Shown here piece by piece: positions 1-64,000 of a DNA stretch of 64,000 nt (position 1 is its first letter; the number at the start of each line of letters is the position of its first letter). Source of the DNA: a virus. Lineage: Duplodnaviria; Caudoviricetes. The notes below the pieces were generated by a model. The model was given only the letters and a program-made list of their open reading frames with translations. It searched no databases and was not told where the DNA came from. The translations under genes were made by a program, and so were the position numbers. Location: IMG/VR virus record IMGVR_UViG_3300020360_000085, positions 32,001 to 96,000 of that record; one strand, written 5' to 3'.

Positions 1-1
1 G

Positions 2-859
2 CATAAAATCATTTATGTATTGATCCTCATCTCTGTTTTCTTCTATCCATTCATCAACAAGATCAGACACATACCCGTCATCATATGCTTTTTCTTTTAC
101 ATAATCTTCATAATCTTCATATGCGGAGTCAGGTATGCCAAATTCTGATTCTACTTCGTCTAGAGTCATGTCATCTATATCATATCCACTGCCACTATCT
201 TCTGCACCATACCAAAATGTTTCTGCCTCAAAACCACATCTTATAGGCAAGTCCAAGGCCTCTAAGGCAATTTCTTTCTTGTTGAAGTTTATTTCAAATA
301 ATTCTGGTTTTGCTTCTTTTAAATTTTTCTTGGAAAGTTTTTTAATTTTTTTACTAATGCTTCTTAGTTTTAATTTTTTATTTTTCTTTTTAAGTCTGTT
401 ACCTAACTTCCCTTCTGAAACTTCTGGTACAATTATATCTTCATCTGGATCTAATACAGTTGGGTTATCATTACCTTTTTGTATAACCAAAAACTTCTTT
501 TGTGGACTAGTACCTACAGGTGCTACAACCTTTCCTAGTTCTTTTCTATTTTTATCGTATATTACAGTATCAGGCTCAACATTTTGTATTGCTTTAGCCT
601 TTTGCATTTTAGCATTTCCAAACATATCATCATTATTGCTGGGTTCTACTTTAACTGATGTTGATTTAGATGTATTACTTAATGTAGGAGATGCCGATAC
701 TTTTGCAGTATTTGGCGATGCAGGAACTTTTTTAGATTTATTTAATGAGTTATCTCCTTGAAATCCGAGATCTTTATTTGCGGTAGGCATATTTTTGCCT
801 GGTGTATTACCATATTCTTTAAGCAAATGATTTAATGTTTTAACATCTGTAAATTTCAT
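2..859 (-). CDS. Large protein, 5' part only (runs off left edge); possible amidoligase-2-like domain starting at CGFEAET
   Basis: Missed by the ORF track. ATG at 859 overlaps the upstream TAA; I translated it open to position 2 (MKFTDVKTLNHLLKEY...LPIKCGFEAETFWY...DQYINDFM). The GFExE motif resembles phage amidoligase-like proteins; the function call is tentative. Confidence 0.7.
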   Translation of the reverse strand, partial: MKFTDVKTLNHLLKEYGNTPGKNMPTANKDLGFQGDNSLNKSKKVPASPNTAKVSASPTLSNTSKSTSVKVEPSNNDDMFGNAKMQKAKAIQNVEPDTVIYDKNRKELGKVVAPVGTSPQKKFLVIQKGNDNPTVLDPDEDIIVPEVSEGKLGNRLKKKNKKLKLRSISKKIKKLSKKNLKEAKPELFEINFNKKEIALEALDLPIRCGFEAETFWYGAEDSGSGYDIDDMTLDEVESEFGIPDSAYEDYEDYVKEKAYDDGYVSDLVDEWIEENRDEDQYINDFM

Positions 860-1146
860 TATCTTCTTCTTTTGTTTAAAGTTTTTAAACGTCTACTTGC
901 TGGATTCATCCTTTTAGTTCTTTGTGCTCTTCTTGCCATTCTTGTGCCTAATCTAGATTTAGTTCTTTTCAGCATAAGTCTTTTTTTCATATCTATAGGA
1001 GCATTACATTGTGATGCGTTAGATACTACACGTCCTTTTCTTCTACCGCTAGTACAACGTATTGCACGTTTTACTTTGTTACCCATTCTACGCCATACCA
1101 TTCTGGCTTCTAGAATAGGTTCTTCTGTAAATTCTTCTAATCTCAT
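859..1146 (-). CDS. Small, very basic hypothetical protein
   Basis: 95 aa, R/K-rich, two Cys; translationally coupled to both neighbours. Confidence 0.75.
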   Translation of the reverse strand: MRLEEFTEEPILEARMVWRRMGNKVKRAIRCTSGRRKGRVVSNASQCNAPIDMKKRLMLKRTKSRLGTRMARRAQRTKRMNPASRRLKTLNKRRR

Positions 1147-1382
1147 ATAAGTCTCATTACTAAAGTAATTACTGTACTTACTAATGATGTTACAGTAATA
1201 GCAACAATAGAAATAATCCAGTTTTCTAATTTATCTAATCTGCTTTTAGTTGTTTCTTTAAATTCTCTTATTTCTGCTGTAATGCTTTCTATTCTAAGCA
1301 TGTCTGCAATAATATGAGCCTCTATGTTACCGTCCTCGATGTAAGGCTTTGGCATTTTATCTGGTTGAGGTTTCTTTGGCAT
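1143..1382 (-). CDS. Small membrane protein (coiled coil plus C-terminal TM helix)
   Basis: 79 aa; hydrophobic C-terminus WIISIVAITVTSLVSTVITLV; overlaps the next gene by 4 nt. Confidence 0.7.
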   Translation of the reverse strand: MPKKPQPDKMPKPYIEDGNIEAHIIADMLRIESITAEIREFKETTKSRLDKLENWIISIVAITVTSLVSTVITLVMRLI

Positions 1383-1391
1383 TTTTTATTC

Positions 1392-1796
1392 CTACAGTAA
1401 ATCTTGTTTAGTAAATTCCATATTAATTGAACTTTCAGTATCAATTGTACCACCGTTCAATACTATTCCATTTAATTCAGTTTTTAATGTGTCTACAGAG
1501 TGTACGCCTTCTCTTTCAAAAGCAAATTTAAAAATGTGTCCTGCTCCAGTAAGTGTAGGTGCTCCATAATTTTCTAATACATTTGCACCACTACCATTTA
1601 ATGCTACTGGATTATTCATAACAACTGGTTGTGCTCTTAATCCTATAACTTGTACTACACTTTCAAAGTCTTTTTGTGTATTATCACTAAAATCACCTGT
1701 ACTAGTAATATCTATAGTTGTAAACAATGTATAAAATTCTATGTTGCCAGAGACAACCTCCGAACTTCCCATTGCACCACTTCTTGTTAAACTCAT
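1392..1796 (-). CDS. Hypothetical late protein, probably virion-associated
   Basis: Start moved to the ATG at 1796 (MSLTRSG): SD GGAG and late promoter GATAAATA at 1817-1824 lie inside the ORF-track N-terminus. Confidence 0.7.
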   Translation of the reverse strand: MSLTRSGAMGSSEVVSGNIEFYTLFTTIDITSTGDFSDNTQKDFESVVQVIGLRAQPVVMNNPVALNGSGANVLENYGAPTLTGAGHIFKFAFEREGVHSVDTLKTELNGIVLNGGTIDTESSINMEFTKQDLL

Positions 1797-1845
1797 GTGT
1801 GTCTCCGTCTTTCTACTATTTATCGGTTTCACAAAAAGTCAAGTC

Positions 1846-1877
1846 AAAAAAAATCCCCACAGTAAGTGAGGATTTTT
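1846..1877 (-). terminator. Rho-independent terminator
   Basis: AAAAATCCTCAC-TTACT-GTGGGGATTTTTTTT; a G.U pair forms only on the minus strand. Confidence 0.8.
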
Positions 1878-1891
1878 AAAAGTTTTTTAGA

Positions 1892-2263
1892 TTATGCTAA
1901 AATAAATGTTTTTGCTGTAACTGTTGCGTTAGCCAAGTTGACTCCGTCAACTGTACCTAATGCCTGAATAACGTCTTCCAAGTGAACCGCTAATGTTTCA
2001 CTATTAGAACCGTCATATGTGTCAGTACCTTTTTCTCCATCAACCATAAATGCTATTGTTTGATTTGTGTCATACAATGCACTATAACCTAGGATAGAAA
2101 GATTTTCATTTAAAATAGAATGAAAAACTGTTTGGATTGCACTATCTGGACCAGTTTTTGCGTTTACGGCCGCTCCAAATCCAACTTCAAAAAATGTTGG
2201 TTTTAGACCTATCATAAACTTTTCTTCATCCACATGTACAGGGTTTACCTTAGTTTGCGCCAT
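1892..2263 (-). CDS. MAQ(T/S)-family small protein 3, probably an abundant virion protein
   Basis: 123 aa; own late promoter (2305-2312), 5' hairpin, SD AGGAG, own terminator. Confidence 0.75.
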   Translation of the reverse strand: MAQTKVNPVHVDEEKFMIGLKPTFFEVGFGAAVNAKTGPDSAIQTVFHSILNENLSILGYSALYDTNQTIAFMVDGEKGTDTYDGSNSETLAVHLEDVIQALGTVDGVNLANATVTAKTFILA

Positions 2264-2322
2264 GTTGTTCTCCTATGTTAGTACCCTTTTGGTACCTATG
2301 CAAATATTTATCTTTCTGTCAT

Positions 2323-2348
2323 AAAAAAAGGGCATGTAAAATGCCCTT
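2323..2348 (-). terminator. Rho-independent terminator
   Basis: AAGGGCAT-TTTAC-ATGCCCTTTTTTT. Confidence 0.8.
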
Positions 2349-2367
2349 CTTTATATTAAGTTTAAAC

Positions 2368-2712
2368 TTAACTAATAGCCATATCAGTTCCAAGTGTAAC
2401 TGTTGCTGATGCAAAACTATAACTGTTTGCTTCTTGTGTTCCAATTGCTTGTAATTGTGCCTGGACAGCAGTTGCATCGAATTGACTTCCGTCAACTATA
2501 CAATGTATTTTACCTGCTGATGCTGAAGGAACAACATACATAAGTGGTTGAATAATGCTTAATGCTCTTTCAACTGCTTCAAAAGGCGCATCGTCCTCTG
2601 CTTGTAAGTCTGCACCTGTATCAACTAAAACTGCTAATAGGTTGTGTCTTGATATAAGGGTACCCGTTGCGAATTCGGCTACTCCTTTACCTTCTCCTTT
2701 TGTTTGTGCCAT
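2368..2712 (-). CDS. MAQ(T/S)-family small protein 2, probably an abundant virion protein
   Basis: 114 aa; late promoter 2760-2767, 5' hairpin TATAGAC-AAAC-GTCTATA, SD AGGAG. Confidence 0.75.
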   Translation of the reverse strand: MAQTKGEGKGVAEFATGTLISRHNLLAVLVDTGADLQAEDDAPFEAVERALSIIQPLMYVVPSASAGKIHCIVDGSQFDATAVQAQLQAIGTQEANSYSFASATVTLGTDMAIS

Positions 2713-2798
2713 TTTTTTCTCCTAAATTTTTCTATAGACGTTTGTCTATATCTTACTTTTATTTATCATTTTTTAATTATTTTAAAAAGTTTAATGAT

Positions 2799-2827
2799 AA
2801 AAAAAGGCAGTATAAAACTGCCTTTTT
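2799..2827 (-). terminator. Rho-independent terminator
   Basis: AAAAAGGCAG-TTTTATA-CTGCCTTTTTTT. Confidence 0.8.
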
Positions 2828-2846
2828 AAAAGTTTTTTAGTTAAAC

Positions 2847-3116
2847 TTAGAAACTGATGTCTGCAATAACGTGTCCTGCTAGGTCACCATTTGCAAGGTT
2901 GTCAGCACCTTCTAGTATAAATTTTACTGTATCTTGAGTTCCTGCTGTGAAATCTCCAACTTTTAATACTGAAAGGTTTAATTGCTGGACTGAACTAACT
3001 AATGCTGTTAATTGTGATGCACTAATGTTTCCTGATTGTTGTTGGAAACTTTTTAAGAATACATCTTTACCAATAAACTCACCAGCCGCCGCCGCTCTTC
3101 TATCTGATTGTGCCAT
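2847..3116 (-). CDS. MAQ(T/S)-family small protein 1, probably an abundant virion protein
   Basis: 89 aa; late promoter 3163-3170, SD AGGAG. Confidence 0.75.
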   Translation of the reverse strand: MAQSDRRAAAAGEFIGKDVFLKSFQQQSGNISASQLTALVSSVQQLNLSVLKVGDFTAGTQDTVKFILEGADNLANGDLAGHVIADISF

Positions 3117-3206
3117 TGTATTTCTCCTAAATTGTTTAGCGACTAAATATCGCCGTTACATTTATTTATCTGATTCGTAAAAAATTTTGAGTATATATTT
3201 GATTTT

Positions 3207-3731
3207 TTAAGATGCTCTTGTTCTACCAAGTTTGGATTGGTAGGATACTTGTGGTGTAGGTAAAAGTTTTGCTAAATCGGTATCTGCATAATCTGATGTA
3301 AACTTTACTAAACCAACCACACCAGTTTCTACACCTTTAACAAACCCTTGATCTATAACTGGTAAGTACTTTTTAAATTCTTGTGGTGTAAATTCACCTC
3401 TTAATTTACCGTGTGTTTCTTCGTTCCAACCTCTTTGATACTTTTTCCTTATTGCATTTGATTGCTCATTAGGATCTGCTACTTTTATTTTGCCTGTTTC
3501 TTCTGCTGTTTTTAACTTATTTATTTTTGTTTTCATTTCGTTTCTTGCTCTAGTTTCAGCCGCTTGTTGGGCCGCATCAACAGAAGTATATCTAGGATCA
3601 GTCCTGGTTCTTTGTAATTGTTGAGCAACTTGTTTGTCATAAGGATCTCCAGAGGCAATAAGACTCTGATAAACCATATCTGCTTCTTTCTGATCTATTT
3701 CTTCTTTTAAAATTATATCATTTATTTTCAT
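3207..3731 (-). CDS. Hypothetical protein
   Basis: Likely start MKINDIILKE at 3731 (ATGA overlap with the upstream stop). Confidence 0.7.
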   Translation of the reverse strand: MKINDIILKEEIDQKEADMVYQSLIASGDPYDKQVAQQLQRTRTDPRYTSVDAAQQAAETRARNEMKTKINKLKTAEETGKIKVADPNEQSNAIRKKYQRGWNEETHGKLRGEFTPQEFKKYLPVIDQGFVKGVETGVVGLVKFTSDYADTDLAKLLPTPQVSYQSKLGRTRAS

Positions 3732-4525
3732 GATTGTCTTTGTCTTCCTCCGGCCCAATAACCTGCTATTGCACCAATACCTGTTCCTGCTCTTTTATAT
3801 TTATCTACATCTTTGCCAAATTTTTGTGCTATCTTTTTACCTGCATACCTTCCTGCTACTGCACCTGCTACTGCACCTGCTACCTTTCTGCCAGTACCTG
3901 GCCTTCTTTTATACTTGTCTGTGATTTCATAACTTCTATATTTTGTCATAGTTTGCAATGGAGTCATCATTTCACTGCCTAATCCTATACGTCTAAATTC
4001 CTGAATTAGTTTTGATGTTACATATTGTTTAGATCTAAACTTAGTGCTTTGCCAATCAGTTGCTAATCTCCTCCAGGACTTGTATCTAGCATCTTTAATT
4101 TTAAGTTGATTTTCCAAACTAATAAAAAATGAAACAGGTCCATCTACAATGGCACCTCTGCCTATTTTATTAAAAAAGTTCCAGTGCCTTCTGTTTTGTA
4201 ATTTTATACTTTTTAAAAATCCAGTACTAATTAAATGATCTTTTAACTTAATATTATCGTTATCAGGATTATCTATTACATATCCTAGCAAATATAAATC
4301 TGTTGCATGTGTTCTAAACAGAGCATAAGGGCCATATTGGGTAGTCCTTTTTGCGTATGCTTTTGCAAAGTTTGTTTGTTTGGAATCTTTTTCCATTATG
4401 TATATGGCCAAACTGGTTAAGTAAAATAAATCTGCAACATCACGTCCAGTTAAGTTTTGGTAATTACGAGAAGTTCTAAAAAGTCTGCCTTCTGTAATTT
4501 CATTATCTAAAAAATCTAATTCCAT
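3728..4525 (-). CDS. Hypothetical protein with C-terminal glycine-zipper segment
   Basis: Likely start MELDFLDNE at 4525, just after the upstream stop; GAVAGAVAGRYAG...GTGIGAIAG. Confidence 0.7.
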   Translation of the reverse strand: MELDFLDNEITEGRLFRTSRNYQNLTGRDVADLFYLTSLAIYIMEKDSKQTNFAKAYAKRTTQYGPYALFRTHATDLYLLGYVIDNPDNDNIKLKDHLISTGFLKSIKLQNRRHWNFFNKIGRGAIVDGPVSFFISLENQLKIKDARYKSWRRLATDWQSTKFRSKQYVTSKLIQEFRRIGLGSEMMTPLQTMTKYRSYEITDKYKRRPGTGRKVAGAVAGAVAGRYAGKKIAQKFGKDVDKYKRAGTGIGAIAGYWAGGRQRQS

Positions 4526-4526
4526 T

Positions 4527-5786
4527 TTACTCACCAGGCCTACCTGAACCAAAATTTAATCTGCTAAACTCTAATCTATCAATAATTTTTAAGGCACTTC
4601 CCATTCTGTCTACTGCAACAAATCCTTCTTCTGCTGTAACCTCAAATCCATTTTCTGTTTCTTTAAATGTAGGCATCTGTCTGATAGTTTCTAATTTTTG
4701 TACAATTAAATTTTTAGCACCAATTAATTTTGTATATAAGTCATATACACCTACAATACTATTCACATACTCTTTTAAAAATTTTACACCATCTACTAAA
4801 ATTTTTCTATACTCGTCCTGCTTTTTTTCTGTTTTATATCCATCTATCTTTTTTTCCATACGAGCAATATAACTTTGTGTAAACTCACTTGCAAATTTGG
4901 CTGGGTCTTGTTCTATGTAGCCGTCTCTGATGTTGCTGTTTACATGTGCTTTTAAATATTGTATAAATTCTTTACCTATTACATCAGAACCTTTTTCTAT
5001 CCAGTCAAACATTGGTTTACCAATTTTAGTTAAATAATTATTTGCATCTGATATAGCCTTAATCATTTCAACACTTTCCTGCTCTGTAAGTGTTACTGTA
5101 CCACTAAGATCTTTTATAGTGGCATCTCTAAACCATACATCTTTGTTTTTTGTTAATCCACTGCTATTGTATCCAAATTTTGCAGTAGTATCTGCAAGTG
5201 TTGGTCCGCCAACATATTCTGTATGAAATACTATACCCATATTGGATTGCAGTATTTCGTTTGCTAAATCACTGCCTTTAGGTACAGCATATAACAATGT
5301 GTTAGGTTTAAAATATACTACATCGTCACCATCAATTGTGCCTGTTTGTACCGTATCCTTTTTAAATAACATGTCGCCTTGCACAACTGTATCTATGTTT
5401 AACTTGGACAAATTTTCCAATGCTACTTTTAAAATATCCTGTAAACCACTATCTGGATGGTTTTCTTCAATGTCTTTATTTGTAAAATTTATTTTGGGTT
5501 TTTGTGCAAATACACCTTTTGTACCAACAAAAAATTTACCTGTTTCTGGATCTCTGCCACAAACTATTGCTGGAGCACCGTCCCATTTTGTTGTCATAGA
5601 TATTTTTGTTTTGCTACTGCCTTCCAGCATTTCATGTAAACTGTGAAGATAATCAACTGCCTCTTTGGCACCTTCATATCCTTTATTAAAAATATTATCT
5701 TCTAGATGTTCTAAATGAGTGTTTTTACCTTCTGCTTCTAATAAAATACTTTTGAGAATATTTTTATGTAAATCTGTAAACTTCAT
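4527..5786 (-). CDS. Conserved phage protein with ligase-like (covalent nucleotidyltransferase) motifs
   Basis: 419 aa; TKWDG (motif I KxDG), QGD, EGFV..K (motifs IV/V-like). Confidence 0.55.
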   Translation of the reverse strand: MKFTDLHKNILKSILLEAEGKNTHLEHLEDNIFNKGYEGAKEAVDYLHSLHEMLEGSSKTKISMTTKWDGAPAIVCGRDPETGKFFVGTKGVFAQKPKINFTNKDIEENHPDSGLQDILKVALENLSKLNIDTVVQGDMLFKKDTVQTGTIDGDDVVYFKPNTLLYAVPKGSDLANEILQSNMGIVFHTEYVGGPTLADTTAKFGYNSSGLTKNKDVWFRDATIKDLSGTVTLTEQESVEMIKAISDANNYLTKIGKPMFDWIEKGSDVIGKEFIQYLKAHVNSNIRDGYIEQDPAKFASEFTQSYIARMEKKIDGYKTEKKQDEYRKILVDGVKFLKEYVNSIVGVYDLYTKLIGAKNLIVQKLETIRQMPTFKETENGFEVTAEEGFVAVDRMGSALKIIDRLEFSRLNFGSGRPGE

Positions 5787-8122
5787 TAAACATTCCCAAA
5801 ATTAGGACTATTAGGATCAGTAGGATCTTCACCTTCAAATGGTTCTGCCGCCCATTCTTCAAATTCCTCAATTAGGCCTTCCTCTCTCATTTTTTTATAT
5901 TGTTCATATGTTAATAAACTTGCTGTTGTGATTTCAAAACCGTTTGTAGCATTTTGTTCACTCTTTACCCAACATGTTCCTTCCATAGGTACAGTTTGTC
6001 CTGGTTTTCCTAGTTCATTTCTTTTTAGTCCAACTATTTTAGCAGGTATAGGCTTGCCTTGTTGACTGGTGTTCTTACCACCAATAAAAAGCACCACATC
6101 GCCAACTTTGTGCTGTACAGGTTTAAATATAGGATCATCTTGATCGTTTTCATCTTGTTCTGATTGGTTTTTAAATTCGTCTAATAATTTTTCTAACTTA
6201 TCTAAATCTACTAACTTTAAGTAATTGACAACAATAATACCAAATCTGTTTAGTACATTGTGTCTTGTGCCAGGACCAGTGTCATAAATTTCTTGTTCTG
6301 GATTATTAGGATTCTTTATTTTTCTTTTGTCTTCCCATTTTTTTCCTGCAAGTTCTGTATAAACTTCTTCCATTTTTGCTAAATTTCCAGTGGTTGCTCT
6401 TTCTGGTGTACCAGATTGTCCAAAATGATATGCCATATTGTAGCCAACTTGCTCTAAAAATTTAATTAAATTAACATTAGGATGTGCTTGTTCGAATTTT
6501 TTTCTGTAACTTTCTTGCTGAGGAAATAATTTTTTTGGATCAAATATTTTATTTCTAATCTGATTGCCATTTTTATCTATTAAAATACCTGAAGGTCCTT
6601 GTGGTTTTAATCCTTTACTTCTGTAGTATTCTAAATCCTGTACCACTACTTCTGTAGGTGCAACTGGATTCATTTCTATAATAACAACCTTTTTAGGCTT
6701 TCCATCTTTAGACACATAGCCAACAACATCTCCCTCTCTGAATTTAGGTGTGACAAAATCTTCTATTTCTTTTAGCAGTCTGAAAATATTGTCACCGTAT
6801 GGTGCAAATTTAAAACCTTTATCATAATTTTTTAAAAGATCTGGTTTTTGGTTATATTTTTGTTCAAATTCTTTTGCAAGGTCTTGTAAAAATTGTCTCA
6901 TTCTTATTAAACCATCCTCAGAATTTCGCCAATTTTTTATTTGGATAACAAATGAATCTGGATTTCTTAAATTAAATAATTTACCATCAGGGTCATGTCT
7001 GTTTCCTTTACGTCTGTCAAAGAAACTTTGAACAGGTTTTTTCAGTAAAGACCCTGCAACATCTCCTATAACACCAAAAAGTTTACCCATTGCATTTAAT
7101 TTAGGATCATTTTGGAATCTCATGCCTTTATTTGAATAAGAACTTAATCTAAAAGCACCATTTTGCCATATTTTCATAAAAGTACTTTTATCACCAGGAC
7201 GTAAATTGGTTTTGCCGTCTGGCTGTTTGCCCTTTATAGCCATCAGCATTTCATGTTCAGGGGAGCCTCTGTCTATTTTTTTGTTGTTTACAGGGTTCAA
7301 CCAATAGCCTTCAACTGCTTCTCCAGTATTTGGATCTTTTACTTGCTTATAAATAAAAATTATTTCTTTGCCATTTTTGTCTTTAAATCCAGGTAACTTT
7401 GCTTTGTCTCCGTCTTTCAACGGTTTTGCATTATCTTGATCTTTTAGTATGTCATCTATAGTACGTTGTATATTTTCTTCTCTGTGGGTTACTAAAAGTT
7501 CTGAAGTTCTATTTCCTTGTTCATCAAATCCAGAAAAGTTCATTAACTTTTTATATGTTAAAGCATCTTCAGTTGGATCTATTCTGATTAGATTACCATC
7601 AGGCACTATTCTGAACCAATTTCCTTCAGTACCAACTGCTGTTTTGGGTTTTGCATTTACCCATTTTTTTAAATTTATGCCGTTTGCTCTTCCGTTTACA
7701 GGAAAATTTACAAACTGTAATTGCTTAGTATCTGGATTTATTTCTGTTTCGCCAGGGTAAACTGTTTTGTAAAAATCTCTTCTTGCAGATTCGAATTCTG
7801 CACTTAGATATTTTCCACCTATCCAAATATGATAGTTGCCTGGTCGGTCAAGATTACCTCTTGTATCAAATCCTATATAGAAAAACTTTTGTATTATTTG
7901 ATCTAAAGCATCACCTGTATAACCTAAAAAGTATCTTTGTGGAATAGATTCTATTCCCATAGATTCAGCATTTCTCCAATTGGGTTCTGATTTTACTAAA
8001 GAATTATAGGAACTTGCAGGAGCATTACGGTCCATTCTTCCGTCACTGACATTAAGTAGACGTTCAATATTGTCCGCAATGGCTTCTTTTATAACAGGTT
8101 TAGTGAAATCTTCAAGTAGCAT
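5786..8122 (-). CDS. Large hypothetical protein with two SH3/KOW-like segments
   Basis: 778 aa; FREGDVVGY and HKVGDVVLF segments; coupled to neighbours. Confidence 0.7.
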   Translation of the reverse strand: MLLEDFTKPVIKEAIADNIERLLNVSDGRMDRNAPASSYNSLVKSEPNWRNAESMGIESIPQRYFLGYTGDALDQIIQKFFYIGFDTRGNLDRPGNYHIWIGGKYLSAEFESARRDFYKTVYPGETEINPDTKQLQFVNFPVNGRANGINLKKWVNAKPKTAVGTEGNWFRIVPDGNLIRIDPTEDALTYKKLMNFSGFDEQGNRTSELLVTHREENIQRTIDDILKDQDNAKPLKDGDKAKLPGFKDKNGKEIIFIYKQVKDPNTGEAVEGYWLNPVNNKKIDRGSPEHEMLMAIKGKQPDGKTNLRPGDKSTFMKIWQNGAFRLSSYSNKGMRFQNDPKLNAMGKLFGVIGDVAGSLLKKPVQSFFDRRKGNRHDPDGKLFNLRNPDSFVIQIKNWRNSEDGLIRMRQFLQDLAKEFEQKYNQKPDLLKNYDKGFKFAPYGDNIFRLLKEIEDFVTPKFREGDVVGYVSKDGKPKKVVIIEMNPVAPTEVVVQDLEYYRSKGLKPQGPSGILIDKNGNQIRNKIFDPKKLFPQQESYRKKFEQAHPNVNLIKFLEQVGYNMAYHFGQSGTPERATTGNLAKMEEVYTELAGKKWEDKRKIKNPNNPEQEIYDTGPGTRHNVLNRFGIIVVNYLKLVDLDKLEKLLDEFKNQSEQDENDQDDPIFKPVQHKVGDVVLFIGGKNTSQQGKPIPAKIVGLKRNELGKPGQTVPMEGTCWVKSEQNATNGFEITTASLLTYEQYKKMREEGLIEEFEEWAAEPFEGEDPTDPNSPNFGNV

Positions 8123-8381
8123 CTTTCTGTTCTCTCTGAGATTCTTTTATTATTTTAGTAATACCTCTGGAGAACTTTCTAACGTCTTTGCCCTTGATAC
8201 TGTTTACCAGTCTGTTAGTTAAGTCTTTTGCTGTTTTTTCATCGAAATAAGTTTCGATTTGCTCTATTAAATTGATAGCACTATTGATAACATGCTCTCC
8301 CCTATTAGAGACCACATGGTTTCTGTCTCTGTCGACAGAGATTTGATTAAGTTCCTCTAATATACTGCGGGTTTTCTTCAC
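8112..8381 (-). CDS. Hypothetical protein
   Basis: 89 aa; GTG start with SD GGAG; late promoter GATAAATA at 8413-8420. Confidence 0.7.
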   Translation of the reverse strand: MKKTRSILEELNQISVDRDRNHVVSNRGEHVINSAINLIEQIETYFDEKTAKDLTNRLVNSIKGKDVRKFSRGITKIIKESQREQKDAT

Positions 8382-8421
8382 GTTATCTCCAGAAAAATAT
8401 TATCTATAATGCTATTTATCA

Positions 8422-9804
8422 TTATAAGTCGGTTTTCTTCAGGAACTCTCGCATGTTCATCGTTTGTTCTATTGTGCTTGTTTGCTCTGGATCTTCTGTT
8501 TTTATTGAATTGCTACGTTTTAGTTGATCAACTAAATTGTTTGTAGTAACTGTCATTGCATCTTCTTCATCTTCTCCCAAGTCTTCAATCCTCAATGTAT
8601 CAGGATCAAAACTGAGATCTACTTTTGTGCCAACACCACTACTACTTCTAGTTTTCATAAACTGTATTTGATATCTGCCTTTTTCTCGCATAGCATTACT
8701 TGTAAATATACCCACAACATTATCTGCTGTTTGCACTTTACTAATACCACCTGCTATGTGATGATGATCAAATTCTATTTCTTCTACTGCTCCTCTGTTT
8801 AACTGCGATGCTGTAACAAATAATAAGTCTCTTTCTACTGCTAAATTACGCAACTCCTCAGATACATACTTGTCTTTAATAAATAAATCGCCGCCACTTA
8901 CACGTTGACTTATAGGCATCATTAAATCCAAATAATCAACAAGTAAACAATCAACTTTTTCGCCACATTGTATTTCATACTCACGTAAAAATGTTCTTAT
9001 ATCATTTGCGTTTACACCGTTAGGCATTTGTTTTACCCTAAGTCTGCCGGCACCTTTTGCCTTCATACGCACTTTTAAATCCACATCATCAATGTTTTTC
9101 ATTATTTCTTTAGTACCAAAGCCACTTATCATGGCATCAAGACGCATACTAATTAACTGCTCACTTAACTCTAAACTTATATATACAACATTATAACCTG
9201 CTTGTACCCAATTTACTGCAAAGTTCTGTAAAAATAAACTTTTACCTGCACCACTACCACCTGCAAAAATTGTCATTTCACCTCTGTTTAAACCACCATA
9301 CAGTTTCTGATCTATGCCTTTCCAGCCTGTACTAACTGCACCTGCCTGTTTCTTAATCCATTCCAATCTCTCTTTAGGATTTTCAAAGTAATCTAATCCT
9401 AAATCTTTCACAAGTCCTACCTGACTTGCATCTTTAATTTTGTTTTCCACAGTACCATAATCTTGTTTCTCTAACAAGTCTGTACTTTCAATTATTGCTT
9501 CTTCTAATGCTTTATGTCTACAGAATGTTTCAAATTCATTCATAAACCATTCATGATGATCTGGAGTTACATTTGGAATAGGCTCCAATGTTACACCTGC
9601 AACTGCACTAACTTGCTCAGGTGTGGGAATAGCATTGTGCTTTGTACTATGACTTACAAATAAGTCAACTGCTTTTCTGTATTTTAAATTAAAATAATCA
9701 GGCTTTACAATATTTTGACATCTTGCAAATAAGTCAGGATCGCTTAATAAAAATCTTAAAAATAATTCCTGTGTTTCTTCTGTATATGTTTTTATATCTA
9801 CCAT
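8422..9804 (-). CDS. gp41: Replicative DnaB-like helicase (T4 gp41-like)
   Basis: Walker A GGSGAGKS, VYISLE, LLVDYLD, TASQLNR, KTR motifs. Confidence 0.93.
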   Translation of the reverse strand: MVDIKTYTEETQELFLRFLLSDPDLFARCQNIVKPDYFNLKYRKAVDLFVSHSTKHNAIPTPEQVSAVAGVTLEPIPNVTPDHHEWFMNEFETFCRHKALEEAIIESTDLLEKQDYGTVENKIKDASQVGLVKDLGLDYFENPKERLEWIKKQAGAVSTGWKGIDQKLYGGLNRGEMTIFAGGSGAGKSLFLQNFAVNWVQAGYNVVYISLELSEQLISMRLDAMISGFGTKEIMKNIDDVDLKVRMKAKGAGRLRVKQMPNGVNANDIRTFLREYEIQCGEKVDCLLVDYLDLMMPISQRVSGGDLFIKDKYVSEELRNLAVERDLLFVTASQLNRGAVEEIEFDHHHIAGGISKVQTADNVVGIFTSNAMREKGRYQIQFMKTRSSSGVGTKVDLSFDPDTLRIEDLGEDEEDAMTVTTNNLVDQLKRSNSIKTEDPEQTSTIEQTMNMREFLKKTDL

Positions 9805-10547
9805 CTTTTTTCTATCTCATTTATTATATATCTTGCCACTAAACTGTGACCTATTTCGTTTGGATGTGGATCACTTTGATGAATTATATGTTCTCTTGCG
9901 ACATTAGATATTGGCAAAATAAAATTACTAGTATCAAATACAGGAAAATTTAATCCATTAAAAGGCTGATCATCTCTTCCAGAATACTCAAATACATTTG
10001 GCATACATTTATTACTCATGCCTGTAATCAAATATTTAATATTTTTATGTTTGCATAATTCTATAAAAGTGTTTACCATATTATATAATTCAAATATCCC
10101 TTCTTGTTCTGTTCTTGTAAGGAAAACTGTAGGCATTATAAGTCTAATAAAGAAGTCTTCTACTTCTTTTACTACATCTGCTGTTTCCTGTAAAACTCTA
10201 TCCTCTGTAAAATGCATATCCTTTATAATACCTATCCAGGCACCATACTTTTCATAAAAAAGTTCAAATCTTACAGGATCAGATAATTGTAATACAAAAA
10301 TCCAATCATCTAAATTTTCAGTTTCATTTATAAAGTCTGTAGTTTGCCTAAATAACCTATGATTACTTCCACCCTCAATAGCATTATTAACTATTGTATC
10401 AAAGTAATCTACAGTACCATATTGCCCTTTTCTACAAAACGATGTCCAATTAACACAATCTGGTTTACCAAATTTTTTATTACCAAACAGTGATTGGTCT
10501 ACTATTGTTCCTGCTGTAAAACTACAACCATTTGTATATAAATTCAT
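9798..10547 (-). CDS. SGNH/GDSL-hydrolase-like protein
   Basis: N-terminal GCSFT, GGSN, C-terminal DPHPNEIGH (DxxH). Confidence 0.65.
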   Translation of the reverse strand: MNLYTNGCSFTAGTIVDQSLFGNKKFGKPDCVNWTSFCRKGQYGTVDYFDTIVNNAIEGGSNHRLFRQTTDFINETENLDDWIFVLQLSDPVRFELFYEKYGAWIGIIKDMHFTEDRVLQETADVVKEVEDFFIRLIMPTVFLTRTEQEGIFELYNMVNTFIELCKHKNIKYLITGMSNKCMPNVFEYSGRDDQPFNGLNFPVFDTSNFILPISNVAREHIIHQSDPHPNEIGHSLVARYIINEIEKRW

Positions 10548-10712
10548 TTAATGTCCATGATCTATGTGTATGCCAAACATTACACCCAAAAAGAAAACTA
10601 TAGGCCCTAAAATTAATAAATCAACTACCCAATGTAATGCTATGGAAAGAGTTACAATTTCTTTCCAATGTATTTTACATACATGTTTCCAGTGATTTAA
10701 TTTTTCTCTCAT
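10548..10712 (-). CDS. Small membrane protein (54 aa), not in ORF track
   Basis: MREKLNHWKHVCKIHWKEIVTLSIALHWVVDLLILGPIVFFLGVMFGIHIDHGH; ATGA overlap with the primase stop and abuts the next start. Confidence 0.7.
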   Translation of the reverse strand: MREKLNHWKHVCKIHWKEIVTLSIALHWVVDLLILGPIVFFLGVMFGIHIDHGH

Positions 10713-11686
10713 ATCATTTTTGCCTTTACTTGTGCTTTTAATTTATTATCTGTAGCATGTTTAATAATACTTGCCACAGTAGCCAACCTTCCATATTTTA
10801 AAACTGCCTCATCGGCATCTTTTACATCATTACTCCAGGGAGGAAAACCCACTTCCCAACCTAACTCTAATGCCTGCTCAATCAATTCTTTACCTGCACT
10901 ATCTCTATCTGGACATAGTATAACACGTTTACCTAATTTTTCAATCAAGTGTGCCTGCTCTGGAGTAACACTATTACCCTGTATGCTAACACCATCAAGT
11001 TGTATGGCATCAAATACACCCTCTGTAACAATAACTATTTCACGTTTACTGTCTGCAAATCTGTCAATATTAAAAACATAGCCAGGTTGTATTTTGTGTA
11101 GATACTTTGGAGTTTGTTTATTGGGAGGATTTACATGCCTTGCTGTCCAACCTACTAATTCATTATTGTAAGTAAAGGGGACAACCAATCTCTGCTTGTA
11201 TAAACTTTCATCAAAGTATAGCAGTGGATATAGACCAAGTAGTCCCCTTTGAATTGCATATTGCTTAACATTATGTGTATCTGGTAAATCTTCTACAGCG
11301 ACGGCTGTTTCTGGCAGTTTCTCCGTGTTAAATTTTTGTAGATTGTATATGTAATCAGATACTTCCTCTTGCTCTAAAATATCATTATATTTTAGTAATT
11401 CAATTTGTACTTTGTGTATGTCGCTTGTAGATACACCTAATGTTGTTGCTAAATCTTTATATTTTTTACCTAAAGCAGGATTAGGTGCCCAACCTGTTGT
11501 AAAGCCACAGTTAAAACAATTATAACTAATCCTTGCACCTGTAGTTATAAGTCCGCCTCTTTTTCTTTTATCATTACACATAGGACAATCCATAGTGATC
11601 CATCCACTAGGAGTTTTACTAGTTCTAACGGGTAAATTATCTAAAAGGAGGCGATGTACCTTTTCTACAAGAAAGTCTATATCCAT
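10709..11686 (-). CDS. gp61: DNA primase (T4 gp61-like)
   Basis: Zn ribbon CPMC...CFNC; TOPRIM TEGVFDA and DRD motifs. Confidence 0.9.
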   Translation of the reverse strand: MDIDFLVEKVHRLLLDNLPVRTSKTPSGWITMDCPMCNDKRKRGGLITTGARISYNCFNCGFTTGWAPNPALGKKYKDLATTLGVSTSDIHKVQIELLKYNDILEQEEVSDYIYNLQKFNTEKLPETAVAVEDLPDTHNVKQYAIQRGLLGLYPLLYFDESLYKQRLVVPFTYNNELVGWTARHVNPPNKQTPKYLHKIQPGYVFNIDRFADSKREIVIVTEGVFDAIQLDGVSIQGNSVTPEQAHLIEKLGKRVILCPDRDSAGKELIEQALELGWEVGFPPWSNDVKDADEAVLKYGRLATVASIIKHATDNKLKAQVKAKMI

Positions 11687-11692
11687 ACGGAT

Positions 11693-11720
11693 ATTATAAC
11701 AAAAAAGTACAAAAAGTCAA
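11693..11720 (-). promoter_or_regulatory. Sigma70-type promoter of primase
   Basis: TTGACT-N16-TATAAT, 6 nt before the ATG, no SD. Confidence 0.75.
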
Positions 11721-12524
11721 TTAGTTTCTAACCAGAATTTTATCTATGCTACCACTTGTAGGTGTATGCAATATTCTTAGCCAATTAGCATTTAATGTAA
11801 ATGTTTTATGGTATATACTGCTTGAAGCAGATAAAGATATATTACTTTCTACATCAAACCAATCAGTACTTGCATCATCACTGTTAGGAGTATTTTCTAT
11901 ACAACTACCTTGTATTGTGATATTTCCTGTGTAGGCACTAGGATAAATTGCAATACTATGTAATGCATGGCTAAAGTTTCTATCTTGATTTCCAAAAAAT
12001 GCACTTGTAGTAAATATGTTTGCAGGATCTCCAGAGCCTGTATTAGCAACCTGAGTAAATGTATTACCTAATTGTGTTTCCACAGGTTCCGATTTTGCTT
12101 GAGCGTCTATCTGAATTTGAAACTTAAGACCATTATTTTGATCTGCAAAAACAGGGTGCTCGTTGCCATCAGTTTTTACTCTAGTCACATATATTGTATA
12201 TAAACCTTCATCAACATTCTGTAAATCTCCCTCATCTAAAATAAGTTTTACGCAACCAACATCACTTGTTTGCTCTAAAATTTTAGTAAAAATTCTTCTT
12301 TTAGTAGTTGGATTTATTAATGTTGCTGATAAAGTATCACTAAAAACGTTTTGTAACTTCCTATCTCTGTTTCTGATAGTAAATTTTATTTCATTGTAAA
12401 TGCCTTTATGGGCAACTAATTTTCTATTATTCATTGGTCTGTTATCCACGTAGATTCCATAGGCGTCAACAACCAATTCAAAATTATCTTCATAAAGATA
12501 CAGTCTGTGATCACCATATGTCAT
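11721..12524 (-). CDS. Hypothetical late protein, possibly structural (beta-rich)
   Basis: 267 aa; late promoter 12549-12556. Confidence 0.65.
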   Translation of the reverse strand: MTYGDHRLYLYEDNFELVVDAYGIYVDNRPMNNRKLVAHKGIYNEIKFTIRNRDRKLQNVFSDTLSATLINPTTKRRIFTKILEQTSDVGCVKLILDEGDLQNVDEGLYTIYVTRVKTDGNEHPVFADQNNGLKFQIQIDAQAKSEPVETQLGNTFTQVANTGSGDPANIFTTSAFFGNQDRNFSHALHSIAIYPSAYTGNITIQGSCIENTPNSDDASTDWFDVESNISLSASSSIYHKTFTLNANWLRILHTPTSGSIDKILVRN

Positions 12525-12548
12525 ATTTTTTTACTCTTAATAATATAC

Positions 12549-12573
12549 TATTTATCGTTTAACGGCATAAATA
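12549..12573. promoter_or_regulatory. Back-to-back late promoters
   Basis: GATAAATA on minus (12549-12556) and CATAAATA on plus (12566-12573), between divergent genes. Confidence 0.7.
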
Positions 12574-12578
12574 CTTTT

Positions 12579-12962
12579 GTGGAGAAAGATAATTTAATAA
12601 CAGAGACATCTGAGAAGTACCCTTTTTTAACTGGAATTACCTATGCAGGTCAAGAATATGTAGGTGTAGTTGTAAATCATGATAATACAATACTTACATT
12701 TTATGATATAGAAAAAATACCATCTAATAATGAAAGAAGACAGTTTTTAGAATTAGGGGAAACATGGTGGTGGGAAAGTAACAGACAATTACCTATTGAT
12801 ATATTTTTACATTATGAGATGAAACAGTTTCATAAATGCTTAAGAACATTTGTAATGAAAGATATAGAAGTTTTATTTGGTCCTATGACTACTTTACAAA
12901 ATTTATTAAGAAAAAGAATAAAACGGCGTGGTGTTCAATTAGTAATTAAGCCTAAAGACTAA
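12579..12962 (+). CDS. Conserved hypothetical protein
   Basis: Start moved to the GTG at 12579, exactly 5 nt after CATAAATA as for the other leaderless late genes. Confidence 0.7.
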   Translation: MEKDNLITETSEKYPFLTGITYAGQEYVGVVVNHDNTILTFYDIEKIPSNNERRQFLELGETWWWESNRQLPIDIFLHYEMKQFHKCLRTFVMKDIEVLFGPMTTLQNLLRKRIKRRGVQLVIKPKD

Positions 12963-13534
12963 ACCAACTGTTCACAAATCAAATTTAATTGTACAATAAT
13001 TGCTAATGCATACCCATAACTATGACTTTTTTTAAAGAAGTAAGTATCGTTATTAGGCTTTATCCAAACATCATTAACAATTTGTTCCCAACTTTTACCT
13101 ACTAGATGCCTTTTACCAGGCCTAATTATTGCTAGAATTACTGCTAAGTCCTCTAAACTTTTAGGAGGATATTGTTTTACGATATCAAAATGGTTGTTTA
13201 TATGAAATAATTGCTCTACAACTTCCTGATGTTTCAATAACTCCCAAACAGGTTCTGTGGCAATAAGTCTATCTAAATGTTGCTCATCTACTACATCTTT
13301 ATATATATGATTATTAAGAAAATCTACTTTAAACCATCCATCTTCTTCTGCTTGTTTGTGATCTATTGTACTATATCCTTCTAGTGGAAACTTAGAAATA
13401 TTTTGAAAGTAAACACCAGTATTGTGTTTAGTAAACTTACTATCTTTTTCTATACTTGCAGGAGTAACATTGACTAACTTTAGGAAGTCATCTCTGTTAC
13501 CCATATCAATATCTACATCAAAATCAATTTTCAT
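12959..13534 (-). CDS. DNA polymerase III alpha (DnaE)-like minimal catalytic fragment
   Basis: DFDVDID, KHNTGVY, GWFKVDFL and FKKSHSYGYA match DnaE palm/finger motifs; only 191 aa. Confidence 0.8.
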   Translation of the reverse strand: MKIDFDVDIDMGNRDDFLKLVNVTPASIEKDSKFTKHNTGVYFQNISKFPLEGYSTIDHKQAEEDGWFKVDFLNNHIYKDVVDEQHLDRLIATEPVWELLKHQEVVEQLFHINNHFDIVKQYPPKSLEDLAVILAIIRPGKRHLVGKSWEQIVNDVWIKPNNDTYFFKKSHSYGYALAIIVQLNLICEQLV

Positions 13535-14180
13535 TTTTACTCATCTTATGTAATAAATTTTTTGCTTTTGCTGTAAAACTAAAATTACAACTTACACTAT
13601 ATCTATAACTTTTTCCTAAAACAGGAGCAGTATAATGGCTTAACTGAGAAGGAAAAATAAACATATCTCCTTGTTCTGGTTGTACTTCTATAGAACTTTT
13701 ACCAAAATCATTTTTTATAGAGTCAGCATATATAAAAAATAATTGTCCTTTCTGACTAGGTATTTGATCTGTTTTAAAATATTCTGCATCGTCATCTAAA
13801 TAAATTTTAGGAAAAATTACACAAACTAAATCAGCACTATGTCTATGATCATGTAAAACAGTATTTTCCATATGTATTTGTTTGTTATACCATGCATCTG
13901 TCATTTCTAAAAAATTTGGTATTTGTTTAGATTCTACTGCTGACTTCCATAATCCTGCATCAATAAAAGTTAAATAATCTTCCATGTAATTTGATATTGT
14001 TTTACATAAATTTGTATTTTGTAAATACTCAGTTAAACTATTTTGCTCTCTAACATTTCCTAATAGTTTACTATTATGTGGCACTTGTGCTTCTAAACAG
14101 TAATTGTAAAGTGTTTTAGAATCTTGTTCAGATAATTTCACTTTTGCAACTTTAGGACCAAAATAATCTACTACTTTCAT
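13524..14180 (-). CDS. Putative 2OG-Fe(II) oxygenase
   Basis: Likely start MKVVDYFGP (14180); HDH, PEQGDMFIFPSQLSHY, RYSVSCN. Confidence 0.7.
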   Translation of the reverse strand: MKVVDYFGPKVAKVKLSEQDSKTLYNYCLEAQVPHNSKLLGNVREQNSLTEYLQNTNLCKTISNYMEDYLTFIDAGLWKSAVESKQIPNFLEMTDAWYNKQIHMENTVLHDHRHSADLVCVIFPKIYLDDDAEYFKTDQIPSQKGQLFFIYADSIKNDFGKSSIEVQPEQGDMFIFPSQLSHYTAPVLGKSYRYSVSCNFSFTAKAKNLLHKMSKNEN

Positions 14181-14181
14181 A

Positions 14182-14361
14182 TTACTGCTTTTTAAATTTT
14201 CTTTCGCCTTTTGAATAACTATCCTCAGGATCAATTTCAGCATCTGCATTTTTAAATCGCATACGTTGTATAATGTCCCAATTTACTATACTAGGTTTCC
14301 ATTCATTTGCAATACTGTCTATATCGTTTAAATCAAAACTTTCTTTTTTATCTTCACTCAT
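14182..14361 (-). CDS. Small hypothetical protein (59 aa), not in ORF track
   Basis: MSEDKKESFDLNDIDS...GERKFKKQ; ATGA overlap with the upstream stop; fills the gap exactly. Confidence 0.65.
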   Translation of the reverse strand: MSEDKKESFDLNDIDSIANEWKPSIVNWDIIQRMRFKNADAEIDPEDSYSKGERKFKKQ

Positions 14362-15059
14362 ATACCTGCTACCTCACATGCTTGTTTTACTTCAGCAACT
14401 TCTTCTTTATTTTGCACAAATAATTTCATCCAAAAATTTGCTTCTATTATATGTTGTATCATAACAACTTGCTCATCATTTAATCTTGTTAAAAGTGAAT
14501 CTCCTGTTTCAGACAAATAAATTAACCATGGAGATATTTTTGCACTTCTAATATCATGTACTGCTCTTGGTGTGGAAACTTCTTTAAAATACTCCTGCCA
14601 TTGTGTATCATGTTCTTTTGCCCAAGTATCTAAATACATAATATTCCTTTCTAATGCTTTCATACCAGGCTCTTTTTTTACATAAGTTAGTAAAAATTCA
14701 TCATATAAACTGTCTTTGCTCCAGTCCTTTAATTTTTTACCTGTTTTTATTAACCATTCTGCAAACTGATCTGGCTGTAAATATTCATTTGTTAAACAAC
14801 TTCTGCCAAATTTTACAAATCCTTCATAGTATTGGCTTTGTATAAACTCTTCCTGTGTTTTAGGATTTTTAGCAGTAGTATTCATTTCATAAAACATCTG
14901 AAACACCCTGTAGCCTAATCTTGTATGTGTTAGATCTTTGTCTGCCCAACGTCTCTTTTTAATACACATATGAGCGGCCAGTGTTCTTTCGCTCATAAAA
15001 GTCTTTCCACACCATTTACAAGTGTTACTTTCCGAAGATGTCTTTAATTGTTTTGTCAT
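14358..15059 (-). CDS. Conserved hypothetical protein with N-terminal zinc finger
   Basis: CKWCGKTF...LAAHMC. Confidence 0.75.
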   Translation of the reverse strand: MTKQLKTSSESNTCKWCGKTFMSERTLAAHMCIKKRRWADKDLTHTRLGYRVFQMFYEMNTTAKNPKTQEEFIQSQYYEGFVKFGRSCLTNEYLQPDQFAEWLIKTGKKLKDWSKDSLYDEFLLTYVKKEPGMKALERNIMYLDTWAKEHDTQWQEYFKEVSTPRAVHDIRSAKISPWLIYLSETGDSLLTRLNDEQVVMIQHIIEANFWMKLFVQNKEEVAEVKQACEVAGI

Positions 15060-15492
15060 CGTATCCGTGTGCTACTGCAAATTCTGTTAATTCTTCCTTT
15101 GTATTAATATCTATCATATTGTTTATATCTTCTGCCTTCATATGTGGATATATATTATAGATAAATTCAAATATTTTATTTTTCTTTTTCCTGCTATTAG
15201 GCGGTTTTAAATAAGGATGAAATTGTATTTTACCAATACCACATGCACTCAATAAAAGCCATTGCAACTCAGGATGTTTACTTACTTCACTAAATTGATA
15301 ATTAACAAGTTCATTAGTCATGTAAATGTAGTTTGCGGCATCTCTGCCTTGGACACTACTGCAATATCTCATCATCATCCAGGCACTAAAAGCCTTCTTT
15401 TGCTCATCACTTAAATTGTTATAAAAGTTTCTATCTTTTTTATCGATAGCCGCCATTATTTCTTTTAAAGGTATTTGTGGTTTCTTAGGCAT
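15025..15492 (-). CDS. Clamp-loader small subunit (T4 gp62-like)
   Basis: Size and sequence pattern (KKAFSAWMMMRYCS...NELVN...KHPELQWLLL) resemble phage clamp-loader A subunits; replication context. Confidence 0.6.
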   Translation of the reverse strand: MPKKPQIPLKEIMAAIDKKDRNFYNNLSDEQKKAFSAWMMMRYCSSVQGRDAANYIYMTNELVNYQFSEVSKHPELQWLLLSACGIGKIQFHPYLKPPNSRKKKNKIFEFIYNIYPHMKAEDINNMIDINTKEELTEFAVAHGYDDKTIKDIFGK

Positions 15493-16034
15493 TATTCTCC
15501 TTCAAACTCTATCAATGTTTCCACATTAAATCCTAAATCTTTTATCGCAACACTACCACCTAAATCTGGTAAGTCTACTAAAGCCAAAATAAGTATATTT
15601 TCTTTTGGAATATTCCAACATTGACATATTAAACTAGCGATTGCTTTTGCAGTACCGCCAGTTGCTATTAAGTCATCTATTATAACAATTTTATCTGAAA
15701 CTGTCAAATTAGAGTTTTGTTGAATATGTAATTCATTACTACCATATTCTAAATCATAACTTCTTTGATATGTAGGATTAGGTAATTTACCAGGCTTTCT
15801 TGCTAAAATAAATGGCAACTCCATATCTCTGGCAATAGGAGAACTAAAAATAAATCCTCGACTTTCTATTCCAACAATTTTAGTTGCTTGAAACATCATA
15901 CAATGTGCAGTCATTTCTATAAGTGCTTTATTAAATGCTTCTGTGTCTTCAAGTAAACTTGTAATATCTCTAAATTGTATTCCTTCTTTAGGAAAATTAG
16001 GAACAGTTCTAATTGCTTCTTTTATATCTTTCAT
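15492..16034 (-). CDS. apt: Adenine phosphoribosyltransferase
   Basis: IRTVPNFPKEGIQFRDIT, GIESRGF, RKPGKLP, YDLEYG, PRPP motif VIIDDLIATGGT. Confidence 0.92.
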   Translation of the reverse strand: MKDIKEAIRTVPNFPKEGIQFRDITSLLEDTEAFNKALIEMTAHCMMFQATKIVGIESRGFIFSSPIARDMELPFILARKPGKLPNPTYQRSYDLEYGSNELHIQQNSNLTVSDKIVIIDDLIATGGTAKAIASLICQCWNIPKENILILALVDLPDLGGSVAIKDLGFNVETLIEFEGE

Positions 16035-16035
16035 A

Positions 16036-16416
16036 TTAATTTTTCATTTTTAAATTTAGAATGTCTTCCCATTCTGCATATTCTACTTTGTTAAAACTAT
16101 TTACAGGAAATTGTGGAGGTTCAATATGCATCCATCTCCTTCTTTTGTAAATTGTTTTTAACCAAACTTTTTTGCCACTTATTGTAATTTTAGGCCTAAA
16201 TGCAAAAGTTTTTTTCCATTTAGAATATCTTAAATTTTTATCGCTGTTTATATAATCAGCAGAAACTGTTCCTTCAGGTCCAAAATAATTTGTTCCCATC
16301 ATGTGTGGATACCTTGTATATGCAGGATGGTTAAAATTTGTATTTTGTGTTTTTCCTTTTGTAATGTTTTTTAATGATGTCTTGTTGTTTCCATCTTCTG
16401 TAATTATTTTCGCCAT
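16036..16416 (-). CDS. Hypothetical protein
   Basis: 126 aa; strong SD GGAGG before ATG 16416, but overlaps the GIY-YIG gene by 86 nt; start uncertain. Confidence 0.55.
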   Translation of the reverse strand: MAKIITEDGNNKTSLKNITKGKTQNTNFNHPAYTRYPHMMGTNYFGPEGTVSADYINSDKNLRYSKWKKTFAFRPKITISGKKVWLKTIYKRRRWMHIEPPQFPVNSFNKVEYAEWEDILNLKMKN

Positions 16417-16687
16417 TCTCTCCTCCCCAACTTTTATTTAACTTTAGATTGTGTGGAGTTCTCTTTATAAGTTTCTTTTCCCATTCTAATGCTTCTTCCA
16501 TTGTAGGGAATGTTTGTACAATCCTGCAGTCACAGTCATATTCTGCATTTCTCATTTTTTTGTAAAGTAGGCTTTTACCTTTTTGACTTGACTTTAAATG
16601 TTCTTTTAGCCTAAGGTTAAAAGGCTTTGCAGTATATCCATAATACACAAAGCCATCTTTAAATTTTATTTCATATACTTTAAACAT
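16331..16687 (-). CDS. GIY-YIG family endonuclease (stand-alone)
   Basis: VYEI-x7-YYGYT, RLKEH, EALEWE, LN motifs. Confidence 0.8.
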   Translation of the reverse strand: MFKVYEIKFKDGFVYYGYTAKPFNLRLKEHLKSSQKGKSLLYKKMRNAEYDCDCRIVQTFPTMEEALEWEKKLIKRTPHNLKLNKSWGGENGENNYRRWKQQDIIKKHYKRKNTKYKF

Positions 16688-16854
16688 TAATCCATCACTT
16701 CTTCTAGTATGCCTAATATTTCAGCAACTAAAAGAGAGATAGCCAATATTGTTATACTTTGAAATAAAACTGCTACAATACAACCTGCAATTCTAATACC
16801 ACTTTTTACTAAACTGATATAGTAATGCATTTTTCCAGGATCTTTTGCTATCAT
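16687..16854 (-). CDS. Small membrane protein (55 aa), not in ORF track
   Basis: MIAKDPGKMHYYISLVKSGIRIAGCIVAVLF...AEILGILEEVMD; ATGA and TAATG overlaps with neighbours. Confidence 0.75.
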   Translation of the reverse strand: MIAKDPGKMHYYISLVKSGIRIAGCIVAVLFQSITILAISLLVAEILGILEEVMD

Positions 16855-17147
16855 TTATCTCCTTCTTTTACAAAGATACCGTCAACCATACGACCCTTTC
16901 TGTCTTTAATATCCATATATGCTACTGCTAAACATTCTTCCATAGTGATATTATTACGTTTCATAATGTTAATCATTACAACTAACATGTCTCCTAAATC
17001 GTCTCTTATGTCATTTCCTTTACAGACATTATCAGATAACTCTCCCATTTCCTGGATAAGTTTTAAAACCTGATCTTTATCTGAGGCTCCATCTATAAGA
17101 TTCCTGTCAACGTGCCATTGCTCAACTTTTTTTACAAGTTCTTCCAT
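16851..17147 (-). CDS. MazG-like / dimeric NTP pyrophosphohydrolase
   Basis: KLIQEMGEL...IRDDLGDMLVV ExxE/D motifs; 98 aa. Confidence 0.8.
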   Translation of the reverse strand: MEELVKKVEQWHVDRNLIDGASDKDQVLKLIQEMGELSDNVCKGNDIRDDLGDMLVVMINIMKRNNITMEECLAVAYMDIKDRKGRMVDGIFVKEGDK

Positions 17148-17947
17148 TACAATTTTCCTTCTTTTTTCATTTGTTTACGAATTTTAGTTGCACTAATTTC
17201 TGTTATATCCTTATCAAAGGACTCTTCTTCAATCTTGTAACCAACATCTCTTCCATAAGTTATGTTCATTATGTTGGGTACAGGATAACATCTGAACTTG
17301 CCGGCAAATTCTGCCAATGCAATTTCAATATTTTCACAAATTTTTTCCACTTGCCATGGATTTTCATCTGTAAGTGGCATATCTCTAACCAGTATTGCCA
17401 CTTGTCCGTGTTTATCTAATGCTCTTTTAAATAATTCTTTATGCCCATCATGAAAAGGCTGAAATCTACCAAGCATTTGTGTTGTAGGTTGCTTTGGTTC
17501 GAACTCATGATCTTTAATATCTACTGCTAACAATTTTGCCCATTCATCACATTTTTCTTCTGTCCACCATTCCTCGGCACTAATTCTCGCATTTATAAAT
17601 GTTGTACCATTAGGACTTTCAAATAATTTATTAGTGTCTTCAAATCTGCCTTCTTCTATAGTATCCATCCAGATAACATATTCTGGAACATGTTTTTCCC
17701 TAAGTTCATTTGTTGGGCAAACAAAATCTGCTATGCCGTAACGTTTTTTAGCAACACTTTTGCGTACATAATCTCTCATTCGCAACGATTGTCTTTCCCT
17801 ACCTTCAGGAGAGAAGTCCCAATCGTTAAATGTTTCTCTTATTTTGTCTGCGTTATGCCAGTCTGCATTTCCTAAAACTTCTACAAGTTTTTCTGAAAGT
17901 GTTGACTTGCCTGAACCAGGCAAGCCAAAAATTAATATTCTTTTCAC
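17147..17947 (-). CDS. Fusion: APS-kinase-like P-loop kinase plus HxGH nucleotidyltransferase
   Basis: GLPGSGKST, NADKIR, DFSPEGRERQ in the N-half; GRFQPFHDGH in the C-half. Confidence 0.8.
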   Translation of the reverse strand: MKRILIFGLPGSGKSTLSEKLVEVLGNADWHNADKIRETFNDWDFSPEGRERQSLRMRDYVRKSVAKKRYGIADFVCPTNELREKHVPEYVIWMDTIEEGRFEDTNKLFESPNGTTFINARISAEEWWTEEKCDEWAKLLAVDIKDHEFEPKQPTTQMLGRFQPFHDGHKELFKRALDKHGQVAILVRDMPLTDENPWQVEKICENIEIALAEFAGKFRCYPVPNIMNITYGRDVGYKIEEESFDKDITEISATKIRKQMKKEGKL

Positions 17948-18702
17948 CTATTCTCTCTTTCCCATTCTACGTTGTCTTCATATTCTAACCAATACTCTTC
18001 CATATTTTCTTGTGAAAGTTCCTTACTATCATGCCACTTCATATTTAACCAGCCTACTTCTGCATGATAACCTTTTCCGGTTGTATCGTTATAATCGTAA
18101 TTTGCTTCTAATTCTTGCTTATCATAATAAACATTTTCTACTAATTCACATAAATTAGTTTCAACTATACTGTAACCTAATTTAAATTCATCAAAATCTT
18201 CATCTGTATCTACAAACCAACTTGTAAAAGATCCTTTTTCAGAACTATGAAAACATAGAACAGGTACATATTTGTTACCTTTATCGTCTTCTTCATTTAC
18301 AATTTCAGGCTCTTCATTTCCAAAGTATCCACCTTCTCTACCATAAACACAAATTCCCTCACCTTCATAAACTTCTTTATCATAATTCCAATCATCAGAT
18401 TTATCTGCAGGTACCTCATATACTGTAAATCCACTATCTGAATAAGGTGCGTTTAAATGCTCTATATCATCATTTTCCCACATGTTAAAATCTGTATTTG
18501 GTATTGGAGGTATATTTGGATCTAATAATGCATCTTCAGGTTCGTCATCATTACCCCAACCCATTTGATCTGCTTCTAAAACTGCTTCTACTACATGATC
18601 TTGGCTTTCTGCATAATGACTAGCAAATGCAGGACTTACTTCTCCTAAAACAAGTTCTCCTCCATAATTTCCACCATCTATTCTAAATCTTCTTTTTGCC
18701 AT
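17944..18702 (-). CDS. Very acidic hypothetical protein
   Basis: 252 aa, D/E/Y-rich; SD GGAGG. Confidence 0.75.
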   Translation of the reverse strand: MAKRRFRIDGGNYGGELVLGEVSPAFASHYAESQDHVVEAVLEADQMGWGNDDEPEDALLDPNIPPIPNTDFNMWENDDIEHLNAPYSDSGFTVYEVPADKSDDWNYDKEVYEGEGICVYGREGGYFGNEEPEIVNEEDDKGNKYVPVLCFHSSEKGSFTSWFVDTDEDFDEFKLGYSIVETNLCELVENVYYDKQELEANYDYNDTTGKGYHAEVGWLNMKWHDSKELSQENMEEYWLEYEDNVEWERENR

Positions 18703-18711
18703 ATTAACCTC

Positions 18712-19209
18712 CTATAACAAATCTGATATATCTACATTTTTAATTTTTTTGTAATCTTTTACAAAAAGGGCACACTTAGGCTCTGGTTTATCTTCTAAAG
18801 GCACAACCAACATGTGTCCATTTTTAAGTTTTGGGAAGTACCATTTAACATCCTGATAAACATTAGTAATCTGTATCTCCTCTGCCCTCGGCATCCAACT
18901 ATGCATTGGATTTAGTATGGGACTTAAAAATCCTCTATTGTTTAAACTTGCTAACGGAATAATTTCCAGGTCTGCAAAGTCCTCATCACAAGTTAAAATA
19001 CTCCAATCCATAGGCATCTGTAAACTATACTCGCCTATTTGCAAACAAATTGCAGGAGCATGAAAACTCTCTAAAAAGATTAATGGTAAAAAATAATAAT
19101 CTTGAAACTCCTCGTCGCCACCATCAAATACACAATATCTTACATCTTCTATTTCATCAGGTACACAATCTATATCATATGTGCTGTTCTCTATTGTTAA
19201 TATTTTCAT
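18712..19209 (-). CDS. Conserved hypothetical protein downstream of UvsW
   Basis: 165 aa, operonic spacing. Confidence 0.7.
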   Translation of the reverse strand: MKILTIENSTYDIDCVPDEIEDVRYCVFDGGDEEFQDYYFLPLIFLESFHAPAICLQIGEYSLQMPMDWSILTCDEDFADLEIIPLASLNNRGFLSPILNPMHSWMPRAEEIQITNVYQDVKWYFPKLKNGHMLVVPLEDKPEPKCALFVKDYKKIKNVDISDLL

Positions 19210-19217
19210 AATTTTCC

Positions 19218-20675
19218 TTACTTATATTCTACTTTAGTCACAGTATGCCTAAAGTTCTGCTCTCTGTAAAATGCCTTTCTTTTAGTAAGATGCCTTTTAC
19301 TGTATTTTAAATTACTAGTCAAGTCTACTACTTGAACATAGTCCTTGTCTTGTGCTTTTCTAATACCTCTTCCAATACTTTGTATAACTCTCACAAAACT
19401 TTTTCCTGGTTCCAACATTATTAAATTAAATATTCTTGGTATGTTGATACCAACTGCCGCCACTCCATAAGTAGCCACAATTACTTTATTATTCATTTCA
19501 GAAACATCATCATAATTTTCTTGCCTATCCTGTTGTTTCATAGAACCTGAAACGAATACCCAGTCTGGATTTTTTTCTTCCAGCATTTGACCTGTTTTTA
19601 TTCTGTCAATTAAAACAAGTGTGTTTCCATTTGCACTAAATCCATTTATTATCTGACTAATTTGATCTATTCTTTTAGGATCTGTTACAAGCCATTTAAG
19701 TTCTTGTGCATAACTGCCAAACTGTATTAAACCATCTTGTAATTGTAGTACACTAATATCTAAGTCTGCTAATACACCCATGTCCTGTAATTCTTTACTG
19801 CTTAAATTACCTACAACAGGACCTAAACTACATAAACAACCAACTGCTTCATGTTCATCTTTTGGAATAGTTCCTGTTAATCCCCATCTAATAGGAACGT
19901 TTTTAAAAGGACCACTTAATAAGTTTTTGAGTACTTCTGCTTTTGCTTTATGTACTTCATCTACCATTACACAAACAACTCCATCTAAAAATTCATCTAT
20001 AGGAAAATCTGCTTCATAGTTTTTACTTTTCTTTTCTAATACACTTAAACTTTGCCACGTACAAATTGTATGTGTTTTATCATACTCTTTCCTGTCGCCA
20101 TATAATACACCAACATCAAGTCCTAAATTTATGTAATCTTTTTCTGTCTGTACAACCAAGTCTTTGTTAGGAACAATAACAATAGTTCTACCATATCCTT
20201 GACACTTGTGACTTAATACAGCAGTCACAAGAGTTTTACCAGCACCTGTGGCCACTTCCTGTAAACATTGAGGATTATCTAAAAACTTATTTACAATATC
20301 AACCTGATAGTCCCTTAAAATAATAGGCTCTCCTTCTGCAGGATGTTTTTTTGGCCATACAACATGTTGATAACTATCTTTTGTTACATTTGTAAAACTA
20401 AAGTTCCAATTCTTTCTGGCATCTTTTACTTCTATTTCATACCCATCTTCTGTAACGATTGGTAACAATTTATCTAATAAATGGAAATATGTTCTACCAC
20501 CTATATCACAATATCTAATACAACCGTCCCATCTACCTAATTTATAGGAAGGCATATGATAAGCATAGGGCAAAAAGTATTTTACTTCATCAGATATTTT
20601 ACGCCTTGTTTTTACATCAAGGCCTTGAAATCTTACATTGACTTCATCTCTGATTTCTAAAACACATTTACCCAT
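19218..20675 (-). CDS. uvsW: SF2 helicase UvsW
   Basis: LRDYQ, ATGAGKT, DEVH, GLTGT, VIQSIGRGIR. Confidence 0.92.
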   Translation of the reverse strand: MGKCVLEIRDEVNVRFQGLDVKTRRKISDEVKYFLPYAYHMPSYKLGRWDGCIRYCDIGGRTYFHLLDKLLPIVTEDGYEIEVKDARKNWNFSFTNVTKDSYQHVVWPKKHPAEGEPIILRDYQVDIVNKFLDNPQCLQEVATGAGKTLVTAVLSHKCQGYGRTIVIVPNKDLVVQTEKDYINLGLDVGVLYGDRKEYDKTHTICTWQSLSVLEKKSKNYEADFPIDEFLDGVVCVMVDEVHKAKAEVLKNLLSGPFKNVPIRWGLTGTIPKDEHEAVGCLCSLGPVVGNLSSKELQDMGVLADLDISVLQLQDGLIQFGSYAQELKWLVTDPKRIDQISQIINGFSANGNTLVLIDRIKTGQMLEEKNPDWVFVSGSMKQQDRQENYDDVSEMNNKVIVATYGVAAVGINIPRIFNLIMLEPGKSFVRVIQSIGRGIRKAQDKDYVQVVDLTSNLKYSKRHLTKRKAFYREQNFRHTVTKVEYK

Positions 20676-20681
20676 TTTATT

Positions 20682-22712
20682 TTACCACTTATAGTCCAAT
20701 GTTAAATGATATTGCCTTCCAAATGAATCATATCCAGGAACTACCTCAACTATTTCATTTGTTAAGTTTTCACCTTTAAATGATAATATAACACCATTAG
20801 ACCATTCTTTAGTAATGTAAAAATCTAACTTATGTAAATCTTCTAAATACTCCTCTCCTTCTGCTAAAAAATCATAAGGTCCAGGTTCTCTTTCTAAATT
20901 TACTGCATACTTTAATCTAAAGTCTATATCAAACAAGTTTTGAGCCCATTGTACAACACCAGCATACTTAGGTATTCTGGACTGTTCTGTATCTGTGTAC
21001 TTAAACATCACAAAGAATGGACCAAAGTTATTTGCATATCTAATACCTTGTGTTTGATAAGCACCAGTATTTTCGTATGTTGCGTTATTCCAAATATAGT
21101 CTACTGTGGTTACAGATTCGTAAATACAACCAGGCACACCAAATGTTGCTTCATCATTTTCAGTCCAATTGGCATTTAAAACACAACCTGCTCCAGGACC
21201 ATTAAGTGTTGGATCATCTGGATCTACATAAAGTGATGCCTCTGCGTCTAATACTATTCTCATGGTTTCTACAGTTGTTGAAAAACCAGGCACATATTCT
21301 ATTGCTTCTTTAAAGTCATATAAAAATACACTTACTGCACCATAACCTAATTCTGCTCCTACACCTTCTTCAGGCTTAAGATCGAGATTGCCATCAACAT
21401 AACCGTCTCCATTTAGTTCATACAGGTTAGGCTTTCTAAAACTATTTCCTACATTAAAGAAAAAATCTCCTTTTGTGATACCTAATCTTAAAGCATTTTG
21501 ATTATCATTTCCAACTCTTACACCAAAATTGTAATTTAGTATAAAATTAGCATTTGCTGAAAAATATAAACCAGCATTTTCGTCTGAATACTTTTCAGAT
21601 ATTTCAGTTAGTGTATAAACACCATCTCCAATATATGATATATCAAATTCTCCTGTACCAATGTATTCTCCAGTCCATAAAGGCCTGCTTTTGTTTGTGT
21701 CATCATCAGCATAATATATACCAGGCTCTGTTATTTCTGTTTGAACTTCTATACTGCCTTCTACATTTTGCCAACTAGAAGTATTGTAATATATTTTTTC
21801 TGCATCTAAACCAAATGCTACATTAAGATTTTTACTTAACTCCATTTGATTGCCTACTCTTAAATAATCTCTAAAACTTTCGTTAGCATAAGTTTGATCA
21901 TAATGATAAAAAGTACCATCATTTGTTAAATCGCCAGTAAAGTAATCTGCATTATTATAGTTTCTTCCTAGTGTAAAGTATTCATTTCTGATTGCAAGAT
22001 TATATCTTTCTCCTTCCTGAACACAATCATTACTTTGACCCCAATCATAATTATAACAATTATCATAATCATATTCATAATCAGTGTATTTGCCTACAAT
22101 AGTAAAGTCACCTGCATTAACATTAAACCTTGCAGTTTTGTTCACATAGTGATCTTTTTCTTCGTTGTCATTTCTAGCACTACCATTACTACCATCAAAT
22201 AAACTAAATTCTAATTGTTCTAAAGGAGCAACTCTAATATAATTATTATCTCCTCTTCTATATGTAATACCATGCTCTATTGAGTCTTGTATTAAAACTG
22301 TTCCTGCCATACTGCCAGAACCATAAATTACACTATTAGCACCTGTAATTACTTTTACTTCTTGACCATGTGCAATATCATGTCCAAAATCATACCAACC
22401 TGCACCAGGATCATTTGCTGGTATTCCGTTTACAAAAACGGCAGTATGATTTGTTTGAGCCCCTCTCTCGTTAAAACCTACAAAACCACCATAACCACCA
22501 GGATTATATGTAAATGCAGGAAGTATTGCTTGTATTAAAGAAGTGTCTTCTATAGGATCTGCTTTGAGTTCTGTTTCTTGTTGTGCAACTACAACAATTT
22601 CTTCTATTTCATCTGCTTTAGTATCTAATGCAAAACACATAGCAAACATAATCACTACTGTAATGTATAAAGGACTAAAATTTATATGAAAATTTTTTTC
22701 GAATCTATCCAT
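20682..22712 (-). CDS. TonB-dependent outer-membrane receptor (BtuB-like)
   Basis: Signal peptide, EEIVVVA TonB-box-like segment, plug motifs (VFVNGIP, GANSVIYGSGSMAG), FRKPNLYEL, ENLTN, C-terminal aromatic beta-signal (LDYKW). Confidence 0.88.
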   Translation of the reverse strand: MDRFEKNFHINFSPLYITVVIMFAMCFALDTKADEIEEIVVVAQQETELKADPIEDTSLIQAILPAFTYNPGGYGGFVGFNERGAQTNHTAVFVNGIPANDPGAGWYDFGHDIAHGQEVKVITGANSVIYGSGSMAGTVLIQDSIEHGITYRRGDNNYIRVAPLEQLEFSLFDGSNGSARNDNEEKDHYVNKTARFNVNAGDFTIVGKYTDYEYDYDNCYNYDWGQSNDCVQEGERYNLAIRNEYFTLGRNYNNADYFTGDLTNDGTFYHYDQTYANESFRDYLRVGNQMELSKNLNVAFGLDAEKIYYNTSSWQNVEGSIEVQTEITEPGIYYADDDTNKSRPLWTGEYIGTGEFDISYIGDGVYTLTEISEKYSDENAGLYFSANANFILNYNFGVRVGNDNQNALRLGITKGDFFFNVGNSFRKPNLYELNGDGYVDGNLDLKPEEGVGAELGYGAVSVFLYDFKEAIEYVPGFSTTVETMRIVLDAEASLYVDPDDPTLNGPGAGCVLNANWTENDEATFGVPGCIYESVTTVDYIWNNATYENTGAYQTQGIRYANNFGPFFVMFKYTDTEQSRIPKYAGVVQWAQNLFDIDFRLKYAVNLEREPGPYDFLAEGEEYLEDLHKLDFYITKEWSNGVILSFKGENLTNEIVEVVPGYDSFGRQYHLTLDYKW

Positions 22713-22743
22713 TTTTTCTCCAAAATAATTGATATTAAAATTT

Positions 22744-22771
22744 ATTATACATTGATACTGGAGAATGTCAA
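22744..22771 (-). promoter_or_regulatory. Sigma70-type promoter of the TonB receptor
   Basis: TTGACA-N16-TATAAT; SD GGAG before ATG 22712. Confidence 0.8.
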
Positions 22772-22785
22772 GTAAATTATTAACT

Positions 22786-22882
22786 TAAAAAGCGAGTCCC
22801 CTGGATATATTCCTGGGGACTCTTAGTGTTCGATGTGGGAGGTTTTCGAACACTAGGGGGAACCTGTAAAATTAATTACAGA
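22786..22882 (-). ncRNA. Candidate structured 3' RNA: three hairpins ending in a terminator
   Basis: CTGTAA/TTACAG; TAGTGTTCGA-AAACCTCCCACA-TCGAACACTA; GAGTCCCC...GGGGACTC-GC-TTTTT. Confidence 0.4.
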
Positions 22883-22887
22883 TCTGA

Positions 22888-23925
22888 TTAGGATTCATAA
22901 ATATTAATCCTTCTCATACATGTTGACTCGGATATTTCTTTCCAATTATCGAAATCCATTTTAGCCAAGTCAGCAATTTTAAGTACCATTCTCAAACTTA
23001 TCTCCCTGAGTCTAGCACTATGTTTTATCATAAAGTCTATAATTTCTTTTTCGAAGTCTTTTGAGAAGCCATATTCTTTAAGCATACCATCTCTTACAAT
23101 TTGGTTAATCCTTAAAAATTTATCCTCAATAGAATCCATACCAAGATCAATGTAGTGGCATCTTGACATTAATGCCTCTAAATGGTCTCTGATTTTTTTA
23201 CTTCTAACATTCTCAAAATTAACATTAGTAATAAAAATACAGCCACCTTTAAAATCAAATCTGTCAGGTACACCTTCTCTTCTTAATACATTAGATTCTG
23301 CTTTCCAGGAAATTGTTCTTTTCTTACCTGAATCCAAAACTGCCTTTAACATATTAAGACATACTTCATCAAAAAGGATACTGTCACAGTCATCAAAAAC
23401 TAAAATGTCTCCTTCATTAGAATTATTAAAAAGTGTCTGATATAAACCTATAGGCGTCATAGAACCTTTTACAATTTCAGTTCTAGTTTTGCCTCCTAAT
23501 TTTGCCATTGCTTCATACTCATCAAGTATTTGTTCAACACCAAAACTTTTTCCAACTCCTGGAGGGCCTGATACTATAAGTCCTCTAACAACATTGTTAG
23601 CAACAGCATCAGTCATTTTATCCAATATTTGGAAACGGCCTTTAATCCTGTTCATTGCCTGTTCAGGAGTTTCTTTCTTTTTAGCCTTAGGTTTTTCTAC
23701 ACCCATTAGTTTTTTGTAGTCTTCTTTATTAGAAGGCTCAATATCTAACGGCCCATTTACAAGAACTCTAATTTTCTTGTATTCAGGATTCATGACAGCA
23801 CTTGCATCTACAGTTACAAATGCACCACGTTTTCCATAACTAATTGGTTTAATTAAAGGAAAGATCATATCCTTTAATGGCGAACTACGATAAGTTCCAG
23901 ATTTAATTTTTACATAGTTTTGCAT
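22888..23925 (-). CDS. AAA+/P-loop ATPase
   Basis: GPPGVGKS Walker A, VFDDCD Walker B, ALMSRC arginine finger; start MQNYVK with SD GGGAGG. Confidence 0.85.
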   Translation of the reverse strand: MQNYVKIKSGTYRSSPLKDMIFPLIKPISYGKRGAFVTVDASAVMNPEYKKIRVLVNGPLDIEPSNKEDYKKLMGVEKPKAKKKETPEQAMNRIKGRFQILDKMTDAVANNVVRGLIVSGPPGVGKSFGVEQILDEYEAMAKLGGKTRTEIVKGSMTPIGLYQTLFNNSNEGDILVFDDCDSILFDEVCLNMLKAVLDSGKKRTISWKAESNVLRREGVPDRFDFKGGCIFITNVNFENVRSKKIRDHLEALMSRCHYIDLGMDSIEDKFLRINQIVRDGMLKEYGFSKDFEKEIIDFMIKHSARLREISLRMVLKIADLAKMDFDNWKEISESTCMRRINIYES

Positions 23926-23962
23926 ATTGCCTCCCACGGTTATTAATTTAAACTATGTGTAT

Positions 23963-23990
23963 ATAATAGCAAATTTTTGCTAATTGTCAA
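23963..23990 (-). promoter_or_regulatory. Sigma70-type promoter of the ATPase
   Basis: TTGACA-N16-TATTAT. Confidence 0.7.
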
Positions 23991-23998
23991 GCGGTTTT

Positions 23999-24136
23999 TT
24001 ACTTTTTTTGCAACTTTTTTTGCTTATTATAGTAACTTTTTATGTTTCTGTCCACTTTCCACAGTATAAATTTAACTTCCATGGCCATTTTCCATGCTTT
24101 AAATTTTCTCCACAGATCTTTAAGTTTGTCTTGCAT
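23999..24136 (-). CDS. Small basic protein (45 aa), not in ORF track
   Basis: MQDKLKDLWRKFKAWKMAMEVKF...KKLQKK; TGATG overlap with the SET gene stop. Confidence 0.55.
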   Translation of the reverse strand: MQDKLKDLWRKFKAWKMAMEVKFILWKVDRNIKSYYNKQKKLQKK

Positions 24137-24498
24137 CAATCAATATTAGGTGCAGTATCATCCACTGTTGTCCCATCATATCCTCTGAATCTATAATATA
24201 CTGTGAGCTCTTGTCCACTTTGTATTGGTTTTATTGTGTGTAATGTTCTGTCACCTCTATCTGTACTAATGTAACAATTAGGATCATCGCTATGATTTAT
24301 AAATCCTCCTAATGGAGTTCTTACCCATTCATGCCTGTCCATGTTATGAACTAATACATGAGTTTCGCCTAATACAGTACCAGCATCAAGATATTCATTA
24401 GTGTGTAATCCTAGTCCATCTATGTTACTAGGTTTTATAGTAAGTTGCTCTGGTAAGGGTCTATAGGTTTTTTCATTAAATGTTTTCATTTTAATCAA
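24136..24498 (-). CDS. SET-domain protein (putative lysine methyltransferase)
   Basis: SNIDGLGL, GGFINHSDDPNC (NHSxxPN), GQELTVYY. Start may be the ATG at 24489. Confidence 0.85.
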   Translation of the reverse strand: MIKMKTFNEKTYRPLPEQLTIKPSNIDGLGLHTNEYLDAGTVLGETHVLVHNMDRHEWVRTPLGGFINHSDDPNCYISTDRGDRTLHTIKPIQSGQELTVYYRFRGYDGTTVDDTAPNID

Positions 24499-24952
24499 TA
24501 ACTATATCTTCCATACCAGCAGTTCTAAGTCTTGTTATGTGTCCTATTTGCCATTGTTTAGCATCTAGTCCCTTCATAATACCCAAGTATTTGTTTCTTA
24601 ATAAACTAAACTGATTTACTAAATGAGTTAAATCTATAACACTCTGTTCGCCATCTACAAATTTGTCTGCGTCTCTACTACTTAAAGTTCTATTGTAATT
24701 TTCTAAATACTTACGAAATGTTTTTGCTCTTTCTTTCCGTAATTCTATATTTAAATGTTCAAGTATTGCTTCAATCTCTTGTAACTGATTGAAGCGATAC
24801 TCTGTAAGACCGGGGAGGGAGGCGGAGGCTTTCTCCAGACTCCCTTTGATCCTGACTTCCCATCTTGCATCATCAAGTTCTTTTTCGTAATACGCAATAG
24901 CATCAACGATATTACCTAAGTCCTCGACAATTTTATTATAATAGGTTGCCAT
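24491..24952 (-). CDS. uvsY: Recombination mediator UvsY-like
   Basis: Helical protein with FRKYLENYNRTLSSRDADKFVDGE; downstream of UvsX; TAATG coupling. Confidence 0.75.
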   Translation of the reverse strand: MATYYNKIVEDLGNIVDAIAYYEKELDDARWEVRIKGSLEKASASLPGLTEYRFNQLQEIEAILEHLNIELRKERAKTFRKYLENYNRTLSSRDADKFVDGEQSVIDLTHLVNQFSLLRNKYLGIMKGLDAKQWQIGHITRLRTAGMEDIVID

Positions 24953-25188
24953 TAGGTTTCCCAATCCTCGTCTTCATCTTCATCCTCAAAGCCTATATCA
25001 AAATGGCTTACTATTGCGGCCTGCATGACTTTATCAAAATCATGTAAATTGTTTTCAGCATCTGAGATATCAACATTATCGTCGAACGATCTGACAATGT
25101 TTTCTGCAGTATGAAGACGTTCTTTTTGTGGTACTTGGTCTTTAACACCTTCCCACACATCATAAAGTAATGCTACTTCAGGACTCAT
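24952..25188 (-). CDS. Small acidic hypothetical protein
   Basis: ATG 25188 with SD GAGGAG. Confidence 0.7.
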   Translation of the reverse strand: MSPEVALLYDVWEGVKDQVPQKERLHTAENIVRSFDDNVDISDAENNLHDFDKVMQAAIVSHFDIGFEDEDEDEDWET

Positions 25189-26284
25189 CGTTATACTCCT
25201 CAACTTCTGGTTCTAAAACGTCAGGGTCAATATCCTCAGGCTCATCTGTTTGTGCCATAGGATTTTGTCCCCATTCATCTATAACTATCTGAAGTTTGTC
25301 GTCAGTCCAGCCTTTTCTGAACTCTTTGATGATTTCTCCAGTTACAGGCGAGGTATATGCAAGTTTGTTTCCTTCTTTAACCACAATGCCTTTTGTTTCT
25401 AGCATTTCTAACATACCACTGTATGGATCCATGCCTGTTGCATAAGGAATCTTAACCTGTACAGCCTCGAAAGGTTTACTGTATCTGGATTTCATTACTT
25501 TACATGCGGCTCTAATACCTTGTACTGTTGATGTTTTATTACCTTGCTCATCTTCTTTGAGTTTTAGTTTTTTCATCGCAATAACAATACTACTTGCGTA
25601 TATAAAGCCTTGCCCACCACTTATTTTATCATCAGGATCAAACATGTCCTGACTTGCATAAGTATGGTTTGTAGCCACTAAGGCTATAGGAAAAGGTGCA
25701 ATCTGGTTTACGGTGTTTCTAACCAAGGAGGCTAGTGCCTTAGGTTTTCTACCCATATCTCCTTTCATGTCACCTTTGTTAAACTGATCTACATCAGTCG
25801 GAGTTAGCAACATACCTAAACTGTCTATTACAAAAACCAATTTAGGCATTTCGTCATATGGCAGATCGCCATAATTTGCTTTGTAGTCTTTAATGAATTC
25901 AGACAATGCTTTAGCAACGTCATCTATCATTGAAACACTAACACGTAGAAGTTTATCTGGAGATGTATCTACATCTAATGCTTGTAGCCATTGCTCGTCA
26001 AGTGCGTTCTCAGAATCGAACAACACAACCTGACAACCGGCTTTTTGAGCATTTCGTGTAATTACACCAGAACAGATAAAACTTTTACCAGAACCTGACT
26101 CACCTGCAAATACACTAACTTTACCTAATGGGATACCTCCATTGAAGTCTCCACTAATTAAGTAATCTAGTGTGTGGTTACCTGTGCTAATCCAATCTTT
26201 TGGATCATGAAATCCTGCACTAATACCACTAATGCTTTTAGTCAGTCCAGTTCTAAACTTTGTTAAGTCAAAAGGCTTTTGCAT
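25178..26284 (-). CDS. uvsX: RecA-like recombinase UvsX
   Basis: GIPLGKVSVFAGESGSGKS, FDSE, VIDSLG, SGG; T4 UvsX-like layout. Confidence 0.93.
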   Translation of the reverse strand: MQKPFDLTKFRTGLTKSISGISAGFHDPKDWISTGNHTLDYLISGDFNGGIPLGKVSVFAGESGSGKSFICSGVITRNAQKAGCQVVLFDSENALDEQWLQALDVDTSPDKLLRVSVSMIDDVAKALSEFIKDYKANYGDLPYDEMPKLVFVIDSLGMLLTPTDVDQFNKGDMKGDMGRKPKALASLVRNTVNQIAPFPIALVATNHTYASQDMFDPDDKISGGQGFIYASSIVIAMKKLKLKEDEQGNKTSTVQGIRAACKVMKSRYSKPFEAVQVKIPYATGMDPYSGMLEMLETKGIVVKEGNKLAYTSPVTGEIIKEFRKGWTDDKLQIVIDEWGQNPMAQTDEPEDIDPDVLEPEVEEYNDES

Positions 26285-26294
26285 GATCTACCTC

Positions 26295-27311
26295 CTAACT
26301 TGATTGTCTATTTCTGATCATTGCAAGAATATCATCTGCTGACTTTTTACCTGCGTCGCCACTTGCTTCTGCTGTCGCAGTTGCTGGTGCTGGTTCAGGT
26401 GTAGCAGGTGCTTCTGCAACTGGTTCTGCTTCAACTTTTGCTTCTGCTGGTGCTGGAGCACTTACAGGAGCCACACTCTCTGTTGTAGTTGTTGATACAG
26501 GAGCAGATGCTGACTGAGTGCTTGTTCCTGTATCCAGTCCATAGGGTTTAAAAAAGTTACCCCATCTTGCTGGATCATACAGTTCTCCATCAACACTTGC
26601 TTGGAACATTTCAGCAATCGCTTGTACACCTTCTTCTGTAGGTTTTGCAGGAAGATAATCGTTAAGAGTATATAGTCCATGCGTATCGATTGCACCAAGT
26701 TGTTCCTCAGTCAATGCACTTTCTTTTCTTGCCCACTTACTAGTGGAATAATCTGCATATTGTCCTTTGGTTGTTTTTGCTAAACGGAAATCAGTACCAT
26801 TAACATAATCAGTAGGAAGGTTTTCCATTTCTGGGTCCATCAATGCTGATTTAATAATGTTAAAGATTTGAGGTCCAATAACAAAACGTCTAATTGGATT
26901 TTCTGGTGCCTCTTCGTTTAGAGGATTTTCATTTACAAAGCCTTGGAAAATATAACTTCTTTTTTTCCAATACTTTCTGCCCATATCTTCTAAAGAAGGA
27001 TCTTTAAACCAAGGTCTTACCTCAGTTAATACTGGACAGTTTTCACCAAACATTTCCATACAAGGTACTTGTACGGTTGTTGGTTTTTGATCACCACCTA
27101 CAACTCCTGGGAATGTAAGTCTAATCATTTGTCGTTCTACCCAAAAGAACGTGTTGTTTGGATCAGAGTCAGGTAGGAACCTTAGTACAGTACTTGTACC
27201 TTCGTCTATATTCCAAAATGGGTAAATTGCGTTATCGCTTTGAGCGGGGGAACTACTGGATTTGTTTTCCATAGATTGTAGTTTTGCTCTTATTTCTGCT
27301 AATGAGGCCAT
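26295..27311 (-). CDS. gp32: Single-stranded DNA-binding protein (T4 gp32-like)
   Basis: LRFLP, CPV, YWKKRSY, DYVNGTDF, NYSTSKW-like motif; low-complexity tail. Confidence 0.88.
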   Translation of the reverse strand: MASLAEIRAKLQSMENKSSSSPAQSDNAIYPFWNIDEGTSTVLRFLPDSDPNNTFFWVERQMIRLTFPGVVGGDQKPTTVQVPCMEMFGENCPVLTEVRPWFKDPSLEDMGRKYWKKRSYIFQGFVNENPLNEEAPENPIRRFVIGPQIFNIIKSALMDPEMENLPTDYVNGTDFRLAKTTKGQYADYSTSKWARKESALTEEQLGAIDTHGLYTLNDYLPAKPTEEGVQAIAEMFQASVDGELYDPARWGNFFKPYGLDTGTSTQSASAPVSTTTTESVAPVSAPAPAEAKVEAEPVAEAPATPEPAPATATAEASGDAGKKSADDILAMIRNRQSS

Positions 27312-27368
27312 AATGTTTCTCCTTATATGTATGCCATGTTCGTAATAAATTCATATTACTGTGCCTTA

Positions 27369-27446
27369 ATTATATTGCCATGATGCAAAAAAGTCAAGTA
27401 CTTTTTTACAACTATTGGCCATTTCTGGCCAACAAAGTTATTTATC
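27369..27446 (-). promoter_or_regulatory. Tandem late and sigma70 promoters of gp32
   Basis: GATAAATA (27439-27446), hairpin TTGGCCA-GAAA-TGGCCAA, then TTGACT-N17-TATAAT (27369-27397). Confidence 0.7.
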
Positions 27447-27460
27447 TTTATATACTGTTT

Positions 27461-28717
27461 TTATAGTGTATATTGGTCCAAAAACACTTCATATGCTTCA
27501 GCCATATCAACTGGAGCGGTTTTTGTACTACCACTATTAGCACCTAGTAAACAACTTTTTATAGTACCGTATTCGAACTGATTAAGTTCTCCACCAGCAC
27601 TAATTTTATTACTTAAACCTTGTAAGTAGTTGGATAAAGTTTCGTCTTTTGCACTATAACCTAACATACTTACCTGATGTCCAAGTCTTGCATTAGGATT
27701 TTCGAAATCCATAATGTCTTGCTCTGCTAAATTGTCTTTTAAATCAGCAAAGTTTTCTGACTCAATTGCTTTTGTAATTTTGCTTTCAAAACTTTTCTTT
27801 CTGGAAATTAAGTTTTTTAAACTGTCAGTTACATTTGCAACTTTATCATCAAAATGTGTTTCAGTAAATTTACTTTCAATATCTATATCGTCTGTTAGTA
27901 TATCTACTGAACTAAAATCTTCTATTCCTTCAACTGCGTTAGCATAAGTTTTTACACCACTTAGTCTTTTAAAATGCGATCTAATTTCGTTAATATTTTC
28001 TATAGCAAGTTCAACAATCTCTTGATTATCTTCATTAATAAGTTTTGCTGACTTTACATATCTCACAAACTCGCGGAGTTGTTTGTAATCTTTAGCCATA
28101 CTTACTATTGCTTCGCCTACAGTATCATGCATTTCGCCACCGTTATACATATGACGTGCCATTGCTCTGGCGGCTTGCAGATTATTTTCTGCCATTTTAA
28201 ATCTTTCATCACCACGTTGAATAAAGATACTATGTATGTTTCTGCTTCTTGCTCCACGTACTTCTTCATTTACTGCTTTTTTGTGACGAACAACCAATTT
28301 TACATTTTCTAGGGGTTGATAACTAGTCTTACTACTACCAGTCATTCTACCTAAACTGGCTTCCATTACATCTGCCATTTCTTTCTCCGCATTCTTTTTA
28401 ACATCTAACTCTTCGCCTTTTGGCTTAATTTTTTTATTAAATATTTTGTAGTCAAAATTCATTAGATAGTCTTGTGCTAAATGTTTTACCATATCTCTGA
28501 CAGGTTCCTCAGAAAGATCTTCACTTGTTGCTAACATAATTGTTTTTTCAGGAAGATTAATTCTTGCTAAAAGGTTAGGATCTGCTACTGCAAATCTTGT
28601 TGCCTCTTGTGGATTTAACACTAAATCACCATCTTTATCAAAACTTTTAACTTCATACCCAAATCCTTTGAGTATGTTAAAAAGTTTTTCTGATACTATG
28701 TCTTTATTAACTGCCAT
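27461..28717 (-). CDS. Conserved hypothetical late protein
   Basis: 418 aa; late promoter 5 nt before ATG. Confidence 0.75.
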   Translation of the reverse strand: MAVNKDIVSEKLFNILKGFGYEVKSFDKDGDLVLNPQEATRFAVADPNLLARINLPEKTIMLATSEDLSEEPVRDMVKHLAQDYLMNFDYKIFNKKIKPKGEELDVKKNAEKEMADVMEASLGRMTGSSKTSYQPLENVKLVVRHKKAVNEEVRGARSRNIHSIFIQRGDERFKMAENNLQAARAMARHMYNGGEMHDTVGEAIVSMAKDYKQLREFVRYVKSAKLINEDNQEIVELAIENINEIRSHFKRLSGVKTYANAVEGIEDFSSVDILTDDIDIESKFTETHFDDKVANVTDSLKNLISRKKSFESKITKAIESENFADLKDNLAEQDIMDFENPNARLGHQVSMLGYSAKDETLSNYLQGLSNKISAGGELNQFEYGTIKSCLLGANSGSTKTAPVDMAEAYEVFLDQYTL

Positions 28718-28721
28718 ACAA

Positions 28722-30008
28722 CTATTTATCGTTTTTGGCTACAAAGTCGTCAATATATTTTTCAATGTCTTTAAGGTATTCTACCTTAGTATGTATTCTG
28801 TAATAAGTGTAATAATTTTGTGTAAGTATCGAACTCATTTCTTTAAGTGTGTTACACCATTTATCATGACTCCAATTACTTAATTCTAAAAATAAACTGT
28901 TTAATTTTTCTGTTTTTTCATCAGGATTATTTACGGTATCATAACTTTCGTCCCACCACTTATCAAATGTTTTAAATCCATAACTTTTTAATACTTTTAA
29001 ACTACCTGATGTACCTGCTATAACAAATGGATTTAAATGTTTTAAAGATCTATTAATTTTTTCTGTAAGTAATATACCTCTTTCTTGAGGTTCAAACTCT
29101 GTTTCATAAACAAACTCGCAGTATCCTTTATTATAAAGTTTATAGTCTATAAAATGACTCCATAATGTGTTTATATTTTGTGGCTCCCCATTTGGATTTT
29201 CTATTTTGTTATGCCAAGGTAAAGTTTTCTTAAAAGTATAATTATTATTTAAATTAAAGTCGTTTACATCCTGTTCAGTGCTATTAAAAGATATAATATT
29301 TTCTTCTAATAAATTATTTTTATAAACAAATTCTGCAAAATCACATCTGTGCTTTCTAGGTCTGCTGTTAGTAGCAATTAATTTATATGGTCTATGCTGT
29401 GGGTCTTGTAAATTTTTTACATTTTCATGATACTTTTCCATATCATTTTCATAAAATTCTACACCTAAAGATAAGTTACATGCCACTGTATCTATATCAA
29501 AAACTTTAGGCGGGTTATAATTATTTACGTTTAATACCATACTTTTAGTATTTAAATTATATTTTTTTATAGTATTATCTAATACGTTATAAAAAATTCT
29601 GCATGTATCATTTTTAGTATTTTGCAAAGGATATGTGTGTTCATATACATTATCTATAATAATTAAACATTTATTATTTTGATTATCTATAACTACATCG
29701 TTAGGTATGTCAAAAACATCTTGTTCTGTTAAAATTTTTGTATTGAATATTCTTGGTGCAACTAAAATTGGAAAAGCATATACATTTGTATCTTTATGCT
29801 CATATATTTCTATTTTGTTAGTGGGTAATTTATATAAAGGTCTGTCTTGTAAATTAAAAATTTTTACATAATCATTGTTTTTAATGATCTTAAGAATTTG
29901 ATCTTCTGTATATCCATAAGGACATAATACTTTTTGACCTTTGAGACTTAGATGCTTTTTAGGGTAAAGTTTAATTTTTGGTGTGTGTTTAGGTATATCG
30001 TATTCCAT
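28722..30008 (-). CDS. Hypothetical protein, putative glycosyltransferase-like family (paralog of 55501..56667)
   Basis: LTEK..R...PFVIAG..G.L..LK.YGFKTFDKWWDESYD motif shared with the paralog; GT function is inference. Confidence 0.6.
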   Translation of the reverse strand: MEYDIPKHTPKIKLYPKKHLSLKGQKVLCPYGYTEDQILKIIKNNDYVKIFNLQDRPLYKLPTNKIEIYEHKDTNVYAFPILVAPRIFNTKILTEQDVFDIPNDVVIDNQNNKCLIIIDNVYEHTYPLQNTKNDTCRIFYNVLDNTIKKYNLNTKSMVLNVNNYNPPKVFDIDTVACNLSLGVEFYENDMEKYHENVKNLQDPQHRPYKLIATNSRPRKHRCDFAEFVYKNNLLEENIISFNSTEQDVNDFNLNNNYTFKKTLPWHNKIENPNGEPQNINTLWSHFIDYKLYNKGYCEFVYETEFEPQERGILLTEKINRSLKHLNPFVIAGTSGSLKVLKSYGFKTFDKWWDESYDTVNNPDEKTEKLNSLFLELSNWSHDKWCNTLKEMSSILTQNYYTYYRIHTKVEYLKDIEKYIDDFVAKNDK

Positions 30009-30170
30009 TTATAATATATCGTCCATAAGTTTCTTTTTACTTTTTTGTTCACCTGCAGAAACTCCATGCGATTTAATTTCATGATTATAAAGCCATTTAT
30101 GTATTTTTGAATAGGAATAGTATATAAATCCTGTTGCTACTAATATTAAAAATATTTCTACGTTTGTCAT
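30009..30170 (-). CDS. Small membrane protein (53 aa), not in ORF track
   Basis: MTNVEIFLILVATGFIYYSY...; fills the gap between terminase and the next gene exactly. Confidence 0.6.
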   Translation of the reverse strand: MTNVEIFLILVATGFIYYSYSKIHKWLYNHEIKSHGVSAGEQKSKKKLMDDIL

Positions 30171-30171
30171 T

Positions 30172-31755
30172 TTAAATTACTGGTAATGGTTGATCATAAC
30201 TGTCATCATCGTCATCATCATATTCATATCCAAGTCCACTACTTACAGCACTATATACATCTTCTTCAAAAGAACTAATATAATCTATCATTCTTAAACC
30301 AAGTACTAAACTCATAACTAAATCATCTGTTTGTCCTGGTTTGGCTTTAAATGAATTTGCATTAGATACAAAATTTTTAAGTTCACTTATTAAAGGTTTA
30401 CTTTGTAAATGTAATTTATCTTGCTCTATAAGTCTTTTAAGTGTTAAACAGGATTCAATTTTACTTTTATGTGTTGTATGATAACCTCTTCTGCCTTTCT
30501 TGCCCTGTATTCTTTTAGGCTCATGAAGCATTTCTCCAGGAAAATTTTCTTCGCCTGTGTCCCTAATTACTACAAGTGCGGCTTCACCTATTGCATTGTT
30601 TTCAACAGTCCAATAAATCATTGCTCCATTTGTTTCTTCTCTAATGTAATGTAATATTTCCATCATTACTTTCATTTGACCTTCAATAGGAGTTTTATTA
30701 TGATACCATTCTGCCACTTGTTGCATACTTGGAACTTCTAAAACTTGTATGGCGGCATTATCTCCACCAGTACCAGTAGCAGGGTCTAAACTTACTACAT
30801 ACATATTATCAGGTTTAGGATGTTTGTACCAACGAACTTGACCGCTTCTAAGTAAAGGATCAACACCATTAAGTTCTAAAAGTTTTAATGGATCTACAAG
30901 TGTTTCATCATATATAACAAATTCACATTCGTGTTCACGTCTAAATCTTTCTTCTCCTATCCTGCCACGTTCTTCAGTTGCCCAATCAAGATCTCTATCA
31001 GGATGTTCGTCCCAGGTTGCAAGTAGAGGTTTAAAACCATTTATACCAACTTCTTGCTCATTGCCATGTTGATCAAATAATTTGTTTGCCTGTCGCCAGA
31101 TTGTAGCAAATGTGTCCTCATCACTATTAGGTGTACTAGTAATAATACATTTACCACCTGTTGCTAATGTGGGAGACAATGCTGTCCAAAATTCTGATGC
31201 AATACGTTGAGGTACAAATGCAAACTCATCTAAGTAAACTAATGTAAGCGACATACCTCTACCAGTGTTTTCTGTTGTAGTGGCGGCAACTATTCTACTA
31301 CCATTATCAAAACTTATACTGCCTTTGTTGTATTCTGTAACTCCTGCTCTTATATGATCAGGTACACTTTCATATGCATATCTTATACGTTGCATAATTT
31401 CCTGAGCACCTGCCTGTTTATGAGCCGCAACTAATATAGTGCTATCAGGCTTAAACATAGCATACCAAAGCAAATATCCAGCCGCCACAGTAGTTTTACC
31501 CATCTGTCTACCCAACATATTAATACTGTATCTGAAACTATTATAATTGTGTATAAGATCTAATTGATAACTAAATGGATCAAAATCTATACCGCCCTGT
31601 GTTGGATGCTGTATTTTAACATGATTAGACATAAAATACAGAGGACCTGTATCTGGATTTGCACAGTTTTTAAAATCTTCAAGGGTATCTGGTGTATATG
31701 CTACTTTGCTGTAGCCTGGTTTAACCAGACTGGTATCTGCTGTTCCTCTTGCCAT
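30172..31755 (-). CDS. gp17: Terminase large subunit (T4 gp17-like)
   Basis: RQMGKT, LVYLDEFAF, STPN, SLDPATG, DDLVMS. Confidence 0.95.
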   Translation of the reverse strand: MARGTADTSLVKPGYSKVAYTPDTLEDFKNCANPDTGPLYFMSNHVKIQHPTQGGIDFDPFSYQLDLIHNYNSFRYSINMLGRQMGKTTVAAGYLLWYAMFKPDSTILVAAHKQAGAQEIMQRIRYAYESVPDHIRAGVTEYNKGSISFDNGSRIVAATTTENTGRGMSLTLVYLDEFAFVPQRIASEFWTALSPTLATGGKCIITSTPNSDEDTFATIWRQANKLFDQHGNEQEVGINGFKPLLATWDEHPDRDLDWATEERGRIGEERFRREHECEFVIYDETLVDPLKLLELNGVDPLLRSGQVRWYKHPKPDNMYVVSLDPATGTGGDNAAIQVLEVPSMQQVAEWYHNKTPIEGQMKVMMEILHYIREETNGAMIYWTVENNAIGEAALVVIRDTGEENFPGEMLHEPKRIQGKKGRRGYHTTHKSKIESCLTLKRLIEQDKLHLQSKPLISELKNFVSNANSFKAKPGQTDDLVMSLVLGLRMIDYISSFEEDVYSAVSSGLGYEYDDDDDDSYDQPLPVI

Positions 31756-31779
31756 ACAGTTATTTATATAAGTGAGGGT

Positions 31780-32883
31780 TTAAGAAAGGCTTTTTTTAAG
31801 TTTATCTTTTAAATAGTTTGTTAAAACTTCTTTATCTGTTGACATTGAAGCATCTGCAGGAGATATTACCATTACTTGGTCCATGTCATCTTTAGGTTCC
31901 ATTTCTGGTTCTTCATGATCATCATGGTCTTTGTGATCTGGTGTATGATCTACCTCTCCGCTTTTTTCAAAATCTATACCTGCAAGTCTTAAAATGTCGT
32001 GTAATTCGTCCATGCTGTCAGCATTTGCACTAACAGTTACACTTGAATCACCTTGTTTTTTAGTTTTACTATAACTTACTCTTTCTGATTCTTCATCTTC
32101 ACTAGGCATAGCATATCCAAGGCTTTCATTCTTGATAAAATTAGCCATTTGTTGTTTTGAAGGTTTACCTTGTGGCACATTATCTGCTTGTTGTTTACTT
32201 AATATGCGATCAACAACTCCGGGGAATTGTTTTTGTTTATCTAAGCCACCTGCTCTTTGTTGTTGCTTAACCATATCCTGCCCTCTTTTTGTTTGAGCAG
32301 TACCTAGTTGTATTTGAATACCTATACTGTTTTGAATTAAATCATTTAATGCTGGAATTGTATCTGTTGGAGGATTTTTGCCTTGCTGTATTCTCTGCAT
32401 GGCTCTAATTATGTCGTTTACCTTTTCATTGTCTGGAACAATTTGTTTTATTGCAACACGATCTTGTCCTGTAATTTCTTCCTGAATACTTTCTAAACCA
32501 GCCGTTTTTGCTTGTTGTTTAGCCAAGTCTTGACCTCTTCTTGTTTGAGTAACACCTAGTTGTATTTGAATACCTATACTATTCATTATTAGTTTATTAA
32601 GTGATTCGGCAAAATTTGCAGGTACACCTCTTTTTTCTTTTAAGAAACTCATTGCTCTAATTACTTCTGTAACTGCTTGTTGATCACCATCAAGTATTTG
32701 TGCAAGAGCCACTCTGTTTTTAGAAGTAATTTCACCTTCTGGAGATTTATCTTGTTTACTTGCATCAGATCCTATAGGTCTATCATCTAATGCATCGCCC
32801 ATTTCTGGTGATACATTTTGTCCACCGCCCATTGGGACTAAATTTTTATCTGGTGCTTCGCTAATGACATCATTGAGGTTCAT
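31780..32883 (-). CDS. Hypothetical protein with an internal duplication
   Basis: 367 aa; NSIGIQIQLGxxQTxRGQD occurs twice. Confidence 0.75.
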   Translation of the reverse strand: MNLNDVISEAPDKNLVPMGGGQNVSPEMGDALDDRPIGSDASKQDKSPEGEITSKNRVALAQILDGDQQAVTEVIRAMSFLKEKRGVPANFAESLNKLIMNSIGIQIQLGVTQTRRGQDLAKQQAKTAGLESIQEEITGQDRVAIKQIVPDNEKVNDIIRAMQRIQQGKNPPTDTIPALNDLIQNSIGIQIQLGTAQTKRGQDMVKQQQRAGGLDKQKQFPGVVDRILSKQQADNVPQGKPSKQQMANFIKNESLGYAMPSEDEESERVSYSKTKKQGDSSVTVSANADSMDELHDILRLAGIDFEKSGEVDHTPDHKDHDDHEEPEMEPKDDMDQVMVISPADASMSTDKEVLTNYLKDKLKKSLS

Positions 32884-33602
32884 TATACAATTCCTCCAGC
32901 ACCTCTTGATTGTGATACTCTGGAAACTTCTTTAGAACTTTCACTACCTTTACCCATATTAACACCTTTTGTAAGATCATCATATGTTGGTAGTAGATCG
33001 TTACCCATTAATTCATCTTTTGTAGGATATCTACGGAAGTAGTCTGCACCTTTTTCTGCTTTAATTTTTTGTAACTCATCTAAAAACTTTTTATTGTACT
33101 CTTCACCAAACAATGCTTCATTAAAATCAAGATCTTGATTTTCCATTTCATAATGTTCAAATGCATCGTCGCCATCTTTTAAATCCATATTTTCAGGATC
33201 TATATCAACAACTCTGTCTTCATTATTTGCCATTCTTTCTGCTTGGATATCTGCTTCTAATCTTCTAGGTTCTTTAACACCATAACATAAAACTCTTTCA
33301 TGATCTAAACCAAGATTAACTGCTAACCAAACTTCAAGTATTCTTTCATTGACTGGGTATTTTAAAACAACATCTGAACTGCATACTTCTGATGTAAATT
33401 GTACACCTTTAGCACGGTAAAATTCCATTGGATTTTCTTCTATTGGAGTTCTTTTAAAAGGTGTAGCACTAACTAAATTGTATTTTGCTAAACACTTCTC
33501 GATAATATCCATATGATCTGACCCACAGTCAGACGCAATTTTAACTCTGTATCCGTACTCTTTACTAAATGCTTCTGCGATGTATTGTTTTAATTCTGTC
33601 AT
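32883..33602 (-). CDS. Conserved hypothetical late protein
   Basis: 239 aa; late promoter 33628-33635, SD GGAG. Confidence 0.75.
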   Translation of the reverse strand: MTELKQYIAEAFSKEYGYRVKIASDCGSDHMDIIEKCLAKYNLVSATPFKRTPIEENPMEFYRAKGVQFTSEVCSSDVVLKYPVNERILEVWLAVNLGLDHERVLCYGVKEPRRLEADIQAERMANNEDRVVDIDPENMDLKDGDDAFEHYEMENQDLDFNEALFGEEYNKKFLDELQKIKAEKGADYFRRYPTKDELMGNDLLPTYDDLTKGVNMGKGSESSKEVSRVSQSRGAGGIV

Positions 33603-33633
33603 ATCGAAAACTCCAAATATACATTGTTATTTA

Positions 33634-34116
33634 TCATTTCTTGTCATTTTCACCTTTTATTATTTTTAAAAGATCGTTACGATCAAATACTGTAGCAGAA
33701 ACTCCCTCTGTTTCACCTGAACCTTTGTCACTAAATTTGTCTATTCTTGCTTTTTTAAGCATAAGATCTATTTGTTGTAACTTGGCTTTTGTTTTGGCAT
33801 CACTGGCATCTAAGGCGATTTTAAGCATATTACTTGCTTCTGCAAATACTTTGCCTGCCGCCATATCACTTACATTCATACCTAGTTGCATTAACTGTTC
33901 ATAACTTTCAACAGCCATTTTAGCAATATCATTCATTTCGCCTTCATGATCCTCTAGACCTTTTATTTCTTTAAAGGCGGCATTTATTTTTTCGCTAACA
34001 CTTAATGCGTTTTGAGTTTCTTCTATTTCTGCTTCTGTTTCAACAATGGTTGGTTCTGTTTTAGTAACTTCTTCTATAGGGGGCAGATTAAACTCTTCTT
34101 CTAGTTTCTTTGTCAT
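33634..34116 (-). CDS. Putative terminase small subunit (gp16-like)
   Basis: 160 aa helical protein; C-terminal ATVF..NDLL resembles the gp16 tail; packaging context. Tentative. Confidence 0.45.
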   Translation of the reverse strand: MTKKLEEEFNLPPIEEVTKTEPTIVETEAEIEETQNALSVSEKINAAFKEIKGLEDHEGEMNDIAKMAVESYEQLMQLGMNVSDMAAGKVFAEASNMLKIALDASDAKTKAKLQQIDLMLKKARIDKFSDKGSGETEGVSATVFDRNDLLKIIKGENDKK

Positions 34117-34127
34117 AATAGTATTTA

Positions 34128-34595
34128 TTACTTGCGTTTTCTAGCAACACGTTGTTTAGGCTTACGAGGTTTGTTGTTTTTAAATATTTGATCTTCGTTT
34201 ATAACTTTAAAGCGAATACCTTTACGTTGACACCATTCTTGAGCCGCTGTCCACTTTGCGGCATTTAAGGCCGTTTGCATAGCATCTCCACGGCTTCTGG
34301 CGTTTTTAAGGCTGGTTTGAGTACTGGGTTTTATCTCTATAAGTTCCACATGTTGAGAACCGTTTTTGTCTGTATATTGCACCATAAAATCAGGCACATA
34401 ATTATGATATTTTCCATCTAAAGGACTTCTGTAAGGTATTTTTACATTCTCACTTGCCCATTTAGTTATGTTAGGATGATTATCGCACATACGCATAAAT
34501 GCAAGTTCCCAACTGCTCCTGTATGTGGGCTCTTTTTTTCCTACGTATTTTGTTGCCTCTTTAACGACATACTTACCTTGCATAAACTTTTTCAT
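34128..34595 (-). CDS. Head completion nuclease (T4 gp4-like, TnsA-type)
   Basis: YRSSWE, WASE, YVPDF, IEIKP, AKWTAA. Confidence 0.85.
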   Translation of the reverse strand: MKKFMQGKYVVKEATKYVGKKEPTYRSSWELAFMRMCDNHPNITKWASENVKIPYRSPLDGKYHNYVPDFMVQYTDKNGSQHVELIEIKPSTQTSLKNARSRGDAMQTALNAAKWTAAQEWCQRKGIRFKVINEDQIFKNNKPRKPKQRVARKRK

Positions 34596-34596
34596 G

Positions 34597-35037
34597 TTAT
34601 GCCTTAATTATGTCTGTTAATCTGCTGTTAGAATTTTTTAATGGTGATACTAAATTGACTCTACTTCCTGTGGGTCTTAATGCGTTAATGGCATCATAGG
34701 CATCTTTGGTTATTTTAAGGGTATTTGTAGATAATTCAAAAAATTCAAATGGATGAACATTTTGTTTTTCTGCTACTTGATAAAGTACAATACTTAAAGC
34801 ATTTGCATTTGCTTGGCTAAAGCCTGAACTCAAAAGTCTCATTTTTATTTGTTCTAATAACGGACCATTAATATGCTCTAGTATATTTTCATCTGTAAAA
34901 CTACCAAGTATTTGTGAAGAAGCCTGAGGCACAGGAAAGTCTACTGTACTATTTTTTATAAAAATTGTAAGCATTTCATTTAGTAATGTAATGTCTTGTT
35001 CATTACCAAAAGTTTCATATAAACTTTGACTAGCCAT
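34597..35037 (-). CDS. Hypothetical protein
   Basis: 146 aa, operonic. Confidence 0.7.
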   Translation of the reverse strand: MASQSLYETFGNEQDITLLNEMLTIFIKNSTVDFPVPQASSQILGSFTDENILEHINGPLLEQIKMRLLSSGFSQANANALSIVLYQVAEKQNVHPFEFFELSTNTLKITKDAYDAINALRPTGSRVNLVSPLKNSNSRLTDIIKA

Positions 35038-36295
35038 CTGGTGAATCTCCTAAATTACTATCAGAGCCTGTATCTATACGTTTTGCTTTTCCATCAAAGA
35101 TATCTCCCTCAACTGGGTTTTGTAATCCTTGAGTGATTTCGTTAAACAGTCCGCCTGTTAATGCATCTTTGATATCTCCACCATTAACTGCGGCACTAAG
35201 GCCTTTATCTAATATTCTGCCAAAAGGATTATCACTTAAGAAATCACTAGCCTTATCTAAAATACTTCCTTCATCAACTTCTCTGGATTCTGCAGGAGTA
35301 TAAGTTGGATTAGATGAGGTACCTAAATTAGAATCGCCTGTTACAAACTTGTTGTCTTTTCCTACATTTTCACCTGCATCGCCAAATTGGGTGTGTATTT
35401 GTGGATGACGTTCTCTGCCCATTACACTTCGCATAGTTGTAGGTTCTGTAATAGCAATTGGTTTTTTATCTCCAGCATATCTGCCTGGAAGATTAACATT
35501 ATCCATTCTTTCAAATCTGGATAAATCTTGCTCACTTAATTTGAAATTTAATTGATCATGTACTGTAAAATATTCATATGCTACTTGTATTTGAATATCT
35601 TTGAATCCACTGTCTGCATAGTCTATATCACCAAAATTAATACTGGTAATAATAGGATTCGCTAAACTGTACTGCACACCTGTATTACCATGATACATAA
35701 TCATATCGATTCTTTCAAAGAAGTAAGGTGTTTCTCTTTGGGTATAACCAAATGCATCTGGATTGTAACCTTTAGTACTGGAGTCAGTTCCAAATTTACT
35801 TTCGCTATTATACTTTTTAACATTTTCCAAAAGCATATCATGAGCTATGTCTCTTGTTTTAAACTTATCTGGATCGCTAGCCGATGTAAATTTACCACTT
35901 CCTTCTTCATGTTTACTTGTTGAATCAGCAAAACTATATGTGAAATATTTCATTAACATTACTAGCCATTCGTTCTGAATGGTATCAAATAATGTTATTC
36001 CAACTGGAGCATATTCTCTGCCACTTGTAACAATTCTTTTCTGATTAAATGCGTTTACTACTTGTGTTTGTATTTGCACTTCAGGTAACTGAGCCGTTCT
36101 AACAAGAGAACTTAATCTGGTTCGTAAATTTATATTATCCTCGAGGAATGTGCCTAACAATGCTCTGTTAGGTACAAAATTTATATATCCCTCAAACTTT
36201 TGTCGCGGGGGTGCGACATCTGGTCTAAAATGATAGGCGTTGCGGAAGTCCTTTAAATAGAAATTCCGCCCGCCTCCGAATTTAAGAAACTGCAT
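35030..36295 (-). CDS. Tail-tube-fold baseplate/tube initiator protein (gp19/gp48/gp54-like)
   Basis: N-half pattern (VRTAQLPEV...YAPVGITLFD...DIDY) parallels the adjacent tube protein. Confidence 0.55.
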   Translation of the reverse strand: MQFLKFGGGRNFYLKDFRNAYHFRPDVAPPRQKFEGYINFVPNRALLGTFLEDNINLRTRLSSLVRTAQLPEVQIQTQVVNAFNQKRIVTSGREYAPVGITLFDTIQNEWLVMLMKYFTYSFADSTSKHEEGSGKFTSASDPDKFKTRDIAHDMLLENVKKYNSESKFGTDSSTKGYNPDAFGYTQRETPYFFERIDMIMYHGNTGVQYSLANPIITSINFGDIDYADSGFKDIQIQVAYEYFTVHDQLNFKLSEQDLSRFERMDNVNLPGRYAGDKKPIAITEPTTMRSVMGRERHPQIHTQFGDAGENVGKDNKFVTGDSNLGTSSNPTYTPAESREVDEGSILDKASDFLSDNPFGRILDKGLSAAVNGGDIKDALTGGLFNEITQGLQNPVEGDIFDGKAKRIDTGSDSNLGDSPDG

Positions 36296-36316
36296 CAGGC
36301 ACTCCTAAACCTTAGA

Positions 36317-36955
36317 TTAACCTAAAATTGTTGAGCCTACGTCTACTGTTTCTGGGAATGGGTTTCCGCCTACAGTTCTACCATTAACATCGTTATCACC
36401 TTCAAAGTGTACGGCGTTATCGTATCTGATCTGCATGATCACCTGTACTGGATCACTTGCTGAATAGTCTGAGTCACTGTAGTCAACGTTTGTTAAGAAA
36501 CAACCTTCAAGGAACCAAACTTCCGATGCACCTGCGTTGACACCATCTAAAACTTCGATTTGGCAATCGAATTTGTAATCACTACCTGAAGCAGGAGTTG
36601 ATTGTTGGAAATGGTTCAATTGTCTTTGGACTTGGGCACCAACAAGTTTTGTTACTTGGTTTTGTATATCATCCCTTACAGTAAGAGTAATTTGTTCCCA
36701 TGCATGTTTTCCTTGAACATAGATTCTGGAGTTGTAACTATCAATAATTTGCTCTTCGTAACTAATTTTTGGTCTACTTACGTTTTGCACATTTTGAGTA
36801 AGTACTTTAGTTTCATTACTTCCACCAAAGTTGTTAAGCAAACTCACACGGAATCTATATTTAAGTTTTGGCATAAGTACACCAGAACCAGTATTACCGG
36901 TTAAGGGTACACCAAATTTACTTTTAGTTTCTGTTGTTGCACTATCTACTGCCAT
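36317..36955 (-). CDS. gp19: Tail tube protein (gp19-like)
   Basis: PKLKYRFRV...HAWEQITLTVRDD...YDNA; directly after the sheath; own late promoter 37005-37012 and SD AGGAG. Confidence 0.8.
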   Translation of the reverse strand: MAVDSATTETKSKFGVPLTGNTGSGVLMPKLKYRFRVSLLNNFGGSNETKVLTQNVQNVSRPKISYEEQIIDSYNSRIYVQGKHAWEQITLTVRDDIQNQVTKLVGAQVQRQLNHFQQSTPASGSDYKFDCQIEVLDGVNAGASEVWFLEGCFLTNVDYSDSDYSASDPVQVIMQIRYDNAVHFEGDNDVNGRTVGGNPFPETVDVGSTILG

Positions 36956-37055
36956 GTTGTTCTCCTAGAACTTAATTAATTAAAGTTCGACTTTAATATA
37001 CGAATATTTATCTGATCTTAGTAAAAAATATTAACTATAGTTTTAATTCTCTCAC

Positions 37056-37080
37056 AAAAAAGGGCGGAAAAACCGCCCTT
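37056..37080 (-). terminator. Rho-independent terminator after the sheath gene
   Basis: AAGGGCGG-TTTTT-CCGCCCTTTTTT. Confidence 0.85.
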
Positions 37081-37100
37081 CTATGTATTTAAATTACTGC

Positions 37101-39905
37101 TTAACCAGTTTGTCCCAATGTGTTTTGGATTCTGATAGGTATGTAAATGAACTCAACTGCTTTGACTGGCTGTATCGCTATGTCAATGTGTAATTCATTT
37201 CTATCAATTCTTGCTGGTGTATTGTTTGTAGTATCACAAACTGTGATAAAGTCAAACAATCCTCTCTGAGCAACAAGTTCGCCAAGTAGTCTATCAACTA
37301 CTGTTTTTGCGTTTGCTCTTGTTACTTCGTCGTTTGGTTCAAACAAGAATGGTTTTACTGCGTCGTCTAATTGTTCACGTAGGTAAACTACTAGTCTTGC
37401 AACGTTTATTCTATCCAATGCACTTGATACAGGATTAAGTGTTTTCTGTCCAAATACTGCTAGTCCTCTTCCAGGGAAGTTTCCAATTGGATTTACTTTG
37501 TTGGAATATAAACTATCTCTTTGTCCTTCACTTAATGCTACTGGTTCAAATTCGCTAGTTGTTGCATTTAGGTAACCAACTGATGTTGCATTATTAACAA
37601 GTCCTCTTTGGAACCCTGCTGGTGCAAACCAAGGGAAAGCCACTTGGTCGTTAAATGCTAACGTTCTTAGTGCCATATGTGATGCTGGAACCATTACACT
37701 AGTACCATCAAGGTTTGTAGTCAAACCATGTGGGTAGTAAACAGCCGCATAAGAATCACTTGTTACTAATCCGTCTTCACCGTTTTCACCTGCATTATTG
37801 CTATTTGTTGCCCAATTTTGTGTACTTGTGGCATCTGGCGCCAATCTAAATGGAGCATCTATAACACTAAATACAGTATTTTTTCTATCTGTACCTACAG
37901 TTATCATTTCATCTGTTAGTTCAGGATATCCTGGAACTGCCATAATATTGAAACGATTTGTTTCATTTCTAATATCTTGATTACTTGAAATAACTGATGC
38001 TAATGCATTTACAATAACACGTCTTTGTGCTTTTCTAAGCATAAATGGTGAGCCATCTGTTTTTTGACCGCTCTCATCTTCCCATAAACCTGTTGTTGTA
38101 TTATATTTTTTAACATTACCTGAACTTAACAATTTGTTCCAACCTAAAATATTTGCTGGAAAACTTGTTGATGCCGGTGCGGCAGATATCAAAGTGTTAC
38201 TAGAACTTGAATTTCTAAAATCTGCAAACACAACACCATCTGGACTATGCTGGTCAGCATTGTCTAATAGTACCCAAGCACTAGAGGCTCTTTTGTAAAT
38301 TCTAGGATAATTTTCTAGATCACTACCATCTACCCAAATGTCACCGTCTACTAATGAACTTACGCCATCTGATTGTAAAGTTGGTGCTGAACCTTTAACT
38401 TGTACGTCCTTGTTGTAAGGTTCCCAACCTGTTGTAGGATGGTTATATAAAATATCAACGTTTTCTGTGCTTACAGTACTGTTGTACCATAATGTTCCGT
38501 CTGCTAAACTGCCTGTAATAGCATTTGCACTTGAAGTAAAACTTAATTTTTCAAAGTTACTGTAAGGTGCTGAACTATCTAAAGCAAGATTGGCCGCTGT
38601 GAAACCAGATACATTACCGTCTATAACTAAGACATCTGTACCTGCACTATTAACTAATTGAATTTTACCTGCATTGTTAGAAGCAACCACTGTATTTGCA
38701 AAAGTTAATGATGAGTTCGAAGCGGTTAAGGCCGCATTTATATCTTGAACCATGTCATCAACACTTGCATTACCGTCTGCATCACCGTCTGTAGTAAATG
38801 TAACATCTACATTTGAACCGCTATTGATTCTTAATGAGACACTAATTTTACCACTATGTGGTGCAACTGTTACTGCTGTATCACTAACTACTGCATTTCC
38901 TAATGCTGTAACACTTGATCCGCCATTATGACGTTTTGGTGTAACACTTGCTGTACCATCTTGCTCATTTGCACCTTCTCCAGAAACATCAAAATAAATG
39001 TCTCCAAGTACAGGATTAGCACCGTGTCTAGCAGGTGAAAATGCTGATGCCATTAACACACCTGATTCTACAGTTTGTGCTGTAAATTGTGCTGTTGAAC
39101 TGCTATACAGTTTTAATGAGAATGTAGATCCATTACTTAATGAATTTAATTGTAGGAATACATCTCCTGATTGTAAAGCACCACCACCTTGTCTTGTTGC
39201 TGGTAAATCTGCATTGGTACCTATTTGGAAATCTGCAGAAGATGTTCTTGTTGCCCATCCTGTGCTACCTATAACGTCCCAATTACTTGTTGTTGTTTTT
39301 TGATAAACTTTAAATGTTGCTAATGTGTTTCCTGAAACATCGAAATAAACAACAGCATAATCGCCGTTTTGTCCATAACCTGTTTTTGGTGTACCGTCAG
39401 ATGCTAAATCTGTACTTGCTGGAACTTTTACAGTTTGTCTAGCATAACTAGAGCCATCGTATTTTTTAATTCCAATTACTGTACTTGCAGTATCTAACCA
39501 ATATGATCCGTCTGCTGGAGCAGTTGTAGGTGCTGTTGCACTAGCCGTTAAGGCATTTAAATCTATATTTGCTCTTAAAACGTATGCACTATTGGCTACA
39601 CCAAGAAAACTATAAGCCGCAAGTAGTCCATATTCATTTTGCTCGTTACCATGTAACTGAGTTCCTCCACTTGTTTTAAATACAGGATTACCATACTGTT
39701 GTAATAGTTCTCTCTGACTTGAAATTTTGTAGAGTTTGTCTGCTTTTGCTAGAGATGTGTAACCTGCAGTACCTGAACCGTCTGGACTCGATTTGTCTTG
39801 AGCCGTTGCGATTACTATAAGGGGTACTGAACCTGCACCAGCCGGGGAATAAAAACTTTCGTCTGATACACTTACACTAACTCCAGGTGAAACTAATGTT
39901 GCCAT
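37101..39905 (-). CDS. gp18: Contractile tail sheath protein (gp18-like)
   Basis: LVSPGV N-terminus; PWFAPAG..RG, VNPI, GQKT, RINVARL, FEPND, P.KAVEFI. Confidence 0.93.
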   Translation of the reverse strand: MATLVSPGVSVSVSDESFYSPAGAGSVPLIVIATAQDKSSPDGSGTAGYTSLAKADKLYKISSQRELLQQYGNPVFKTSGGTQLHGNEQNEYGLLAAYSFLGVANSAYVLRANIDLNALTASATAPTTAPADGSYWLDTASTVIGIKKYDGSSYARQTVKVPASTDLASDGTPKTGYGQNGDYAVVYFDVSGNTLATFKVYQKTTTSNWDVIGSTGWATRTSSADFQIGTNADLPATRQGGGALQSGDVFLQLNSLSNGSTFSLKLYSSSTAQFTAQTVESGVLMASAFSPARHGANPVLGDIYFDVSGEGANEQDGTASVTPKRHNGGSSVTALGNAVVSDTAVTVAPHSGKISVSLRINSGSNVDVTFTTDGDADGNASVDDMVQDINAALTASNSSLTFANTVVASNNAGKIQLVNSAGTDVLVIDGNVSGFTAANLALDSSAPYSNFEKLSFTSSANAITGSLADGTLWYNSTVSTENVDILYNHPTTGWEPYNKDVQVKGSAPTLQSDGVSSLVDGDIWVDGSDLENYPRIYKRASSAWVLLDNADQHSPDGVVFADFRNSSSSNTLISAAPASTSFPANILGWNKLLSSGNVKKYNTTTGLWEDESGQKTDGSPFMLRKAQRRVIVNALASVISSNQDIRNETNRFNIMAVPGYPELTDEMITVGTDRKNTVFSVIDAPFRLAPDATSTQNWATNSNNAGENGEDGLVTSDSYAAVYYPHGLTTNLDGTSVMVPASHMALRTLAFNDQVAFPWFAPAGFQRGLVNNATSVGYLNATTSEFEPVALSEGQRDSLYSNKVNPIGNFPGRGLAVFGQKTLNPVSSALDRINVARLVVYLREQLDDAVKPFLFEPNDEVTRANAKTVVDRLLGELVAQRGLFDFITVCDTTNNTPARIDRNELHIDIAIQPVKAVEFIYIPIRIQNTLGQTG

Positions 39906-39997
39906 ATTTCTCTCCTATTAATAAAGATTTTCTTATATGTATTTATCTTTTTTTAGGATTATTGGGTATTTAAGGAATTATAACGTATTAGGCAATA

Positions 39998-40660
39998 TTA
40001 TACAATTTTAAGATGTTCTTTAAATTTGCCTGTTTTCCAGTCTCTAATACTGTCTATTTGCTTAGAAAGATCTTCTAAAGTGCCATTATTATCAATTATA
40101 TAGTCTACAGGATATCCTGCCCAGTTCCATTCACTTTCATGAACATCTCTGTACTTGGTTTCCATGATTTTTCTGTTTACAACATTTTCATGAGCAGTTT
40201 TGGCTACTTCGAACCATTCAGGTAACTCTCCACGTTGTACCCAAATAACTACTCCGCCCATACTTTTTATAAGATCTAATTCATTTCTAAATCTTGCATC
40301 ACTTATAACAGTACAAGGTGCATTATTACTTTGTTTTCTAATTCTATATTCTAAACTATTAATCCAGATATCAGGTGCAAAATGATTACGCATTACTTCA
40401 GTACCCATTAATTGTAATGCTAACCTTGGAGTAAAATTAGGTACTCCTAATTTTTTAGTCCAAAACATATCTGGTATTTCACGGAAATCTCTGCTTTCAA
40501 CAGTATCTCCTTCAAGCATGTCTCTAGGCCATCCAAAAATACTAGCACATACATCTTTAACTGGAGAAGCAAAACTATCATGGGAACACCCACGTTCTAC
40601 AAACATATTGGCTACTGTATCTTTGCCACTGCCTATAAAACCCGTAATCCCTATTAGCAT
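39998..40660 (-). CDS. Deoxynucleoside monophosphate kinase (T4 gp1-like)
   Basis: GFIGSGKDT, SFASPVK, PRLALQLMGTE, ISDARF, HESE. Confidence 0.88.
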   Translation of the reverse strand: MLIGITGFIGSGKDTVANMFVERGCSHDSFASPVKDVCASIFGWPRDMLEGDTVESRDFREIPDMFWTKKLGVPNFTPRLALQLMGTEVMRNHFAPDIWINSLEYRIRKQSNNAPCTVISDARFRNELDLIKSMGGVVIWVQRGELPEWFEVAKTAHENVVNRKIMETKYRDVHESEWNWAGYPVDYIIDNNGTLEDLSKQIDSIRDWKTGKFKEHLKIV

Positions 40661-40661
40661 A

Positions 40662-41423
40662 TTATCCTATAACGAAGTTAAGAGGAATATTACCCTCTTC
40701 CATATTGTGAATACTGTCTCTGAAACTTTGCATTTCAGTTTGTGCTTCTGATTTTAGTGCCTCACCATTTAACTGAATAGCACCTCCGGCTCCTGGTAAT
40801 CCTGATTGATACTTACTTCTTGCTTCTCCTAAAGTATATTTAGAAAGTGCTAATGAGTATCCTGATAACCAGTTTGCGGCATATACATCTTTAAGCAATA
40901 TAGACTCTGGAATAAACATATACACACCAACTGCTATATCTTCTTCATGCCTAACATTTCTTAAAATTTTAAGTTGTTTTGTGTTTCTATTCCATATAAA
41001 ATTGTATTCACTACCAAAAATTCTTCCTATTGTTTCCTTGTATTGTGCAAATGCATCAAACACCGCAAGACCTCCAATTTGTCCTGCTTGTAACATATAC
41101 ATATTATTAAATGCAACATCAAATGGATCAAAGTTAGTACCACCACCACTGTTGGTACCTATACCTCTTCTGTAAAGGCGCCTAACTTCCATAACCTCAT
41201 CTGGTAAAGTGTATTCTGTTACATCTGTTTTTGTTTGGAAAAAGATAACACTTTCCTCTACACTACCAGCACTCAACTGTCTGTAAAGGGCGATTGCTTT
41301 ATCTATCGCTACATCATAGTGTTCTCTATCCAATTCTACATCTATAATACCGTCGCCAAGACGAATTTGTAACTCTTTTATAAGTTCTTCTCGGCTGTTA
41401 TATCCTATCTGATCTTTTGGCAT
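40662..41423 (-). CDS. Neck protein (gp13-like)
   Basis: LGDGIIDVELD...EYTLPDEV...LNGEALKSEA...FVIG. Confidence 0.75.
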   Translation of the reverse strand: MPKDQIGYNSREELIKELQIRLGDGIIDVELDREHYDVAIDKAIALYRQLSAGSVEESVIFFQTKTDVTEYTLPDEVMEVRRLYRRGIGTNSGGGTNFDPFDVAFNNMYMLQAGQIGGLAVFDAFAQYKETIGRIFGSEYNFIWNRNTKQLKILRNVRHEEDIAVGVYMFIPESILLKDVYAANWLSGYSLALSKYTLGEARSKYQSGLPGAGGAIQLNGEALKSEAQTEMQSFRDSIHNMEEGNIPLNFVIG

Positions 41424-41446
41424 ACTACTATTTATCGTTTTTTGTA

Positions 41447-42607
41447 TTAAAATGCTTTAAGAATGATAGTGTTATCATTTATTCTGCCGTTCATTTTAAT
41501 TGGTGTTGTTTTTAATTCATCAAACGATTTAGCAAATTTTGTTTTGGCTTTGCCTGTCCAATTAGTAATTTGCTCTTTAGGTTTACGCAAAGTTTTTTGT
41601 AAACTACTTTTAGTACAAAAATCTTGTATAGTAGTACCTTTTATCATTAATCCTGCACTAGGTCTAGAAAGTCCTCTTGGGTCTTTACTTAAAGCATGAT
41701 ATACACCTATCTTTCTAGTTTTAGTATTATACACCCATAACTCATTACAATTTACTATATCTGTAGGATGGATACTTGCTACTCCAAGTTCACTATCATT
41801 AATTTGATATTTTAATTTTTTAACGATTGTTTCTTTACTTCTTGCTCTTGGCTTACGAGACTTTCTTGTTGACTTTTTAGTTTCTATAATTGTATCACAT
41901 GCAGTATTAATTTTTTCAAAAAATGCTACAAAGTCTTTTCTCATTTTAGCAGACATATGACTATATGCTTCTTTAATTTGATCATCCTTCCATTCCTGAA
42001 CTTCTAATGCTTCATTATATTCATTTTCAAATTCTTCTTTTATAATTTTAGCATGATTGGCTTTTACTTCAGGTTGATAAACGAGCATGTCCTCGTAAGG
42101 TTTAAATTCTTTAAGTGTTAATTTTTCATCAGTTAATGAGTCTAATTTATATTCCCATTCTGCACACAAGGCCTCTACTTGTTGTTTCATTCTTTCCTGT
42201 ATGCTAATTACCTTTTTAGGTTTTTCTTCTGCTTTCTTTTGTTTTTCTTTAATAAATTCTTTACCACGTTTAAGCCATTCTTCTTTCCTTTTTTCATAAT
42301 GGCCTTTCGTACCCTCAGGCATATATCCTAATTTATATTCTACAAATAATGCAATACCAGAAGAAGCAAATGCCCAATCAGGGTTATTTAAAATAATTTT
42401 TATTTCTTCTTTAGTCCAACCTGATTTTTCTTTTACCCAATGCTTGGCCGCATTTACCATTTTCTTTCTGGATATTTCTGTTCTAACAAAATATTCACAA
42501 CTATTAAATGCTTGTATTTGTTTTTCAGGGTCAGTAATTTCCCGTAGAGTCTTCCAATCAGGCTCTTTTGTAATGTATATGCTTCTTTCTTTCTTTTTTC
42601 GTGGCAT
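41447..42607 (-). CDS. Conserved hypothetical basic protein
   Basis: Likely start MPRKKK (42607); VYNTKTRK, KTLRKP motifs. Confidence 0.7.
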   Translation of the reverse strand: MPRKKKERSIYITKEPDWKTLREITDPEKQIQAFNSCEYFVRTEISRKKMVNAAKHWVKEKSGWTKEEIKIILNNPDWAFASSGIALFVEYKLGYMPEGTKGHYEKRKEEWLKRGKEFIKEKQKKAEEKPKKVISIQERMKQQVEALCAEWEYKLDSLTDEKLTLKEFKPYEDMLVYQPEVKANHAKIIKEEFENEYNEALEVQEWKDDQIKEAYSHMSAKMRKDFVAFFEKINTACDTIIETKKSTRKSRKPRARSKETIVKKLKYQINDSELGVASIHPTDIVNCNELWVYNTKTRKIGVYHALSKDPRGLSRPSAGLMIKGTTIQDFCTKSSLQKTLRKPKEQITNWTGKAKTKFAKSFDELKTTPIKMNGRINDNTIILKAF

Positions 42608-42614
42608 CTGTGTC

Positions 42615-42845
42615 TCAGTCTTCAAACAGTTGTTCTGGATCTGGCGAATCATACATTAATTGTATAACTGTAGGCCAATTTTTAAATCCTAATATACTGT
42701 TTTTATCTTTTAAAGCATTTTTTTGCTTAAAGAACTGAGTAATACTTATCATTCCAGTAAATTTTCCTGCTCTTTCACCTGCTTTATACATAAAATATGA
42801 GTTTGCAAGTATAAAGATTAGAAAAAATAAAAACATTGAATCCAT
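42615..42845 (-). CDS. Small membrane protein
   Basis: N-terminal TM helix; SD GGAGG; sigma70 promoter upstream. Confidence 0.7.
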   Translation of the reverse strand: MDSMFLFFLIFILANSYFMYKAGERAGKFTGMISITQFFKQKNALKDKNSILGFKNWPTVIQLMYDSPDPEQLFED

Positions 42846-42864
42846 AATAATCCTCCAAAAATAG

Positions 42865-42892
42865 AGTATAACATCTATTTTATTTTTGTCAA
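42865..42892 (-). promoter_or_regulatory. Sigma70-type promoter
   Basis: TTGACA-N16-TATACT. Confidence 0.75.
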
Positions 42893-42900
42893 TAAGATTA

Positions 42901-43857
42901 TTATTTACCTTTTGAGAATCTTTTATCTATATTATGAGGTAGATCGTTTTCCAAAATATTTTTCCAGGATTGTATTGTTTTGTCTAATCCATCACTAAGT
43001 TCAACTTTTGGAAACCAACCAAGTCTGGTTGTAATTTTATGATTTGTGCTGTTAAGTAAATATATTTCACCAGGACGTTTTGGTTTTGTGTTCCAATTAA
43101 CATGACCGTCCCAGCCTATTTTATCTGCAATAAGTTTAACATAATCCTTTATTTTAATTGCATTGTCAGGACCTATACAAAATATTTCTCCTGCACATTT
43201 GTCTGGATTGCTAATTACTGTTTCCCAAGCATCTAACAAATCATCAATGTAAATAAAGTTTCTATATGGCTCGCCATATCCTAAATTTATCTCTTTTGGA
43301 TTTTTTAACATTTGTGTTATAATTTGTTCTGTTACAAAAAAGTCATTGTCCTTTCTACCATAAGCATTTGTTTGACGAATTGCTGTAAATGGTAAACCAT
43401 AACTTCTGTGGGCATACTCTAAATATTTTTCACATCCGTATTTTGCAACGGCATAGGGGGCATTAGGATTTGGAGGTGTTGCTTCATTAAATGCAATTAT
43501 TCCTTCCTCTTTTCCATCTCTTATTAAATCACTTATTGGTTGCCAACCATAAACTTCCATTGTACTTGCAAACACAAAGTTTTTTAAGTTTTTAAGTTTA
43601 GAGGCTATTTCGATTAAATTAACTGTACCTGTATAATTTATATCACTAAAAGTGATTTGCTCATAAAAACTTTGCTCTACTTCAGTTCTAGCCGCCAAGT
43701 GTACAATTATTTCAGGATCAAATGTAGAAATTTGCATAGCAACTTTGGCATGGTCTCTTAAATCTTCTGTCAAAAATCCTAGTTCATGCTTGTCCTTTAA
43801 TCTTTGTACCATATGCTGACCTATAAAACCGTCTGCTCCTGTTATAAATATTCTCAT
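42901..43857 (-). CDS. NAD-dependent epimerase/dehydratase (extended SDR, nucleotide-sugar)
   Basis: TGADGFIG, HLAA, STMEVYG, YAVAK (YxxxK), NAYG. Confidence 0.9.
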   Translation of the reverse strand: MRIFITGADGFIGQHMVQRLKDKHELGFLTEDLRDHAKVAMQISTFDPEIIVHLAARTEVEQSFYEQITFSDINYTGTVNLIEIASKLKNLKNFVFASTMEVYGWQPISDLIRDGKEEGIIAFNEATPPNPNAPYAVAKYGCEKYLEYAHRSYGLPFTAIRQTNAYGRKDNDFFVTEQIITQMLKNPKEINLGYGEPYRNFIYIDDLLDAWETVISNPDKCAGEIFCIGPDNAIKIKDYVKLIADKIGWDGHVNWNTKPKRPGEIYLLNSTNHKITTRLGWFPKVELSDGLDKTIQSWKNILENDLPHNIDKRFSKGK

Positions 43858-44396
43858 GTTAAATCCTCTGTTTTTGCAAATCCTGTTACTTGTAAAGTAT
43901 ATCTGTTAATATTACTAACATTACTAAGACAATGTGCCTTGTCTTTTAAAATGTATGTGTAATCACCTTTTTTATAATCTGTAAACGAATAATCTTCTAT
44001 TTCTAAAAAATGTCCCATAATTTTATCTTGTAGGAAAACGTTTACTCTTACAGGCTCTTTATTTTCTATATCCCAATTATTTTGTTTTGCTAAATCGTAT
44101 AATCTAAAAAATTTATCTGTATGTGGTCCTGTAAATCTTCCAGGCTTTATACAATTTACAGTAACCATGGAATGGTTTACAAATGGAAACATTTCTTTAA
44201 TTTTATGAGCCCATCTAGGTGCAAACTCATCATATGTTTGTAAAACTATAGGACCGTCTTGAGGATAATCAGGAACAGGCATATTATTATCTTTCCAATA
44301 TCCTCCAGACCAAATACTATTTGTTTCCTCTACGAATTTTGTTATATAAAGTTCTCTTTCATCTAACCAGGAAAGATCTATATGTCCTCTAATCAT
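43854..44396 (-). CDS. Fe(II)/2OG oxygenase, AspH-like cupin
   Basis: PGRFTGPHTD (HxD), AHCLSN, R; paralog of the adjacent gene. Confidence 0.7.
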   Translation of the reverse strand: MIRGHIDLSWLDERELYITKFVEETNSIWSGGYWKDNNMPVPDYPQDGPIVLQTYDEFAPRWAHKIKEMFPFVNHSMVTVNCIKPGRFTGPHTDKFFRLYDLAKQNNWDIENKEPVRVNVFLQDKIMGHFLEIEDYSFTDYKKGDYTYILKDKAHCLSNVSNINRYTLQVTGFAKTEDLT

Positions 44397-44883
44397 TTTT
44401 TAATACTGTAACCTGTGCTGAATAAAAAGGTTCATCTCCCATGTTACCTGCTAAATGCCAATCATCTATTCCAAATTTTACCCAGTCTCCTCTTTTCCAT
44501 TTTACAAAAGGCTGATCATGTACTTCGTAATAATGCCCACGTTTCCAGTCCTCTAAAAAAATTAAGTAACGATAACTTTCGCCCTCACCAAACTCCTCTC
44601 TTAATTTAAAATGTTTATCTACATGATGTGGAATTGTTTGTCCTGGACAAATATTAATTACACTTACAACATGATGATCAAAATCTTGAGGTATCTTCAT
44701 TGCTAAATCATGTACCCATTGTGGAGAATCATCAAACATTTGCCATATACTACTATTATGCTTTGTGTAGTATTGCTCTATTTTATCGTACTGTTGATAA
44801 CATTGAAAATAATCATCAAAGTTTAACAAACTCATTTGTTCATTAGTTATACCACAGTTATCAATATGCCCGTATTTAATCAC
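44389..44883 (-). CDS. Fe(II)/2OG oxygenase, AspH-like cupin
   Basis: PGQTIPHHVD (HxD), WHLAGN. Confidence 0.7.
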   Translation of the reverse strand: MIKYGHIDNCGITNEQMSLLNFDDYFQCYQQYDKIEQYYTKHNSSIWQMFDDSPQWVHDLAMKIPQDFDHHVVSVINICPGQTIPHHVDKHFKLREEFGEGESYRYLIFLEDWKRGHYYEVHDQPFVKWKRGDWVKFGIDDWHLAGNMGDEPFYSAQVTVLKND

Positions 44884-45937
44884 AATAACTCTCTAAAGTG
44901 CCTTTACGTCTAAGATCCAAAGTAGCACAATGTATGCCTCCAGACAACGTCATAGAGTGCCTAAACTGAACAGGTACACTATCTATACCGTATTTGTCTA
45001 GTTCTCGCATCAGAGGCTCTTGTGCTGAGTCTAATATAACAGTATTCTCATTTACACTTAATAAATTCATACCAATGTAAGGCGAACATGGTGCAATATA
45101 TCCTTGCTCTGAAAGTTTACTACCTTGTACTACGCAATCGTCAAACCATATCTTATCCCACTTTTTAAACATTTCTGGACAATTTTCAGGTGTAACTCTG
45201 CTACTGTTCATTAAAACTAAGCCTGGTCTTAGTGGTACAATAGTACTATCAAAATGTGCAAAACTATAAAGTTCACTATAATGTAATTTATATCCCATAG
45301 GTTCAAGTAGTCTTTTTAACCATTTGTAACCTTTCATGTTACCTGAATTACTTACTTGATATAATAAATCTTTTCCAACTCTAACAATATTAGGTGCATC
45401 AAAACATATTTCATGATCTAATAAAGTTGCTACATCTAGATTTTCAAACTGATACATTTCATCATGTAACTTTGGTTTAGGTGCTTCTAGCCATAAGGCA
45501 CCATCTTCAAATGCCTCATACATTATATCTTCATATAGATGTTTTGCTTCAAAATATCTTGCTCTCACAGGAGTAGGTGTTTCTATTAGCATATCGCCTA
45601 AAGGTAATATTAAATCACGTGGGCACCAACTATACCAGCCTTTTGTGTTCCAACCTTGGCCAATATCATAATTAATATTTTCCCAATCAACAATTTTAGG
45701 ACGGTGTACTATTACACCCATGTCTGCTAAAACTTTTGCTAGTCCATCTGCATCTTCATTCGCTTCATCTATAACCCATTGAGGATAAACTCCCTCTAAT
45801 GGTAAAATTTCATCTTCTGGATATGGTGCGTAACTAAAACTTCTTGCTGAAATGTCAGTTGCTATTCTGCTATGGTGGGCATGTCCAACGATTATTTCCT
45901 CTAGTTGGTCCCAATCGTTGTGGGAATTAACTATCAT
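44876..45937 (-). CDS. Amidinotransferase (AGAT/StrB1 family)
   Basis: VNSHNDWDQLEEIIVG, CPRD, FDAPN, HFDST, GGIHCATLD (Asp/His/Cys triad); own late promoter 45965-45972 and SD AGGAG. Confidence 0.9.
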   Translation of the reverse strand: MIVNSHNDWDQLEEIIVGHAHHSRIATDISARSFSYAPYPEDEILPLEGVYPQWVIDEANEDADGLAKVLADMGVIVHRPKIVDWENINYDIGQGWNTKGWYSWCPRDLILPLGDMLIETPTPVRARYFEAKHLYEDIMYEAFEDGALWLEAPKPKLHDEMYQFENLDVATLLDHEICFDAPNIVRVGKDLLYQVSNSGNMKGYKWLKRLLEPMGYKLHYSELYSFAHFDSTIVPLRPGLVLMNSSRVTPENCPEMFKKWDKIWFDDCVVQGSKLSEQGYIAPCSPYIGMNLLSVNENTVILDSAQEPLMRELDKYGIDSVPVQFRHSMTLSGGIHCATLDLRRKGTLESYCD

Positions 45938-45991
45938 TATGTCTCCTGTAAAATGTGTTTCTACTATTTATAAGTATTAAAAATTTTATTG

Positions 45992-46864
45992 TTAGCAATC
46001 TGATAGCCACTCACTAACACACACTCTGTAGTTACCACTAACTCCTCTATTAAATTCGTTATGTCGTATGTCATCTCCCAAGCCAAAAATAACTGTATCA
46101 CACCAAACAAGATCATGCTCATGACATACACTTTGATAAAGTTCTGTATATTTTTCCCAATTATAATCTGGTCCAAAATTTTTCATATATTCTACACCTA
46201 ATGCCATACTATAATTGTTTGCCATATTTACTTCATTTAGCATACTAACTCCGTCATCTACATAATCTTTAGTAAAGCGGATACCTACTCTATGATTTTC
46301 TAAAGTAAAAAATGGCTTGCTCAAACTACATGTAACTTCTTTTATACATGTAAAAGAATCTAAGTTTATATGAACATGCTTTGCAATCCCCCAATATGCT
46401 AAATCCAAACACACAGGTATATTATGTGCTTCACAAATACGCATTATATGTTCAAAGTCAGGATGGATACACCCATAATCACTAAATGGTGCACTTATAA
46501 GAAATGCATGTAGATCAGGTCCATTTAATATACTTTCAAAATGATGTGGATAATCTACATAATTAAATTCAACATGTTTACCTAAACAGGCATGATATTG
46601 AAAGTCGCCTTTTAAAACATTTATTTGTCTGTCTTTACAATGTCTTAAAATAAAATTATCAAATGCTTGGCTTGTGCCTTGTGTATAATCAGCAAAAGTA
46701 AAATTATCTAAACCTGTAAGGCTTTTTGTACTACTAAAATTGATCCAATTACGCCAAACTTTTGCATATTCTTCTATAGATATTTCTTTAGGCACACCTA
46801 TACCATTATGGAAATCTAGTATTTCCTTATTTCTTATAGGTCTTGCTCCTCTAACTGCCGGCAT
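45992..46864 (-). CDS. PLP-dependent enzyme (fold type I, aminotransferase-like)
   Basis: LDLAY (PLP Asp), SLSK (Schiff-base Lys), RVG; late promoter TATAAATA 5 nt before ATG. Confidence 0.7.
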   Translation of the reverse strand: MPAVRGARPIRNKEILDFHNGIGVPKEISIEEYAKVWRNWINFSSTKSLTGLDNFTFADYTQGTSQAFDNFILRHCKDRQINVLKGDFQYHACLGKHVEFNYVDYPHHFESILNGPDLHAFLISAPFSDYGCIHPDFEHIMRICEAHNIPVCLDLAYWGIAKHVHINLDSFTCIKEVTCSLSKPFFTLENHRVGIRFTKDYVDDGVSMLNEVNMANNYSMALGVEYMKNFGPDYNWEKYTELYQSVCHEHDLVWCDTVIFGLGDDIRHNEFNRGVSGNYRVCVSEWLSDC

Positions 46865-46927
46865 GTGACTATTTATAGTGATATATTTTAAATGAATATA
46901 AATTTAGAAGGTGATAAATAGTATATT

Positions 46928-47998
46928 ATGCCAAGATTAAGTTTATGGAATCCAGTTAAAGGAAATGATTACAACTTCATAGATAGAGTTGTGGGCGAAC
47001 ATATCTTTGCAGGAGGTACCGGTGTTCATGTACACAAATATTTAGGAGTACATAGTGAGGACGATGGTAAAGATCCTACAAGACCTAATCCAAATGCAGG
47101 AACAAATGATGAAGTTTTTATACAAGATCTACTATTTCTAGAAAATAGAGATAGAAAGTATGATAAAAATATTTACGAATTAAGGGGTCAATATAACTTA
47201 GGCGATAACGATGCATTTGATCTTACACAATTTGGAATGTTTTTAGCAAACGATACGTTATTTTTTAACTTTCATATAGAAAGTATGGTAGAAGGATTAG
47301 GCAGAAGACTTATGCCTGGAGACGTATTAGAGATTCCACATTTAAGAGATGATTTATTATTAGGTAGCGACGATGCTGTAAATAGATTTTTTGTTGTTAC
47401 TGATGCAAGTAGGCCTGCAGAAGGATATGATCCTAGATGGTGGCCTCACTTGTGGAGAACTAAAGTAGGTCCTATAAGTGATTCACAAGAATACAGAGAT
47501 ATACTTGGTACTGGCGAAGAAGAAACTGATTTAAGAAATTTAATTAGCACTTATGCAAATGAAATAAATATTAATGACAAAATATTGGAACAAGCAGAAA
47601 GAGATGTTCCATATGATCCTCAATACAGAGATACAACACACTTGTATTTTGATGAGGAAGTGCCTGATAAACCTACTGTTGGATTAAATTTTGGTGGGAG
47701 TGACGGCCAGCCTATTAATGGATTAAGTATTGTTGGAAGTGGAGAAACATTCCCAACTAGTGGTACGTCTGATGGTGACTTTTTCCTACGTACTGACTTT
47801 AGTCCAAATAGATTATTTAAAAAGTCAGGTTCACGTTGGCTAAATGTAGGCACAGATGAAAGAGGTACTTGGTCAGCCGCAAATAGAATATTATCAACAT
47901 TTATTAACAATGATAATACCACAACAACAAGCGATGGCGAAGCAATGGAAGAAAGAGTAAATTTAAGTAAGGTTGTAAAACCACAAACGGATAATTAA
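46928..47998 (+). CDS. Neck/head-closure protein (gp14-like)
   Basis: FDLTQFGMFLANDTLFF...LGRRLMPGDVLE; late promoter 46913-46920. Confidence 0.7.
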   Translation: MPRLSLWNPVKGNDYNFIDRVVGEHIFAGGTGVHVHKYLGVHSEDDGKDPTRPNPNAGTNDEVFIQDLLFLENRDRKYDKNIYELRGQYNLGDNDAFDLTQFGMFLANDTLFFNFHIESMVEGLGRRLMPGDVLEIPHLRDDLLLGSDDAVNRFFVVTDASRPAEGYDPRWWPHLWRTKVGPISDSQEYRDILGTGEEETDLRNLISTYANEININDKILEQAERDVPYDPQYRDTTHLYFDEEVPDKPTVGLNFGGSDGQPINGLSIVGSGETFPTSGTSDGDFFLRTDFSPNRLFKKSGSRWLNVGTDERGTWSAANRILSTFINNDNTTTTSDGEAMEERVNLSKVVKPQTDN

Positions 47999-47999
47999 A

Positions 48000-48338
48000 A
48001 TGAGATTGAAAGATATAACTCCAAAACGTATTATAAAAGAAAACGAAGAACTTATTTCTAAGTTAGAAGATAAAAAGTTTGATTTAGAAATGGCTTTAAG
48101 TCGTGCTAGAGAGGAAACCAAAAATATTAAGTATGCAGATATGCATATGGAAATAGTAAATGCAGTTTCTAATATTGCAGAAGATAATGGTATTGAAATG
48201 GACGAATACAACATTAACCAAGTTTACCAGGCAAAAAATAAATTGGAAAGTGCAATATATCAACTAGAGGAAGACTTTGAAGAAGCAATTAGAGATATCT
48301 CGAATAAAATAGACGAATTAGAATACGGCGAAGATTAA
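48000..48338 (+). CDS. Acidic coiled-coil hypothetical protein
   Basis: 112 aa, 1-nt spacing on both sides. Confidence 0.7.
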   Translation: MRLKDITPKRIIKENEELISKLEDKKFDLEMALSRAREETKNIKYADMHMEIVNAVSNIAEDNGIEMDEYNINQVYQAKNKLESAIYQLEEDFEEAIRDISNKIDELEYGED

Positions 48339-48339
48339 A

Positions 48340-49692
48340 ATGGCAGGAAAAAATTTAGATTACTGGTATGATGAACAGATAAAAAGATATCTTATACAGA
48401 TAATCAGAATCTTTTCAAATTTTAAAGTAAGAGAATATACAGATAAAGGTGTAAACTATAATAGAGTACCCGCAAGATATGGAGATAGTAGTAGAATGGT
48501 TGCTAGTATTTTGCGTAATAATTCAGAAAATATAATTAATAGTTCGCCTTTTATTGCAGTAACTATACAAAGTATCCAACCAGCAAGAGATAGAACACAT
48601 GAACCATTCCTTGTTGATACTCAACAAGTAGCAGAAAGAGAATTTAATAAAGAAACAGGTGCTTATTCTACAGAGCAAGGTAATCTATACACCACTCAAA
48701 GATATATGCCAGTGCCATATAATATGACAATAAATGTAGATATATGGACTACAAATACAGATACAAAATTACAAATTTTAGAACAGATATTTGTTTTATT
48801 TAATCCTAGTATTCAATTACAATCTAATAGTAATCCGTTAGACTGGACTAGTGTTTTTGAGGTAGAGTTAGCAGATATTAATTGGAGTAGTAGAGCCGTA
48901 CCTGCAGGAGTAGATGAAACTTTAGACATATCTACTATGTCATTTACAAGTCCAATATGGATTAGTCCTCCTGCTAAAGTAAAAAGACAAGCAATTATAC
49001 AACGAATTATAAATGATATACATTCTACTCCTGATATAGGAGAATTAGGATATAGTGAAGACTATGCAGACTTTTTTGGTCCTACAGCAGAATTGGCAGA
49101 AGTTGTTGTTACACCTAACGATTTATATTTACAAATTACAGGCAGTACTGCAAAATTAGTTAATGCTAGTAATGTAGGCCAAAAATGGTCAGATATAATA
49201 GAAATGATGGGAGAATTAAGAACAACCAGTAAGTTAAAATTAAATATATCTGCTGATACAGATAATGAACTTAATATGCTTGTAGGAAGTGTTACTAAAA
49301 ATCCTGTAGATGATACTGCATTAATTTTTAATTTAGATACAGATACATTACCTGTTGATACATTATCAGATGTAGACAAGATTATTGACCCTACATCAAA
49401 TTATCCTGGAGACGGAACATTAGCGGCCGCAAGTACAGGACAACGATATTTAATAACAGAAGACATAGATGATTTAGGATTTCCTAATTGGGGGATAGAC
49501 GCACAGGAAAATGATATTATTTCATACGATGGTTCCAAATGGTCTGTAGTATTTGATGCAAGTGCAAATTCTGACTCAACACATTTTTTACACAATACTT
49601 TTACCTCCAAACAGTTCAAGTGGACAGGTGTAGGCTGGATAAGTAGTTATGAAGGCGAATATAGACCTGGCTACTGGAGATTAGTACTGTAA
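48340..49692 (+). CDS. Tail sheath stabiliser/terminator (gp15-like) with C-terminal extension
   Basis: YWYDEQIKRY...VPARYG...PVPYNM...QILEQI...FNP...LDWT. Confidence 0.75.
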   Translation: MAGKNLDYWYDEQIKRYLIQIIRIFSNFKVREYTDKGVNYNRVPARYGDSSRMVASILRNNSENIINSSPFIAVTIQSIQPARDRTHEPFLVDTQQVAEREFNKETGAYSTEQGNLYTTQRYMPVPYNMTINVDIWTTNTDTKLQILEQIFVLFNPSIQLQSNSNPLDWTSVFEVELADINWSSRAVPAGVDETLDISTMSFTSPIWISPPAKVKRQAIIQRIINDIHSTPDIGELGYSEDYADFFGPTAELAEVVVTPNDLYLQITGSTAKLVNASNVGQKWSDIIEMMGELRTTSKLKLNISADTDNELNMLVGSVTKNPVDDTALIFNLDTDTLPVDTLSDVDKIIDPTSNYPGDGTLAAASTGQRYLITEDIDDLGFPNWGIDAQENDIISYDGSKWSVVFDASANSDSTHFLHNTFTSKQFKWTGVGWISSYEGEYRPGYWRLVL

Positions 49693-50123
49693 TGAAAACA
49701 ACGGCGGCAGGAGTTGTATTTCTTGCCAAAGATACTGGCAGATGCTTATTACAACTCAGAGAAGGAACAAAACGATTTAATCATACCTGGGGATTCTGGG
49801 GAGGTATAATTGAAAAAGGAGAAACTCCTTTTGAATGCATACAAAGAGAACTAGATGAAGAAATTGGATTTATTCCAGAACTTCAAAAACTTAATCCAAT
49901 AGACGTTTACCAAAGCAAAGATAAAAATTTTTATTACTACAGTTTTGTATATGTTGTAGATAATGAATTTATGCCCCCAAAACTAAATGGCGAAAGTGCC
50001 GGTTATGCCTGGGTAAACATAGGACAATGGCCTAAACCTCTTCATAATGGTTCTAAAATCACTCTTTTTAAAAATGGTGGAACAGAAAAACTGCACACTA
50101 TATTAGAAATCAATAAAGAATAA
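49692..50123 (+). CDS. Nudix hydrolase
   Basis: Nudix box GIIEKGETPFECIQRELDEEIG. Confidence 0.9.
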   Translation: MKTTAAGVVFLAKDTGRCLLQLREGTKRFNHTWGFWGGIIEKGETPFECIQRELDEEIGFIPELQKLNPIDVYQSKDKNFYYYSFVYVVDNEFMPPKLNGESAGYAWVNIGQWPKPLHNGSKITLFKNGGTEKLHTILEINKE

Positions 50124-50131
50124 ATAATAGT

Positions 50132-50764
50132 ATGACCAAAGGCGAAATCATAGATTTTGAGGTCTTGCGAATACAAAATGATTTGGATAATTTTCAGCGA
50201 ACTAACACGATACCACATACTATATTAGAAGGCACATTTGATATAGAAGAAATAAAGGATGTTTTTTTAAATAAACTTCCTCCTAAGTATAAAAAAATAG
50301 GTAAAAGACTTGTAGATGAATACTACGAAAAAATAAATGAAAATTTAGAGTCTTTAAAAACTGCCATGAAAAGGGACTACGACAGAGTCTTTAAAAATAT
50401 GGCATCTGCTCATGAAAGTTTTAGATATAAGCAGACAATGAACCTATATAGACCTGGAATTAATCCAATTAGAGCATTGTATTATCAGACCCGTGACGTG
50501 AGCAGGAGATATAATCCTGAGCACCCTTACCACTACTGGTTAATAGACCTTGTTACAGATTTAGAATATAACAATATTATATTAGATGCTTTAAAAAAGG
50601 ACATAAGCAAACTTGAACGTATAATAAAAAGATATTATTACCCTATAACTAAAATTGATGATAATATTCCTTTAGAATTATTTCATGCTAAACAGCAACT
50701 AAAGGACTTTAAACATTATTACAAATATTTCAGAGATATAAAACATTGGAGACCAGACGAGTAA
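50132..50764 (+). CDS. Hypothetical late protein
   Basis: 210 aa; AATAAATA 5 nt before ATG. Confidence 0.7.
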   Translation: MTKGEIIDFEVLRIQNDLDNFQRTNTIPHTILEGTFDIEEIKDVFLNKLPPKYKKIGKRLVDEYYEKINENLESLKTAMKRDYDRVFKNMASAHESFRYKQTMNLYRPGINPIRALYYQTRDVSRRYNPEHPYHYWLIDLVTDLEYNNIILDALKKDISKLERIIKRYYYPITKIDDNIPLELFHAKQQLKDFKHYYKYFRDIKHWRPDE

Positions 50765-51346
50765 TTATTTAAATGTGGTTGCTTTCATGCTACAAACAAT
50801 TCTATTTTGCTTATTGTCAGAATTTACAGCACTATGCCAACTAGTTGGGCCTGTTCTAAATAAAAATAAACTTCCAGGATTTCCTCCAACAATTTTATAA
50901 GGTTTATCTGCATCTGGATTATCATATATTTCTGTGCCAAAAACATATTCAGGATTACAATAAATTACACCTCTTACAAAAGGATTATTTGGAGTTTCTT
51001 CGTCTCCATAATAGTCATTATGCATTTGTAATTTTTGATTTTTACTTATCATATTTTCTACACCATAAAAATATTTACAATTGATGTCCCAAACATTATT
51101 AATTGCTTCAACAATATCTTTATTTTTTTGTCTAATTTTTTCTATAATATCCAGATAAGCAGATACATGTTGGGGACCATCATTATTAAATTCTTTTTGA
51201 GATAAATTTTCCTGTAACTTAATATAATTATCAAATATATTTTTATTATCTAAACCTGTAATAAAATTTTCTATTACAATATATTCAAAAGGATATGTGT
51301 TTAAATTTTCCCTACAAATTTTATCAATATTTTGTACTTGAACCAT
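50765..51346 (-). CDS. Putative 2OG-Fe(II) oxygenase
   Basis: MHND (HxD), SWHS, RIV; PFEYIVIENF N-terminus typical of the family. Confidence 0.65.
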   Translation of the reverse strand: MVQVQNIDKICRENLNTYPFEYIVIENFITGLDNKNIFDNYIKLQENLSQKEFNNDGPQHVSAYLDIIEKIRQKNKDIVEAINNVWDINCKYFYGVENMISKNQKLQMHNDYYGDEETPNNPFVRGVIYCNPEYVFGTEIYDNPDADKPYKIVGGNPGSLFLFRTGPTSWHSAVNSDNKQNRIVCSMKATTFK

Positions 51347-53415
51347 TATTTAGAAGTTTTCCTTTCAACACCGTCCCATTCTCCTGCAGGCATAGGTTGT
51401 TTTATTCTTTGTGCATATAAATTTGCAAGAGTATTATTCCAGTCATGTTCTTTTATTACTTCTATTTGATGAGCACATTCGGCCCATTCCCTATTTTGAT
51501 AAGCATCTACCATTCTGTTTATTACTCTAACCTCTTTTGTGTCTTTTAAAATTGTATAAATTGTTACAGGTGCAGTTTGGCCTTTTACTGCAATTTTATC
51601 TAACATTACAAGTCCTTGTGGTGAAACTATTTGTTTTAATGTATGTTCTGTAAACATAAAAAATACACCATACTCTTTGGTTTGTGCTTCTAAACGAGCC
51701 GCTAAATTTACACTATCTCCTAAAACTGTATAATCAAAACGTTGATTAGAGCCCATGTTACCTACTACGGCATCACCTGTGTTTATTCCTATACCAACAC
51801 CCAACTCCATTAATCCATCTTCTTTAAGTTCTTTATTAAGTTTTTTAAGTTCTACTTCCATTTCTTGTGCTGTCTCAATAGCCAATTGGGCATGATTATC
51901 TACATCAAGTGGAGCATTCCATATTGCCATTAAGGCATCTCCTATGTATTTGTCTATTGTGCCTTCTTTTTGCATAACAAGATCTGTCATAGGTGTCATA
52001 TATCTGTTAATTAATTTTCCTAAACCTTCAGGATCTGTTTTAAATTGTTCTGATATTGGAGTGAATCCACGAATATCTGAAAACAAATATGTCATTGTTC
52101 TTGTATCTCCGCCTAAACGTAATAGACTTGGATCTTTTTGTAACTTTTTAACCATTGCAGGTGCAAGATAATGTTCGAATTGTTTTTTAATTTGTTCACG
52201 TAATTTATATTGTTTGTAAAAGTTATTAAATGCCGCCTGTGTAAAAACTAAAAATCCACTTAGTACAGGGAAAGTAGCATCTAATAAAACTAAATCGCTT
52301 GTATATTTGTAAACACTATAATAGGATATTCCCCCTAATACTGCAAGTGATATAGGTGCAGTCCAAAGTAATGGCAGTTTATAAACTGCTAAAGCAATTA
52401 GAATCATAGTCAAGAAAGCAACGACCAACTCTGTGACAGCACTTAATTGGCTTCTTGTTATGTTACTGCCGTCTATAATGTTTTGTATCATATGAGCCTG
52501 TATATGTTGTGGATAAAGATTACCACGTGGTGTAGGTACAGGGTTTGCAACACCCTCAGCAGTAACACCTATGACTACCCATTTACCCATTAAATCTGGA
52601 ATACTATCAGCACCTTCATATTCTATTTCTTCAAAAGAATTATTAAAACGTATATAAGCAGTACCATCTGGTTGTGTAACTACAGGAGGAAAAGGAGGAA
52701 TAGCCACTTCTTGTATTCCTATTTCAGATGTTTTTATCATATAACTGGGTTTACCTGTGTGTACCCTTAACATCTCTACTGCAAAACTAGGATAAATTTT
52801 GTCTTCTACAGTAATAGCAAGAGGGTATGTTCTAGTTTGATTATCTGGTTGAGGGGCAGATGCTAAAACACCTTTACCATTACTTACAACTTCCAATATG
52901 GGAATATTAGTAACTAAATTAGGCCATTTAAGTAAATAATCTTTTGCTGGTACAGGACCTATTGTACCTGTACCTATATGAGGACCTGTACTTTTTATTC
53001 CTTTAACACTTGGCGTTTGACTTAAAACATTTACATTTACAGGATTTTTTCTAGCACCTGGAATGTTAATAACATTTTGTTGTAATATTCCTGCAAAACT
53101 TTCGTCTCCCTGAAATCTATCTGCTTCAGGAAACATAATTGTCCAACCTACGGGACCACTATTTTTCATAGCAACGTCTACTACAAGTTGTGCATAATAT
53201 TGCCTTGGAAATGGATACTGTCCGTATTTTGCTAAACTTTTTTCGCCAATGTTTATTAATACAACATTATCACTTTGTTTTACTTCATCTAATTGTTGAT
53301 AACTGTCAAAAACTTGACTTCTAAGACTTTGTAATGGTGTAGGATCTACTATTCTTAAGCCAAGTAAAAGTGCAATAGATAGGACCACTGCATAACCACT
53401 ATATAACCATTTCAT
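51346..53415 (-). CDS. CHASE2-domain membrane adenylate cyclase (class III)
   Basis: TM + CHASE2 (YPFPRQYYA, ILFPEADR-like, IGVTAEG) + 3 TM + cyclase FSDIRGFT, KYIGDALMA, DYTVLGDSVNLAARLE. Confidence 0.92.
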   Translation of the reverse strand: MKWLYSGYAVVLSIALLLGLRIVDPTPLQSLRSQVFDSYQQLDEVKQSDNVVLINIGEKSLAKYGQYPFPRQYYAQLVVDVAMKNSGPVGWTIMFPEADRFQGDESFAGILQQNVINIPGARKNPVNVNVLSQTPSVKGIKSTGPHIGTGTIGPVPAKDYLLKWPNLVTNIPILEVVSNGKGVLASAPQPDNQTRTYPLAITVEDKIYPSFAVEMLRVHTGKPSYMIKTSEIGIQEVAIPPFPPVVTQPDGTAYIRFNNSFEEIEYEGADSIPDLMGKWVVIGVTAEGVANPVPTPRGNLYPQHIQAHMIQNIIDGSNITRSQLSAVTELVVAFLTMILIALAVYKLPLLWTAPISLAVLGGISYYSVYKYTSDLVLLDATFPVLSGFLVFTQAAFNNFYKQYKLREQIKKQFEHYLAPAMVKKLQKDPSLLRLGGDTRTMTYLFSDIRGFTPISEQFKTDPEGLGKLINRYMTPMTDLVMQKEGTIDKYIGDALMAIWNAPLDVDNHAQLAIETAQEMEVELKKLNKELKEDGLMELGVGIGINTGDAVVGNMGSNQRFDYTVLGDSVNLAARLEAQTKEYGVFFMFTEHTLKQIVSPQGLVMLDKIAVKGQTAPVTIYTILKDTKEVRVINRMVDAYQNREWAECAHQIEVIKEHDWNNTLANLYAQRIKQPMPAGEWDGVERKTSK

Positions 53416-53433
53416 ATCTATATTTATCGTAAG

Positions 53434-53469
53434 AAAAACCTCCCTATAATTAGATTATAGAGAGGTTTC
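53434..53469 (-). terminator. Rho-independent terminator
   Basis: AAACCTCTCTATAAT-CTA-ATTATAGGGAGGTTTTT; G.U pair on the minus strand. Confidence 0.75.
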
Positions 53470-53573
53470 ATTCTAATCTAATAGTTTTAAAGACGTCTAT
53501 TAATCGTCTGGCAAATTGTGGCTTTTAGTTTTAAGAGTCTCTAAACCACCGGGCAATCCGGGAAATCGCTCTA

Positions 53574-54107
53574 TTAGTTATTAGCAAATTCTGATATTAA
53601 ACCATTTGCTAAATCATATTGGATAGCAAGACTTTCATATAGTTTGTAATATTCTTTATCACTATTAGGTCTATGTTCGCTACCATAAAGATCTGCATCT
53701 ACAAAGTTCCAGTCTATTGAACCGTCTCTGTTAGTATTACCTTCATCACTTACTGCTTTATTAAATGCTTTTGCAAATTCAGGTCTAAATTTAGCAACTC
53801 TGTAATTAACACTTTTAGTATAAAATCCTAAATTTTCAAGTTGTAAAACTAAACTGTTCATACCAGGAAATTTTCCTGTATCTTCATACTCACCTAAAGT
53901 AATTTGCATTGGATCATCAATAACATAGTATTCGTCATCTCCAAGTATAAAATCTAAATTAGCAATAAACTCTTCAACAAGTTTTTTACCTTTTTTGAAT
54001 GCTTCAGCATCTCTAGTTCTATATTGGAAGTCATGTATTTCATGACCTTTAAGTAAGCCTGTTGGCTCTGGTTGATCGCCTAAAATTCTGTAATTTAATG
54101 TTGACAT
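53574..54107 (-). CDS. Hypothetical early protein
   Basis: 177 aa; SD AGGAG; sigma70 promoter. Confidence 0.75.
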   Translation of the reverse strand: MSTLNYRILGDQPEPTGLLKGHEIHDFQYRTRDAEAFKKGKKLVEEFIANLDFILGDDEYYVIDDPMQITLGEYEDTGKFPGMNSLVLQLENLGFYTKSVNYRVAKFRPEFAKAFNKAVSDEGNTNRDGSIDWNFVDADLYGSEHRPNSDKEYYKLYESLAIQYDLANGLISEFANN

Positions 54108-54139
54108 ATAACTCCTACCTTATTTGTTACTATATAAAT

Positions 54140-54167
54140 ATTATAGCAAAAAACTAGAAATTGTCAA
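54140..54167 (-). promoter_or_regulatory. Sigma70-type promoter
   Basis: TTGACA-N16-TATAAT. Confidence 0.8.
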
Positions 54168-54184
54168 GCCTTTTTTATATATTT

Positions 54185-54898
54185 TTAACCTGCAAATGCA
54201 CGTTCTAACATAAAATCTCCAGACTCTCCTGTGTTGCCTTCGTGCCATCCTAAGTTTGTAAATAGTTCTCTGCAATCTTTATTCATTTCTGGAGAACCGC
54301 ATACCATAACTGCGTCTCTGGTTTTATCTAAATTACTGCCTAAAACATCTGGAATATAGTTCCAAAATCTACCAGGTCTTAAATATTTTTCTCTAGTTAC
54401 TGTTTCTATATAATTAAAGTTAGGATAATCTAAACTGTTTAGTTTTTGCTTATATGCTAGTTCATTTACATTTCTTACAGTATGAAACAAGTAAACATTA
54501 TTAAACTTTTCATAGGTCTCAAAATCATGTGCAATACTTATAAAAGGTGCGATACCTGTGCCAGTAGATAGCATTACTAAATTTTGTTTTTTATTTAAAT
54601 AATCTATAACTAGACTGCCAGTACATTTCGGATTTACAATAACCTCTTCTCCAATTTGTACATTTTGTAATTTTTCTGTAAGGGGACCATTTGGAACTTT
54701 GATACTTAAGAACTCTAAATGCTCGTCATAATTTGTACTTACAATACTATATGCTCTAAGTATTGGTCTAGGATCTACATCGAGACCCATCATACAAAAC
54801 TCTCCATTTTTAAATCTAAAACTTTTATCTCTTGTGGTTTTAAAACTGAAAAGTCTATCTGAATAATGTTTGACTTCTGTAACTGTCTCTTTGTGCAT
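54185..54898 (-). CDS. fpr: Ferredoxin-NADP+ reductase (bacterial Fpr type)
   Basis: RAYSIVS (FAD), GPLT, STGTGIAPF, MVCGSPEM, LERAF. Confidence 0.92.
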   Translation of the reverse strand: MHKETVTEVKHYSDRLFSFKTTRDKSFRFKNGEFCMMGLDVDPRPILRAYSIVSTNYDEHLEFLSIKVPNGPLTEKLQNVQIGEEVIVNPKCTGSLVIDYLNKKQNLVMLSTGTGIAPFISIAHDFETYEKFNNVYLFHTVRNVNELAYKQKLNSLDYPNFNYIETVTREKYLRPGRFWNYIPDVLGSNLDKTRDAVMVCGSPEMNKDCRELFTNLGWHEGNTGESGDFMLERAFAG

Positions 54899-54919
54899 AC
54901 AGATATTTATTTTATAGAT

Positions 54920-54952
54920 AAAATTTCCCCTGCCATTTCTGACAGAGGAAAT
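54920..54952 (-). terminator. Rho-independent terminator after the lipoprotein frameshift extension
   Basis: ATTTCCTCTGTCA-GAAA-TGGCAGGGGAAAT-TTT; two G.U pairs form only on the minus strand. Confidence 0.75.
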
Positions 54953-54974
54953 GTGTTTTGTAAAAAGTTAAAAC

Positions 54975-55142
54975 TTATTCACATTCTTTAGGATTTTTAG
55001 AACAATACTCCATTACCTTATTAAGCAATTTTACTTGTTCAATAAGTTCTGAAATGTCCTCATCGTCCTGCTCACCCTCATCTGAGGATTTTTTGTCTTC
55101 CTTCTTAGGTAGGAAAACTTTTGCTAAGAATGAGCGTTCTAC
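54975..55142 (-). CDS. Start-less 55-codon frame: candidate -1 frameshift extension of the lipoprotein
   Basis: VERSFLAKVFLPKKEDKKSSDEGEQDDEDISELIEQVKLLNKVMEYCSKNPKECE*; entered from A_AAA_AAG at 55142-55148. Confidence 0.6.
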   Translation of the reverse strand, partial: VERSFLAKVFLPKKEDKKSSDEGEQDDEDISELIEQVKLLNKVMEYCSKNPKECE

Positions 55143-55438
55143 TTTTTTTCTTCTTCTGGTTTTTTATCTTTGGAATCTTCTTGAAGTTCATCAGTTTGTT
55201 CATCAATTTCATCTGAAACTGTTTTAACAACACCTGCTCCTACTTCTAAAGCAGTCGTAGAAATATCAGAAACATCTTCTGCTACTGATACTGCCACATC
55301 TGATGCAGTTCCAACTACCACGTCTACTGTGTTAGTTGCTAACTCTTTACCGCCCTCGATTACTGCTCCAACTGAGGCACAACCTTGTGCGAAAATTACA
55401 AAGAATAAACCTAAGAACATATTTTTTAGTCCTTCCAT
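55139..55438 (-). CDS. Lipoprotein (99 aa)
   Basis: Start MEGLKN with SD AAGGAG; lipobox FAQG-C20; late promoter 55489-55496 with 5' hairpin GTGTAATA/TATTACAC. Confidence 0.8.
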   Translation of the reverse strand: MEGLKNMFLGLFFVIFAQGCASVGAVIEGGKELATNTVDVVVGTASDVAVSVAEDVSDISTTALEVGAGVVKTVSDEIDEQTDELQEDSKDKKPEEEKK

Positions 55439-55500
55439 TTTATTCTCCTTATATAAGGTGTAATAAGCCATCTGCTATATTACACTAATATTTATCGGAA

Positions 55501-56667
55501 TTAAAACATCATATTAAGTTTTTTGTAAAACTTATTGTAATGTTTAGACCCGTCTTTAAAATCATTATAATGATCTCGATTATATTCTAAAACATCATAC
55601 ATTTCGTATAACATTTCAGTCAACTCTTGATGTGATGTATTTGATAATTTTTGATATAGATTATATAATTTATTTTTTCTCGAGTTATGATCCTTGTCGT
55701 TATCATAACTTTCGTCCCACCATTTATAAAATGTTTTAAATCCACAATCTTTAAGATAGGATAATGCTCCAGGTTGTGCATGTAATATAAATGGATTTGC
55801 CATAACTATAGCCTTGGTACATTTATCTGTCATATCTAATTCATAATCGTTATAATCTTTACATGTATGTTCAAAATATGTTTCACTAACAAAATGTATA
55901 TAAGTATCTAAAAATGCTTGTCTTTCAGTATCACTTTTAAGTCTTGGTAAAAAAGGGTCGCTGGAATTTGTATTATGTAAGTCATATATCCATGGTAAAC
56001 TATTTAAAAGTTCATCACTTAAATTTAATTCGTCTTTATAACTTTCTATAGACATATCTTTAAATGGAGTATAACAAGAAACTAAATTTTGTTGCTTTAA
56101 ATTATTATCAAAAATAAATTTACATAACTCTGCTCTATGTTTATAAGGCTTACCCATAAAAGTTAATAATTTTTTAGGTCGCTGTATTTTATTTTTTATT
56201 TGCTCATATTGTTTATCTATAATATCCTCAGGCTGACATAATGGCATAAAGACTTGATATGGCAATGTAGCAACATTATACTCCTTGGGCTCAAAACTTT
56301 TTATGTTTCCTACTATAAGTATTACATCATTTTTATTTAAATTATATTTTAGCATGGTATTACAAATTATTTTATGTGTAAAATCTCTGTTACCAAAATA
56401 TCTATATGTAATATCATAACTTTCACTAGTAAAATCAAAAAGTAATTTACATTTGTTATCCTTTATGTCTTTTAAAATATCTTGTGGAATATTATAAAAG
56501 TATTCTTTTGCTTTTAATATTAATTGTTTATCTCGTTGAGGAGGACATGTGATTTGCATATCTATTTGAATAGGATACACATACTTTTGATTTGTATTAT
56601 TTTTAATGGGTAATCGTAGAAGATCTTCTACTGAAGAATTCATTTGACCTGTATGAGTAAACAACAT
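55501..56667 (-). CDS. Hypothetical protein, putative glycosyltransferase-like family (paralog of 28722..30008)
   Basis: Start moved to ATG 56667, 5 nt after CATAAATA; GFKTFYKWWDESYD motif. Confidence 0.6.
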   Translation of the reverse strand: MLFTHTGQMNSSVEDLLRLPIKNNTNQKYVYPIQIDMQITCPPQRDKQLILKAKEYFYNIPQDILKDIKDNKCKLLFDFTSESYDITYRYFGNRDFTHKIICNTMLKYNLNKNDVILIVGNIKSFEPKEYNVATLPYQVFMPLCQPEDIIDKQYEQIKNKIQRPKKLLTFMGKPYKHRAELCKFIFDNNLKQQNLVSCYTPFKDMSIESYKDELNLSDELLNSLPWIYDLHNTNSSDPFLPRLKSDTERQAFLDTYIHFVSETYFEHTCKDYNDYELDMTDKCTKAIVMANPFILHAQPGALSYLKDCGFKTFYKWWDESYDNDKDHNSRKNKLYNLYQKLSNTSHQELTEMLYEMYDVLEYNRDHYNDFKDGSKHYNKFYKKLNMMF

Positions 56668-56693
56668 AATAATATTTATGTTGCATTGTAAAA

Positions 56694-57575
56694 CTAATCT
56701 TGTGTAACTGAAATAGAACAACCACCTAAGGTTGCACAGGTTTGTGTCAATGTATATGTTTGTCCTACGGAGTTGTGTGATTGATTTAGATATAAATCTG
56801 TTCCATAACTACCATATAAATTAATAGTTGCCGTATGAGCACCATTTTTTCTTTGTTTTATCCAAACATCATTATTATCATTATAGATATTTAGGTTTAA
56901 TGTTTTACTTCCATTTTGTAATTGTCCAGCATAAACTTCGTTACCGTCACCAAATATGTTTACATACATGTTGTGATTTATACTGCTACTATCTTGTTTT
57001 TGGCCTGCTTTAAAGTCATTGTTGTCGCCATGTATATCTAATCGCACAAGATTTCCACCTGGTTCATTATAATCATATGACCAAGAAGTGTTTCCGTTAC
57101 TAGAATTTTTATCTAAAAACCAACCTTGACCAACCATTACATCATTACTATTACCTTCTAAATGAAATTCTACTTTGCTTTCATTACAACTGTTGTAACT
57201 ACATTTTTGCCATATTTGTAATGTGTTACTATCTCCGTCTATATCTCCGCCTTGATCATGTCCTTGACCCCAAGCACTTGAATAACCTATATAAAAATTA
57301 TTACCTTCTTGTAATATTGCTATTTCGTTTGATTGTCCATCTAAACTAAAGTTAATGTCATTATCATATCCATCTTGTAATACTCTTAAAATATTATTAC
57401 TAGAATCTGCACTTACTATACCTAAATCTATATCAATAATATTATTATACCCTTCTTGATTGGCTTCAATAATTACATTATCTCCTGCTTGTTCAATTAA
57501 AACTTCCTGGTCATCTGCTAATAAAACAGATGGTATTAATAATAATCCTGCTAATATGTTTCTTAATATTTTCAT
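56694..57575 (-). CDS. Secreted curlin-repeat-like protein
   Basis: Signal peptide; repeated Q-x-G-x-x-N units (EQAGDN, NQEGYNN, LQDGYDN, LQEGNN, HGDNND, FGDGNE). Confidence 0.7.
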   Translation of the reverse strand: MKILRNILAGLLLIPSVLLADDQEVLIEQAGDNVIIEANQEGYNNIIDIDLGIVSADSSNNILRVLQDGYDNDINFSLDGQSNEIAILQEGNNFYIGYSSAWGQGHDQGGDIDGDSNTLQIWQKCSYNSCNESKVEFHLEGNSNDVMVGQGWFLDKNSSNGNTSWSYDYNEPGGNLVRLDIHGDNNDFKAGQKQDSSSINHNMYVNIFGDGNEVYAGQLQNGSKTLNLNIYNDNNDVWIKQRKNGAHTATINLYGSYGTDLYLNQSHNSVGQTYTLTQTCATLGGCSISVTQD

Positions 57576-58748
57576 CTAATTCTGTATAATTGTTATTACA
57601 CTTCCCTCACAACTGTTTAGGCACATTATTGTAGAACCTAAATCTTTATCTGTTACAAATATTTGTGCAGATGTACCCTTTTTAAACTTTAAACTAACGT
57701 AATTATTAGCCTGCCTTAAAAAGAACACTTTACCATCAACATCTGGTAAAATATTAAATTGGTTATCTGCTTGTAATCCAAAATTTCTATCTATTAATCT
57801 ATCACTAAAGTTTTGTTCCTGTTGGCCGTCCAAAGCATCTGCTTCTTCTATAATCTCCAACAAATCTCTCAAAAAGTCAACTTCTAAGAAATTAATATCT
57901 AATTCTGTAAATTCTAACTCCTGTTCGGCTTCTGCCGCCAAATCTTGTCCTTCTAAAAAGTCAATGTCTAAGTCTGAAAAGTCTAACAATCCACCATCTC
58001 CTTTAAGTGCTTCTTGTTGTTCTTCTTCTGCCTGTACAATCTCTTCAGGTTTACTCACAATAAACATATTGTCTATCATATTCAAATCCAGGTCTACTAA
58101 AACAACTGGATTTGTTGGAGGTGTTTCAAACGTACTAACCATTACAGCCTGAAATGCCTCTTCAAGTATTACTGTACCACCGTCATTAGTCACAGTTATA
58201 CTCCCTGAAGGTCTACAACCTTCTTCTAATTTTACCCTATCATTACAATTTGCATCTGGTAATAATATTACTAAACTTCTACCCAGTTCGTCAACTGTAG
58301 TGGTAAAATCAGTTCCCCTAATACCAATAGTTGCTGTAGGCGTTTCTATCATAATATTTTCTTTAGGAACAAGTCCTAAACCGCCTGTTGCAAATCGAGC
58401 CGTGCCTTGAACAAAGTTCATAGCCATTTTGCTCTTGCTTGGATCAGGATCATATACATACTCTGTAATCTCTACAACTGTATGTTCTGTCAAACTAATC
58501 TGTGTTTGGTCTACAAATTCGATTTTTAATCTACCGTTTTCGGTTTCTACATTATCATAACTTTGTACACCTGTGTCTAAAATAGCATCAAGTTGTTCTC
58601 CTGACGTCCTATAAATGGCGCCAGGAGTACCACTTTGCTCCGAAACGCCGCCAATCTCTTCAGCGGCGTTCAGAATAGGTGTTAGCAAAAATGCCAGAGC
58701 GAATAATAATTTAGTCGGTCTGTTTAATGCTAACTGATGCATTTTCAC
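57576..58748 (-). CDS. Secreted FecR-domain protein
   Basis: Signal peptide; VETENGRLKIEFVDQTQISL...QGTARF...TPTATIGIRGT; acidic C-terminal part. Confidence 0.82.
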   Translation of the reverse strand: MKMHQLALNRPTKLLFALAFLLTPILNAAEEIGGVSEQSGTPGAIYRTSGEQLDAILDTGVQSYDNVETENGRLKIEFVDQTQISLTEHTVVEITEYVYDPDPSKSKMAMNFVQGTARFATGGLGLVPKENIMIETPTATIGIRGTDFTTTVDELGRSLVILLPDANCNDRVKLEEGCRPSGSITVTNDGGTVILEEAFQAVMVSTFETPPTNPVVLVDLDLNMIDNMFIVSKPEEIVQAEEEQQEALKGDGGLLDFSDLDIDFLEGQDLAAEAEQELEFTELDINFLEVDFLRDLLEIIEEADALDGQQEQNFSDRLIDRNFGLQADNQFNILPDVDGKVFFLRQANNYVSLKFKKGTSAQIFVTDKDLGSTIMCLNSCEGSVITIIQN

Positions 58749-59526
58749 TGTCTAAGTCTACGTTAATTACACCTTTACATGCTGGTGTACAGGTTGCTGT
58801 CATATCTTGAGTGAACTGAAAATCTCCATCACTACCGTTTAACACAACTGTTAAACTTTGACCGCTATTACCACTTTGCTTAGTAGCAAACTTGTTGTCG
58901 TCTCCTGTTATTTCCATATTCCATACAGCATTATCTGTATTTACTATGATGCCAGACATTGAACTTGTTCCAGTACAATTTGTACCACAACTTTCGCCTT
59001 GGCCTTGAGCCGCCCAAACGTTGCTATTTGTAAATGAACCATCGAAATCATTTCGATCGCCAAGTATTACTAAGTCAAAATTTAAATATTCAGCACTTGC
59101 AGAACTACCAATGTCAACATCAAAAAGGTTTGAATCACCTTGAATGTCAACAAGCATATCTGCTTCGTCACTGCTACCTGAACTACCAATATTCATGTCC
59201 CAGACATTACTATCACCTAAGAAGTAAAAATCTAAAACAGATGATCCACTACCATCAAGGACCCAACTACCAAACATGTCGTTATTATTACCGTCTTGTA
59301 TCAAGTCTAAAATTAAACTTGAACCAGTAAGAGTAAGATCACTGTTTTGTGATGCGTCACCTGATAAAGTGTTTCCATAGCCAGCCTGTAAGATGGTCAA
59401 TGTGAGGTTATCACCTTCTTGATCCAATAACACTTCGTTATCGTCTGCAAGAATTGGACCAGCCATAAGGCATGCAAAAGCGAAGACACTGACTGCTAAT
59501 TTACTTAAAAATTTACTTGTCTTCAT
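58711..59526 (-). CDS. Secreted curlin-repeat-like protein
   Basis: Start MKTSKF; signal peptide; DQEGDN, LQAGYGN, IQDGNNN, LGDSN, QGDSN, TGDDN repeats. Confidence 0.7.
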   Translation of the reverse strand: MKTSKFLSKLAVSVFAFACLMAGPILADDNEVLLDQEGDNLTLTILQAGYGNTLSGDASQNSDLTLTGSSLILDLIQDGNNNDMFGSWVLDGSGSSVLDFYFLGDSNVWDMNIGSSGSSDEADMLVDIQGDSNLFDVDIGSSASAEYLNFDLVILGDRNDFDGSFTNSNVWAAQGQGESCGTNCTGTSSMSGIIVNTDNAVWNMEITGDDNKFATKQSGNSGQSLTVVLNGSDGDFQFTQDMTATCTPACKGVINVDLDSENASVSIKQTD

Positions 59527-60550
59527 TATTTTCTCCAATATTGGTTATACTATCATTCTTTAATAGAATGCGTTTCCATAAAGGTATTGAACTAGGGTCT
59601 TTGGAAAATGCTTCGACATCCTCCGCGTCCGGAAGAACGCCTGAATCTTTGAGACTCATCCAGTATGCCTGCTCTTGAGCGGCTACTTGATCGTCCCAAT
59701 CTTCTGGATAAACAATCTTCCAATATCCTCTTTCATCACCTTGAGTAATAAGTTCTAACACCGCGGCCTCGATCGCTGATCGGACTGCGTATGTTACACT
59801 TTCATTCTGTGTCATTCCGCTCTCTAGTTCAAGTAATTTGGTATCCATATCTAAAAATCTAAATACATCTCCTGCTTGACCTGAACTTAATACGGTCTTG
59901 CTTGTTTGCACGTTGAGTATCACTTCGCCAGTGAGTGTGCTTACTGCACGAAGTGAAACCACAATGCTATCCCTACGATACTGGTTTGTTGTACCAATAC
60001 CGAGATATCTTGCCCCTGTACCTCCTGTTTCAATATTAGTGTCATATCCTACAATACCACCTTCTAATATCATACCAGCAAATAACATTGGCTGTAGTTC
60101 TTGAAACTCGTCTTTACCTGCCTGTTTGGCTTGCTCAGATCGAGTGCTTCGAACTATTTGTCTTTCTCTAACTAAGTTATCTAAACCTAGTCCTCTTTCA
60201 ACTACTCTAAACCAAGTTCCTTTTGGATTTTCTCCTGAACCTGCCGCCTTTAGAGCGTCTATTAATAAACTTTTTGCGTCTTGAGTAACTGCTGTACTAA
60301 AACTTGCAACATTATCTTGGCTTTTCCTTTGTCCTGTTCCATCTCCAAATTGATAAACAGCAACCACAGGCATGTTTTCTGCTGGAGGCAGATACCTTAA
60401 CTTCCTGTACGTAGGTAGTTCTACTTTTTTAGGCTCTTCAACACATTCTAAAAAATCTGTTTTACATGCCTGATCGCCTGGTATAGCGATACTGGCACAC
60501 CCGCTTAAATATAACACACCTATAAATGCTATTAATATTTTTTTATACAA
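59513..60550 (-). CDS. csgG: Curli secretion channel CsgG
   Basis: Lipobox LSGC; VAVYQFGDGTGQRK, FSTAVTQ, FRVVER.GL.NL..ERQI.R, EGGIVGYD, LR.VST.TGEV. Confidence 0.92.
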   Translation of the reverse strand: MYKKILIAFIGVLYLSGCASIAIPGDQACKTDFLECVEEPKKVELPTYRKLRYLPPAENMPVVAVYQFGDGTGQRKSQDNVASFSTAVTQDAKSLLIDALKAAGSGENPKGTWFRVVERGLGLDNLVRERQIVRSTRSEQAKQAGKDEFQELQPMLFAGMILEGGIVGYDTNIETGGTGARYLGIGTTNQYRRDSIVVSLRAVSTLTGEVILNVQTSKTVLSSGQAGDVFRFLDMDTKLLELESGMTQNESVTYAVRSAIEAAVLELITQGDERGYWKIVYPEDWDDQVAAQEQAYWMSLKDSGVLPDAEDVEAFSKDPSSIPLWKRILLKNDSITNIGENNEDK

Positions 60551-60551
60551 C

Positions 60552-61079
60552 TTATCCGCCTGATATTTGTCCTATCCCTATTGGAATCTCAATCGTTGTT
60601 ATTGTTCCATCAGGATCAACAATGGTTAAAACAATTACCTCTAATCCGTCTGCATTTGTAGTTACAGTATAAGAAACATTATTGCCTTCTATTGTAAATG
60701 CGCCACTTGTAGCACCTGTACATTGAACAACTGTTGCTGGATCACAAAACATACTATCTACTAAACCTTTAGAAATTTGAGAGTATATTCTACTTTCTAA
60801 GTTTCTAATAAATTTATTAATTGTACTGTTAGCATCTTCTCTTTCAGCACGTCTTAATGCTTCTTCTATATCACTTTTAATTTTATCTCTACGGCCTTTT
60901 TCCTGGTTTTCTATTGTTAGATAATGAGCACCAGTTCCTGAGCCACTAAAACTTGGATTTTTAAATTTGTGCTTTATTTCGTCTGCACTTAATTCTGCAA
61001 CAAACAAAACACCCATAATTATGAATAAACTTCCTATTATTGCATTTGAAAGTCTATTATTAATTTTTGCTTCATTCAT
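60552..61079 (-). CDS. csgF: Curli assembly factor CsgF-like
   Basis: Signal peptide followed by FKNPSFSG (CsgF FxNPxFxG); adjacent to csgG. Confidence 0.8.
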   Translation of the reverse strand: MNEAKINNRLSNAIIGSLFIIMGVLFVAELSADEIKHKFKNPSFSGSGTGAHYLTIENQEKGRRDKIKSDIEEALRRAEREDANSTINKFIRNLESRIYSQISKGLVDSMFCDPATVVQCTGATSGAFTIEGNNVSYTVTTNADGLEVIVLTIVDPDGTITTIEIPIGIGQISGG

Positions 61080-61080
61080 T

Positions 61081-61374
61081 TTAATTTTCCTGCTCTTTTA
61101 TTTTTTCAAGAGCCTCCTTTTCCTCGGCATCTTTCAAGACTTCCTGTCTTGCTCTATATTCGAGAACAACATTTACTTTTTGTTGTAGCCTTATAAGATC
61201 TTGATCAAGCATTCTAAATTGATCAATAACTCTTATAAGTTCCATGTGCATTTTACTAAGTTCTGGTTTTATATCATTGTTGATATATTTCCATACATAG
61301 TAAATAAAATATCCTAATCCAACAACTGCAACCACAGGAAAGCCAAAGTCAGCAACTAATTTTGCTACATCCAT
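61081..61374 (-). CDS. Small membrane protein, YvrJ/BhlA-like (TM plus coiled coil)
   Basis: VADFGFPVVAVVGLGYFIYYVW then coiled coil. Confidence 0.6.
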   Translation of the reverse strand: MDVAKLVADFGFPVVAVVGLGYFIYYVWKYINNDIKPELSKMHMELIRVIDQFRMLDQDLIRLQQKVNVVLEYRARQEVLKDAEEKEALEKIKEQEN

Positions 61375-61676
61375 TAGTCTCTCCTTGCGTCTACTTTACC
61401 ATCCTCTACGAAATTTTCTGCTCTAGCAACTCTGTCTATATCTGGTCTTAAATCCAAGGCACTACTTACCAATAGATCTATTTTAACCATTTCGTTACTC
61501 ATGACTCGACCTCGAGTCTGAAGGGATTTGCAAAAACCAGTTAGGGTTTTCACTTGGCCAACGACGCCGGCCATTAATTGTTTTATAATTATAAAAATAA
61601 AGGCCCCCATTGCTAATGCTCCAGCAATAGGCAACCCTACTTCTGCAATTAATTGAAATATTTTTTCCATTTGCAC
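61374..61676 (-). CDS. Small membrane protein, YvrJ/BhlA-like, paralog of the next gene
   Basis: IAEVGLPIAGALAMGAFIFIII then coiled coil; TAATG coupling; late promoter 61725-61732. Confidence 0.6.
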   Translation of the reverse strand: MQMEKIFQLIAEVGLPIAGALAMGAFIFIIIKQLMAGVVGQVKTLTGFCKSLQTRGRVMSNEMVKIDLLVSSALDLRPDIDRVARAENFVEDGKVDARRD

Positions 61677-61759
61677 ACTCTGTTTGTTTGTTTTTTAGCG
61701 AGTGCTTTACTCACCTACCACATGTATTTATCTTGTTTGCATAAGAAAATTTGCTCATG

Positions 61760-61785
61760 AAAAAAGGAGCCAAGGCTCCTTTTCT
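61760..61785 (-). terminator. Rho-independent terminator after the tail fibre
   Basis: AAAAGGAGC-CTTG-GCTCCTTTTTT. Confidence 0.85.
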
Positions 61786-61801
61786 CTGAATTTGTTTTTT
61801 G

Positions 61802-64000
61802 TTACATCATGTTTACAAGAACTTCAATAACTGCTTCTCCGCCTTCACTAGAACCAATTGCTTTACCAATTATTCTTCCGGCTACTGCATTATTGTCTGC
61901 TTTTGCATGTCCTTTAACACTTGAACTAACCATTAAGTCACCTTTTGCAATAGGTCCTGTAACTTTACAAGGCACTCTTCCACATAATGCTACATAGTGT
62001 CCATCTGCTTCACTGTTCATCATATATGCTGGCTCTGTACTTATAACACCTGCAACTGCATGATGTGAATCATCTTCACATGCTATAACTTCTAGATCTC
62101 CACCAAAGCAAACAACATCGCCTGGTACTAAATCTTCTGGTCCTGAGTATTTCTCAGCCAAGTCCGCATATCTGGCCTGTGTTGCTGTACCTTGGAAAAG
62201 GTTTGCAAAAATATCACCACTACTGTCTCTAGCAACAACTTTACTTGCTGTTGCGGCCGTTGTTGCATCTACGGCTATATCATCTGCATTAACCGTAATG
62301 TACGAACCTGCACCAACATTGACTGTTACTCCACCTGATGATCCACCACCTGTAAGACCTGAACCTGCAGTTACTCCAGTAATATCACCAGTATTAGTTG
62401 TATATCCAAAACTTGTAATCTTGTCATTTACTGCGGCCGCAGTCATTAATACAGTATCTGAATCACTAAATGATTCTGAACCTGTTTGTATTGCGGCATC
62501 ACCAAAGTCACTAACTGCTAAATCAGGCAGTCTAGCACTTGCTAATGTTCCTGAACCAATATTACTTGCATTTGTTGTATCAGTTGTTGCTGAACTGGCC
62601 AAACCACTAACAGCACCACTGGCTATTGCTATATCTGTTGAACCTGCGGCTGTTAATTGACCCTGTGCATTAACTGTAAATGTTGCTACTGCTGATGCAT
62701 TACCATAACTTGCGGCTGTTACACCTGTGTTAGTAATACTAATAGCACCTGAACTTGATGTAATACCTGTAGATCCTGTAATAAGTGCTTGTACTTCACT
62801 GTTTGAAACTGCTACTGCATCTGCGGCTACGTCTATACCATAACCAGCAATAACATTAAGTGTAACTGCTCCAGAAGTTCCGCCACCTGTCATACCAGTA
62901 CCTGCTGTTACTGACTCTATATCACCTGCATCGTTTGTAAAACTAAATACACCTGTTGAACTATTATAACTTAAATCTCCACTAGCACTTACGGCCGCTC
63001 TGGCTCTTGCATCAGTAAAGTATAAATTAGTTGAACCTTCTGTTATTTCATCTGAGTTGTCTTTTGTTGCAATTTGAGCCGCGATATAGGCCTTAACTGA
63101 TTGCTGTGATGGTGCTCTTGTGGCACTATCTGTACCAAAGCCATCTTCATCAATAATATTATTTGCTATTCTGGCGTCTGCTCTAGCATCTGTATAGTAC
63201 AATGCTGAAGAATGTTCTGTTACATCTTCTGTTGTAATACTTGCATTAATGTAAGCATCTACTCTGGCATTTGTATAATATAAGTTTGTGCCTTCTGCAA
63301 GGTCTGAAGTGCTTGATGATAAATTAACATAAGTGGAACCATCGTTTGTAAATTGCCATTTATCAGATGTTTCGTTATATTGGAAAAATACATCATCACT
63401 TGAACCTCTGTTTACTTGTAAACCAGCATTTTCAGTAGGGGAGCCTGAAGCGTCACTGTTTAGTACCATAAGGTTATCTGCAATACTTAATGATGTTGTA
63501 TTAACAATAGTTTGTGTACCTGAAACTGTTAGGTTTCCGCTTACTACAACGTCTGCAAATGTTACATCACTTGAAGTAGCAACTGCCTGTCCTATTGCAA
63601 TTTCTCCTGAACTCACTGTAACACCTGTACCACCAGTTACTCTGGCATCTATGGCACTATTTGCTCTTGCTACAGTATAATATAAATTAGTCTGTTCTGG
63701 TACATCTGCTGTACTAACCTGATTAGTGCCTGTTCCAAAATCAATATGAGTATCATCTATACCGTCAGCCTTTAGGGTAACTGCGCCTGATGATACTGTA
63801 AAATGATCACTACTAAAAGAAGCAATACCTTTATTGGAATCTGTTGCATCTTCACCTGATACAACACCGGAAGATACATCTATACCTTCTCCTGCTGTTA
63901 TTAATGCCTGTACTTCACTATTTGTTAATTCTATATCATTTGCATTTGCAGTAATACCATAACCGCCCACAACGGTTACTGTAACTGTACCTGAAGTACC
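61802..64000 (-). CDS. Tail fibre protein, 3' part (continues beyond the right edge), with C-terminal intramolecular-chaperone/peptidase G2-like domain
   Basis: Frame open to 64000; repeats (D/E)xxEGxTNLY(Y/F)TxAR and GDIxxVTAGxGxTGGG; C-terminal YADLAEKY...GRVPCKV...KGDL...IIGKA. Confidence 0.85.

What the first reader, a model, noticed from the sequence alone, without database searches (positions are those of the whole stretch)
42901..46877. Late-expressed biosynthetic cluster: PLP enzyme, amidinotransferase, two Fe/2OG oxygenases, nucleotide-sugar epimerase
Seen: five co-oriented enzymes, the last four overlapping, with late promoters TATAAATA at 46870-46877 and 45965-45972; the amidinotransferase triad is intact. 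Established: aminotransferase then amidinotransferase is the logic of streptidine synthesis (StsC/StrB1). Amidinotransferase plus 2OG oxygenase or PLP enzymes occur in guanidino-metabolite pathways (CyrA, SxtG; VioC/VioD). Inference: a phage pathway making a guanidino/amidino sugar or hydroxylated guanidino amino acid. Late promoters favour virion or host-surface decoration over DNA hypermodification, which would be needed during replication. I know of no described phage pathway with this composition.
Basis: partly seen in the sequence, partly recalled or inferred. Interest (0 to 1): 0.82.

Follow-up and report, generated by a model that had tools for sequence, protein, structure and literature searches.

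The report
Phage arginine-amidinotransferase biosynthetic operon
An uncultivated marine jumbo phage carries a tightly conserved, late-type five-gene operon built around a streptomycin-type amidinotransferase, which probably makes an unknown guanidino-bearing sugar-like compound late in infection.

Summary
Five co-oriented minus-strand genes lie at 42901-46864. The last four overlap by 4-8 nt, and TATAAATA sits before genes 1 and 2.

All five enzyme calls were verified, although Pfam sees only the SDR:
- Amidinotransferase: matches StrB1 over its full length (E 2e-81), with the Asp/His/Cys triad intact.
- 290-aa protein: a compact class-I aminotransferase fold with its PLP motifs conserved.
- Two small paralogues: Fe(II)/2OG-oxygenase folds with an invariant HxD...H.
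- SDR: a nucleotide-sugar type with a dehydratase-like TxE/YxxxK site.

The order PLP, amidinotransferase, one to three oxygenases, SDR is kept in about 80 marine viral contigs, always between neck and tail genes. The amidinotransferase and SDR are more conserved than the neighbouring structural genes.

The promoter core in this genome is ATAAATA. It also precedes the genes for terminase, tail tube, tail sheath and gp13.

Amidinotransferase-oxygenase pairs recur among glycosyltransferase genes in a cyanophage. Campylobacter phages pair the amidinotransferase with radical SAM and glycosyltransferase genes instead.

Best reading (about 0.4): ketone, then amine, then guanidine chemistry on a nucleotide-sugar-like substrate. 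The product and its target are unknown.

The streptidine analogy holds for chemical logic only; the aminotransferase is not StsC-type.

Unchecked first-reader notes of this scan describe similar operons on eight other genomes.

The parts
46870..46877 (-). Late-type promoter motif TATAAATA (genome core ATAAATA), 5 nt before the ATG of the PLP gene. With T4-like spacing this would give a leaderless mRNA.
   Evidence: The same core with the same spacing precedes the terminase, gp13 and virion-protein genes.
45992..46864 (-). Compact (290 aa) class-I aminotransferase-fold PLP enzyme
   Evidence: No Pfam hit. AlphaFold2 pLDDT 92. Foldseek E about 1e-11 to AlaAT, C-S lyases, CobD, HisC, Plu4 and GntC. 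VIA Z 20-22.5 over 270-282 of 290 residues. Invariant D154-x-A-Y157, S-x-S-K183 and R192. Atlas neighbours carry PF00155 and are 82-100% viral.
45965..45972 (-). Second late-type motif, 27 nt before the amidinotransferase ATG, followed by an AGGAG ribosome-binding site
44876..45937 (-). StrB1-type L-arginine amidinotransferase (353 aa)
   Evidence: PDB phmmer: StrB1 (1bwd) E 2.3e-81 over residues 2-351; SxtG 4e-51; AGAT 3e-49; HsvA 1e-48. Triad D180/H228/C337 plus D108 conserved. Median 88% identity across 78 viral loci.
44389..44883 (-). Fe(II)/2OG-oxygenase-fold protein A (164 aa). It has HxD...H but lacks the usual Arg/Lys ten residues after the second His.
   Evidence: pLDDT 92.5. The VIA wide search returns only 2OG oxygenases at the top: PiuC Z 14.6, PHD/P4H Z 12-13. 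Invariant H87, D89, H143. 9 of 36 family members hit Pfam Asp_Arg_Hydrox, best E 3e-5.
43854..44396 (-). Fe(II)/2OG-oxygenase-fold protein B (180 aa), a paralogue of A that has Arg at His+10
   Evidence: 29% identity to A, E 3e-16. Alignment. Copy number varies from 1 to 3 in relatives.
42901..43857 (-). Extended-SDR nucleotide-sugar epimerase/dehydratase (318 aa) with a dehydratase-like T-M-E and YxxxK active site
   Evidence: Pfam GDP_Man_Dehyd 1e-41 and Epimerase 1e-40. NCBIfam LegB and RmlB. PDB 4zrm 1e-31 and RmlB-type 1e-21 to 1e-23. ASTMEVYG and PYAVAK invariant in 67 relatives. Median 89% identity.

Best explanation
This is a real, conserved, late-type phage operon for small-molecule biosynthesis, centred on a StrB1-type L-arginine amidinotransferase. 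Shown: the identity of the five enzyme classes, their translational coupling, their conserved order in a marine jumbo-phage clade, and a promoter motif shared with structural genes. Inferred mechanism: the dehydratase-like SDR makes a keto group on a nucleotide-activated sugar or sugar-like substrate. The compact PLP enzyme transaminates it to an amine. The amidinotransferase moves the amidino group of arginine onto that amine, giving a guanidino group. The one to three Fe(II)/2OG oxygenases hydroxylate the substrate or product. Further inference: the cationic product is used late in infection, most likely as a building block for glycan-type decoration of the virion or the infected cell's envelope. 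This follows the streptidine logic (ketone, amine, guanidine), but with non-orthologous oxidation and transamination enzymes.
For: Enzyme identities. Coupling and promoters. Synteny: PLP, amidinotransferase, 1-3 oxygenases, SDR lie between the virion protein gene and the p401/gp13 genes in about 80 IMG/VR loci, and on 113-kb and 273-kb contigs. Purifying selection: the amidinotransferase (median 88%) and SDR (89%) are more conserved than gp13 (79%), the virion protein (80%) and gp15 (72%). Recurrence at long range: the PLP enzyme, amidinotransferase and oxygenases are still together at 61-63% amidinotransferase identity (L084, L086). A homologous oxygenase abuts the amidinotransferase in cyanophage S-SCSM2R (hhalign probability 97.7%), inside a block of five glycosyltransferases and a DegT-type enzyme. 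A second, remote amidinotransferase-oxygenase pair there sits beside KdsA/KdsB and glycosyltransferase genes. Campylobacter phages place their amidinotransferase among radical SAM genes, two GT-A genes and, in phage WX1, a short 'aminotransferase class I and II' gene. Sugar leaning: the SDR is a full-length nucleotide-sugar type with a TxE site, and the best-scoring solved relative of the amidinotransferase acts on an aminocyclitol phosphate. Fusions of amidinotransferase homologues to TauD and HalD oxygenases show that the amidinotransferase-oxygenase coupling is general. Contigs from three metatranscriptome libraries cover parts of the operon and the neighbouring structural genes, and one spans the PLP/amidinotransferase junction (weak evidence).
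Against: No substrate or product is known. The PLP enzyme is class-I type, like amino-acid enzymes, and not a DegT-type sugar aminotransferase. No glycosyltransferase or sugar nucleotidyltransferase is recognisable in the operon. Pfam finds none above threshold in the 250-kb record, which is only about 66% complete. The SDR is absent from the held stretches of the most distant relatives (L084, S-SCSM2R). Other amidinotransferase fusions (NRPS A-T, ornithine decarboxylase, aaRS-like) point to amino-acid or amine acceptors elsewhere in the family. Oxygenase A lacks the canonical 2OG-binding Arg. Late timing is inferred from motif association only. The RNA evidence consists of contigs that could come from contaminating DNA.
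Confidence: 0.4

Rival explanations
1. The operon makes a free guanidino amino acid or guanidino polyamine, such as a hydroxylated homoarginine-type compound or an amidinated polyamine. The oxygenases hydroxylate an amino acid, the SDR oxidises the alcohol, the PLP enzyme transaminates and the amidinotransferase amidinates. The product could act as a DNA-packaging counter-ion, a nitrogen store or an inhibitor.
For: The PLP enzyme's 50 best structural matches are all class-I-fold PLP proteins, nearly all amino-acid enzymes, including the arginine-tailoring Plu4, RohP, MppP, MppQ and GntC. Amidinotransferase homologues are fused to TauD, HalD, ornithine/arginine decarboxylase, NRPS A-T and aaRS-like domains. 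Solved relatives HsvA, AGAT and SxtG act on amines or amino acids. The oxygenase fold is closest to PiuC and to prolyl hydroxylases.
Against: The SDR is a nucleotide-sugar-type extended SDR with its C-terminal substrate domain and TxE site, and it is as conserved as the amidinotransferase. The best-scoring solved relative of the amidinotransferase is StrB1, by a wide margin over AGAT and HsvA. In other phages the amidinotransferase-oxygenase pairs sit among glycosyltransferase genes.
Confidence: 0.25
2. The operon hypermodifies phage DNA after replication. It would add a guanidino group to an amino-bearing modified base, for example an aminoalkyl pyrimidine or an aminomethyl-7-deazaguanine.
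For: An unchecked first-reader note reports dpdA, folE, queD and queE in this genome. Campylobacter phages that carry amidinotransferase modules are reported to have 7-deazaguanine DNA (my own knowledge). PLP and radical SAM enzymes take part in known thymidine hypermodification (my own knowledge), and radical SAM genes are frequent accessories of this operon. Late expression does not exclude DNA modification (Mu mom; my own knowledge).
Against: The operon has no DNA-directed transferase, kinase or glycosylase. The held record has no ThyA-type or ThyX-type gene that could supply hydroxymethyl pyrimidines (record about 66% complete). The operon lies in the neck/tail module, far from the reported deazaguanine genes. 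A nucleotide-sugar SDR has no obvious role.
Confidence: 0.1
3. The enzymes modify virion proteins directly. The prolyl/aspartyl-hydroxylase-like oxygenases would hydroxylate residues, and the amidinotransferase would convert lysine side chains to homoarginine.
For: The oxygenase fold is nearest to protein hydroxylases (PHD, P4H, AspH). The operon sits between structural genes. A remote amidinotransferase homologue and a 2OG oxygenase were detected in the CsCl-purified virion proteome of S-SCSM2R (PMC12801897; homology).
Against: No amidinotransferase is known to act on proteins (my own knowledge). A PLP aminotransferase-fold enzyme and a nucleotide-sugar SDR have no role in this scheme. The authors of the proteome study themselves suggest carry-over of abundant proteins.
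Confidence: 0.08
4. There is no common pathway. The genes are unrelated auxiliary metabolic genes that happen to lie together, with the amidinotransferase simply making guanidinoacetate.
For: Ocean virome surveys file such genes under creatine or arginine metabolism (PMC11360552; PMC8226683). Variable genes are inserted between operon members in relatives.
Against: There are 4-8-nt overlaps between four of the genes. The order is fixed over about 80 loci, while neighbouring accessory genes come and go. The amidinotransferase-oxygenase adjacency recurs in a separate amidinotransferase lineage (the cyanophage). StrB1 scores far above AGAT.
Confidence: 0.07

Closest known systems
StrB1, L-arginine:inosamine-phosphate amidinotransferase of Streptomyces griseus (PDB 1bwd)
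   Same: Full-length, nearly gap-free alignment (E 2.3e-81). Same length class (353 vs 348 aa). The Asp/His/Cys triad and the CPRD and HxD motifs are conserved.
   Different: In the tree the phage protein belongs to a separate, well-supported clade of marine phage-like sequences (13 rows, support 100/97), apart from the Streptomyces/Pseudomonas clade. Relations between the major clades are unresolved. The acceptor is unknown. None of the other streptidine genes is present.
Streptidine branch of streptomycin biosynthesis (inositol dehydrogenase, StsC aminotransferase, kinase, StrB1)
   Same: The chemical logic of ketone, then amine, then guanidine, with arginine as amidino donor.
   Different: The oxidation enzyme here is a nucleotide-sugar extended SDR. 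The aminotransferase is class-I fold, not DegT/StsC type. There is no kinase or phosphatase. One to three Fe/2OG oxygenases are added.
Radical SAM / 'glycine amidinotransferase' module of Campylobacter phages CP220 and CPt10 (Timms et al. 2010, PMC2853527)
   Same: A phage-borne amidinotransferase homologue (25-30% identity) in an interchangeable accessory module with glycosyltransferase-like genes and, in phage WX1, a short 'aminotransferase class I and II' gene. Function also unknown.
   Different: The Campylobacter modules are dominated by five radical SAM genes. They have no detectable homologue of the oxygenases and no SDR. Their amidinotransferases sit on long, separate branches.
Amidinotransferase-oxygenase pairs of cyanomyovirus S-SCSM2R (ORF308/309 and ORF266/267; PMC12801897)
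   Same: ORF309 is 37% identical to the amidinotransferase, and the ORF308 oxygenase is homologous to the window's oxygenases. Both pairs lie in carbohydrate gene contexts.
   Different: No class-I PLP enzyme or SDR is adjacent. A DegT-type enzyme and many glycosyltransferases are there instead. The authors interpreted the genes as 'antibiotic synthesis genes' without testing.
SxtG and CyrA/AGAT amidinotransferases of toxin and creatine pathways
   Same: Same fold and catalytic mechanism (E 4e-51 and 3e-49).
   Different: Much weaker matches than StrB1, and these enzymes are longer (383-423 aa). No PKS or NRPS partners are present here.

Membership tests
Amidinotransferase family (AGAT/StrB1, pentein fold) | Full-length sequence homology to characterised members | tested here: met
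   StrB1 E 2.3e-81 over residues 2-351; SxtG, AGAT and HsvA E 1e-48 to 4e-51
Amidinotransferase family (AGAT/StrB1, pentein fold) | Catalytic Cys-His-Asp triad | tested here: met
   C337, H228 and D180 align with StrB1 C332, H227 and D179. They are invariant in 7 diverse relatives, and GGIHC is present in 78 of 80 loci.
Amidinotransferase family (AGAT/StrB1, pentein fold) | Arginine-dependent amidino transfer to a defined acceptor | not testable with these tools
   Needs an enzyme assay
Fe(II)/2-oxoglutarate oxygenases | Double-stranded beta-helix fold | tested here: met
   Model pLDDT 92.5. The 50 listed matches (Z 9.7-14.6) are almost all Fe(II)/2OG oxygenases or close homologues. Foldseek alone gave a mix of cupins and 2OG enzymes.
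Fe(II)/2-oxoglutarate oxygenases | HxD/E...H metal-binding triad | tested here: met
   H87, D89 and H143 are invariant in 36 sequences covering both paralogues
Fe(II)/2-oxoglutarate oxygenases | Basic residue about 10 positions after the distal His that binds the 2OG C5 carboxylate | tested here: inconclusive
   Protein B and its relatives have Arg at His+10. Protein A and its relatives have Phe, Leu or Tyr there. An invariant R105 might substitute.
Fe(II)/2-oxoglutarate oxygenases | Pfam family match above threshold | tested here: not met
   No hit for either window protein. 9 of 36 relatives hit Asp_Arg_Hydrox, best E 3.4e-5.
Class I/II aminotransferase-fold PLP enzymes (PF00155) | Fold type I, class-I architecture | tested here: met
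   Z 20-22.5 over 270-282 of 290 residues; Foldseek E about 1e-11
Class I/II aminotransferase-fold PLP enzymes (PF00155) | Schiff-base Lys (SxSK), pyridine-N Asp (DxAY) and phosphate-binding Arg | tested here: met
   K183, D154/Y157 and R192 are invariant in 33 sequences. SLSKPF is present in 70 of 71 loci and D[LI]AYWG in all 71. Assignment of roles follows the AspAT motifs from my own knowledge.
Class I/II aminotransferase-fold PLP enzymes (PF00155) | Usual size (about 350-400 aa) and Pfam match | tested here: not met
   The protein has 290 aa. Targets align from about their residue 20-60 onwards. No Pfam hit; NCBIfam valine-pyruvate transaminase at only E 0.007.
DegT/DnrJ/EryC1/StsC sugar aminotransferases | Homology to the DegT family | tested here: not met
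   None among the 50 best Foldseek or VIA matches; no Pfam PF01041 hit
Extended SDR nucleotide-sugar epimerases/dehydratases | GxxGxxG, catalytic Thr/Ser and YxxxK, with family models above threshold | tested here: met
   GADGFIG, T in ASTMEVYG, and YAVAK. Pfam scores of 144 and 140 bits against cut-offs of 27 and 21.
NDP-hexose 4,6-dehydratases (RmlB/GMD type) | Active-site Thr-Asp/Ser-Glu with Glu as the C5 base | tested here: inconclusive
   T-M-E is invariant in 67 relatives. Glu is present, but Met stands in place of Asp or Ser. NCBIfam LegB and RmlB models match far below their cut-offs. The best solved match is annotated as an epimerase.
T4-type late promoter | TATAAATA-like box close upstream of late (structural) genes | tested here: met
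   Core ATAAATA: 54 of 101 copies lie upstream of same-strand starts, including TerL, tail tube, tail sheath and gp13. Both operon sites fit.
T4-type late promoter | Late timing and dependence on a gp55-type sigma factor | not tested
   No time-course data are available, and gp55/gp33 homologues were not searched for

The most novel reading that the evidence does not exclude
The operon is the core of a phage-specific guanidinylation system. It would make a previously unknown arginine-derived guanidino deoxysugar or cyclitol, which divergent phage glycosyltransferase-like proteins attach to the virion or the infected cell's envelope. This would be a cationic glycan decoration, with analogous but only partly homologous modules in marine jumbo phages, T4-like cyanophages and Campylobacter phages.
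Probability: 0.3. Interest if true: 0.8.

Novelty: new variant of a known kind. Interest (0 to 1): 0.6.

Why it matters
Amidinotransferases are known from creatine, streptomycin and cyanotoxin pathways. No phage-encoded one has a known substrate. Here one sits in an operon that is abundant in ocean viromes, with hundreds of homologues in Tara, JGI and ENA data. It is more conserved than the surrounding neck and tail genes. Analogous modules occur in two cultured and tractable phage groups. Finding the product would show what a guanidinium group does for a phage: adsorption, envelope remodelling, DNA or virion chemistry. It would also correct current virome annotations that file these genes under creatine or antibiotic synthesis.

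Tried and rejected
- DNA search of the phage collection with the whole operon found no match. A protein search with the PLP enzyme also found none.
- Pfam, PHROGs and NCBIfam were uninformative for four of the five proteins.
- Foldseek alone could not separate generic cupins from 2OG oxygenases for the small protein. The wide VIA search could.
- The small proteins are not RmlC- or FdtA-type sugar cupins by fold ranking, so I dropped my initial idea of a ketoisomerase or 3,5-epimerase.
- The proteins just upstream of the Campylobacter phage amidinotransferases show no similarity to the oxygenase profile. The WX1 'aminotransferase' shares only the Lys motif region with the PLP profile, at probability 0.2.
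- The 455-461-aa accessory protein that precedes the PLP gene in most relatives has only a weak Atlas lead to GT10 (0.81). It has no Pfam hit, and a profile search of PDB sequences found nothing. It remains unassigned.
- A search for DpdA with PF01702 found nothing even in CP220, where DpdA is expected, so that test is uninformative.
- ThyA, ThyX, NTP_transferase and GT2 searches of the phage's own record were negative or sub-threshold, in a record that is about 66% complete.
- Bacterial amidinotransferase homologues at 35-44% identity do not carry the partner genes, so no characterised bacterial cluster could be used to name the product.
- The metatranscriptome data are contigs only. They give presence in RNA libraries but no start, strand or level.

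Full report
**What is there**

The window is part of a 250.5-kb, 33.5% GC, single-contig IMG/VR viral record. The record is linear and CheckV estimates it to be about 66% complete. Its structural proteins resemble those of jumbo myophages. The virion protein at 46928-47998 is 43-46% identical to proteins of Atu_ph07 and PA5oct.

Five genes lie on the minus strand between that gene and the p401/gp13/dNMP-kinase/tail-sheath genes:
- 45992-46864 (290 aa)
- 44876-45937 (353 aa)
- 44389-44883 (164 aa)
- 43854-44396 (180 aa)
- 42901-43857 (318 aa)

The last four overlap by 8, 8 and 4 nt. TATAAATA stands 5 nt before the first ATG. It also stands 27 nt before the second ATG, followed there by AGGAG.

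**Enzyme identities**

Pfam recognises only the last protein, as Epimerase/GDP_Man_Dehyd at E 1e-41. The other four needed other methods.

- **353-aa protein.** It matches the solved StrB1 inosamine-phosphate amidinotransferase over its whole length (E 2.3e-81). This is far better than SxtG, AGAT or HsvA. Asp180, His228 and Cys337 align with the StrB1 triad and are invariant in relatives.
- **290-aa protein.** It folds with pLDDT 92. It aligns over 270-282 residues to class-I aminotransferase-fold enzymes at Z 20-22.5. The DxAY, SxSK and Arg motifs are invariant. It is about 60-100 residues shorter than typical members. No DegT-type sugar aminotransferase is among its best matches.
- **164- and 180-aa proteins.** They are paralogues. 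The 164-aa protein was modelled (pLDDT 92.5). In a search of 48,161 PDB representatives its best matches are almost exclusively Fe(II)/2OG oxygenases: PiuC Z 14.6, and PHD/P4H Z 12-13. HxD...H is invariant across both paralogues. Nine of 36 family members reach Pfam Asp_Arg_Hydrox. Protein B has Arg at His+10; protein A does not.
- **SDR.** It has GxxGxxG and YxxxK, plus an invariant T-M-E. The Glu is the hallmark of 4,6-dehydratase or decarboxylase chemistry (established SDR knowledge). The subtype is not settled, because the best solved match is an annotated epimerase.

**Promoters and expression**

The exact T4 octamer is under-represented in the window. The core ATAAATA, however, occurs 101 times in the genome, and 54 copies lie 7-60 nt upstream of a same-strand start. 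G is the usual preceding base.

Genes behind this motif include terminase large subunit, tail tube, tail sheath, gp13 and several virion proteins. The two operon sites are therefore late-type by association. Actual timing is untested.

Contigs from three metatranscriptome libraries cover parts of the operon and the flanking structural genes, and one crosses the PLP/amidinotransferase junction. Contigs cannot exclude DNA carry-over.

**Conservation**

The PLP protein has hundreds of homologues in marine metagenomes. In 80 IMG/VR loci, plus contigs of 113 kb and 273 kb, the order is kept. It runs PLP, amidinotransferase, one to three oxygenases, SDR, always between the virion-protein gene and p401/gp13.

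The amidinotransferase and SDR (median identity 88-89%) are more conserved than gp13, gp15 and the virion protein (72-80%).

Accessory genes come and go around the core:
- a 455-aa unknown protein upstream of the PLP gene
- a SPASM radical SAM
- a B12-binding radical SAM
- a 200-aa unknown protein

At 61-63% amidinotransferase identity the PLP enzyme, amidinotransferase and oxygenases are still together, now with more radical SAM genes. Bacterial homologues at 35-44% identity lack these partners.

**Other phages**

- **Cyanomyovirus S-SCSM2R.** It has a 37%-identical amidinotransferase directly after an oxygenase homologous to those here, inside a block of glycosyltransferases. It also has a second, remote amidinotransferase-oxygenase pair beside KdsA/KdsB. 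According to its authors, that remote amidinotransferase and a nearby oxygenase were found in the purified-virion proteome (PMC12801897).
- **Campylobacter phages CP220, CPt10 and WX1.** Their amidinotransferase homologues lie among radical SAM and GT-A genes. This module was noticed in 2010 but never explained.

In a maximum-likelihood tree the window's enzyme sits in a well-supported clade of marine phage-like sequences. The cyanophage and Campylobacter enzymes lie elsewhere. The association with similar partner classes has therefore arisen, or been kept, in separate lineages. Fusions of amidinotransferase homologues to TauD and HalD oxygenases point the same way.

**Interpretation**

The enzyme set fits ketone, then amine, then guanidine chemistry, with added hydroxylation. 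That is the streptidine logic carried out by different oxidation and transamination enzymes.

I lean towards a nucleotide-sugar-like substrate. The reasons are the SDR type, the closeness to StrB1 and the carbohydrate context in other phages. The class-I PLP enzyme and the family's fusion partners keep a free amino-acid or polyamine product as a serious rival.

DNA hypermodification and protein modification are less likely but not excluded. Late expression alone does not argue against DNA modification. The product and its target are unknown.

The literature searches found no characterised phage pathway of this composition. Unchecked first-reader notes of this scan describe similar operons on eight other genomes.

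**Verdict**

This is a real and conserved operon. Its chemistry is plausible but unproven, and its biological role is open.

Noticed in passing
whole genome G000; in the window e.g. 46865-46876, 41424-41435, 31756-31767, 28718-28729: At 21 of the 54 promoter-associated genes the arrangement is exactly ATAAATA, 5 nt, ATG, with no ribosome-binding site. With T4-like spacing, transcription would start at the A of the ATG. That suggests systematic leaderless late mRNAs.
   Followed up: partly
window 42865-42892 (minus strand): A near-consensus sigma-70-type promoter (TTGACA, 16 nt, TG-TATACT; 11 of 12 matches) lies just after the SDR stop and before the 76-aa gene. The downstream neck genes may therefore also be read from a host-type promoter.
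   Followed up: no
relatives L003 6647-8014, L026 4710-6095 and 52 other loci; G000 246107-247456: A 455-461-aa protein of unknown fold overlaps the start of the PLP gene in most relatives but is missing from this window. A distant 449-aa paralogue lies elsewhere in this genome beside a B12 radical SAM, SufE, an IscA-like protein and ClpP. There is only a weak GT10-like lead.
   Followed up: partly
L085, L086, L087, L088 (genome contigs): Contigs filed under Synechococcus lacustris, a Verrucomicrobiales MAG, a Puniceispirillum MAG and a 240-kb 'Gammaproteobacteria' contig carry amidinotransferases of this phage-like clade. L085 holds the whole operon, L086 the PLP enzyme, amidinotransferase and oxygenase, and L087 the amidinotransferase with an oxygenase 4 kb away. 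They are probably phage DNA binned with bacteria, or host hints.
   Followed up: no
P0254, P0257, P0268, P0284, P0340, P0389: Amidinotransferase homologues occur fused to TauD, a class II aaRS-like domain, an FAD oxidoreductase, an NRPS A-T module, HalD halogenase and ornithine/arginine decarboxylase domains.
   Followed up: partly
L002 1156-3180, L003 574-2643; window 51346-53415: A CHASE2 adenylate/guanylate cyclase gene keeps its place a few kb from the operon in distant relatives, and in this genome it is preceded by the same late-type motif.
   Followed up: no
L045 3576-4784: One relative carries an isocitrate lyase gene (Pfam ICL, E 1e-93) inserted between the virion-protein gene and the operon.
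   Followed up: no
window 41447-42652: The 401-aa protein between the operon and gp13 occupies the position of T4 wac (fibritin). It is the most variable gene of the region, with median identity 52%.
   Followed up: no

What the first reader, a model, noticed from the sequence alone, without database searches (positions are those of the whole stretch)
54920..55496. Candidate -1 programmed ribosomal frameshift giving two forms of a late lipoprotein
Seen: the 99-aa lipoprotein ends CCA GAA GAA GAA AAA AAG TAG, so the heptamer A_AAA_AAG sits directly before the stop. The -1 frame stays open for 55 more codons and ends ...VMEYCSKNPKECE*. That frame has an in-frame TAA just upstream of the slip site and its first ATG is only 12 codons from the end, so it cannot plausibly be a separate gene. 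A stem (TC-A-TTCTTAG / CTAAGAA-G-GA) starts about 8 nt downstream, and the only terminator lies after the extension stop. Established: A_AAA_AAG is the strongest bacterial -1 slippery site (dnaX, IS3 family). Inference: short and long lipoprotein isoforms in a fixed ratio, the long one carrying an acidic linker, a coiled coil and a Cys pair; possibly an envelope-spanning or spanin-like role. This is outside the usual tail-chaperone frameshift context.
Basis: partly seen in the sequence, partly recalled or inferred. Interest (0 to 1): 0.85.

Follow-up and report, generated by a model that had tools for sequence, protein, structure and literature searches.

The report
Frameshifted two-form phage lipoprotein gene
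A small lipoprotein gene of an uncultured marine T4-like giant phage carries a conserved ribosome-slippage site at its stop codon, so it very probably makes a short protein and a longer one with an extra cysteine-looped tail; the mechanism is classical but had not been described for this kind of gene.

Summary
On the minus strand a 99-aa lipoprotein ORF (55438..55139) ends GAA AAA AAG TAG. The -1 frame stays open for 55 codons, ends ...YCSKNPKECE, and has no usable start codon.

In this AT-rich phage the heptamer alone is weak evidence: five in-register A_AAA_AAG sites occur in 67 ORFs. The comparative evidence is strong.
- Of 74 related viral contigs, 69 keep an in-register slippery heptamer (A_AAA_AAG or G_GGA_AAG) 0-1 codon before the stop. 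All 69 also have a -1 extension with an invariant Y-C-x3-P-x2-C.
- The extension varies mainly at third codon positions of the -1 frame.
- The one clade without a heptamer also lacks the extension, and a terminator follows its stop directly.
- No in-frame fused homologue turned up in two very large protein searches, apart from one deletion variant.
- An independent DNA contig shows the same A7 run.

I conclude this is a real -1 programmed frameshift (about 0.85), a new member of a known kind.

The spanin idea fails its defining features, and the function remains unknown. One sister clade carries the same extension in the +1 frame, which I cannot explain. The scan had noted only this same stretch before.

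The parts
55489..55496 (-). Late-promoter-like box GATAAATA (T4-type late consensus TATAAATA; NATAAATA-like boxes sit at the same place in most related clades)
   Evidence: Sequence; upstream regions of relatives. Promoter function is inferred only.
55458..55485 (-). 5'-UTR hairpin: 11 pairs, one bulged T, loop AGATG. It is conserved in structure across clades.
   Evidence: RNAalifold on 12 loci predicts 10 pairs, 9 of them with compensatory double changes; no Rfam family matches.
55445..55450 (-). Shine-Dalgarno AAGGAG, 6 nt before the ATG at 55438
   Evidence: Sequence; GGAG is conserved in all aligned relatives.
55139..55438 (-). Zero-frame ORF for the short isoform: 99-aa precursor including stop TAG 55141..55139. 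It has a 19-aa signal peptide and then an invariant Cys20 (codon 55381..55379).
   Evidence: The mature part is a 67-residue amphipathic helix with 3.67-residue periodicity.
55142..55148 (-). Slippery heptamer A_AAA_AAG in the X_XXY_YYZ register, directly followed by the zero-frame stop
   Evidence: It is conserved in register as A_AAA_AAG or G_GGA_AAG in 69 of 74 related loci and in further clades.
54975..55142 (-). -1 frame extension of 55 codons (VERSFLAK...YCSKNPKECE) plus stop TAA 54977..54975. The long isoform precursor is 154 aa.
   Evidence: Variable sites by codon position are 27/15/58, and the synonymous-to-nonsynonymous ratio is highest in this frame.
54978..55064 (-). Conserved C-terminal module of the long isoform: an amphipathic helix followed by Y-C-x3-P-x2-C
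   Evidence: Y, C, P and C are invariant across clades. AF2 gives a helix at residues 26-48 with pLDDT above 90, preceded by a low-confidence linker.
55099..55133 (-).
   Evidence: -5.2 kcal/mol and not the MFE. L002 and L088 carry a C.A mismatch in it. It is not supported as a conserved stimulator.
55095..55118 (-). Alternative 8-bp hairpin GUUUUCCU/AGGAAGAC, 23 nt after the heptamer; it is part of the MFE fold
   Evidence: It is kept in L002 and kept in L088 through one C-G to U-A double change. It lies too far downstream for a classical stimulator, so its role is unknown.
54923..54952 (-). Terminator-like hairpin with T tail after the extension stop
   Evidence: In the clade without an extension, a terminator follows the short ORF's stop directly.

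Best explanation
This is a real -1 programmed ribosomal frameshift in a small, probably late-expressed lipoprotein gene of an uncultured marine T4-like jumbo phage.

Most ribosomes read the zero frame and stop at TAG. That gives a 99-aa precursor with a signal peptide, a lipid-modified Cys20 and a long, very acidic amphipathic helix.

A fraction of ribosomes slip back one base on A_AAA_AAG, with both Lys tRNAs re-pairing while the stop codon waits next. They read GTA and 54 more codons. The resulting 154-aa precursor has the same N-terminal part plus a flexible acidic linker, a short amphipathic helix and a C-terminal Cys-x3-Pro-x2-Cys turn that probably forms a disulfide in the periplasm.

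Shown: the sequence anatomy, its conservation, and purifying selection on the -1 frame.

Inferred: the slippage itself, the ratio of the two forms, lipidation, export and disulfide formation.

The function is not known. My best guess is that both forms are anchored in the host envelope through the shared part, and that only the long form carries a partner-binding tail, so the frameshift rate fixes the proportion of 'armed' molecules.
For: - The heptamer, stop and open -1 frame are as described.
- 69 of 74 related viral loci have an in-register heptamer 0-1 codon before the stop: 48 A_AAA_AAG then stop, 14 A_AAA_AAG then one codon then stop, and 7 G_GGA_AAG then stop. All 69 have a -1 extension of 31-57 aa with YCx3Px2C. 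Three more clades fetched from other assemblies show the same.
- The 4 loci without a heptamer (one clade) also lack the extension, and a terminator follows their stop directly.
- In the extension, 58 of 100 variable sites fall at third positions of the -1 frame. Synonymous versus nonsynonymous codon differences are 246/230 in that frame, against 62/422 and 42/428 in the other two.
- The extension fills the gap to the next gene almost exactly in many loci.
- 114 of the 120 best protein homologues end in KK, KK plus one residue, or GK, which is the footprint of the heptamer.
- None of the 120 best-scoring of 207 homologues, nor any of 59 cluster representatives, carries the tail in frame.
- G_GGA_AAG clades have no long homopolymer. 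This points to tandem tRNA slippage rather than polymerase stuttering.
- In the A_AAA_AAG GAC TAA clade a hairpin starts 6 nt after the heptamer and shows covariation. G_GGA_AAG clades have hairpins at 5-9 nt.
- An independent DNA contig is identical over 54700..55480 with no indel. An RNA-library contig spans the slip site without an indel.
- AF2 gives a confident helix plus turn for the last 30 residues of the extension.
Against: - No protein evidence exists for the trans-frame product.
- In-register A_AAA_AAG is not rare in this AT-rich genome.
- The window's own clade has no convincing conserved stimulatory structure at the usual 5-9 nt distance. Efficiency could therefore be low.
- A sister clade (L005, L077-L087, L098) keeps the extension under selection in the +1 frame without any recognisable slip site. 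At least there, something other than classical -1 slippage must express it.
- The lipobox is atypical in many members, with Pro at -2 in LPSC: 112 of 180 fit a PROSITE-like core.
- The contigs laid cannot exclude a minor A8 RNA population.
Confidence: 0.85

Rival explanations
1. Transcriptional slippage: RNA polymerase stutters on the A7 run and adds one A to part of the transcripts. Normal translation of those transcripts then gives the long form.
For: The window has a run of seven A (55149..55143), and most clades have A6-A7. Polymerase slippage on A runs that gives two length variants is documented for Citrobacter tssM (PMC4256274, listed; I read only its abstract).
Against: - Seven loci in three sequence clades use G_GGA_AAG, with only three A and three G, where stuttering is not expected.
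- The run is always in the X_XXY_YYZ register relative to the zero frame, which matters for tRNA re-pairing but not for a polymerase.
- Hairpins sit 5-6 nt downstream in several clades.
- From general knowledge, bacterial RNAP slippage is usually appreciable from about 9 A.
- RNA-library contigs show no inserted base, though contigs drop rare variants.
Confidence: 0.07
2. The extension is an independent small gene, or is translated by re-initiation after the lipoprotein stop, not as a fusion.
For: In the +1-frame clade, gene callers call a 75-80-aa overlapping ORF from ATG codons inside the conserved DEIDEQ motif. That clade has no slip site.
Against: - In the window and in the other -1 clades there is no ATG, GTG or TTG in the -1 frame between the upstream stop and the last 12-17 codons.
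- There is no SD before it.
- The product would have no signal peptide, although its only invariant residues include a Cys pair typical of exported proteins.
- A heptamer would have no reason to be conserved in that case.
- One natural deletion variant (P0130) fuses the N-terminal lipoprotein part in frame to the C-terminal module.
Confidence: 0.04
3. Artefact or DNA-level switch: an assembly or sequencing indel in the homopolymer (truly one continuous ORF), or phase variation by slipped-strand mispairing.
For: Homopolymer runs are indel-prone, and phase-variable lipoproteins with poly-A tracts exist in mycoplasmas (reference list of PMC3711429).
Against: - More than 80 independent contigs from many samples and assemblers show the same out-of-frame arrangement, and none is in frame.
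- The 120 best-scoring of 207 protein homologues show no A8-type fused products.
- Independent DNA contig X7 matches exactly.
- G_GGA_AAG clades have no homopolymer.
Confidence: 0.02
4. The -1 frame is a decaying remnant of a once-fused C-terminal domain, and only the short form is made now.
For: A clade with only the short form exists and is evidently viable. The window's clade has no clear stimulatory structure.
Against: - The extension is kept open and under purifying selection in lineages as far apart as 46% protein identity.
- Y, C, P and C are invariant in it, and indels in it are in frame.
- The slip site is kept under two different heptamers.
Confidence: 0.02

Closest known systems
Phage lambda G/GT tail assembly chaperone frameshift (and its many tailed-phage analogues)
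   Same: - A -1 slip on a canonical heptamer near the end of a short ORF; lambda uses G_GGA_AAG, the heptamer found in seven related loci here.
- The result is a shared N-terminal part, with or without a C-terminal extension, in a fixed ratio.
- The two-ORF arrangement is conserved although the sequences diverge.
   Different: - The gene here is not between the tail tube and tape measure genes, and has no similarity to chaperones.
- The product has a signal peptide and a lipobox, so it acts in the host envelope, not in tail assembly.
- T4-like phages are reported not to use frameshifting for their tail chaperones (Vladimirov et al. 2022, as cited in PMC10885494).
E. coli dnaX tau/gamma frameshift
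   Same: The identical heptamer A_AAA_AAG, which relies on tRNA-Lys slippage, with a downstream hairpin in several clades here.
   Different: - In dnaX the shift leads to early termination and the shifted product is the shorter one. Here the shifted product is the longer one.
- dnaX has an upstream SD-like enhancer, and none is seen here.
- In most clades here the zero-frame stop codon itself sits right after the slip site.
C-terminally extended structural proteins of phages made by recoding (T7 10A/10B, Lactobacillus phage A2 major head protein by -1; Listeria phage PSA Cps/Tsh by +1)
   Same: Late phage genes in which a minor, longer isoform is produced by a frameshift close to the stop codon.
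   Different: Those are capsid or tail proteins. This one is an exported lipoprotein of unknown function. The PSA case rests on my own knowledge and was not checked here.
Spanins (Rz/Rz1 two-component; T1 gp11 unimolecular)
   Same: A phage-encoded small lipoprotein with Cys residues, plus two reading frames used at one locus.
   Different: - Rz1 is a separate gene with its own start, embedded in Rz, with no frameshift.
- o-spanins are Pro-rich and pair with an adjacent type-II membrane i-spanin.
- u-spanins end in a transmembrane helix.
- None of these features is present here.

Membership tests
Canonical bacterial/phage -1 programmed ribosomal frameshift cassette | Slippery heptamer X_XXY_YYZ in the zero-frame register | tested here: met
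   A_AAA_AAG lies at 55148..55142. It is in register in 69 of 74 relatives as A_AAA_AAG or G_GGA_AAG.
Canonical bacterial/phage -1 programmed ribosomal frameshift cassette | The -1 frame is open past the zero-frame stop, lacks its own start, and is conserved as protein | tested here: met
   Y, C, P and C are invariant, and variation is mainly at third positions.
Canonical bacterial/phage -1 programmed ribosomal frameshift cassette | Stimulatory RNA structure 5-9 nt downstream (or an upstream SD-like element) | tested here: inconclusive
The feature is met in other clades: a covarying hairpin at 6 nt and hairpins at 5-9 nt. No upstream SD-like element is present. The adjacent stop codon may be the only stimulator.
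Canonical bacterial/phage -1 programmed ribosomal frameshift cassette | Detection of the trans-frame protein | not testable with these tools
   This needs a reporter assay, MS or ribosome profiling.
Bacterial-type lipoprotein (signal peptidase II substrate) | Positively charged n-region, hydrophobic h-region, and a lipobox ending in an invariant Cys | tested here: met
   The signal peptide reads MEGLKNMFLGLFFVIFAQG|C. The Cys is invariant in 180 family sequences. 112 of these fit a PROSITE-like lipobox core, and the rest mostly have LPSC with an atypical Pro at -2. No dedicated predictor was available.
Bacterial-type lipoprotein (signal peptidase II substrate) | Actual lipid modification and membrane localisation | not testable with these tools
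   This needs palmitate labelling, globomycin sensitivity or fractionation.
Spanin (o-spanin / u-spanin) | o-spanin: an adjacent or overlapping i-spanin gene (N-terminal TM helix plus periplasmic coiled coil) and a Pro-rich mature part | tested here: not met
   The neighbours are a 406-aa protein with no Pfam match (I saw no TM helix by eye; not formally tested) and a ferredoxin-NADP-reductase-like protein. The mature short form has 1 Pro in 79 residues and is helical.
Spanin (o-spanin / u-spanin) | u-spanin: a C-terminal transmembrane helix on the lipoprotein | tested here: not met
   The long form ends in a charged helix and a Cys-Pro-Cys turn and has no hydrophobic segment.
Tail assembly chaperone G/GT | Position between the tail tube and tape measure genes, and chaperone homology | tested here: not met
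   There are no Pfam or PHROG hits. The gene lies among envelope and auxiliary genes here, next to DNA polymerase in one clade and after gp23 in another.

The most novel reading that the evidence does not exclude
The family is an evolutionarily plastic recoding system. The same exported C-terminal Cys-loop module is reached by -1 slippage on two different heptamers in most lineages. In one lineage it is reached from the +1 frame by a so far undescribed route. That 3' cassette has been swapped by recombination into an otherwise identical gene (L098 versus the window). One lineage has lost the module altogether.

The long isoform would be a stoichiometrically limited adaptor that couples a lipid-anchored amphipathic helix to another envelope component. 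One candidate is the DUF5658-like membrane protein encoded next to it in many clades, some members of which carry a similar [YF]-C-x-K-N-x3-C motif. Another is the neighbouring CHASE2 cyclase / curli-like cassette.
Probability: 0.2. Interest if true: 0.8.

Novelty: new member of a known kind. Interest (0 to 1): 0.6.

Why it matters
Known programmed frameshifts in tailed phages are almost all in tail assembly chaperones, with a few in capsid or tail proteins.

- This would be a well-conserved case in an exported lipoprotein, in a group of abundant, uncultured marine T4-like phages.
- Gene callers annotate only the short form, or a spurious overlapping ORF, so the long product is missing from the protein searches run here.
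- The family offers natural controls: two heptamers, a clade with no extension, and a clade with the extension in the +1 frame. These make it a good system for studying how recoding signals evolve.
- It also marks the lipoprotein as a protein whose dosage of a C-terminal module matters. That is a handle for finding its function in the infected cell envelope.

Tried and rejected
- Cultured or deposited phages (INPHARED): DNA and tblastn searches with the window's gene and with a distant relative found nothing. Only the neighbouring DNA polymerase of the L045 clade matched cyanophages, at about 65%.
- Pfam and PHROGs gave no family for either part, even at E up to 10. Rfam found nothing in 54850..55600.
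- ESM Atlas: the short form sits in unnamed viral clusters. A weak lead to DUF6726 (score 0.87) was not confirmed by hmmscan. The extension gave no usable hit.
- AF2 of the short form gave one long helix at pLDDT 51, too weak for a fold search.
- Homotrimer test of the mature helix (complex prediction): no verdict, score 0.02. This is not evidence either way.
- The exhaustive profile search hit two plant PPR proteins. These are spurious repeat matches.
- The motif [YFW]-C-x3-P-x2-C occurs in no other sizeable ORF of the 250-kb record. No tRNA-Lys is encoded in the record.
- I looked for a classical +1 or -2 site in the +1-frame clade (CCC_A, AAA_A, AAG_TAA) and found none that is both conserved and convincing.
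- Five literature searches found no description of this frameshift. The library lacks most subscription journals.

Full report
**Setting.** The window is bases 32001-96000 of a 250.5-kb IMG/VR virus record. It encodes T4-type terminase, tail sheath, gp15 and a DnaB-like helicase. It has about 32% G+C. It is therefore an uncultured T4-like jumbo myovirus, and the related contigs come from marine metagenomes. The finding lies on the minus strand.

**Observation.** The minus strand reads AAGGAG-N6-ATG (55438), and the ORF ends CCA GAA GAA GAA AAA AAG TAG (stop 55141..55139).
- The heptamer A_AAA_AAG (55148..55142) is in the X_XXY_YYZ register.
- The -1 frame has a TAA seven codons before the slip point. 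It then runs 55 codons (55142..54978) to ...VMEYCSKNPKECE, with TAA at 54977..54975.
- The only ATG in the -1 frame is 12 codons from its end.
- A terminator-like hairpin with a T tail follows at 54952..54923.
The region's minimum-energy fold (-10.3) uses other pairs.
- All statements of the finding are correct. Taken alone they are weak: the window has five in-register A_AAA_AAG sites in 67 ORFs.

**Comparative test.** A pattern scan of IMG/VR found 75 related loci. I located the ORF end in each and read the other frames.
- Of the 74 complete loci, 48 end in A_AAA_AAG followed by the stop.
- 14 end in A_AAA_AAG, then GAC, then TAA.
- 7 end in G_GGA_AAG followed by the stop.
- All 69 have a -1 extension of 31-57 residues containing Y-C-x3-P-x2-C.
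- The extension sequences are only about 30% identical across clades. The Tyr, both Cys and the Pro are invariant, and an amphipathic stretch precedes them.
- Three further clades, fetched through exact-protein look-ups, show the same design (A_AAA_AAG TAA; A_AAA_AAG AAC TAA).
- The extension usually ends within a few bases of the next gene's start, so it fills what annotators treat as an intergenic gap.

**Selection.** Within groups of equal extension length, 27, 15 and 58 variable sites fall at codon positions 1, 2 and 3 of the -1 frame. In the largest group, synonymous versus nonsynonymous codon differences are 246/230 in that frame, against 62/422 and 42/428 in the other two. The extension is therefore translated in the -1 frame.

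**Natural controls.**
- Four loci of one clade (L013-15, L023) read CCT AAA CAG GAC TGA. They have no heptamer and no homologous extension, and a strong terminator starts five bases after the stop. Heptamer and extension therefore occur together or not at all.
- I inspected the 120 best-scoring of 207 homologues from the 5.8-billion-protein collection, and 59 representatives from the exhaustive 1.84-billion search. No protein carries the tail in frame. The few long hits are N-terminal miscalls.
- 114 of the 120 best homologues end in KK, KK plus one residue, or GK.
- A search with the extension itself found only short overlapping ORF calls. The one exception is P0130. In that single 1.2-kb contig, an internal deletion joins the first 56 residues of the lipoprotein in frame to the C-terminal module. 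This is weak support that the module belongs on the lipoprotein.

**Artefact and DNA-level variation.** An independent marine DNA contig is identical over 54700..55480 with no indel. An RNA-library contig from a related strain spans 55029..55173 without an indel. Other RNA-library contigs cover the extension. Contigs cannot show minor variants. Expression is therefore only suggested, and a small A8 RNA fraction cannot be excluded.

**Ribosomal or transcriptional.** Three points favour tandem tRNA slippage.
- The G_GGA_AAG clades have no homopolymer.
- The zero-frame register is strict.
- Hairpins lie 5-6 nt downstream in several clades. In the GAC-TAA clade the hairpin starts 6 nt after the heptamer, directly after the stop, and shows compensatory changes. 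G_GGA_AAG clades have hairpins at 5-9 nt with shuffle z-scores of -2.7 to -7.1.

An 8-bp hairpin 23 nt downstream is kept, with one double change. The largest clade (TAG AGG AGG...) has no significant structure. For the window, the slip site plus the adjacent stop codon may be the whole signal.

**The proteins.**
- The signal peptide ends in an invariant Cys followed by the nearly invariant ASVGAVIEGGKE.
- 112 of 180 family sequences fit a PROSITE-like lipobox core. Most others have LPSC.
- The mature short form is very acidic (net -13). AF2 predicts a single helix at low confidence.
- It has a hydrophobic periodicity of 3.67 residues over 66 residues, which 0 of 5000 shuffles reach. This is a long amphipathic helix of the 11/3 type.
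- A trimer test gave no verdict.
- AF2 models the extension as a low-confidence linker followed by a helix (residues 26-48, pLDDT above 90) and a short turn carrying the Pro and the second Cys.
- Neither part has a Pfam or PHROG family.

**Context and function.** In the window and several clades the gene lies between a CsgG / curlin-like / FecR cassette and a CHASE2 adenylate cyclase. In the largest clade it lies between DNA polymerase and NifU/UvsX genes. In another clade it lies after gp23. It behaves as a small mobile module, so its neighbours do not fix its function.

An NATAAATA-like box (GATAAATA, 55496..55489) and a covarying 5'-UTR hairpin precede it. This fits late expression.

The spanin features that could be checked are not met: there is no adjacent i-spanin, no C-terminal TM helix, and the mature part is not Pro-rich.

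My working model is inferred. Both isoforms are anchored in the envelope by the shared lipid and helix, and the long one adds a disulfide-stapled binding tail in a proportion set by the frameshift rate.

**Unexplained.** A sister clade (L005, L077-L087, L098; possibly up to about 23 of the 120 protein clusters) has GAA AAG AAG TAA and no heptamer. A one-base difference after the stop puts the homologous extension in the +1 frame.
- The extension is still under purifying selection there: nearly all differences are synonymous, and there is a 3-nt in-frame indel.
- L098 is identical to the window up to the codons just before the slip region and then switches to this +1-type cassette. The two 3' ends are therefore exchanged by recombination.
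- I found no conserved, convincing +1 or -2 site.

**Novelty.** The mechanism is classical. Five full-text searches and the PRFect and GeneTack papers gave no report of a frameshifted phage lipoprotein. I rate it a new member of a known kind. Confidence in -1 PRF is about 0.85, and interest is 0.6.

Noticed in passing
window 55458..55496 (minus strand); same position in L004, L005, L006, L024, L026, L041, L043-L045, L058, L060: A conserved 5'-UTR hairpin with loop CAGATGG/CAGTTGG sits just downstream of an NATAAATA-like box and about 10-25 nt before the SD. 9 of 10 predicted pairs show compensatory double changes across clades, and no Rfam family matches. It may be a 5'-terminal stabiliser of a late transcript or a protein operator.
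   Followed up: partly
L005:300-560; L077:3236-3475; L085-L087; L098:1181-1408: A sister clade has no slippery heptamer (GAA AAG AAG TAA) and carries the homologous, still selected extension in the +1 frame. L098 is identical to the window upstream and switches to this cassette near the slip region, which indicates recombination. How the extension is expressed there is unknown.
   Followed up: partly
L013:3001-3330 (also L014, L015, L023): This clade, located just after the gp23 major capsid gene, has only the short lipoprotein. It has no heptamer and no extension, and a strong terminator follows the stop directly.
   Followed up: yes
L077:3522-4034, L004:3467-3988, L094:1223-1727, L006:1215-1724 and others: In many clades the next gene encodes a 160-175-aa protein with a signal-like N-terminus and a weak DUF5658 match. 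Some members carry [YF]-C-x-K-N-x3-C, which resembles the extension's Cys loop. No homologue was found in the window's 250-kb record.
   Followed up: partly
L097:565-831 (protein P0130): A single short contig in which an internal deletion joins residues 1-56 of the lipoprotein in frame to the C-terminal module of the extension. It could be a natural variant or an assembly error.
   Followed up: partly
window 4527..5786 (two sites), 41447..42652, 50132..50764: Four other in-register A_AAA_AAG heptamers lie inside long ORFs, far from their stops. They were not examined for alternative frames.
   Followed up: no
window 51346..53415 and 56694..60550 (minus strand): A CHASE2 adenylate/guanylate cyclase, a FecR-domain protein, a CsgG homologue and curlin-like repeat proteins flank the lipoprotein gene. 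The same neighbourhood is seen in L006, L021, L029 and L077.
   Followed up: partly
window 20682..22712 (minus strand): A 676-aa ORF has a TonB-dependent receptor Plug domain (Pfam E 1.2e-9). It sits in the phage next to a helicase gene.
   Followed up: no

What the first reader, a model, noticed from the sequence alone, without database searches (positions are those of the whole stretch)
56694..61732. Complete-looking curli/type VIII secretion operon in a phage, with two curlin-like cargos and FecR
Seen: one tightly coupled operon behind a late promoter: two YvrJ/BhlA-like membrane proteins, CsgF, CsgG, curlin-like protein, FecR protein, curlin-like protein, all with signal peptides or TM helices. 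No CsgE is recognisable in the window. Established: CsgG/CsgF form the outer-membrane pore that exports amyloid curlin; csgG/csgF have been reported in marine pelagimyophages, so their presence alone is not new. Inference: here both putative substrates are recognisable. The infected cell may be made to export a phage amyloid late in infection (aggregation, particle attachment, surface masking against competing phages), or the fibres may decorate virions.
Basis: partly seen in the sequence, partly recalled or inferred. Interest (0 to 1): 0.8.

Follow-up and report, generated by a model that had tools for sequence, protein, structure and literature searches.

The report
Known phage curli-export cassette, jumbo phage
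A large marine phage carries a complete-looking set of genes for exporting curli-type protein fibres from the infected cell, but this gene layout was already published for SAR11 phages in 2022, so it is a further example and not a discovery.

Summary
Seven tightly coupled minus-strand genes (61676 to 56694) lie behind a terminator and a T4-type late-promoter motif. They encode two small membrane proteins, CsgF, the lipoprotein CsgG, a curlin-repeat protein (CurA), a secreted FecR-domain protein and a second curlin-repeat protein (CurB).

Both cargos are predicted beta-solenoids. They are homologous to each other, and their families fall into Pfam Curlin_rpt. CurB's best structural match is a solved curli subunit. 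The order is the same in 40 related viral contigs, and CurA is present in every contig that reaches its position. A CHASE2 adenylate cyclase lies 3.3 kb downstream.

The novelty claim fails. Wittmers et al. 2022 (PMC9599517) described this layout, "HK"-CsgF-CsgG-CsgA/B-FecR-CsgA/B-cyclase, in SAR11 myo- and podophages. This scan has also noted it before, on other DNA from at least 37 genomes.

New points here:
- The backbone resembles PA5oct-type jumbo phages, not HTVC008M.
- The "HK" and YvrJ/BhlA labels for the small proteins have no HMM support.
- Four genes, each with its own late-promoter motif, lie between CurB and the cyclase.
- The three secreted proteins share a short C-terminal motif that is not statistically significant.

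The function remains untested.

The parts
61754..61790 (-). Intrinsic-terminator-like hairpin plus U-run that ends the upstream tail-fibre gene
   Evidence: -19.2 kcal/mol, z -4.53, none of 200 shuffles as stable. Sequence.
61725..61732 (-). Late-promoter-like motif GATAAATA, 55 nt upstream of the first gene
   Evidence: 23 ATAAATA sites on this strand, about 17 of them intergenic and 12-56 nt before a start codon. It is the only one ahead of the seven-gene block and none lies inside the block. Inference from the T4 late-promoter consensus.
61374..61676 (-). Small bitopic membrane protein 1 (TM1; the ATG at 61670 is the likelier start), paralogue of TM2
   Evidence: (phrog_18771, E 5e-23). No Pfam family. 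No histidine at all in this copy.
61081..61374 (-). Small bitopic membrane protein 2 (TM2), N-terminal helix followed by a charged, repetitive tail read by eye as a possible coiled coil
   Evidence: (phrog_18771, E 4e-27). YvrJ and BhlA HMMs give no hit. Nearest named Atlas clusters are YvrJ 0.87 and BhlA 0.85, a lead only.
60552..61079 (-). CsgF homologue with signal peptide and conserved N-terminal FxFxNPxFxG...GA motif
   Evidence: PF10614, 2.9e-11; a profile of 12 orthologues has E. coli CsgF (6l7a_J) as its best PDB hit, E 0.009, aligned over the N-terminal motif.
59513..60550 (-). CsgG outer-membrane channel lipoprotein (lipobox LSGC), with a C-terminal extension of about 60 aa
   Evidence: PF03783, 4e-48; E. 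coli CsgG 3x2r, E 1e-45 over residues 8-281. In the constriction loop the Phe is kept, Asn is replaced by Ser and Tyr by Gln.
58711..59538 (-). CurA: curlin-repeat beta-solenoid cargo with signal peptide
   Evidence: Curlin_rpt E 2e-4, over cut-off when summed; 19 of 39 family members hit Curlin_rpt; AF2 pLDDT 76.5, pTM 0.71, 20 strands; beta-helices Z 17.1; curli CsgA 8c50 Z 16.8.
57576..58748 (-). Secreted FecR-domain protein (signal peptide, FecR domain at residues 66-158, acidic repeat linker, conserved C-terminal Cys pair and terminal strand)
   Evidence: PF04773, 1e-10; phrog_37870, 1.7e-64; weak LipL45 match; more than 6,800 relatives.
56694..57575 (-). CurB: second curlin-repeat beta-solenoid cargo with signal peptide; the faster-evolving paralogue
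   Evidence: 11 of 30 family members hit Curlin_rpt; hhalign to the CurA family, 98.5%, E 1.5e-15; AF2 pLDDT 73.8, pTM 0.76; best match Pontibacter curli CsgA 8c50, Z 20.1, next 16.0.
55139..55471 (-). Small acidic lipoprotein with its own late-promoter motif; kept between CurB and the cyclase in most relatives
51346..53415 (-). CHASE2-sensor class III adenylate cyclase, the likely signalling partner of the FecR-domain protein.
   Evidence: CHASE2 1.8e-31; Guanylate_cyc 4.4e-19; topology: TM, periplasmic CHASE2, TMs, cytoplasmic cyclase; present downstream in 24 of the 40 viral loci, plus HTVC008M; own late motif 12 nt before the ATG.

Best explanation
This is a late-transcribed copy of the viral type VIII secretion (curli-type) cassette known from SAR11 and OM43 phages, here in a marine jumbo myophage.

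Proposed mechanism:
1. All components cross the inner membrane by the host Sec pathway.
2. CsgG is lipidated and forms the outer-membrane channel.
3. CsgF docks its conserved N-terminal motif in the channel.
4. The two curlin-repeat proteins CurA and CurB pass through unfolded and fold outside into stacked beta-solenoid units that can polymerise into an amyloid-like fibre on the infected cell.
5. The secreted FecR-domain protein, with the CHASE2 adenylate cyclase a few genes downstream, most likely forms an envelope-sensing arm that produces cAMP.

Shown: gene identities, operon structure, the late-type promoter motif, predicted solenoid folds, conserved synteny, purifying selection, and sequence-identical contigs in metatranscriptomes.

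Inferred: secretion through CsgG, fibre formation, the FecR-cyclase partnership and any ecological effect (aggregation, particle attachment, blocking of other phages).
For: Identity of the parts:
- Pfam and NCBIfam hits for CsgF, CsgG and FecR.
- CsgG aligns with E. coli CsgG over 274 residues.
- The CsgF N-terminal channel-binding motif is conserved.

Cargos:
- Curlin_rpt hits only these two ORFs in 250 kb.
- 19 of 39 CurA relatives and 11 of 30 CurB relatives hit Curlin_rpt directly.
- CurA and CurB are homologous.
- The AF2 models are all-beta strand-turn-strand stacks.
- The best or joint-best structural match is the solved curli subunit 8c50.

Conservation:
- The same gene order is found in 40 IMG/VR loci and in HTVC008M, and CurA is present in every locus that reaches its position.
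- Median dN/dS is 0.16 for CurA, 0.19 for FecR and 0.35 for CurB.

Transcription unit: terminator, a single late-type motif, and no internal motif.

Field data:
- Near-identical DNA occurs in marine metagenomes of at least 8 studies.
- Identical contigs over CurB, FecR, CurA, CsgG, CsgF and the cyclase occur in 4 metatranscriptome runs.

Literature:
- The same layout and expression were reported by Wittmers 2022.
- A secreted FecR-domain protein paired with a CHASE2 sensor kinase is a conserved bacterial operon tied to biofilm control (PMC5192318).
Against: - There is no experiment on any phage T8SS. Buchholz et al. saw no clumping of Melnitz-infected cells.
- Neither cargo on its own clearly passes the Pfam threshold. 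CurB is far below it.
- Profile searches against the PDB gave nothing for CurA and only E 0.043 to CsgA for CurB, among chance hits.
- Foldseek found no significant PDB match.
- The 8c50 alignments have high rmsd (about 9 A), and generic beta-helices score almost as well for CurA.
- CsgE and an N22-like Gly-rich targeting segment are both absent, so how cargo is recognised is unknown.
- The FecR/CHASE2 complex prediction gave no answer.
- RNA-library contigs cannot prove transcription or show the strand.
Confidence: 0.6

Rival explanations
1. The CsgG (with or without CsgF) pore is the functional unit, and fibres do not matter. It acts as a lysis-timing pore (pinholin- or secretin-like) or as an uptake channel. 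The two small membrane proteins at the head of the operon would then be holin-like lysis factors.
For: Proposed in PMC9004378 and PMC7029224. The operon starts with two small bitopic membrane proteins whose nearest named language-model neighbours are YvrJ and BhlA holin-like families. Transcription is late. No CsgE gate was found.
Against: Two signal-peptide curlin-repeat genes are kept under purifying selection in every relative whose contig reaches them. The CsgF channel-binding motif is conserved. The YvrJ and BhlA HMMs find nothing. An outer-membrane pore cannot depolarise the inner membrane (established knowledge).
Confidence: 0.15
2. CurA and CurB are virion or tail-fibre accessory proteins (beta-solenoid fibres decorating particles), placed next to the tail-fibre genes for that reason.
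For: The operon directly follows the tail-fibre cluster in all 40 related loci. It has a late-type promoter. Beta-helices are common in tail spikes.
Against: Both proteins have cleavable Sec-type signal peptides, whereas virions assemble in the cytoplasm. They are co-operonic with an outer-membrane export channel. A strong terminator separates the operon from the fibre gene. In HTVC008M the cassette is not next to the fibre genes.
Confidence: 0.07
3. The cassette is mainly a trans-envelope signalling device. The CsgG/CsgF/solenoid proteins form a surface antenna whose state is relayed by the FecR-domain protein to the CHASE2 cyclase, so the output is cAMP rather than a fibre matrix.
For: FecR and the CHASE2 cyclase co-occur with the cassette in the viral loci that reach far enough downstream and in HTVC008M. 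FecR-domain plus CHASE2 sensor pairs exist in bacteria. The three secreted proteins share a C-terminal Cys-pair and terminal-strand motif that is found in no other ORF of the record.
Against: The complex prediction gave no answer. The shared motif is not significant by hhalign or HMM. No cAMP receptor was identified. Wittmers reports that the cyclase is not always present.
Confidence: 0.15

Closest known systems
Viral T8SS (curli) module of pelagiphages (Wittmers et al. 2022, PMC9599517; HTVC008M; pelagimyophage MAGs of Zaragoza-Solas 2020, PMC7029224)
   Same: Same gene order: one or two small upstream proteins ('HK'), CsgF, CsgG, curlin-repeat protein, FecR, a second curlin-repeat protein and a CHASE2 adenylate cyclase. 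No CsgE, CsgC or CsgD. The HTVC008M locus shows the same domains.
   Different: - The backbone is not HTVC008M-like. TerL is 35% identical to HTVC008M but 58% to Pseudomonas jumbo phage PA5oct, and a 340-kb relative carries the cassette.
- Cassette proteins are only 27-50% identical to those of HTVC008M.
- Four extra genes, each with its own late-promoter motif, lie between CurB and the cyclase.
- CsgG has a C-terminal extension of about 60 aa.
- The second curlin has no PA14 domain.
Methylophilales phage Melnitz csgGF (Buchholz et al. 2022, PMC9004378)
   Same: CsgG is 43% identical. Both hosts are marine streamlined heterotrophs.
   Different: That paper reported no csgA/B and proposed a lysis-timing pore. 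Here two cargos are clearly present, and the CsgF N-terminal motif argues for a normal CsgG:CsgF complex.
Bacterial curli system CsgBAC/CsgDEFG of E. coli and Salmonella; long multi-repeat CsgA of Pontibacter korlensis (PDB 8c50)
   Same: CsgG lipoprotein channel, CsgF adaptor, Sec-exported Q/N/G-rich repeat subunits, and a predicted beta-solenoid whose best match is 8c50.
   Different: - No CsgE, CsgC or CsgD.
- No Gly-rich N22-type leader: the mature cargos start directly with a repeat.
- Each cargo has about 10 irregular beta-arches, against 5 in E. coli CsgA.
- The constriction-loop Tyr and Asn are replaced.
- FecR and the cyclase are additions.
Bacterial secreted FecR-domain protein plus CHASE2 sensor pairs (for example the Burkholderia BiofilmReg operon, PMC5192318)
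   Same: A signal-peptide FecR-domain protein encoded beside a membrane protein with a periplasmic CHASE2 domain.
   Different: The output domain here is an adenylate cyclase, not a histidine kinase. There is no LysM domain. The pair is embedded in a T8SS cassette of a phage.

Membership tests
CsgG (PF03783) outer-membrane curli channel | Sequence membership over the full domain | tested here: met
   163.9 bits against a cut-off of 20.8. E 1e-45 to E. coli CsgG over residues 8-281.
CsgG (PF03783) outer-membrane curli channel | N-terminal lipoprotein signal (lipobox Cys) | tested here: met
   ...VLYLSGC... at residues 12-18, aligned with the E. coli lipobox.
CsgG (PF03783) outer-membrane curli channel | Constriction-loop residues Tyr51/Asn55/Phe56 (E. 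coli numbering, recalled from the literature) | tested here: inconclusive
   Phe is kept, Asn aligns with Ser and Tyr with Gln, and the loop is one residue longer.
CsgF (PF10614) | Sequence membership and the N-terminal FxFxNPxFGG-type motif that binds inside the CsgG barrel | tested here: met
   44.1 bits against a cut-off of 25.8. The motif KFKNPSFSG..GA is conserved in 12 orthologues and aligns with E. coli CsgF in 6l7a.
CsgF (PF10614) | Physical 1:1 complex with CsgG | not tested
Curlin (CsgA/CsgB, Pfam Curlin_rpt PF07012) | Tandem Q-x-G-x-x-N-type repeats recognised by the family model | tested here: inconclusive
   CurA scores 16.3 bits in a protein scan and 20.3/21 bits in a genome scan, against a cut-off of 20.7. 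CurB scores 11 bits. However, 19 of 39 CurA relatives and 11 of 30 CurB relatives match directly, and the two families are homologous.
Curlin (CsgA/CsgB, Pfam Curlin_rpt PF07012) | Sec signal peptide | tested here: met
   Hydrophobic N-termini followed by ...ILA/DDNE and ...LLA/DDQE. Read by eye; no SignalP run.
Curlin (CsgA/CsgB, Pfam Curlin_rpt PF07012) | Beta-solenoid of stacked strand-turn-strand units | tested here: met
   AF2 models have 19-20 strands and pTM 0.71-0.76. Curli subunit 8c50 scores Z 20.1 for CurB (top) and Z 16.8 for CurA (joint top).
Curlin (CsgA/CsgB, Pfam Curlin_rpt PF07012) | Genetic linkage to csgG/csgF | tested here: met
   Same operon here and in all related loci that reach the cargo genes.
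Curlin (CsgA/CsgB, Pfam Curlin_rpt PF07012) | CsgG-dependent secretion and amyloid polymerisation | not testable with these tools
   Needs expression, Congo red or ThT assays and EM.
FecR-type anti-sigma regulator | Cytoplasmic anti-sigma domain plus a transmembrane helix ahead of the periplasmic FecR domain | tested here: not met
   Only a cleavable signal-peptide-like N-terminus precedes the FecR domain at residues 66-158. It is a secreted FecR-domain protein, not a FecR regulator, so the link to iron regulation has no support.
Histidine kinase (label given to the small upstream genes in PMC9599517) | HisKA/HATPase domains and a conserved phospho-acceptor His | tested here: not met
   No Pfam or NCBIfam kinase hit. 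The proteins are only 97-100 aa long. TM1 has no His here, and the TM2 His is not conserved.
YvrJ (PF12841) / Holin_BhlA (PF10960) | Match to the family model | tested here: not met
   No match at E <= 10 anywhere in the record. Atlas feature scores of 0.87 and 0.85 are below the level that counts.

The most novel reading that the evidence does not exclude
The secreted FecR-domain protein may be a third fibre-associated component rather than a detached regulator. It shares a C-terminal Cys pair and a terminal phi-x-phi-x-Q strand with both curlins. It could cap, nucleate or sense the fibre at the CsgG/CsgF port and relay that state to the CHASE2 cyclase. A jumbo phage would then give its host a surface-contact sensor that sets cAMP late in infection.
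Probability: 0.12. Interest if true: 0.7.

Novelty: new member of a known kind. Interest (0 to 1): 0.3.

Why it matters
The cassette is very common in ocean viromes: the FecR protein alone has more than 6,800 relatives, and Wittmers estimates the module at about 0.1% of viral proteins. Its function has never been tested, so it remains a good experimental target. This copy shows that the module also sits in a PA5oct-like jumbo myophage lineage, always directly after the tail-fibre genes and under late control. That widens the known range of viral carriers. The published labels "histidine kinase" and "ferric citrate regulator" are not supported by the sequences. As a discovery it adds little, because the architecture and the hypotheses are already in print.

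Tried and rejected
- Complex prediction of FecR (residues 31-240) with the CHASE2 periplasmic domain (24-325): score 0.01, no answer. This counts neither for nor against binding.
- hhalign of the FecR family against the CurA and CurB families: E 0.27 and 0.15, not significant. The CurB alignment did pair the two C-termini.
- HMMs built from the curlin C-termini did not find FecR among the 358 ORFs of the record. The shared C-terminal motif therefore rests only on a regular expression.
- Profile searches against the PDB: nothing for CurA. For CurB, CsgA 8enq scored only E 0.043, among chance CRABP2 hits.
- Foldseek against the PDB for CurB: no match at E <= 0.001, only generic beta-helices.
- phmmer of CsgF alone against the PDB: nothing.
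- YvrJ, BhlA and CsgE HMMs on the whole record: nothing.
- Atlas search with the FecR C-terminus: no usable hit.
- Genome-contig scan with the FecR profile: only two low-GC contigs in MAGs that carry the whole cassette and look like phage DNA, so it gave no bacterial context.
- Rfam on 50000-64000: no family.
- PADLOC: only a generic cyclase likeness for the adenylate cyclase.
- The strict T4 late box TATAAATA is not upstream of the operon and is not enriched in the window. The looser NATAAATA is the motif that tracks gene starts.


Full report
**What is there.** On the minus strand between 61676 and 56694 lie seven ORFs that abut or overlap by 1-38 nt.
- Two paralogous small membrane proteins of about 100 aa (TM1, TM2). 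Both belong to phrog_18771, which has no known function.
- A CsgF homologue (PF10614, 44.1 bits) and a CsgG homologue (PF03783, 163.9 bits; NCBIfam CsgG E 2.6e-51).
- A 275-aa Q/N/G/D-rich protein (CurA).
- A 390-aa FecR-domain protein (PF04773, 42.4 bits).
- A 293-aa Q/N/G-rich protein (CurB).

Every product has an N-terminal hydrophobic segment. CsgG has a lipobox. CsgF, CurA, FecR and CurB have signal-peptide-like ends.

**Transcription unit.** Upstream, the tail-fibre-like gene (61802-63970; phrog tail fibre) ends in a strong hairpin with a U-run (-19.2 kcal/mol, z -4.5). A GATAAATA motif follows, 55 nt before TM1. The strict T4 box TATAAATA is neither present there nor enriched in the window. 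The looser ATAAATA occurs 23 times on this strand. About 17 of these are intergenic and 12-56 nt upstream of a start codon, often exactly 12 nt. It therefore behaves as the phage's late-promoter element.
- None lies inside the seven-gene block.
- Separate copies precede the next four transcription units: an unknown 388-aa ORF whose real start is the ATG at 56667, a small lipoprotein, a ferredoxin-reductase-like gene, and the adenylate cyclase.

**The channel parts are canonical.**
- CsgG aligns with E. coli CsgG over residues 8-281 (E 1e-45). In the constriction loop the Phe is kept, while Asn aligns with Ser and Tyr with Gln.
- A profile of 12 phage CsgF orthologues has E. coli CsgF from the CsgG:CsgF complex (6l7a) as its best PDB hit. 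The aligned stretch is the N-terminal FxFxNPxFxG..GA segment.
- From my knowledge of those structures, that segment is the part that sits inside the CsgG barrel. This argues against the suggestion in PMC9004378 that phage CsgF has drifted away from CsgG.

**The cargos are curlin-type solenoids.**
- By eye, both carry repeated phi-x-phi-x-Q-x-G-x-x-N-x-phi units at spacings of 23-29 residues.
- Singly they sit at or below the Pfam threshold. CurA scores 16-21 bits against 20.7; CurB scores 11 bits.
- The Curlin_rpt model hits only these two ORFs in the whole 250-kb record.
- 19 of 39 CurA relatives and 11 of 30 CurB relatives match the model directly.
- The two families are homologous to each other (hhalign 98.5%, E 1.5e-15).
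- AlphaFold2 with these alignments gives all-beta strand-turn-strand stacks. CurB has pLDDT 73.8, pTM 0.76 and 19 strands. CurA has pLDDT 76.5, pTM 0.71 and 20 strands.
- In an exhaustive structural comparison, CurB's best match is the solved curli subunit of Pontibacter korlensis (8c50: Z 20.1, 241 residues, 19% identity, rmsd 9.0 A; next hit 16.0).
- For CurA, 8c50 (Z 16.8, 20% identity) ties with SufD-type beta-helices (Z 17.1).
- Foldseek and PDB profile searches were not significant. The fold class is therefore well supported, while family membership rests mainly on the transitive Pfam evidence and the gene context.
- The mature proteins begin directly with a repeat (ADDNEVLLDQxGDN). There is no Gly-rich N22-type leader, which fits the absence of CsgE.

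**Conservation.** Forty IMG/VR loci with CsgG at least 70% identical show the same order: tail-fibre genes, TM1, TM2, CsgF, CsgG, CurA, FecR, CurB, usually the small lipoprotein, sometimes the reductase, then the CHASE2 cyclase.
- Where tblastn missed CurA, the ORF is nevertheless present and clearly orthologous.
- Rough dN/dS values are 0.16 (CurA), 0.19 (FecR) and 0.35 (CurB). dS is saturated, so these are approximate.
- Near-identical DNA occurs in marine metagenomes from at least eight studies.
- Contigs from four metatranscriptome runs match CurB, FecR, CurA, CsgG, CsgF and the cyclase without mismatches. This is compatible with expression but is not proof.

**FecR and the cyclase.**
- The FecR-domain protein lacks the anti-sigma and transmembrane parts of true FecR. 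It is a secreted protein with a very conserved N-terminal half, an acidic repeat linker and a conserved C-terminus.
- A 689-aa protein at 51346-53415 has one TM helix, a periplasmic CHASE2 domain, further TM helices and a class III cyclase domain.
- The same pair flanks the cassette in HTVC008M.
- A secreted FecR-domain protein next to a CHASE2 sensor kinase is a conserved bacterial operon linked to biofilm formation (PMC5192318).
- I therefore read the two as a sensor pair. The complex prediction gave no answer, so this remains an inference.

**A shared C-terminal motif.**
- CurA, CurB and FecR all end in a Cys pair (C-x3-5-C) followed by a phi-x-phi-x-Q-x(0-2) terminus. The terminal strand occurs in only 7 of the record's 358 ORFs. 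The combination with a Cys pair was found in no other ORF. The regular expression, set at C-x3-4-C, caught CurA and FecR. CurB's pair, spaced C-x5-C, was added by eye.
- The terminal strand is kept in all lineages examined.
- The Cys pairs of CurA and FecR are both missing in HTVC008M and in two distant contigs, while CurB always keeps its pair.
- Neither hhalign nor HMMs make this significant. It is a lead only.

**The small proteins.**
- The published label "histidine kinase" is not supported. There are no kinase domains, the proteins are only 97-100 aa long, TM1 has no histidine here, and the TM2 histidine is not conserved.
There is only a sub-threshold language-model resemblance.
- They are paralogous bitopic proteins with a conserved G-[FL]-P motif in the helix. 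The charge distribution suggests an N-out, C-in topology. Their function is unknown.

**Comparison with what is known.**
- Zaragoza-Solas 2020 reported CsgF/CsgG plus unidentified neighbours in pelagimyophages.
- Buchholz 2022 reported csgGF without cargos in Melnitz.
- Wittmers 2022 then described the whole layout, including one or two CsgA/B genes, FecR and the cyclase, in both myo- and podophages. They reported its global abundance and its presence in metatranscriptomes, and proposed the aggregation, superinfection-exclusion and uptake hypotheses.
- This scan has also noted the cassette 51 times in at least 37 genomes, several of them followed up with the same verdict.

**What differs here.** The carrier is not an HTVC008M-type phage.
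- TerL is 58% identical to the Pseudomonas jumbo phage PA5oct group, 52% to a 469-kb Sinorhizobium phage, and only 35% to HTVC008M.
- The tail sheath points the same way.
- A 340-kb, 91%-complete relative carries the same cassette.
- The window's record is 250.5 kb at an estimated 66% completeness.
- Among GenBank phages, CsgG occurs in HTVC008M and Melnitz, plus one unannotated 1.5-kb Salmonella phage fragment.
- I found no paper on a T8SS in a jumbo phage.

**Verdict.** The feature is real and complete-looking, and its parts were correctly identified. It belongs to a known, published kind. The new elements are modest: the carrier lineage, corrected labels for the accessory genes, the inserted late genes and a weak shared C-terminal motif.

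Noticed in passing
window 30172-31755 and 37101-39905; whole record G000: The phage backbone resembles PA5oct-type jumbo myophages (TerL 58%, sheath 41%), not HTVC008M (TerL 35%). Relatives reach 340 kb. The host is unknown and GC is about 33%.
   Followed up: partly
window, minus strand, e.g. 53427, 54910, 41435, 46876, 31767: NATAAATA motifs often sit exactly 12 nt before the ATG of late genes, which implies very short leaders. The strict TATAAATA is rare in the window.
   Followed up: partly
window 55501-56721: The 406-aa ORF listed from a TTG at 56721 more likely starts at the ATG at 56667, 12 nt after its own ATAAATA motif at 56679. It has no family match, and a homologue was seen in only one related locus (L007).
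   Followed up: partly
window 55139-55471: A small acidic lipoprotein is conserved between CurB and the cyclase in most related loci and may belong to the module. Other first-reader notes propose a -1 frameshift at its end; I did not check that.
   Followed up: no
window 59513-59700 (CsgG residues about 282-345): CsgG of this lineage has a C-terminal extension of about 60 aa with a conserved PLWK-x-ILLK segment. E. coli and HTVC008M CsgG lack it.
   Followed up: no
L043 (JAAXIF010000105.1) and L044 (CAZOIZ010000007.1): Contigs binned into Sphingobacteriales and Rhodobacterales MAGs carry the whole cassette, have 35-36% GC and show one-strand gene order. They are probably phage contigs binned by mistake, so they are unsafe as host evidence.
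   Followed up: partly
window 58960-59020 (CurA residues about 175-195): A low-confidence loop in CurA carries a second Cys pair (..SCGTNCTG..). Several orthologues lack it as a block, both Cys together, which suggests an optional disulfide loop.
   Followed up: no
L001 2605-3930 (HTVC008M): The second curlin-repeat protein of HTVC008M carries an N-terminal PA14 (carbohydrate-binding type) domain. The copy in this window has none.
   Followed up: no
window 54185-54898: A ferredoxin-NADP-reductase-like gene with its own late motif lies between the cassette and the cyclase, here and in several relatives.
   Followed up: no
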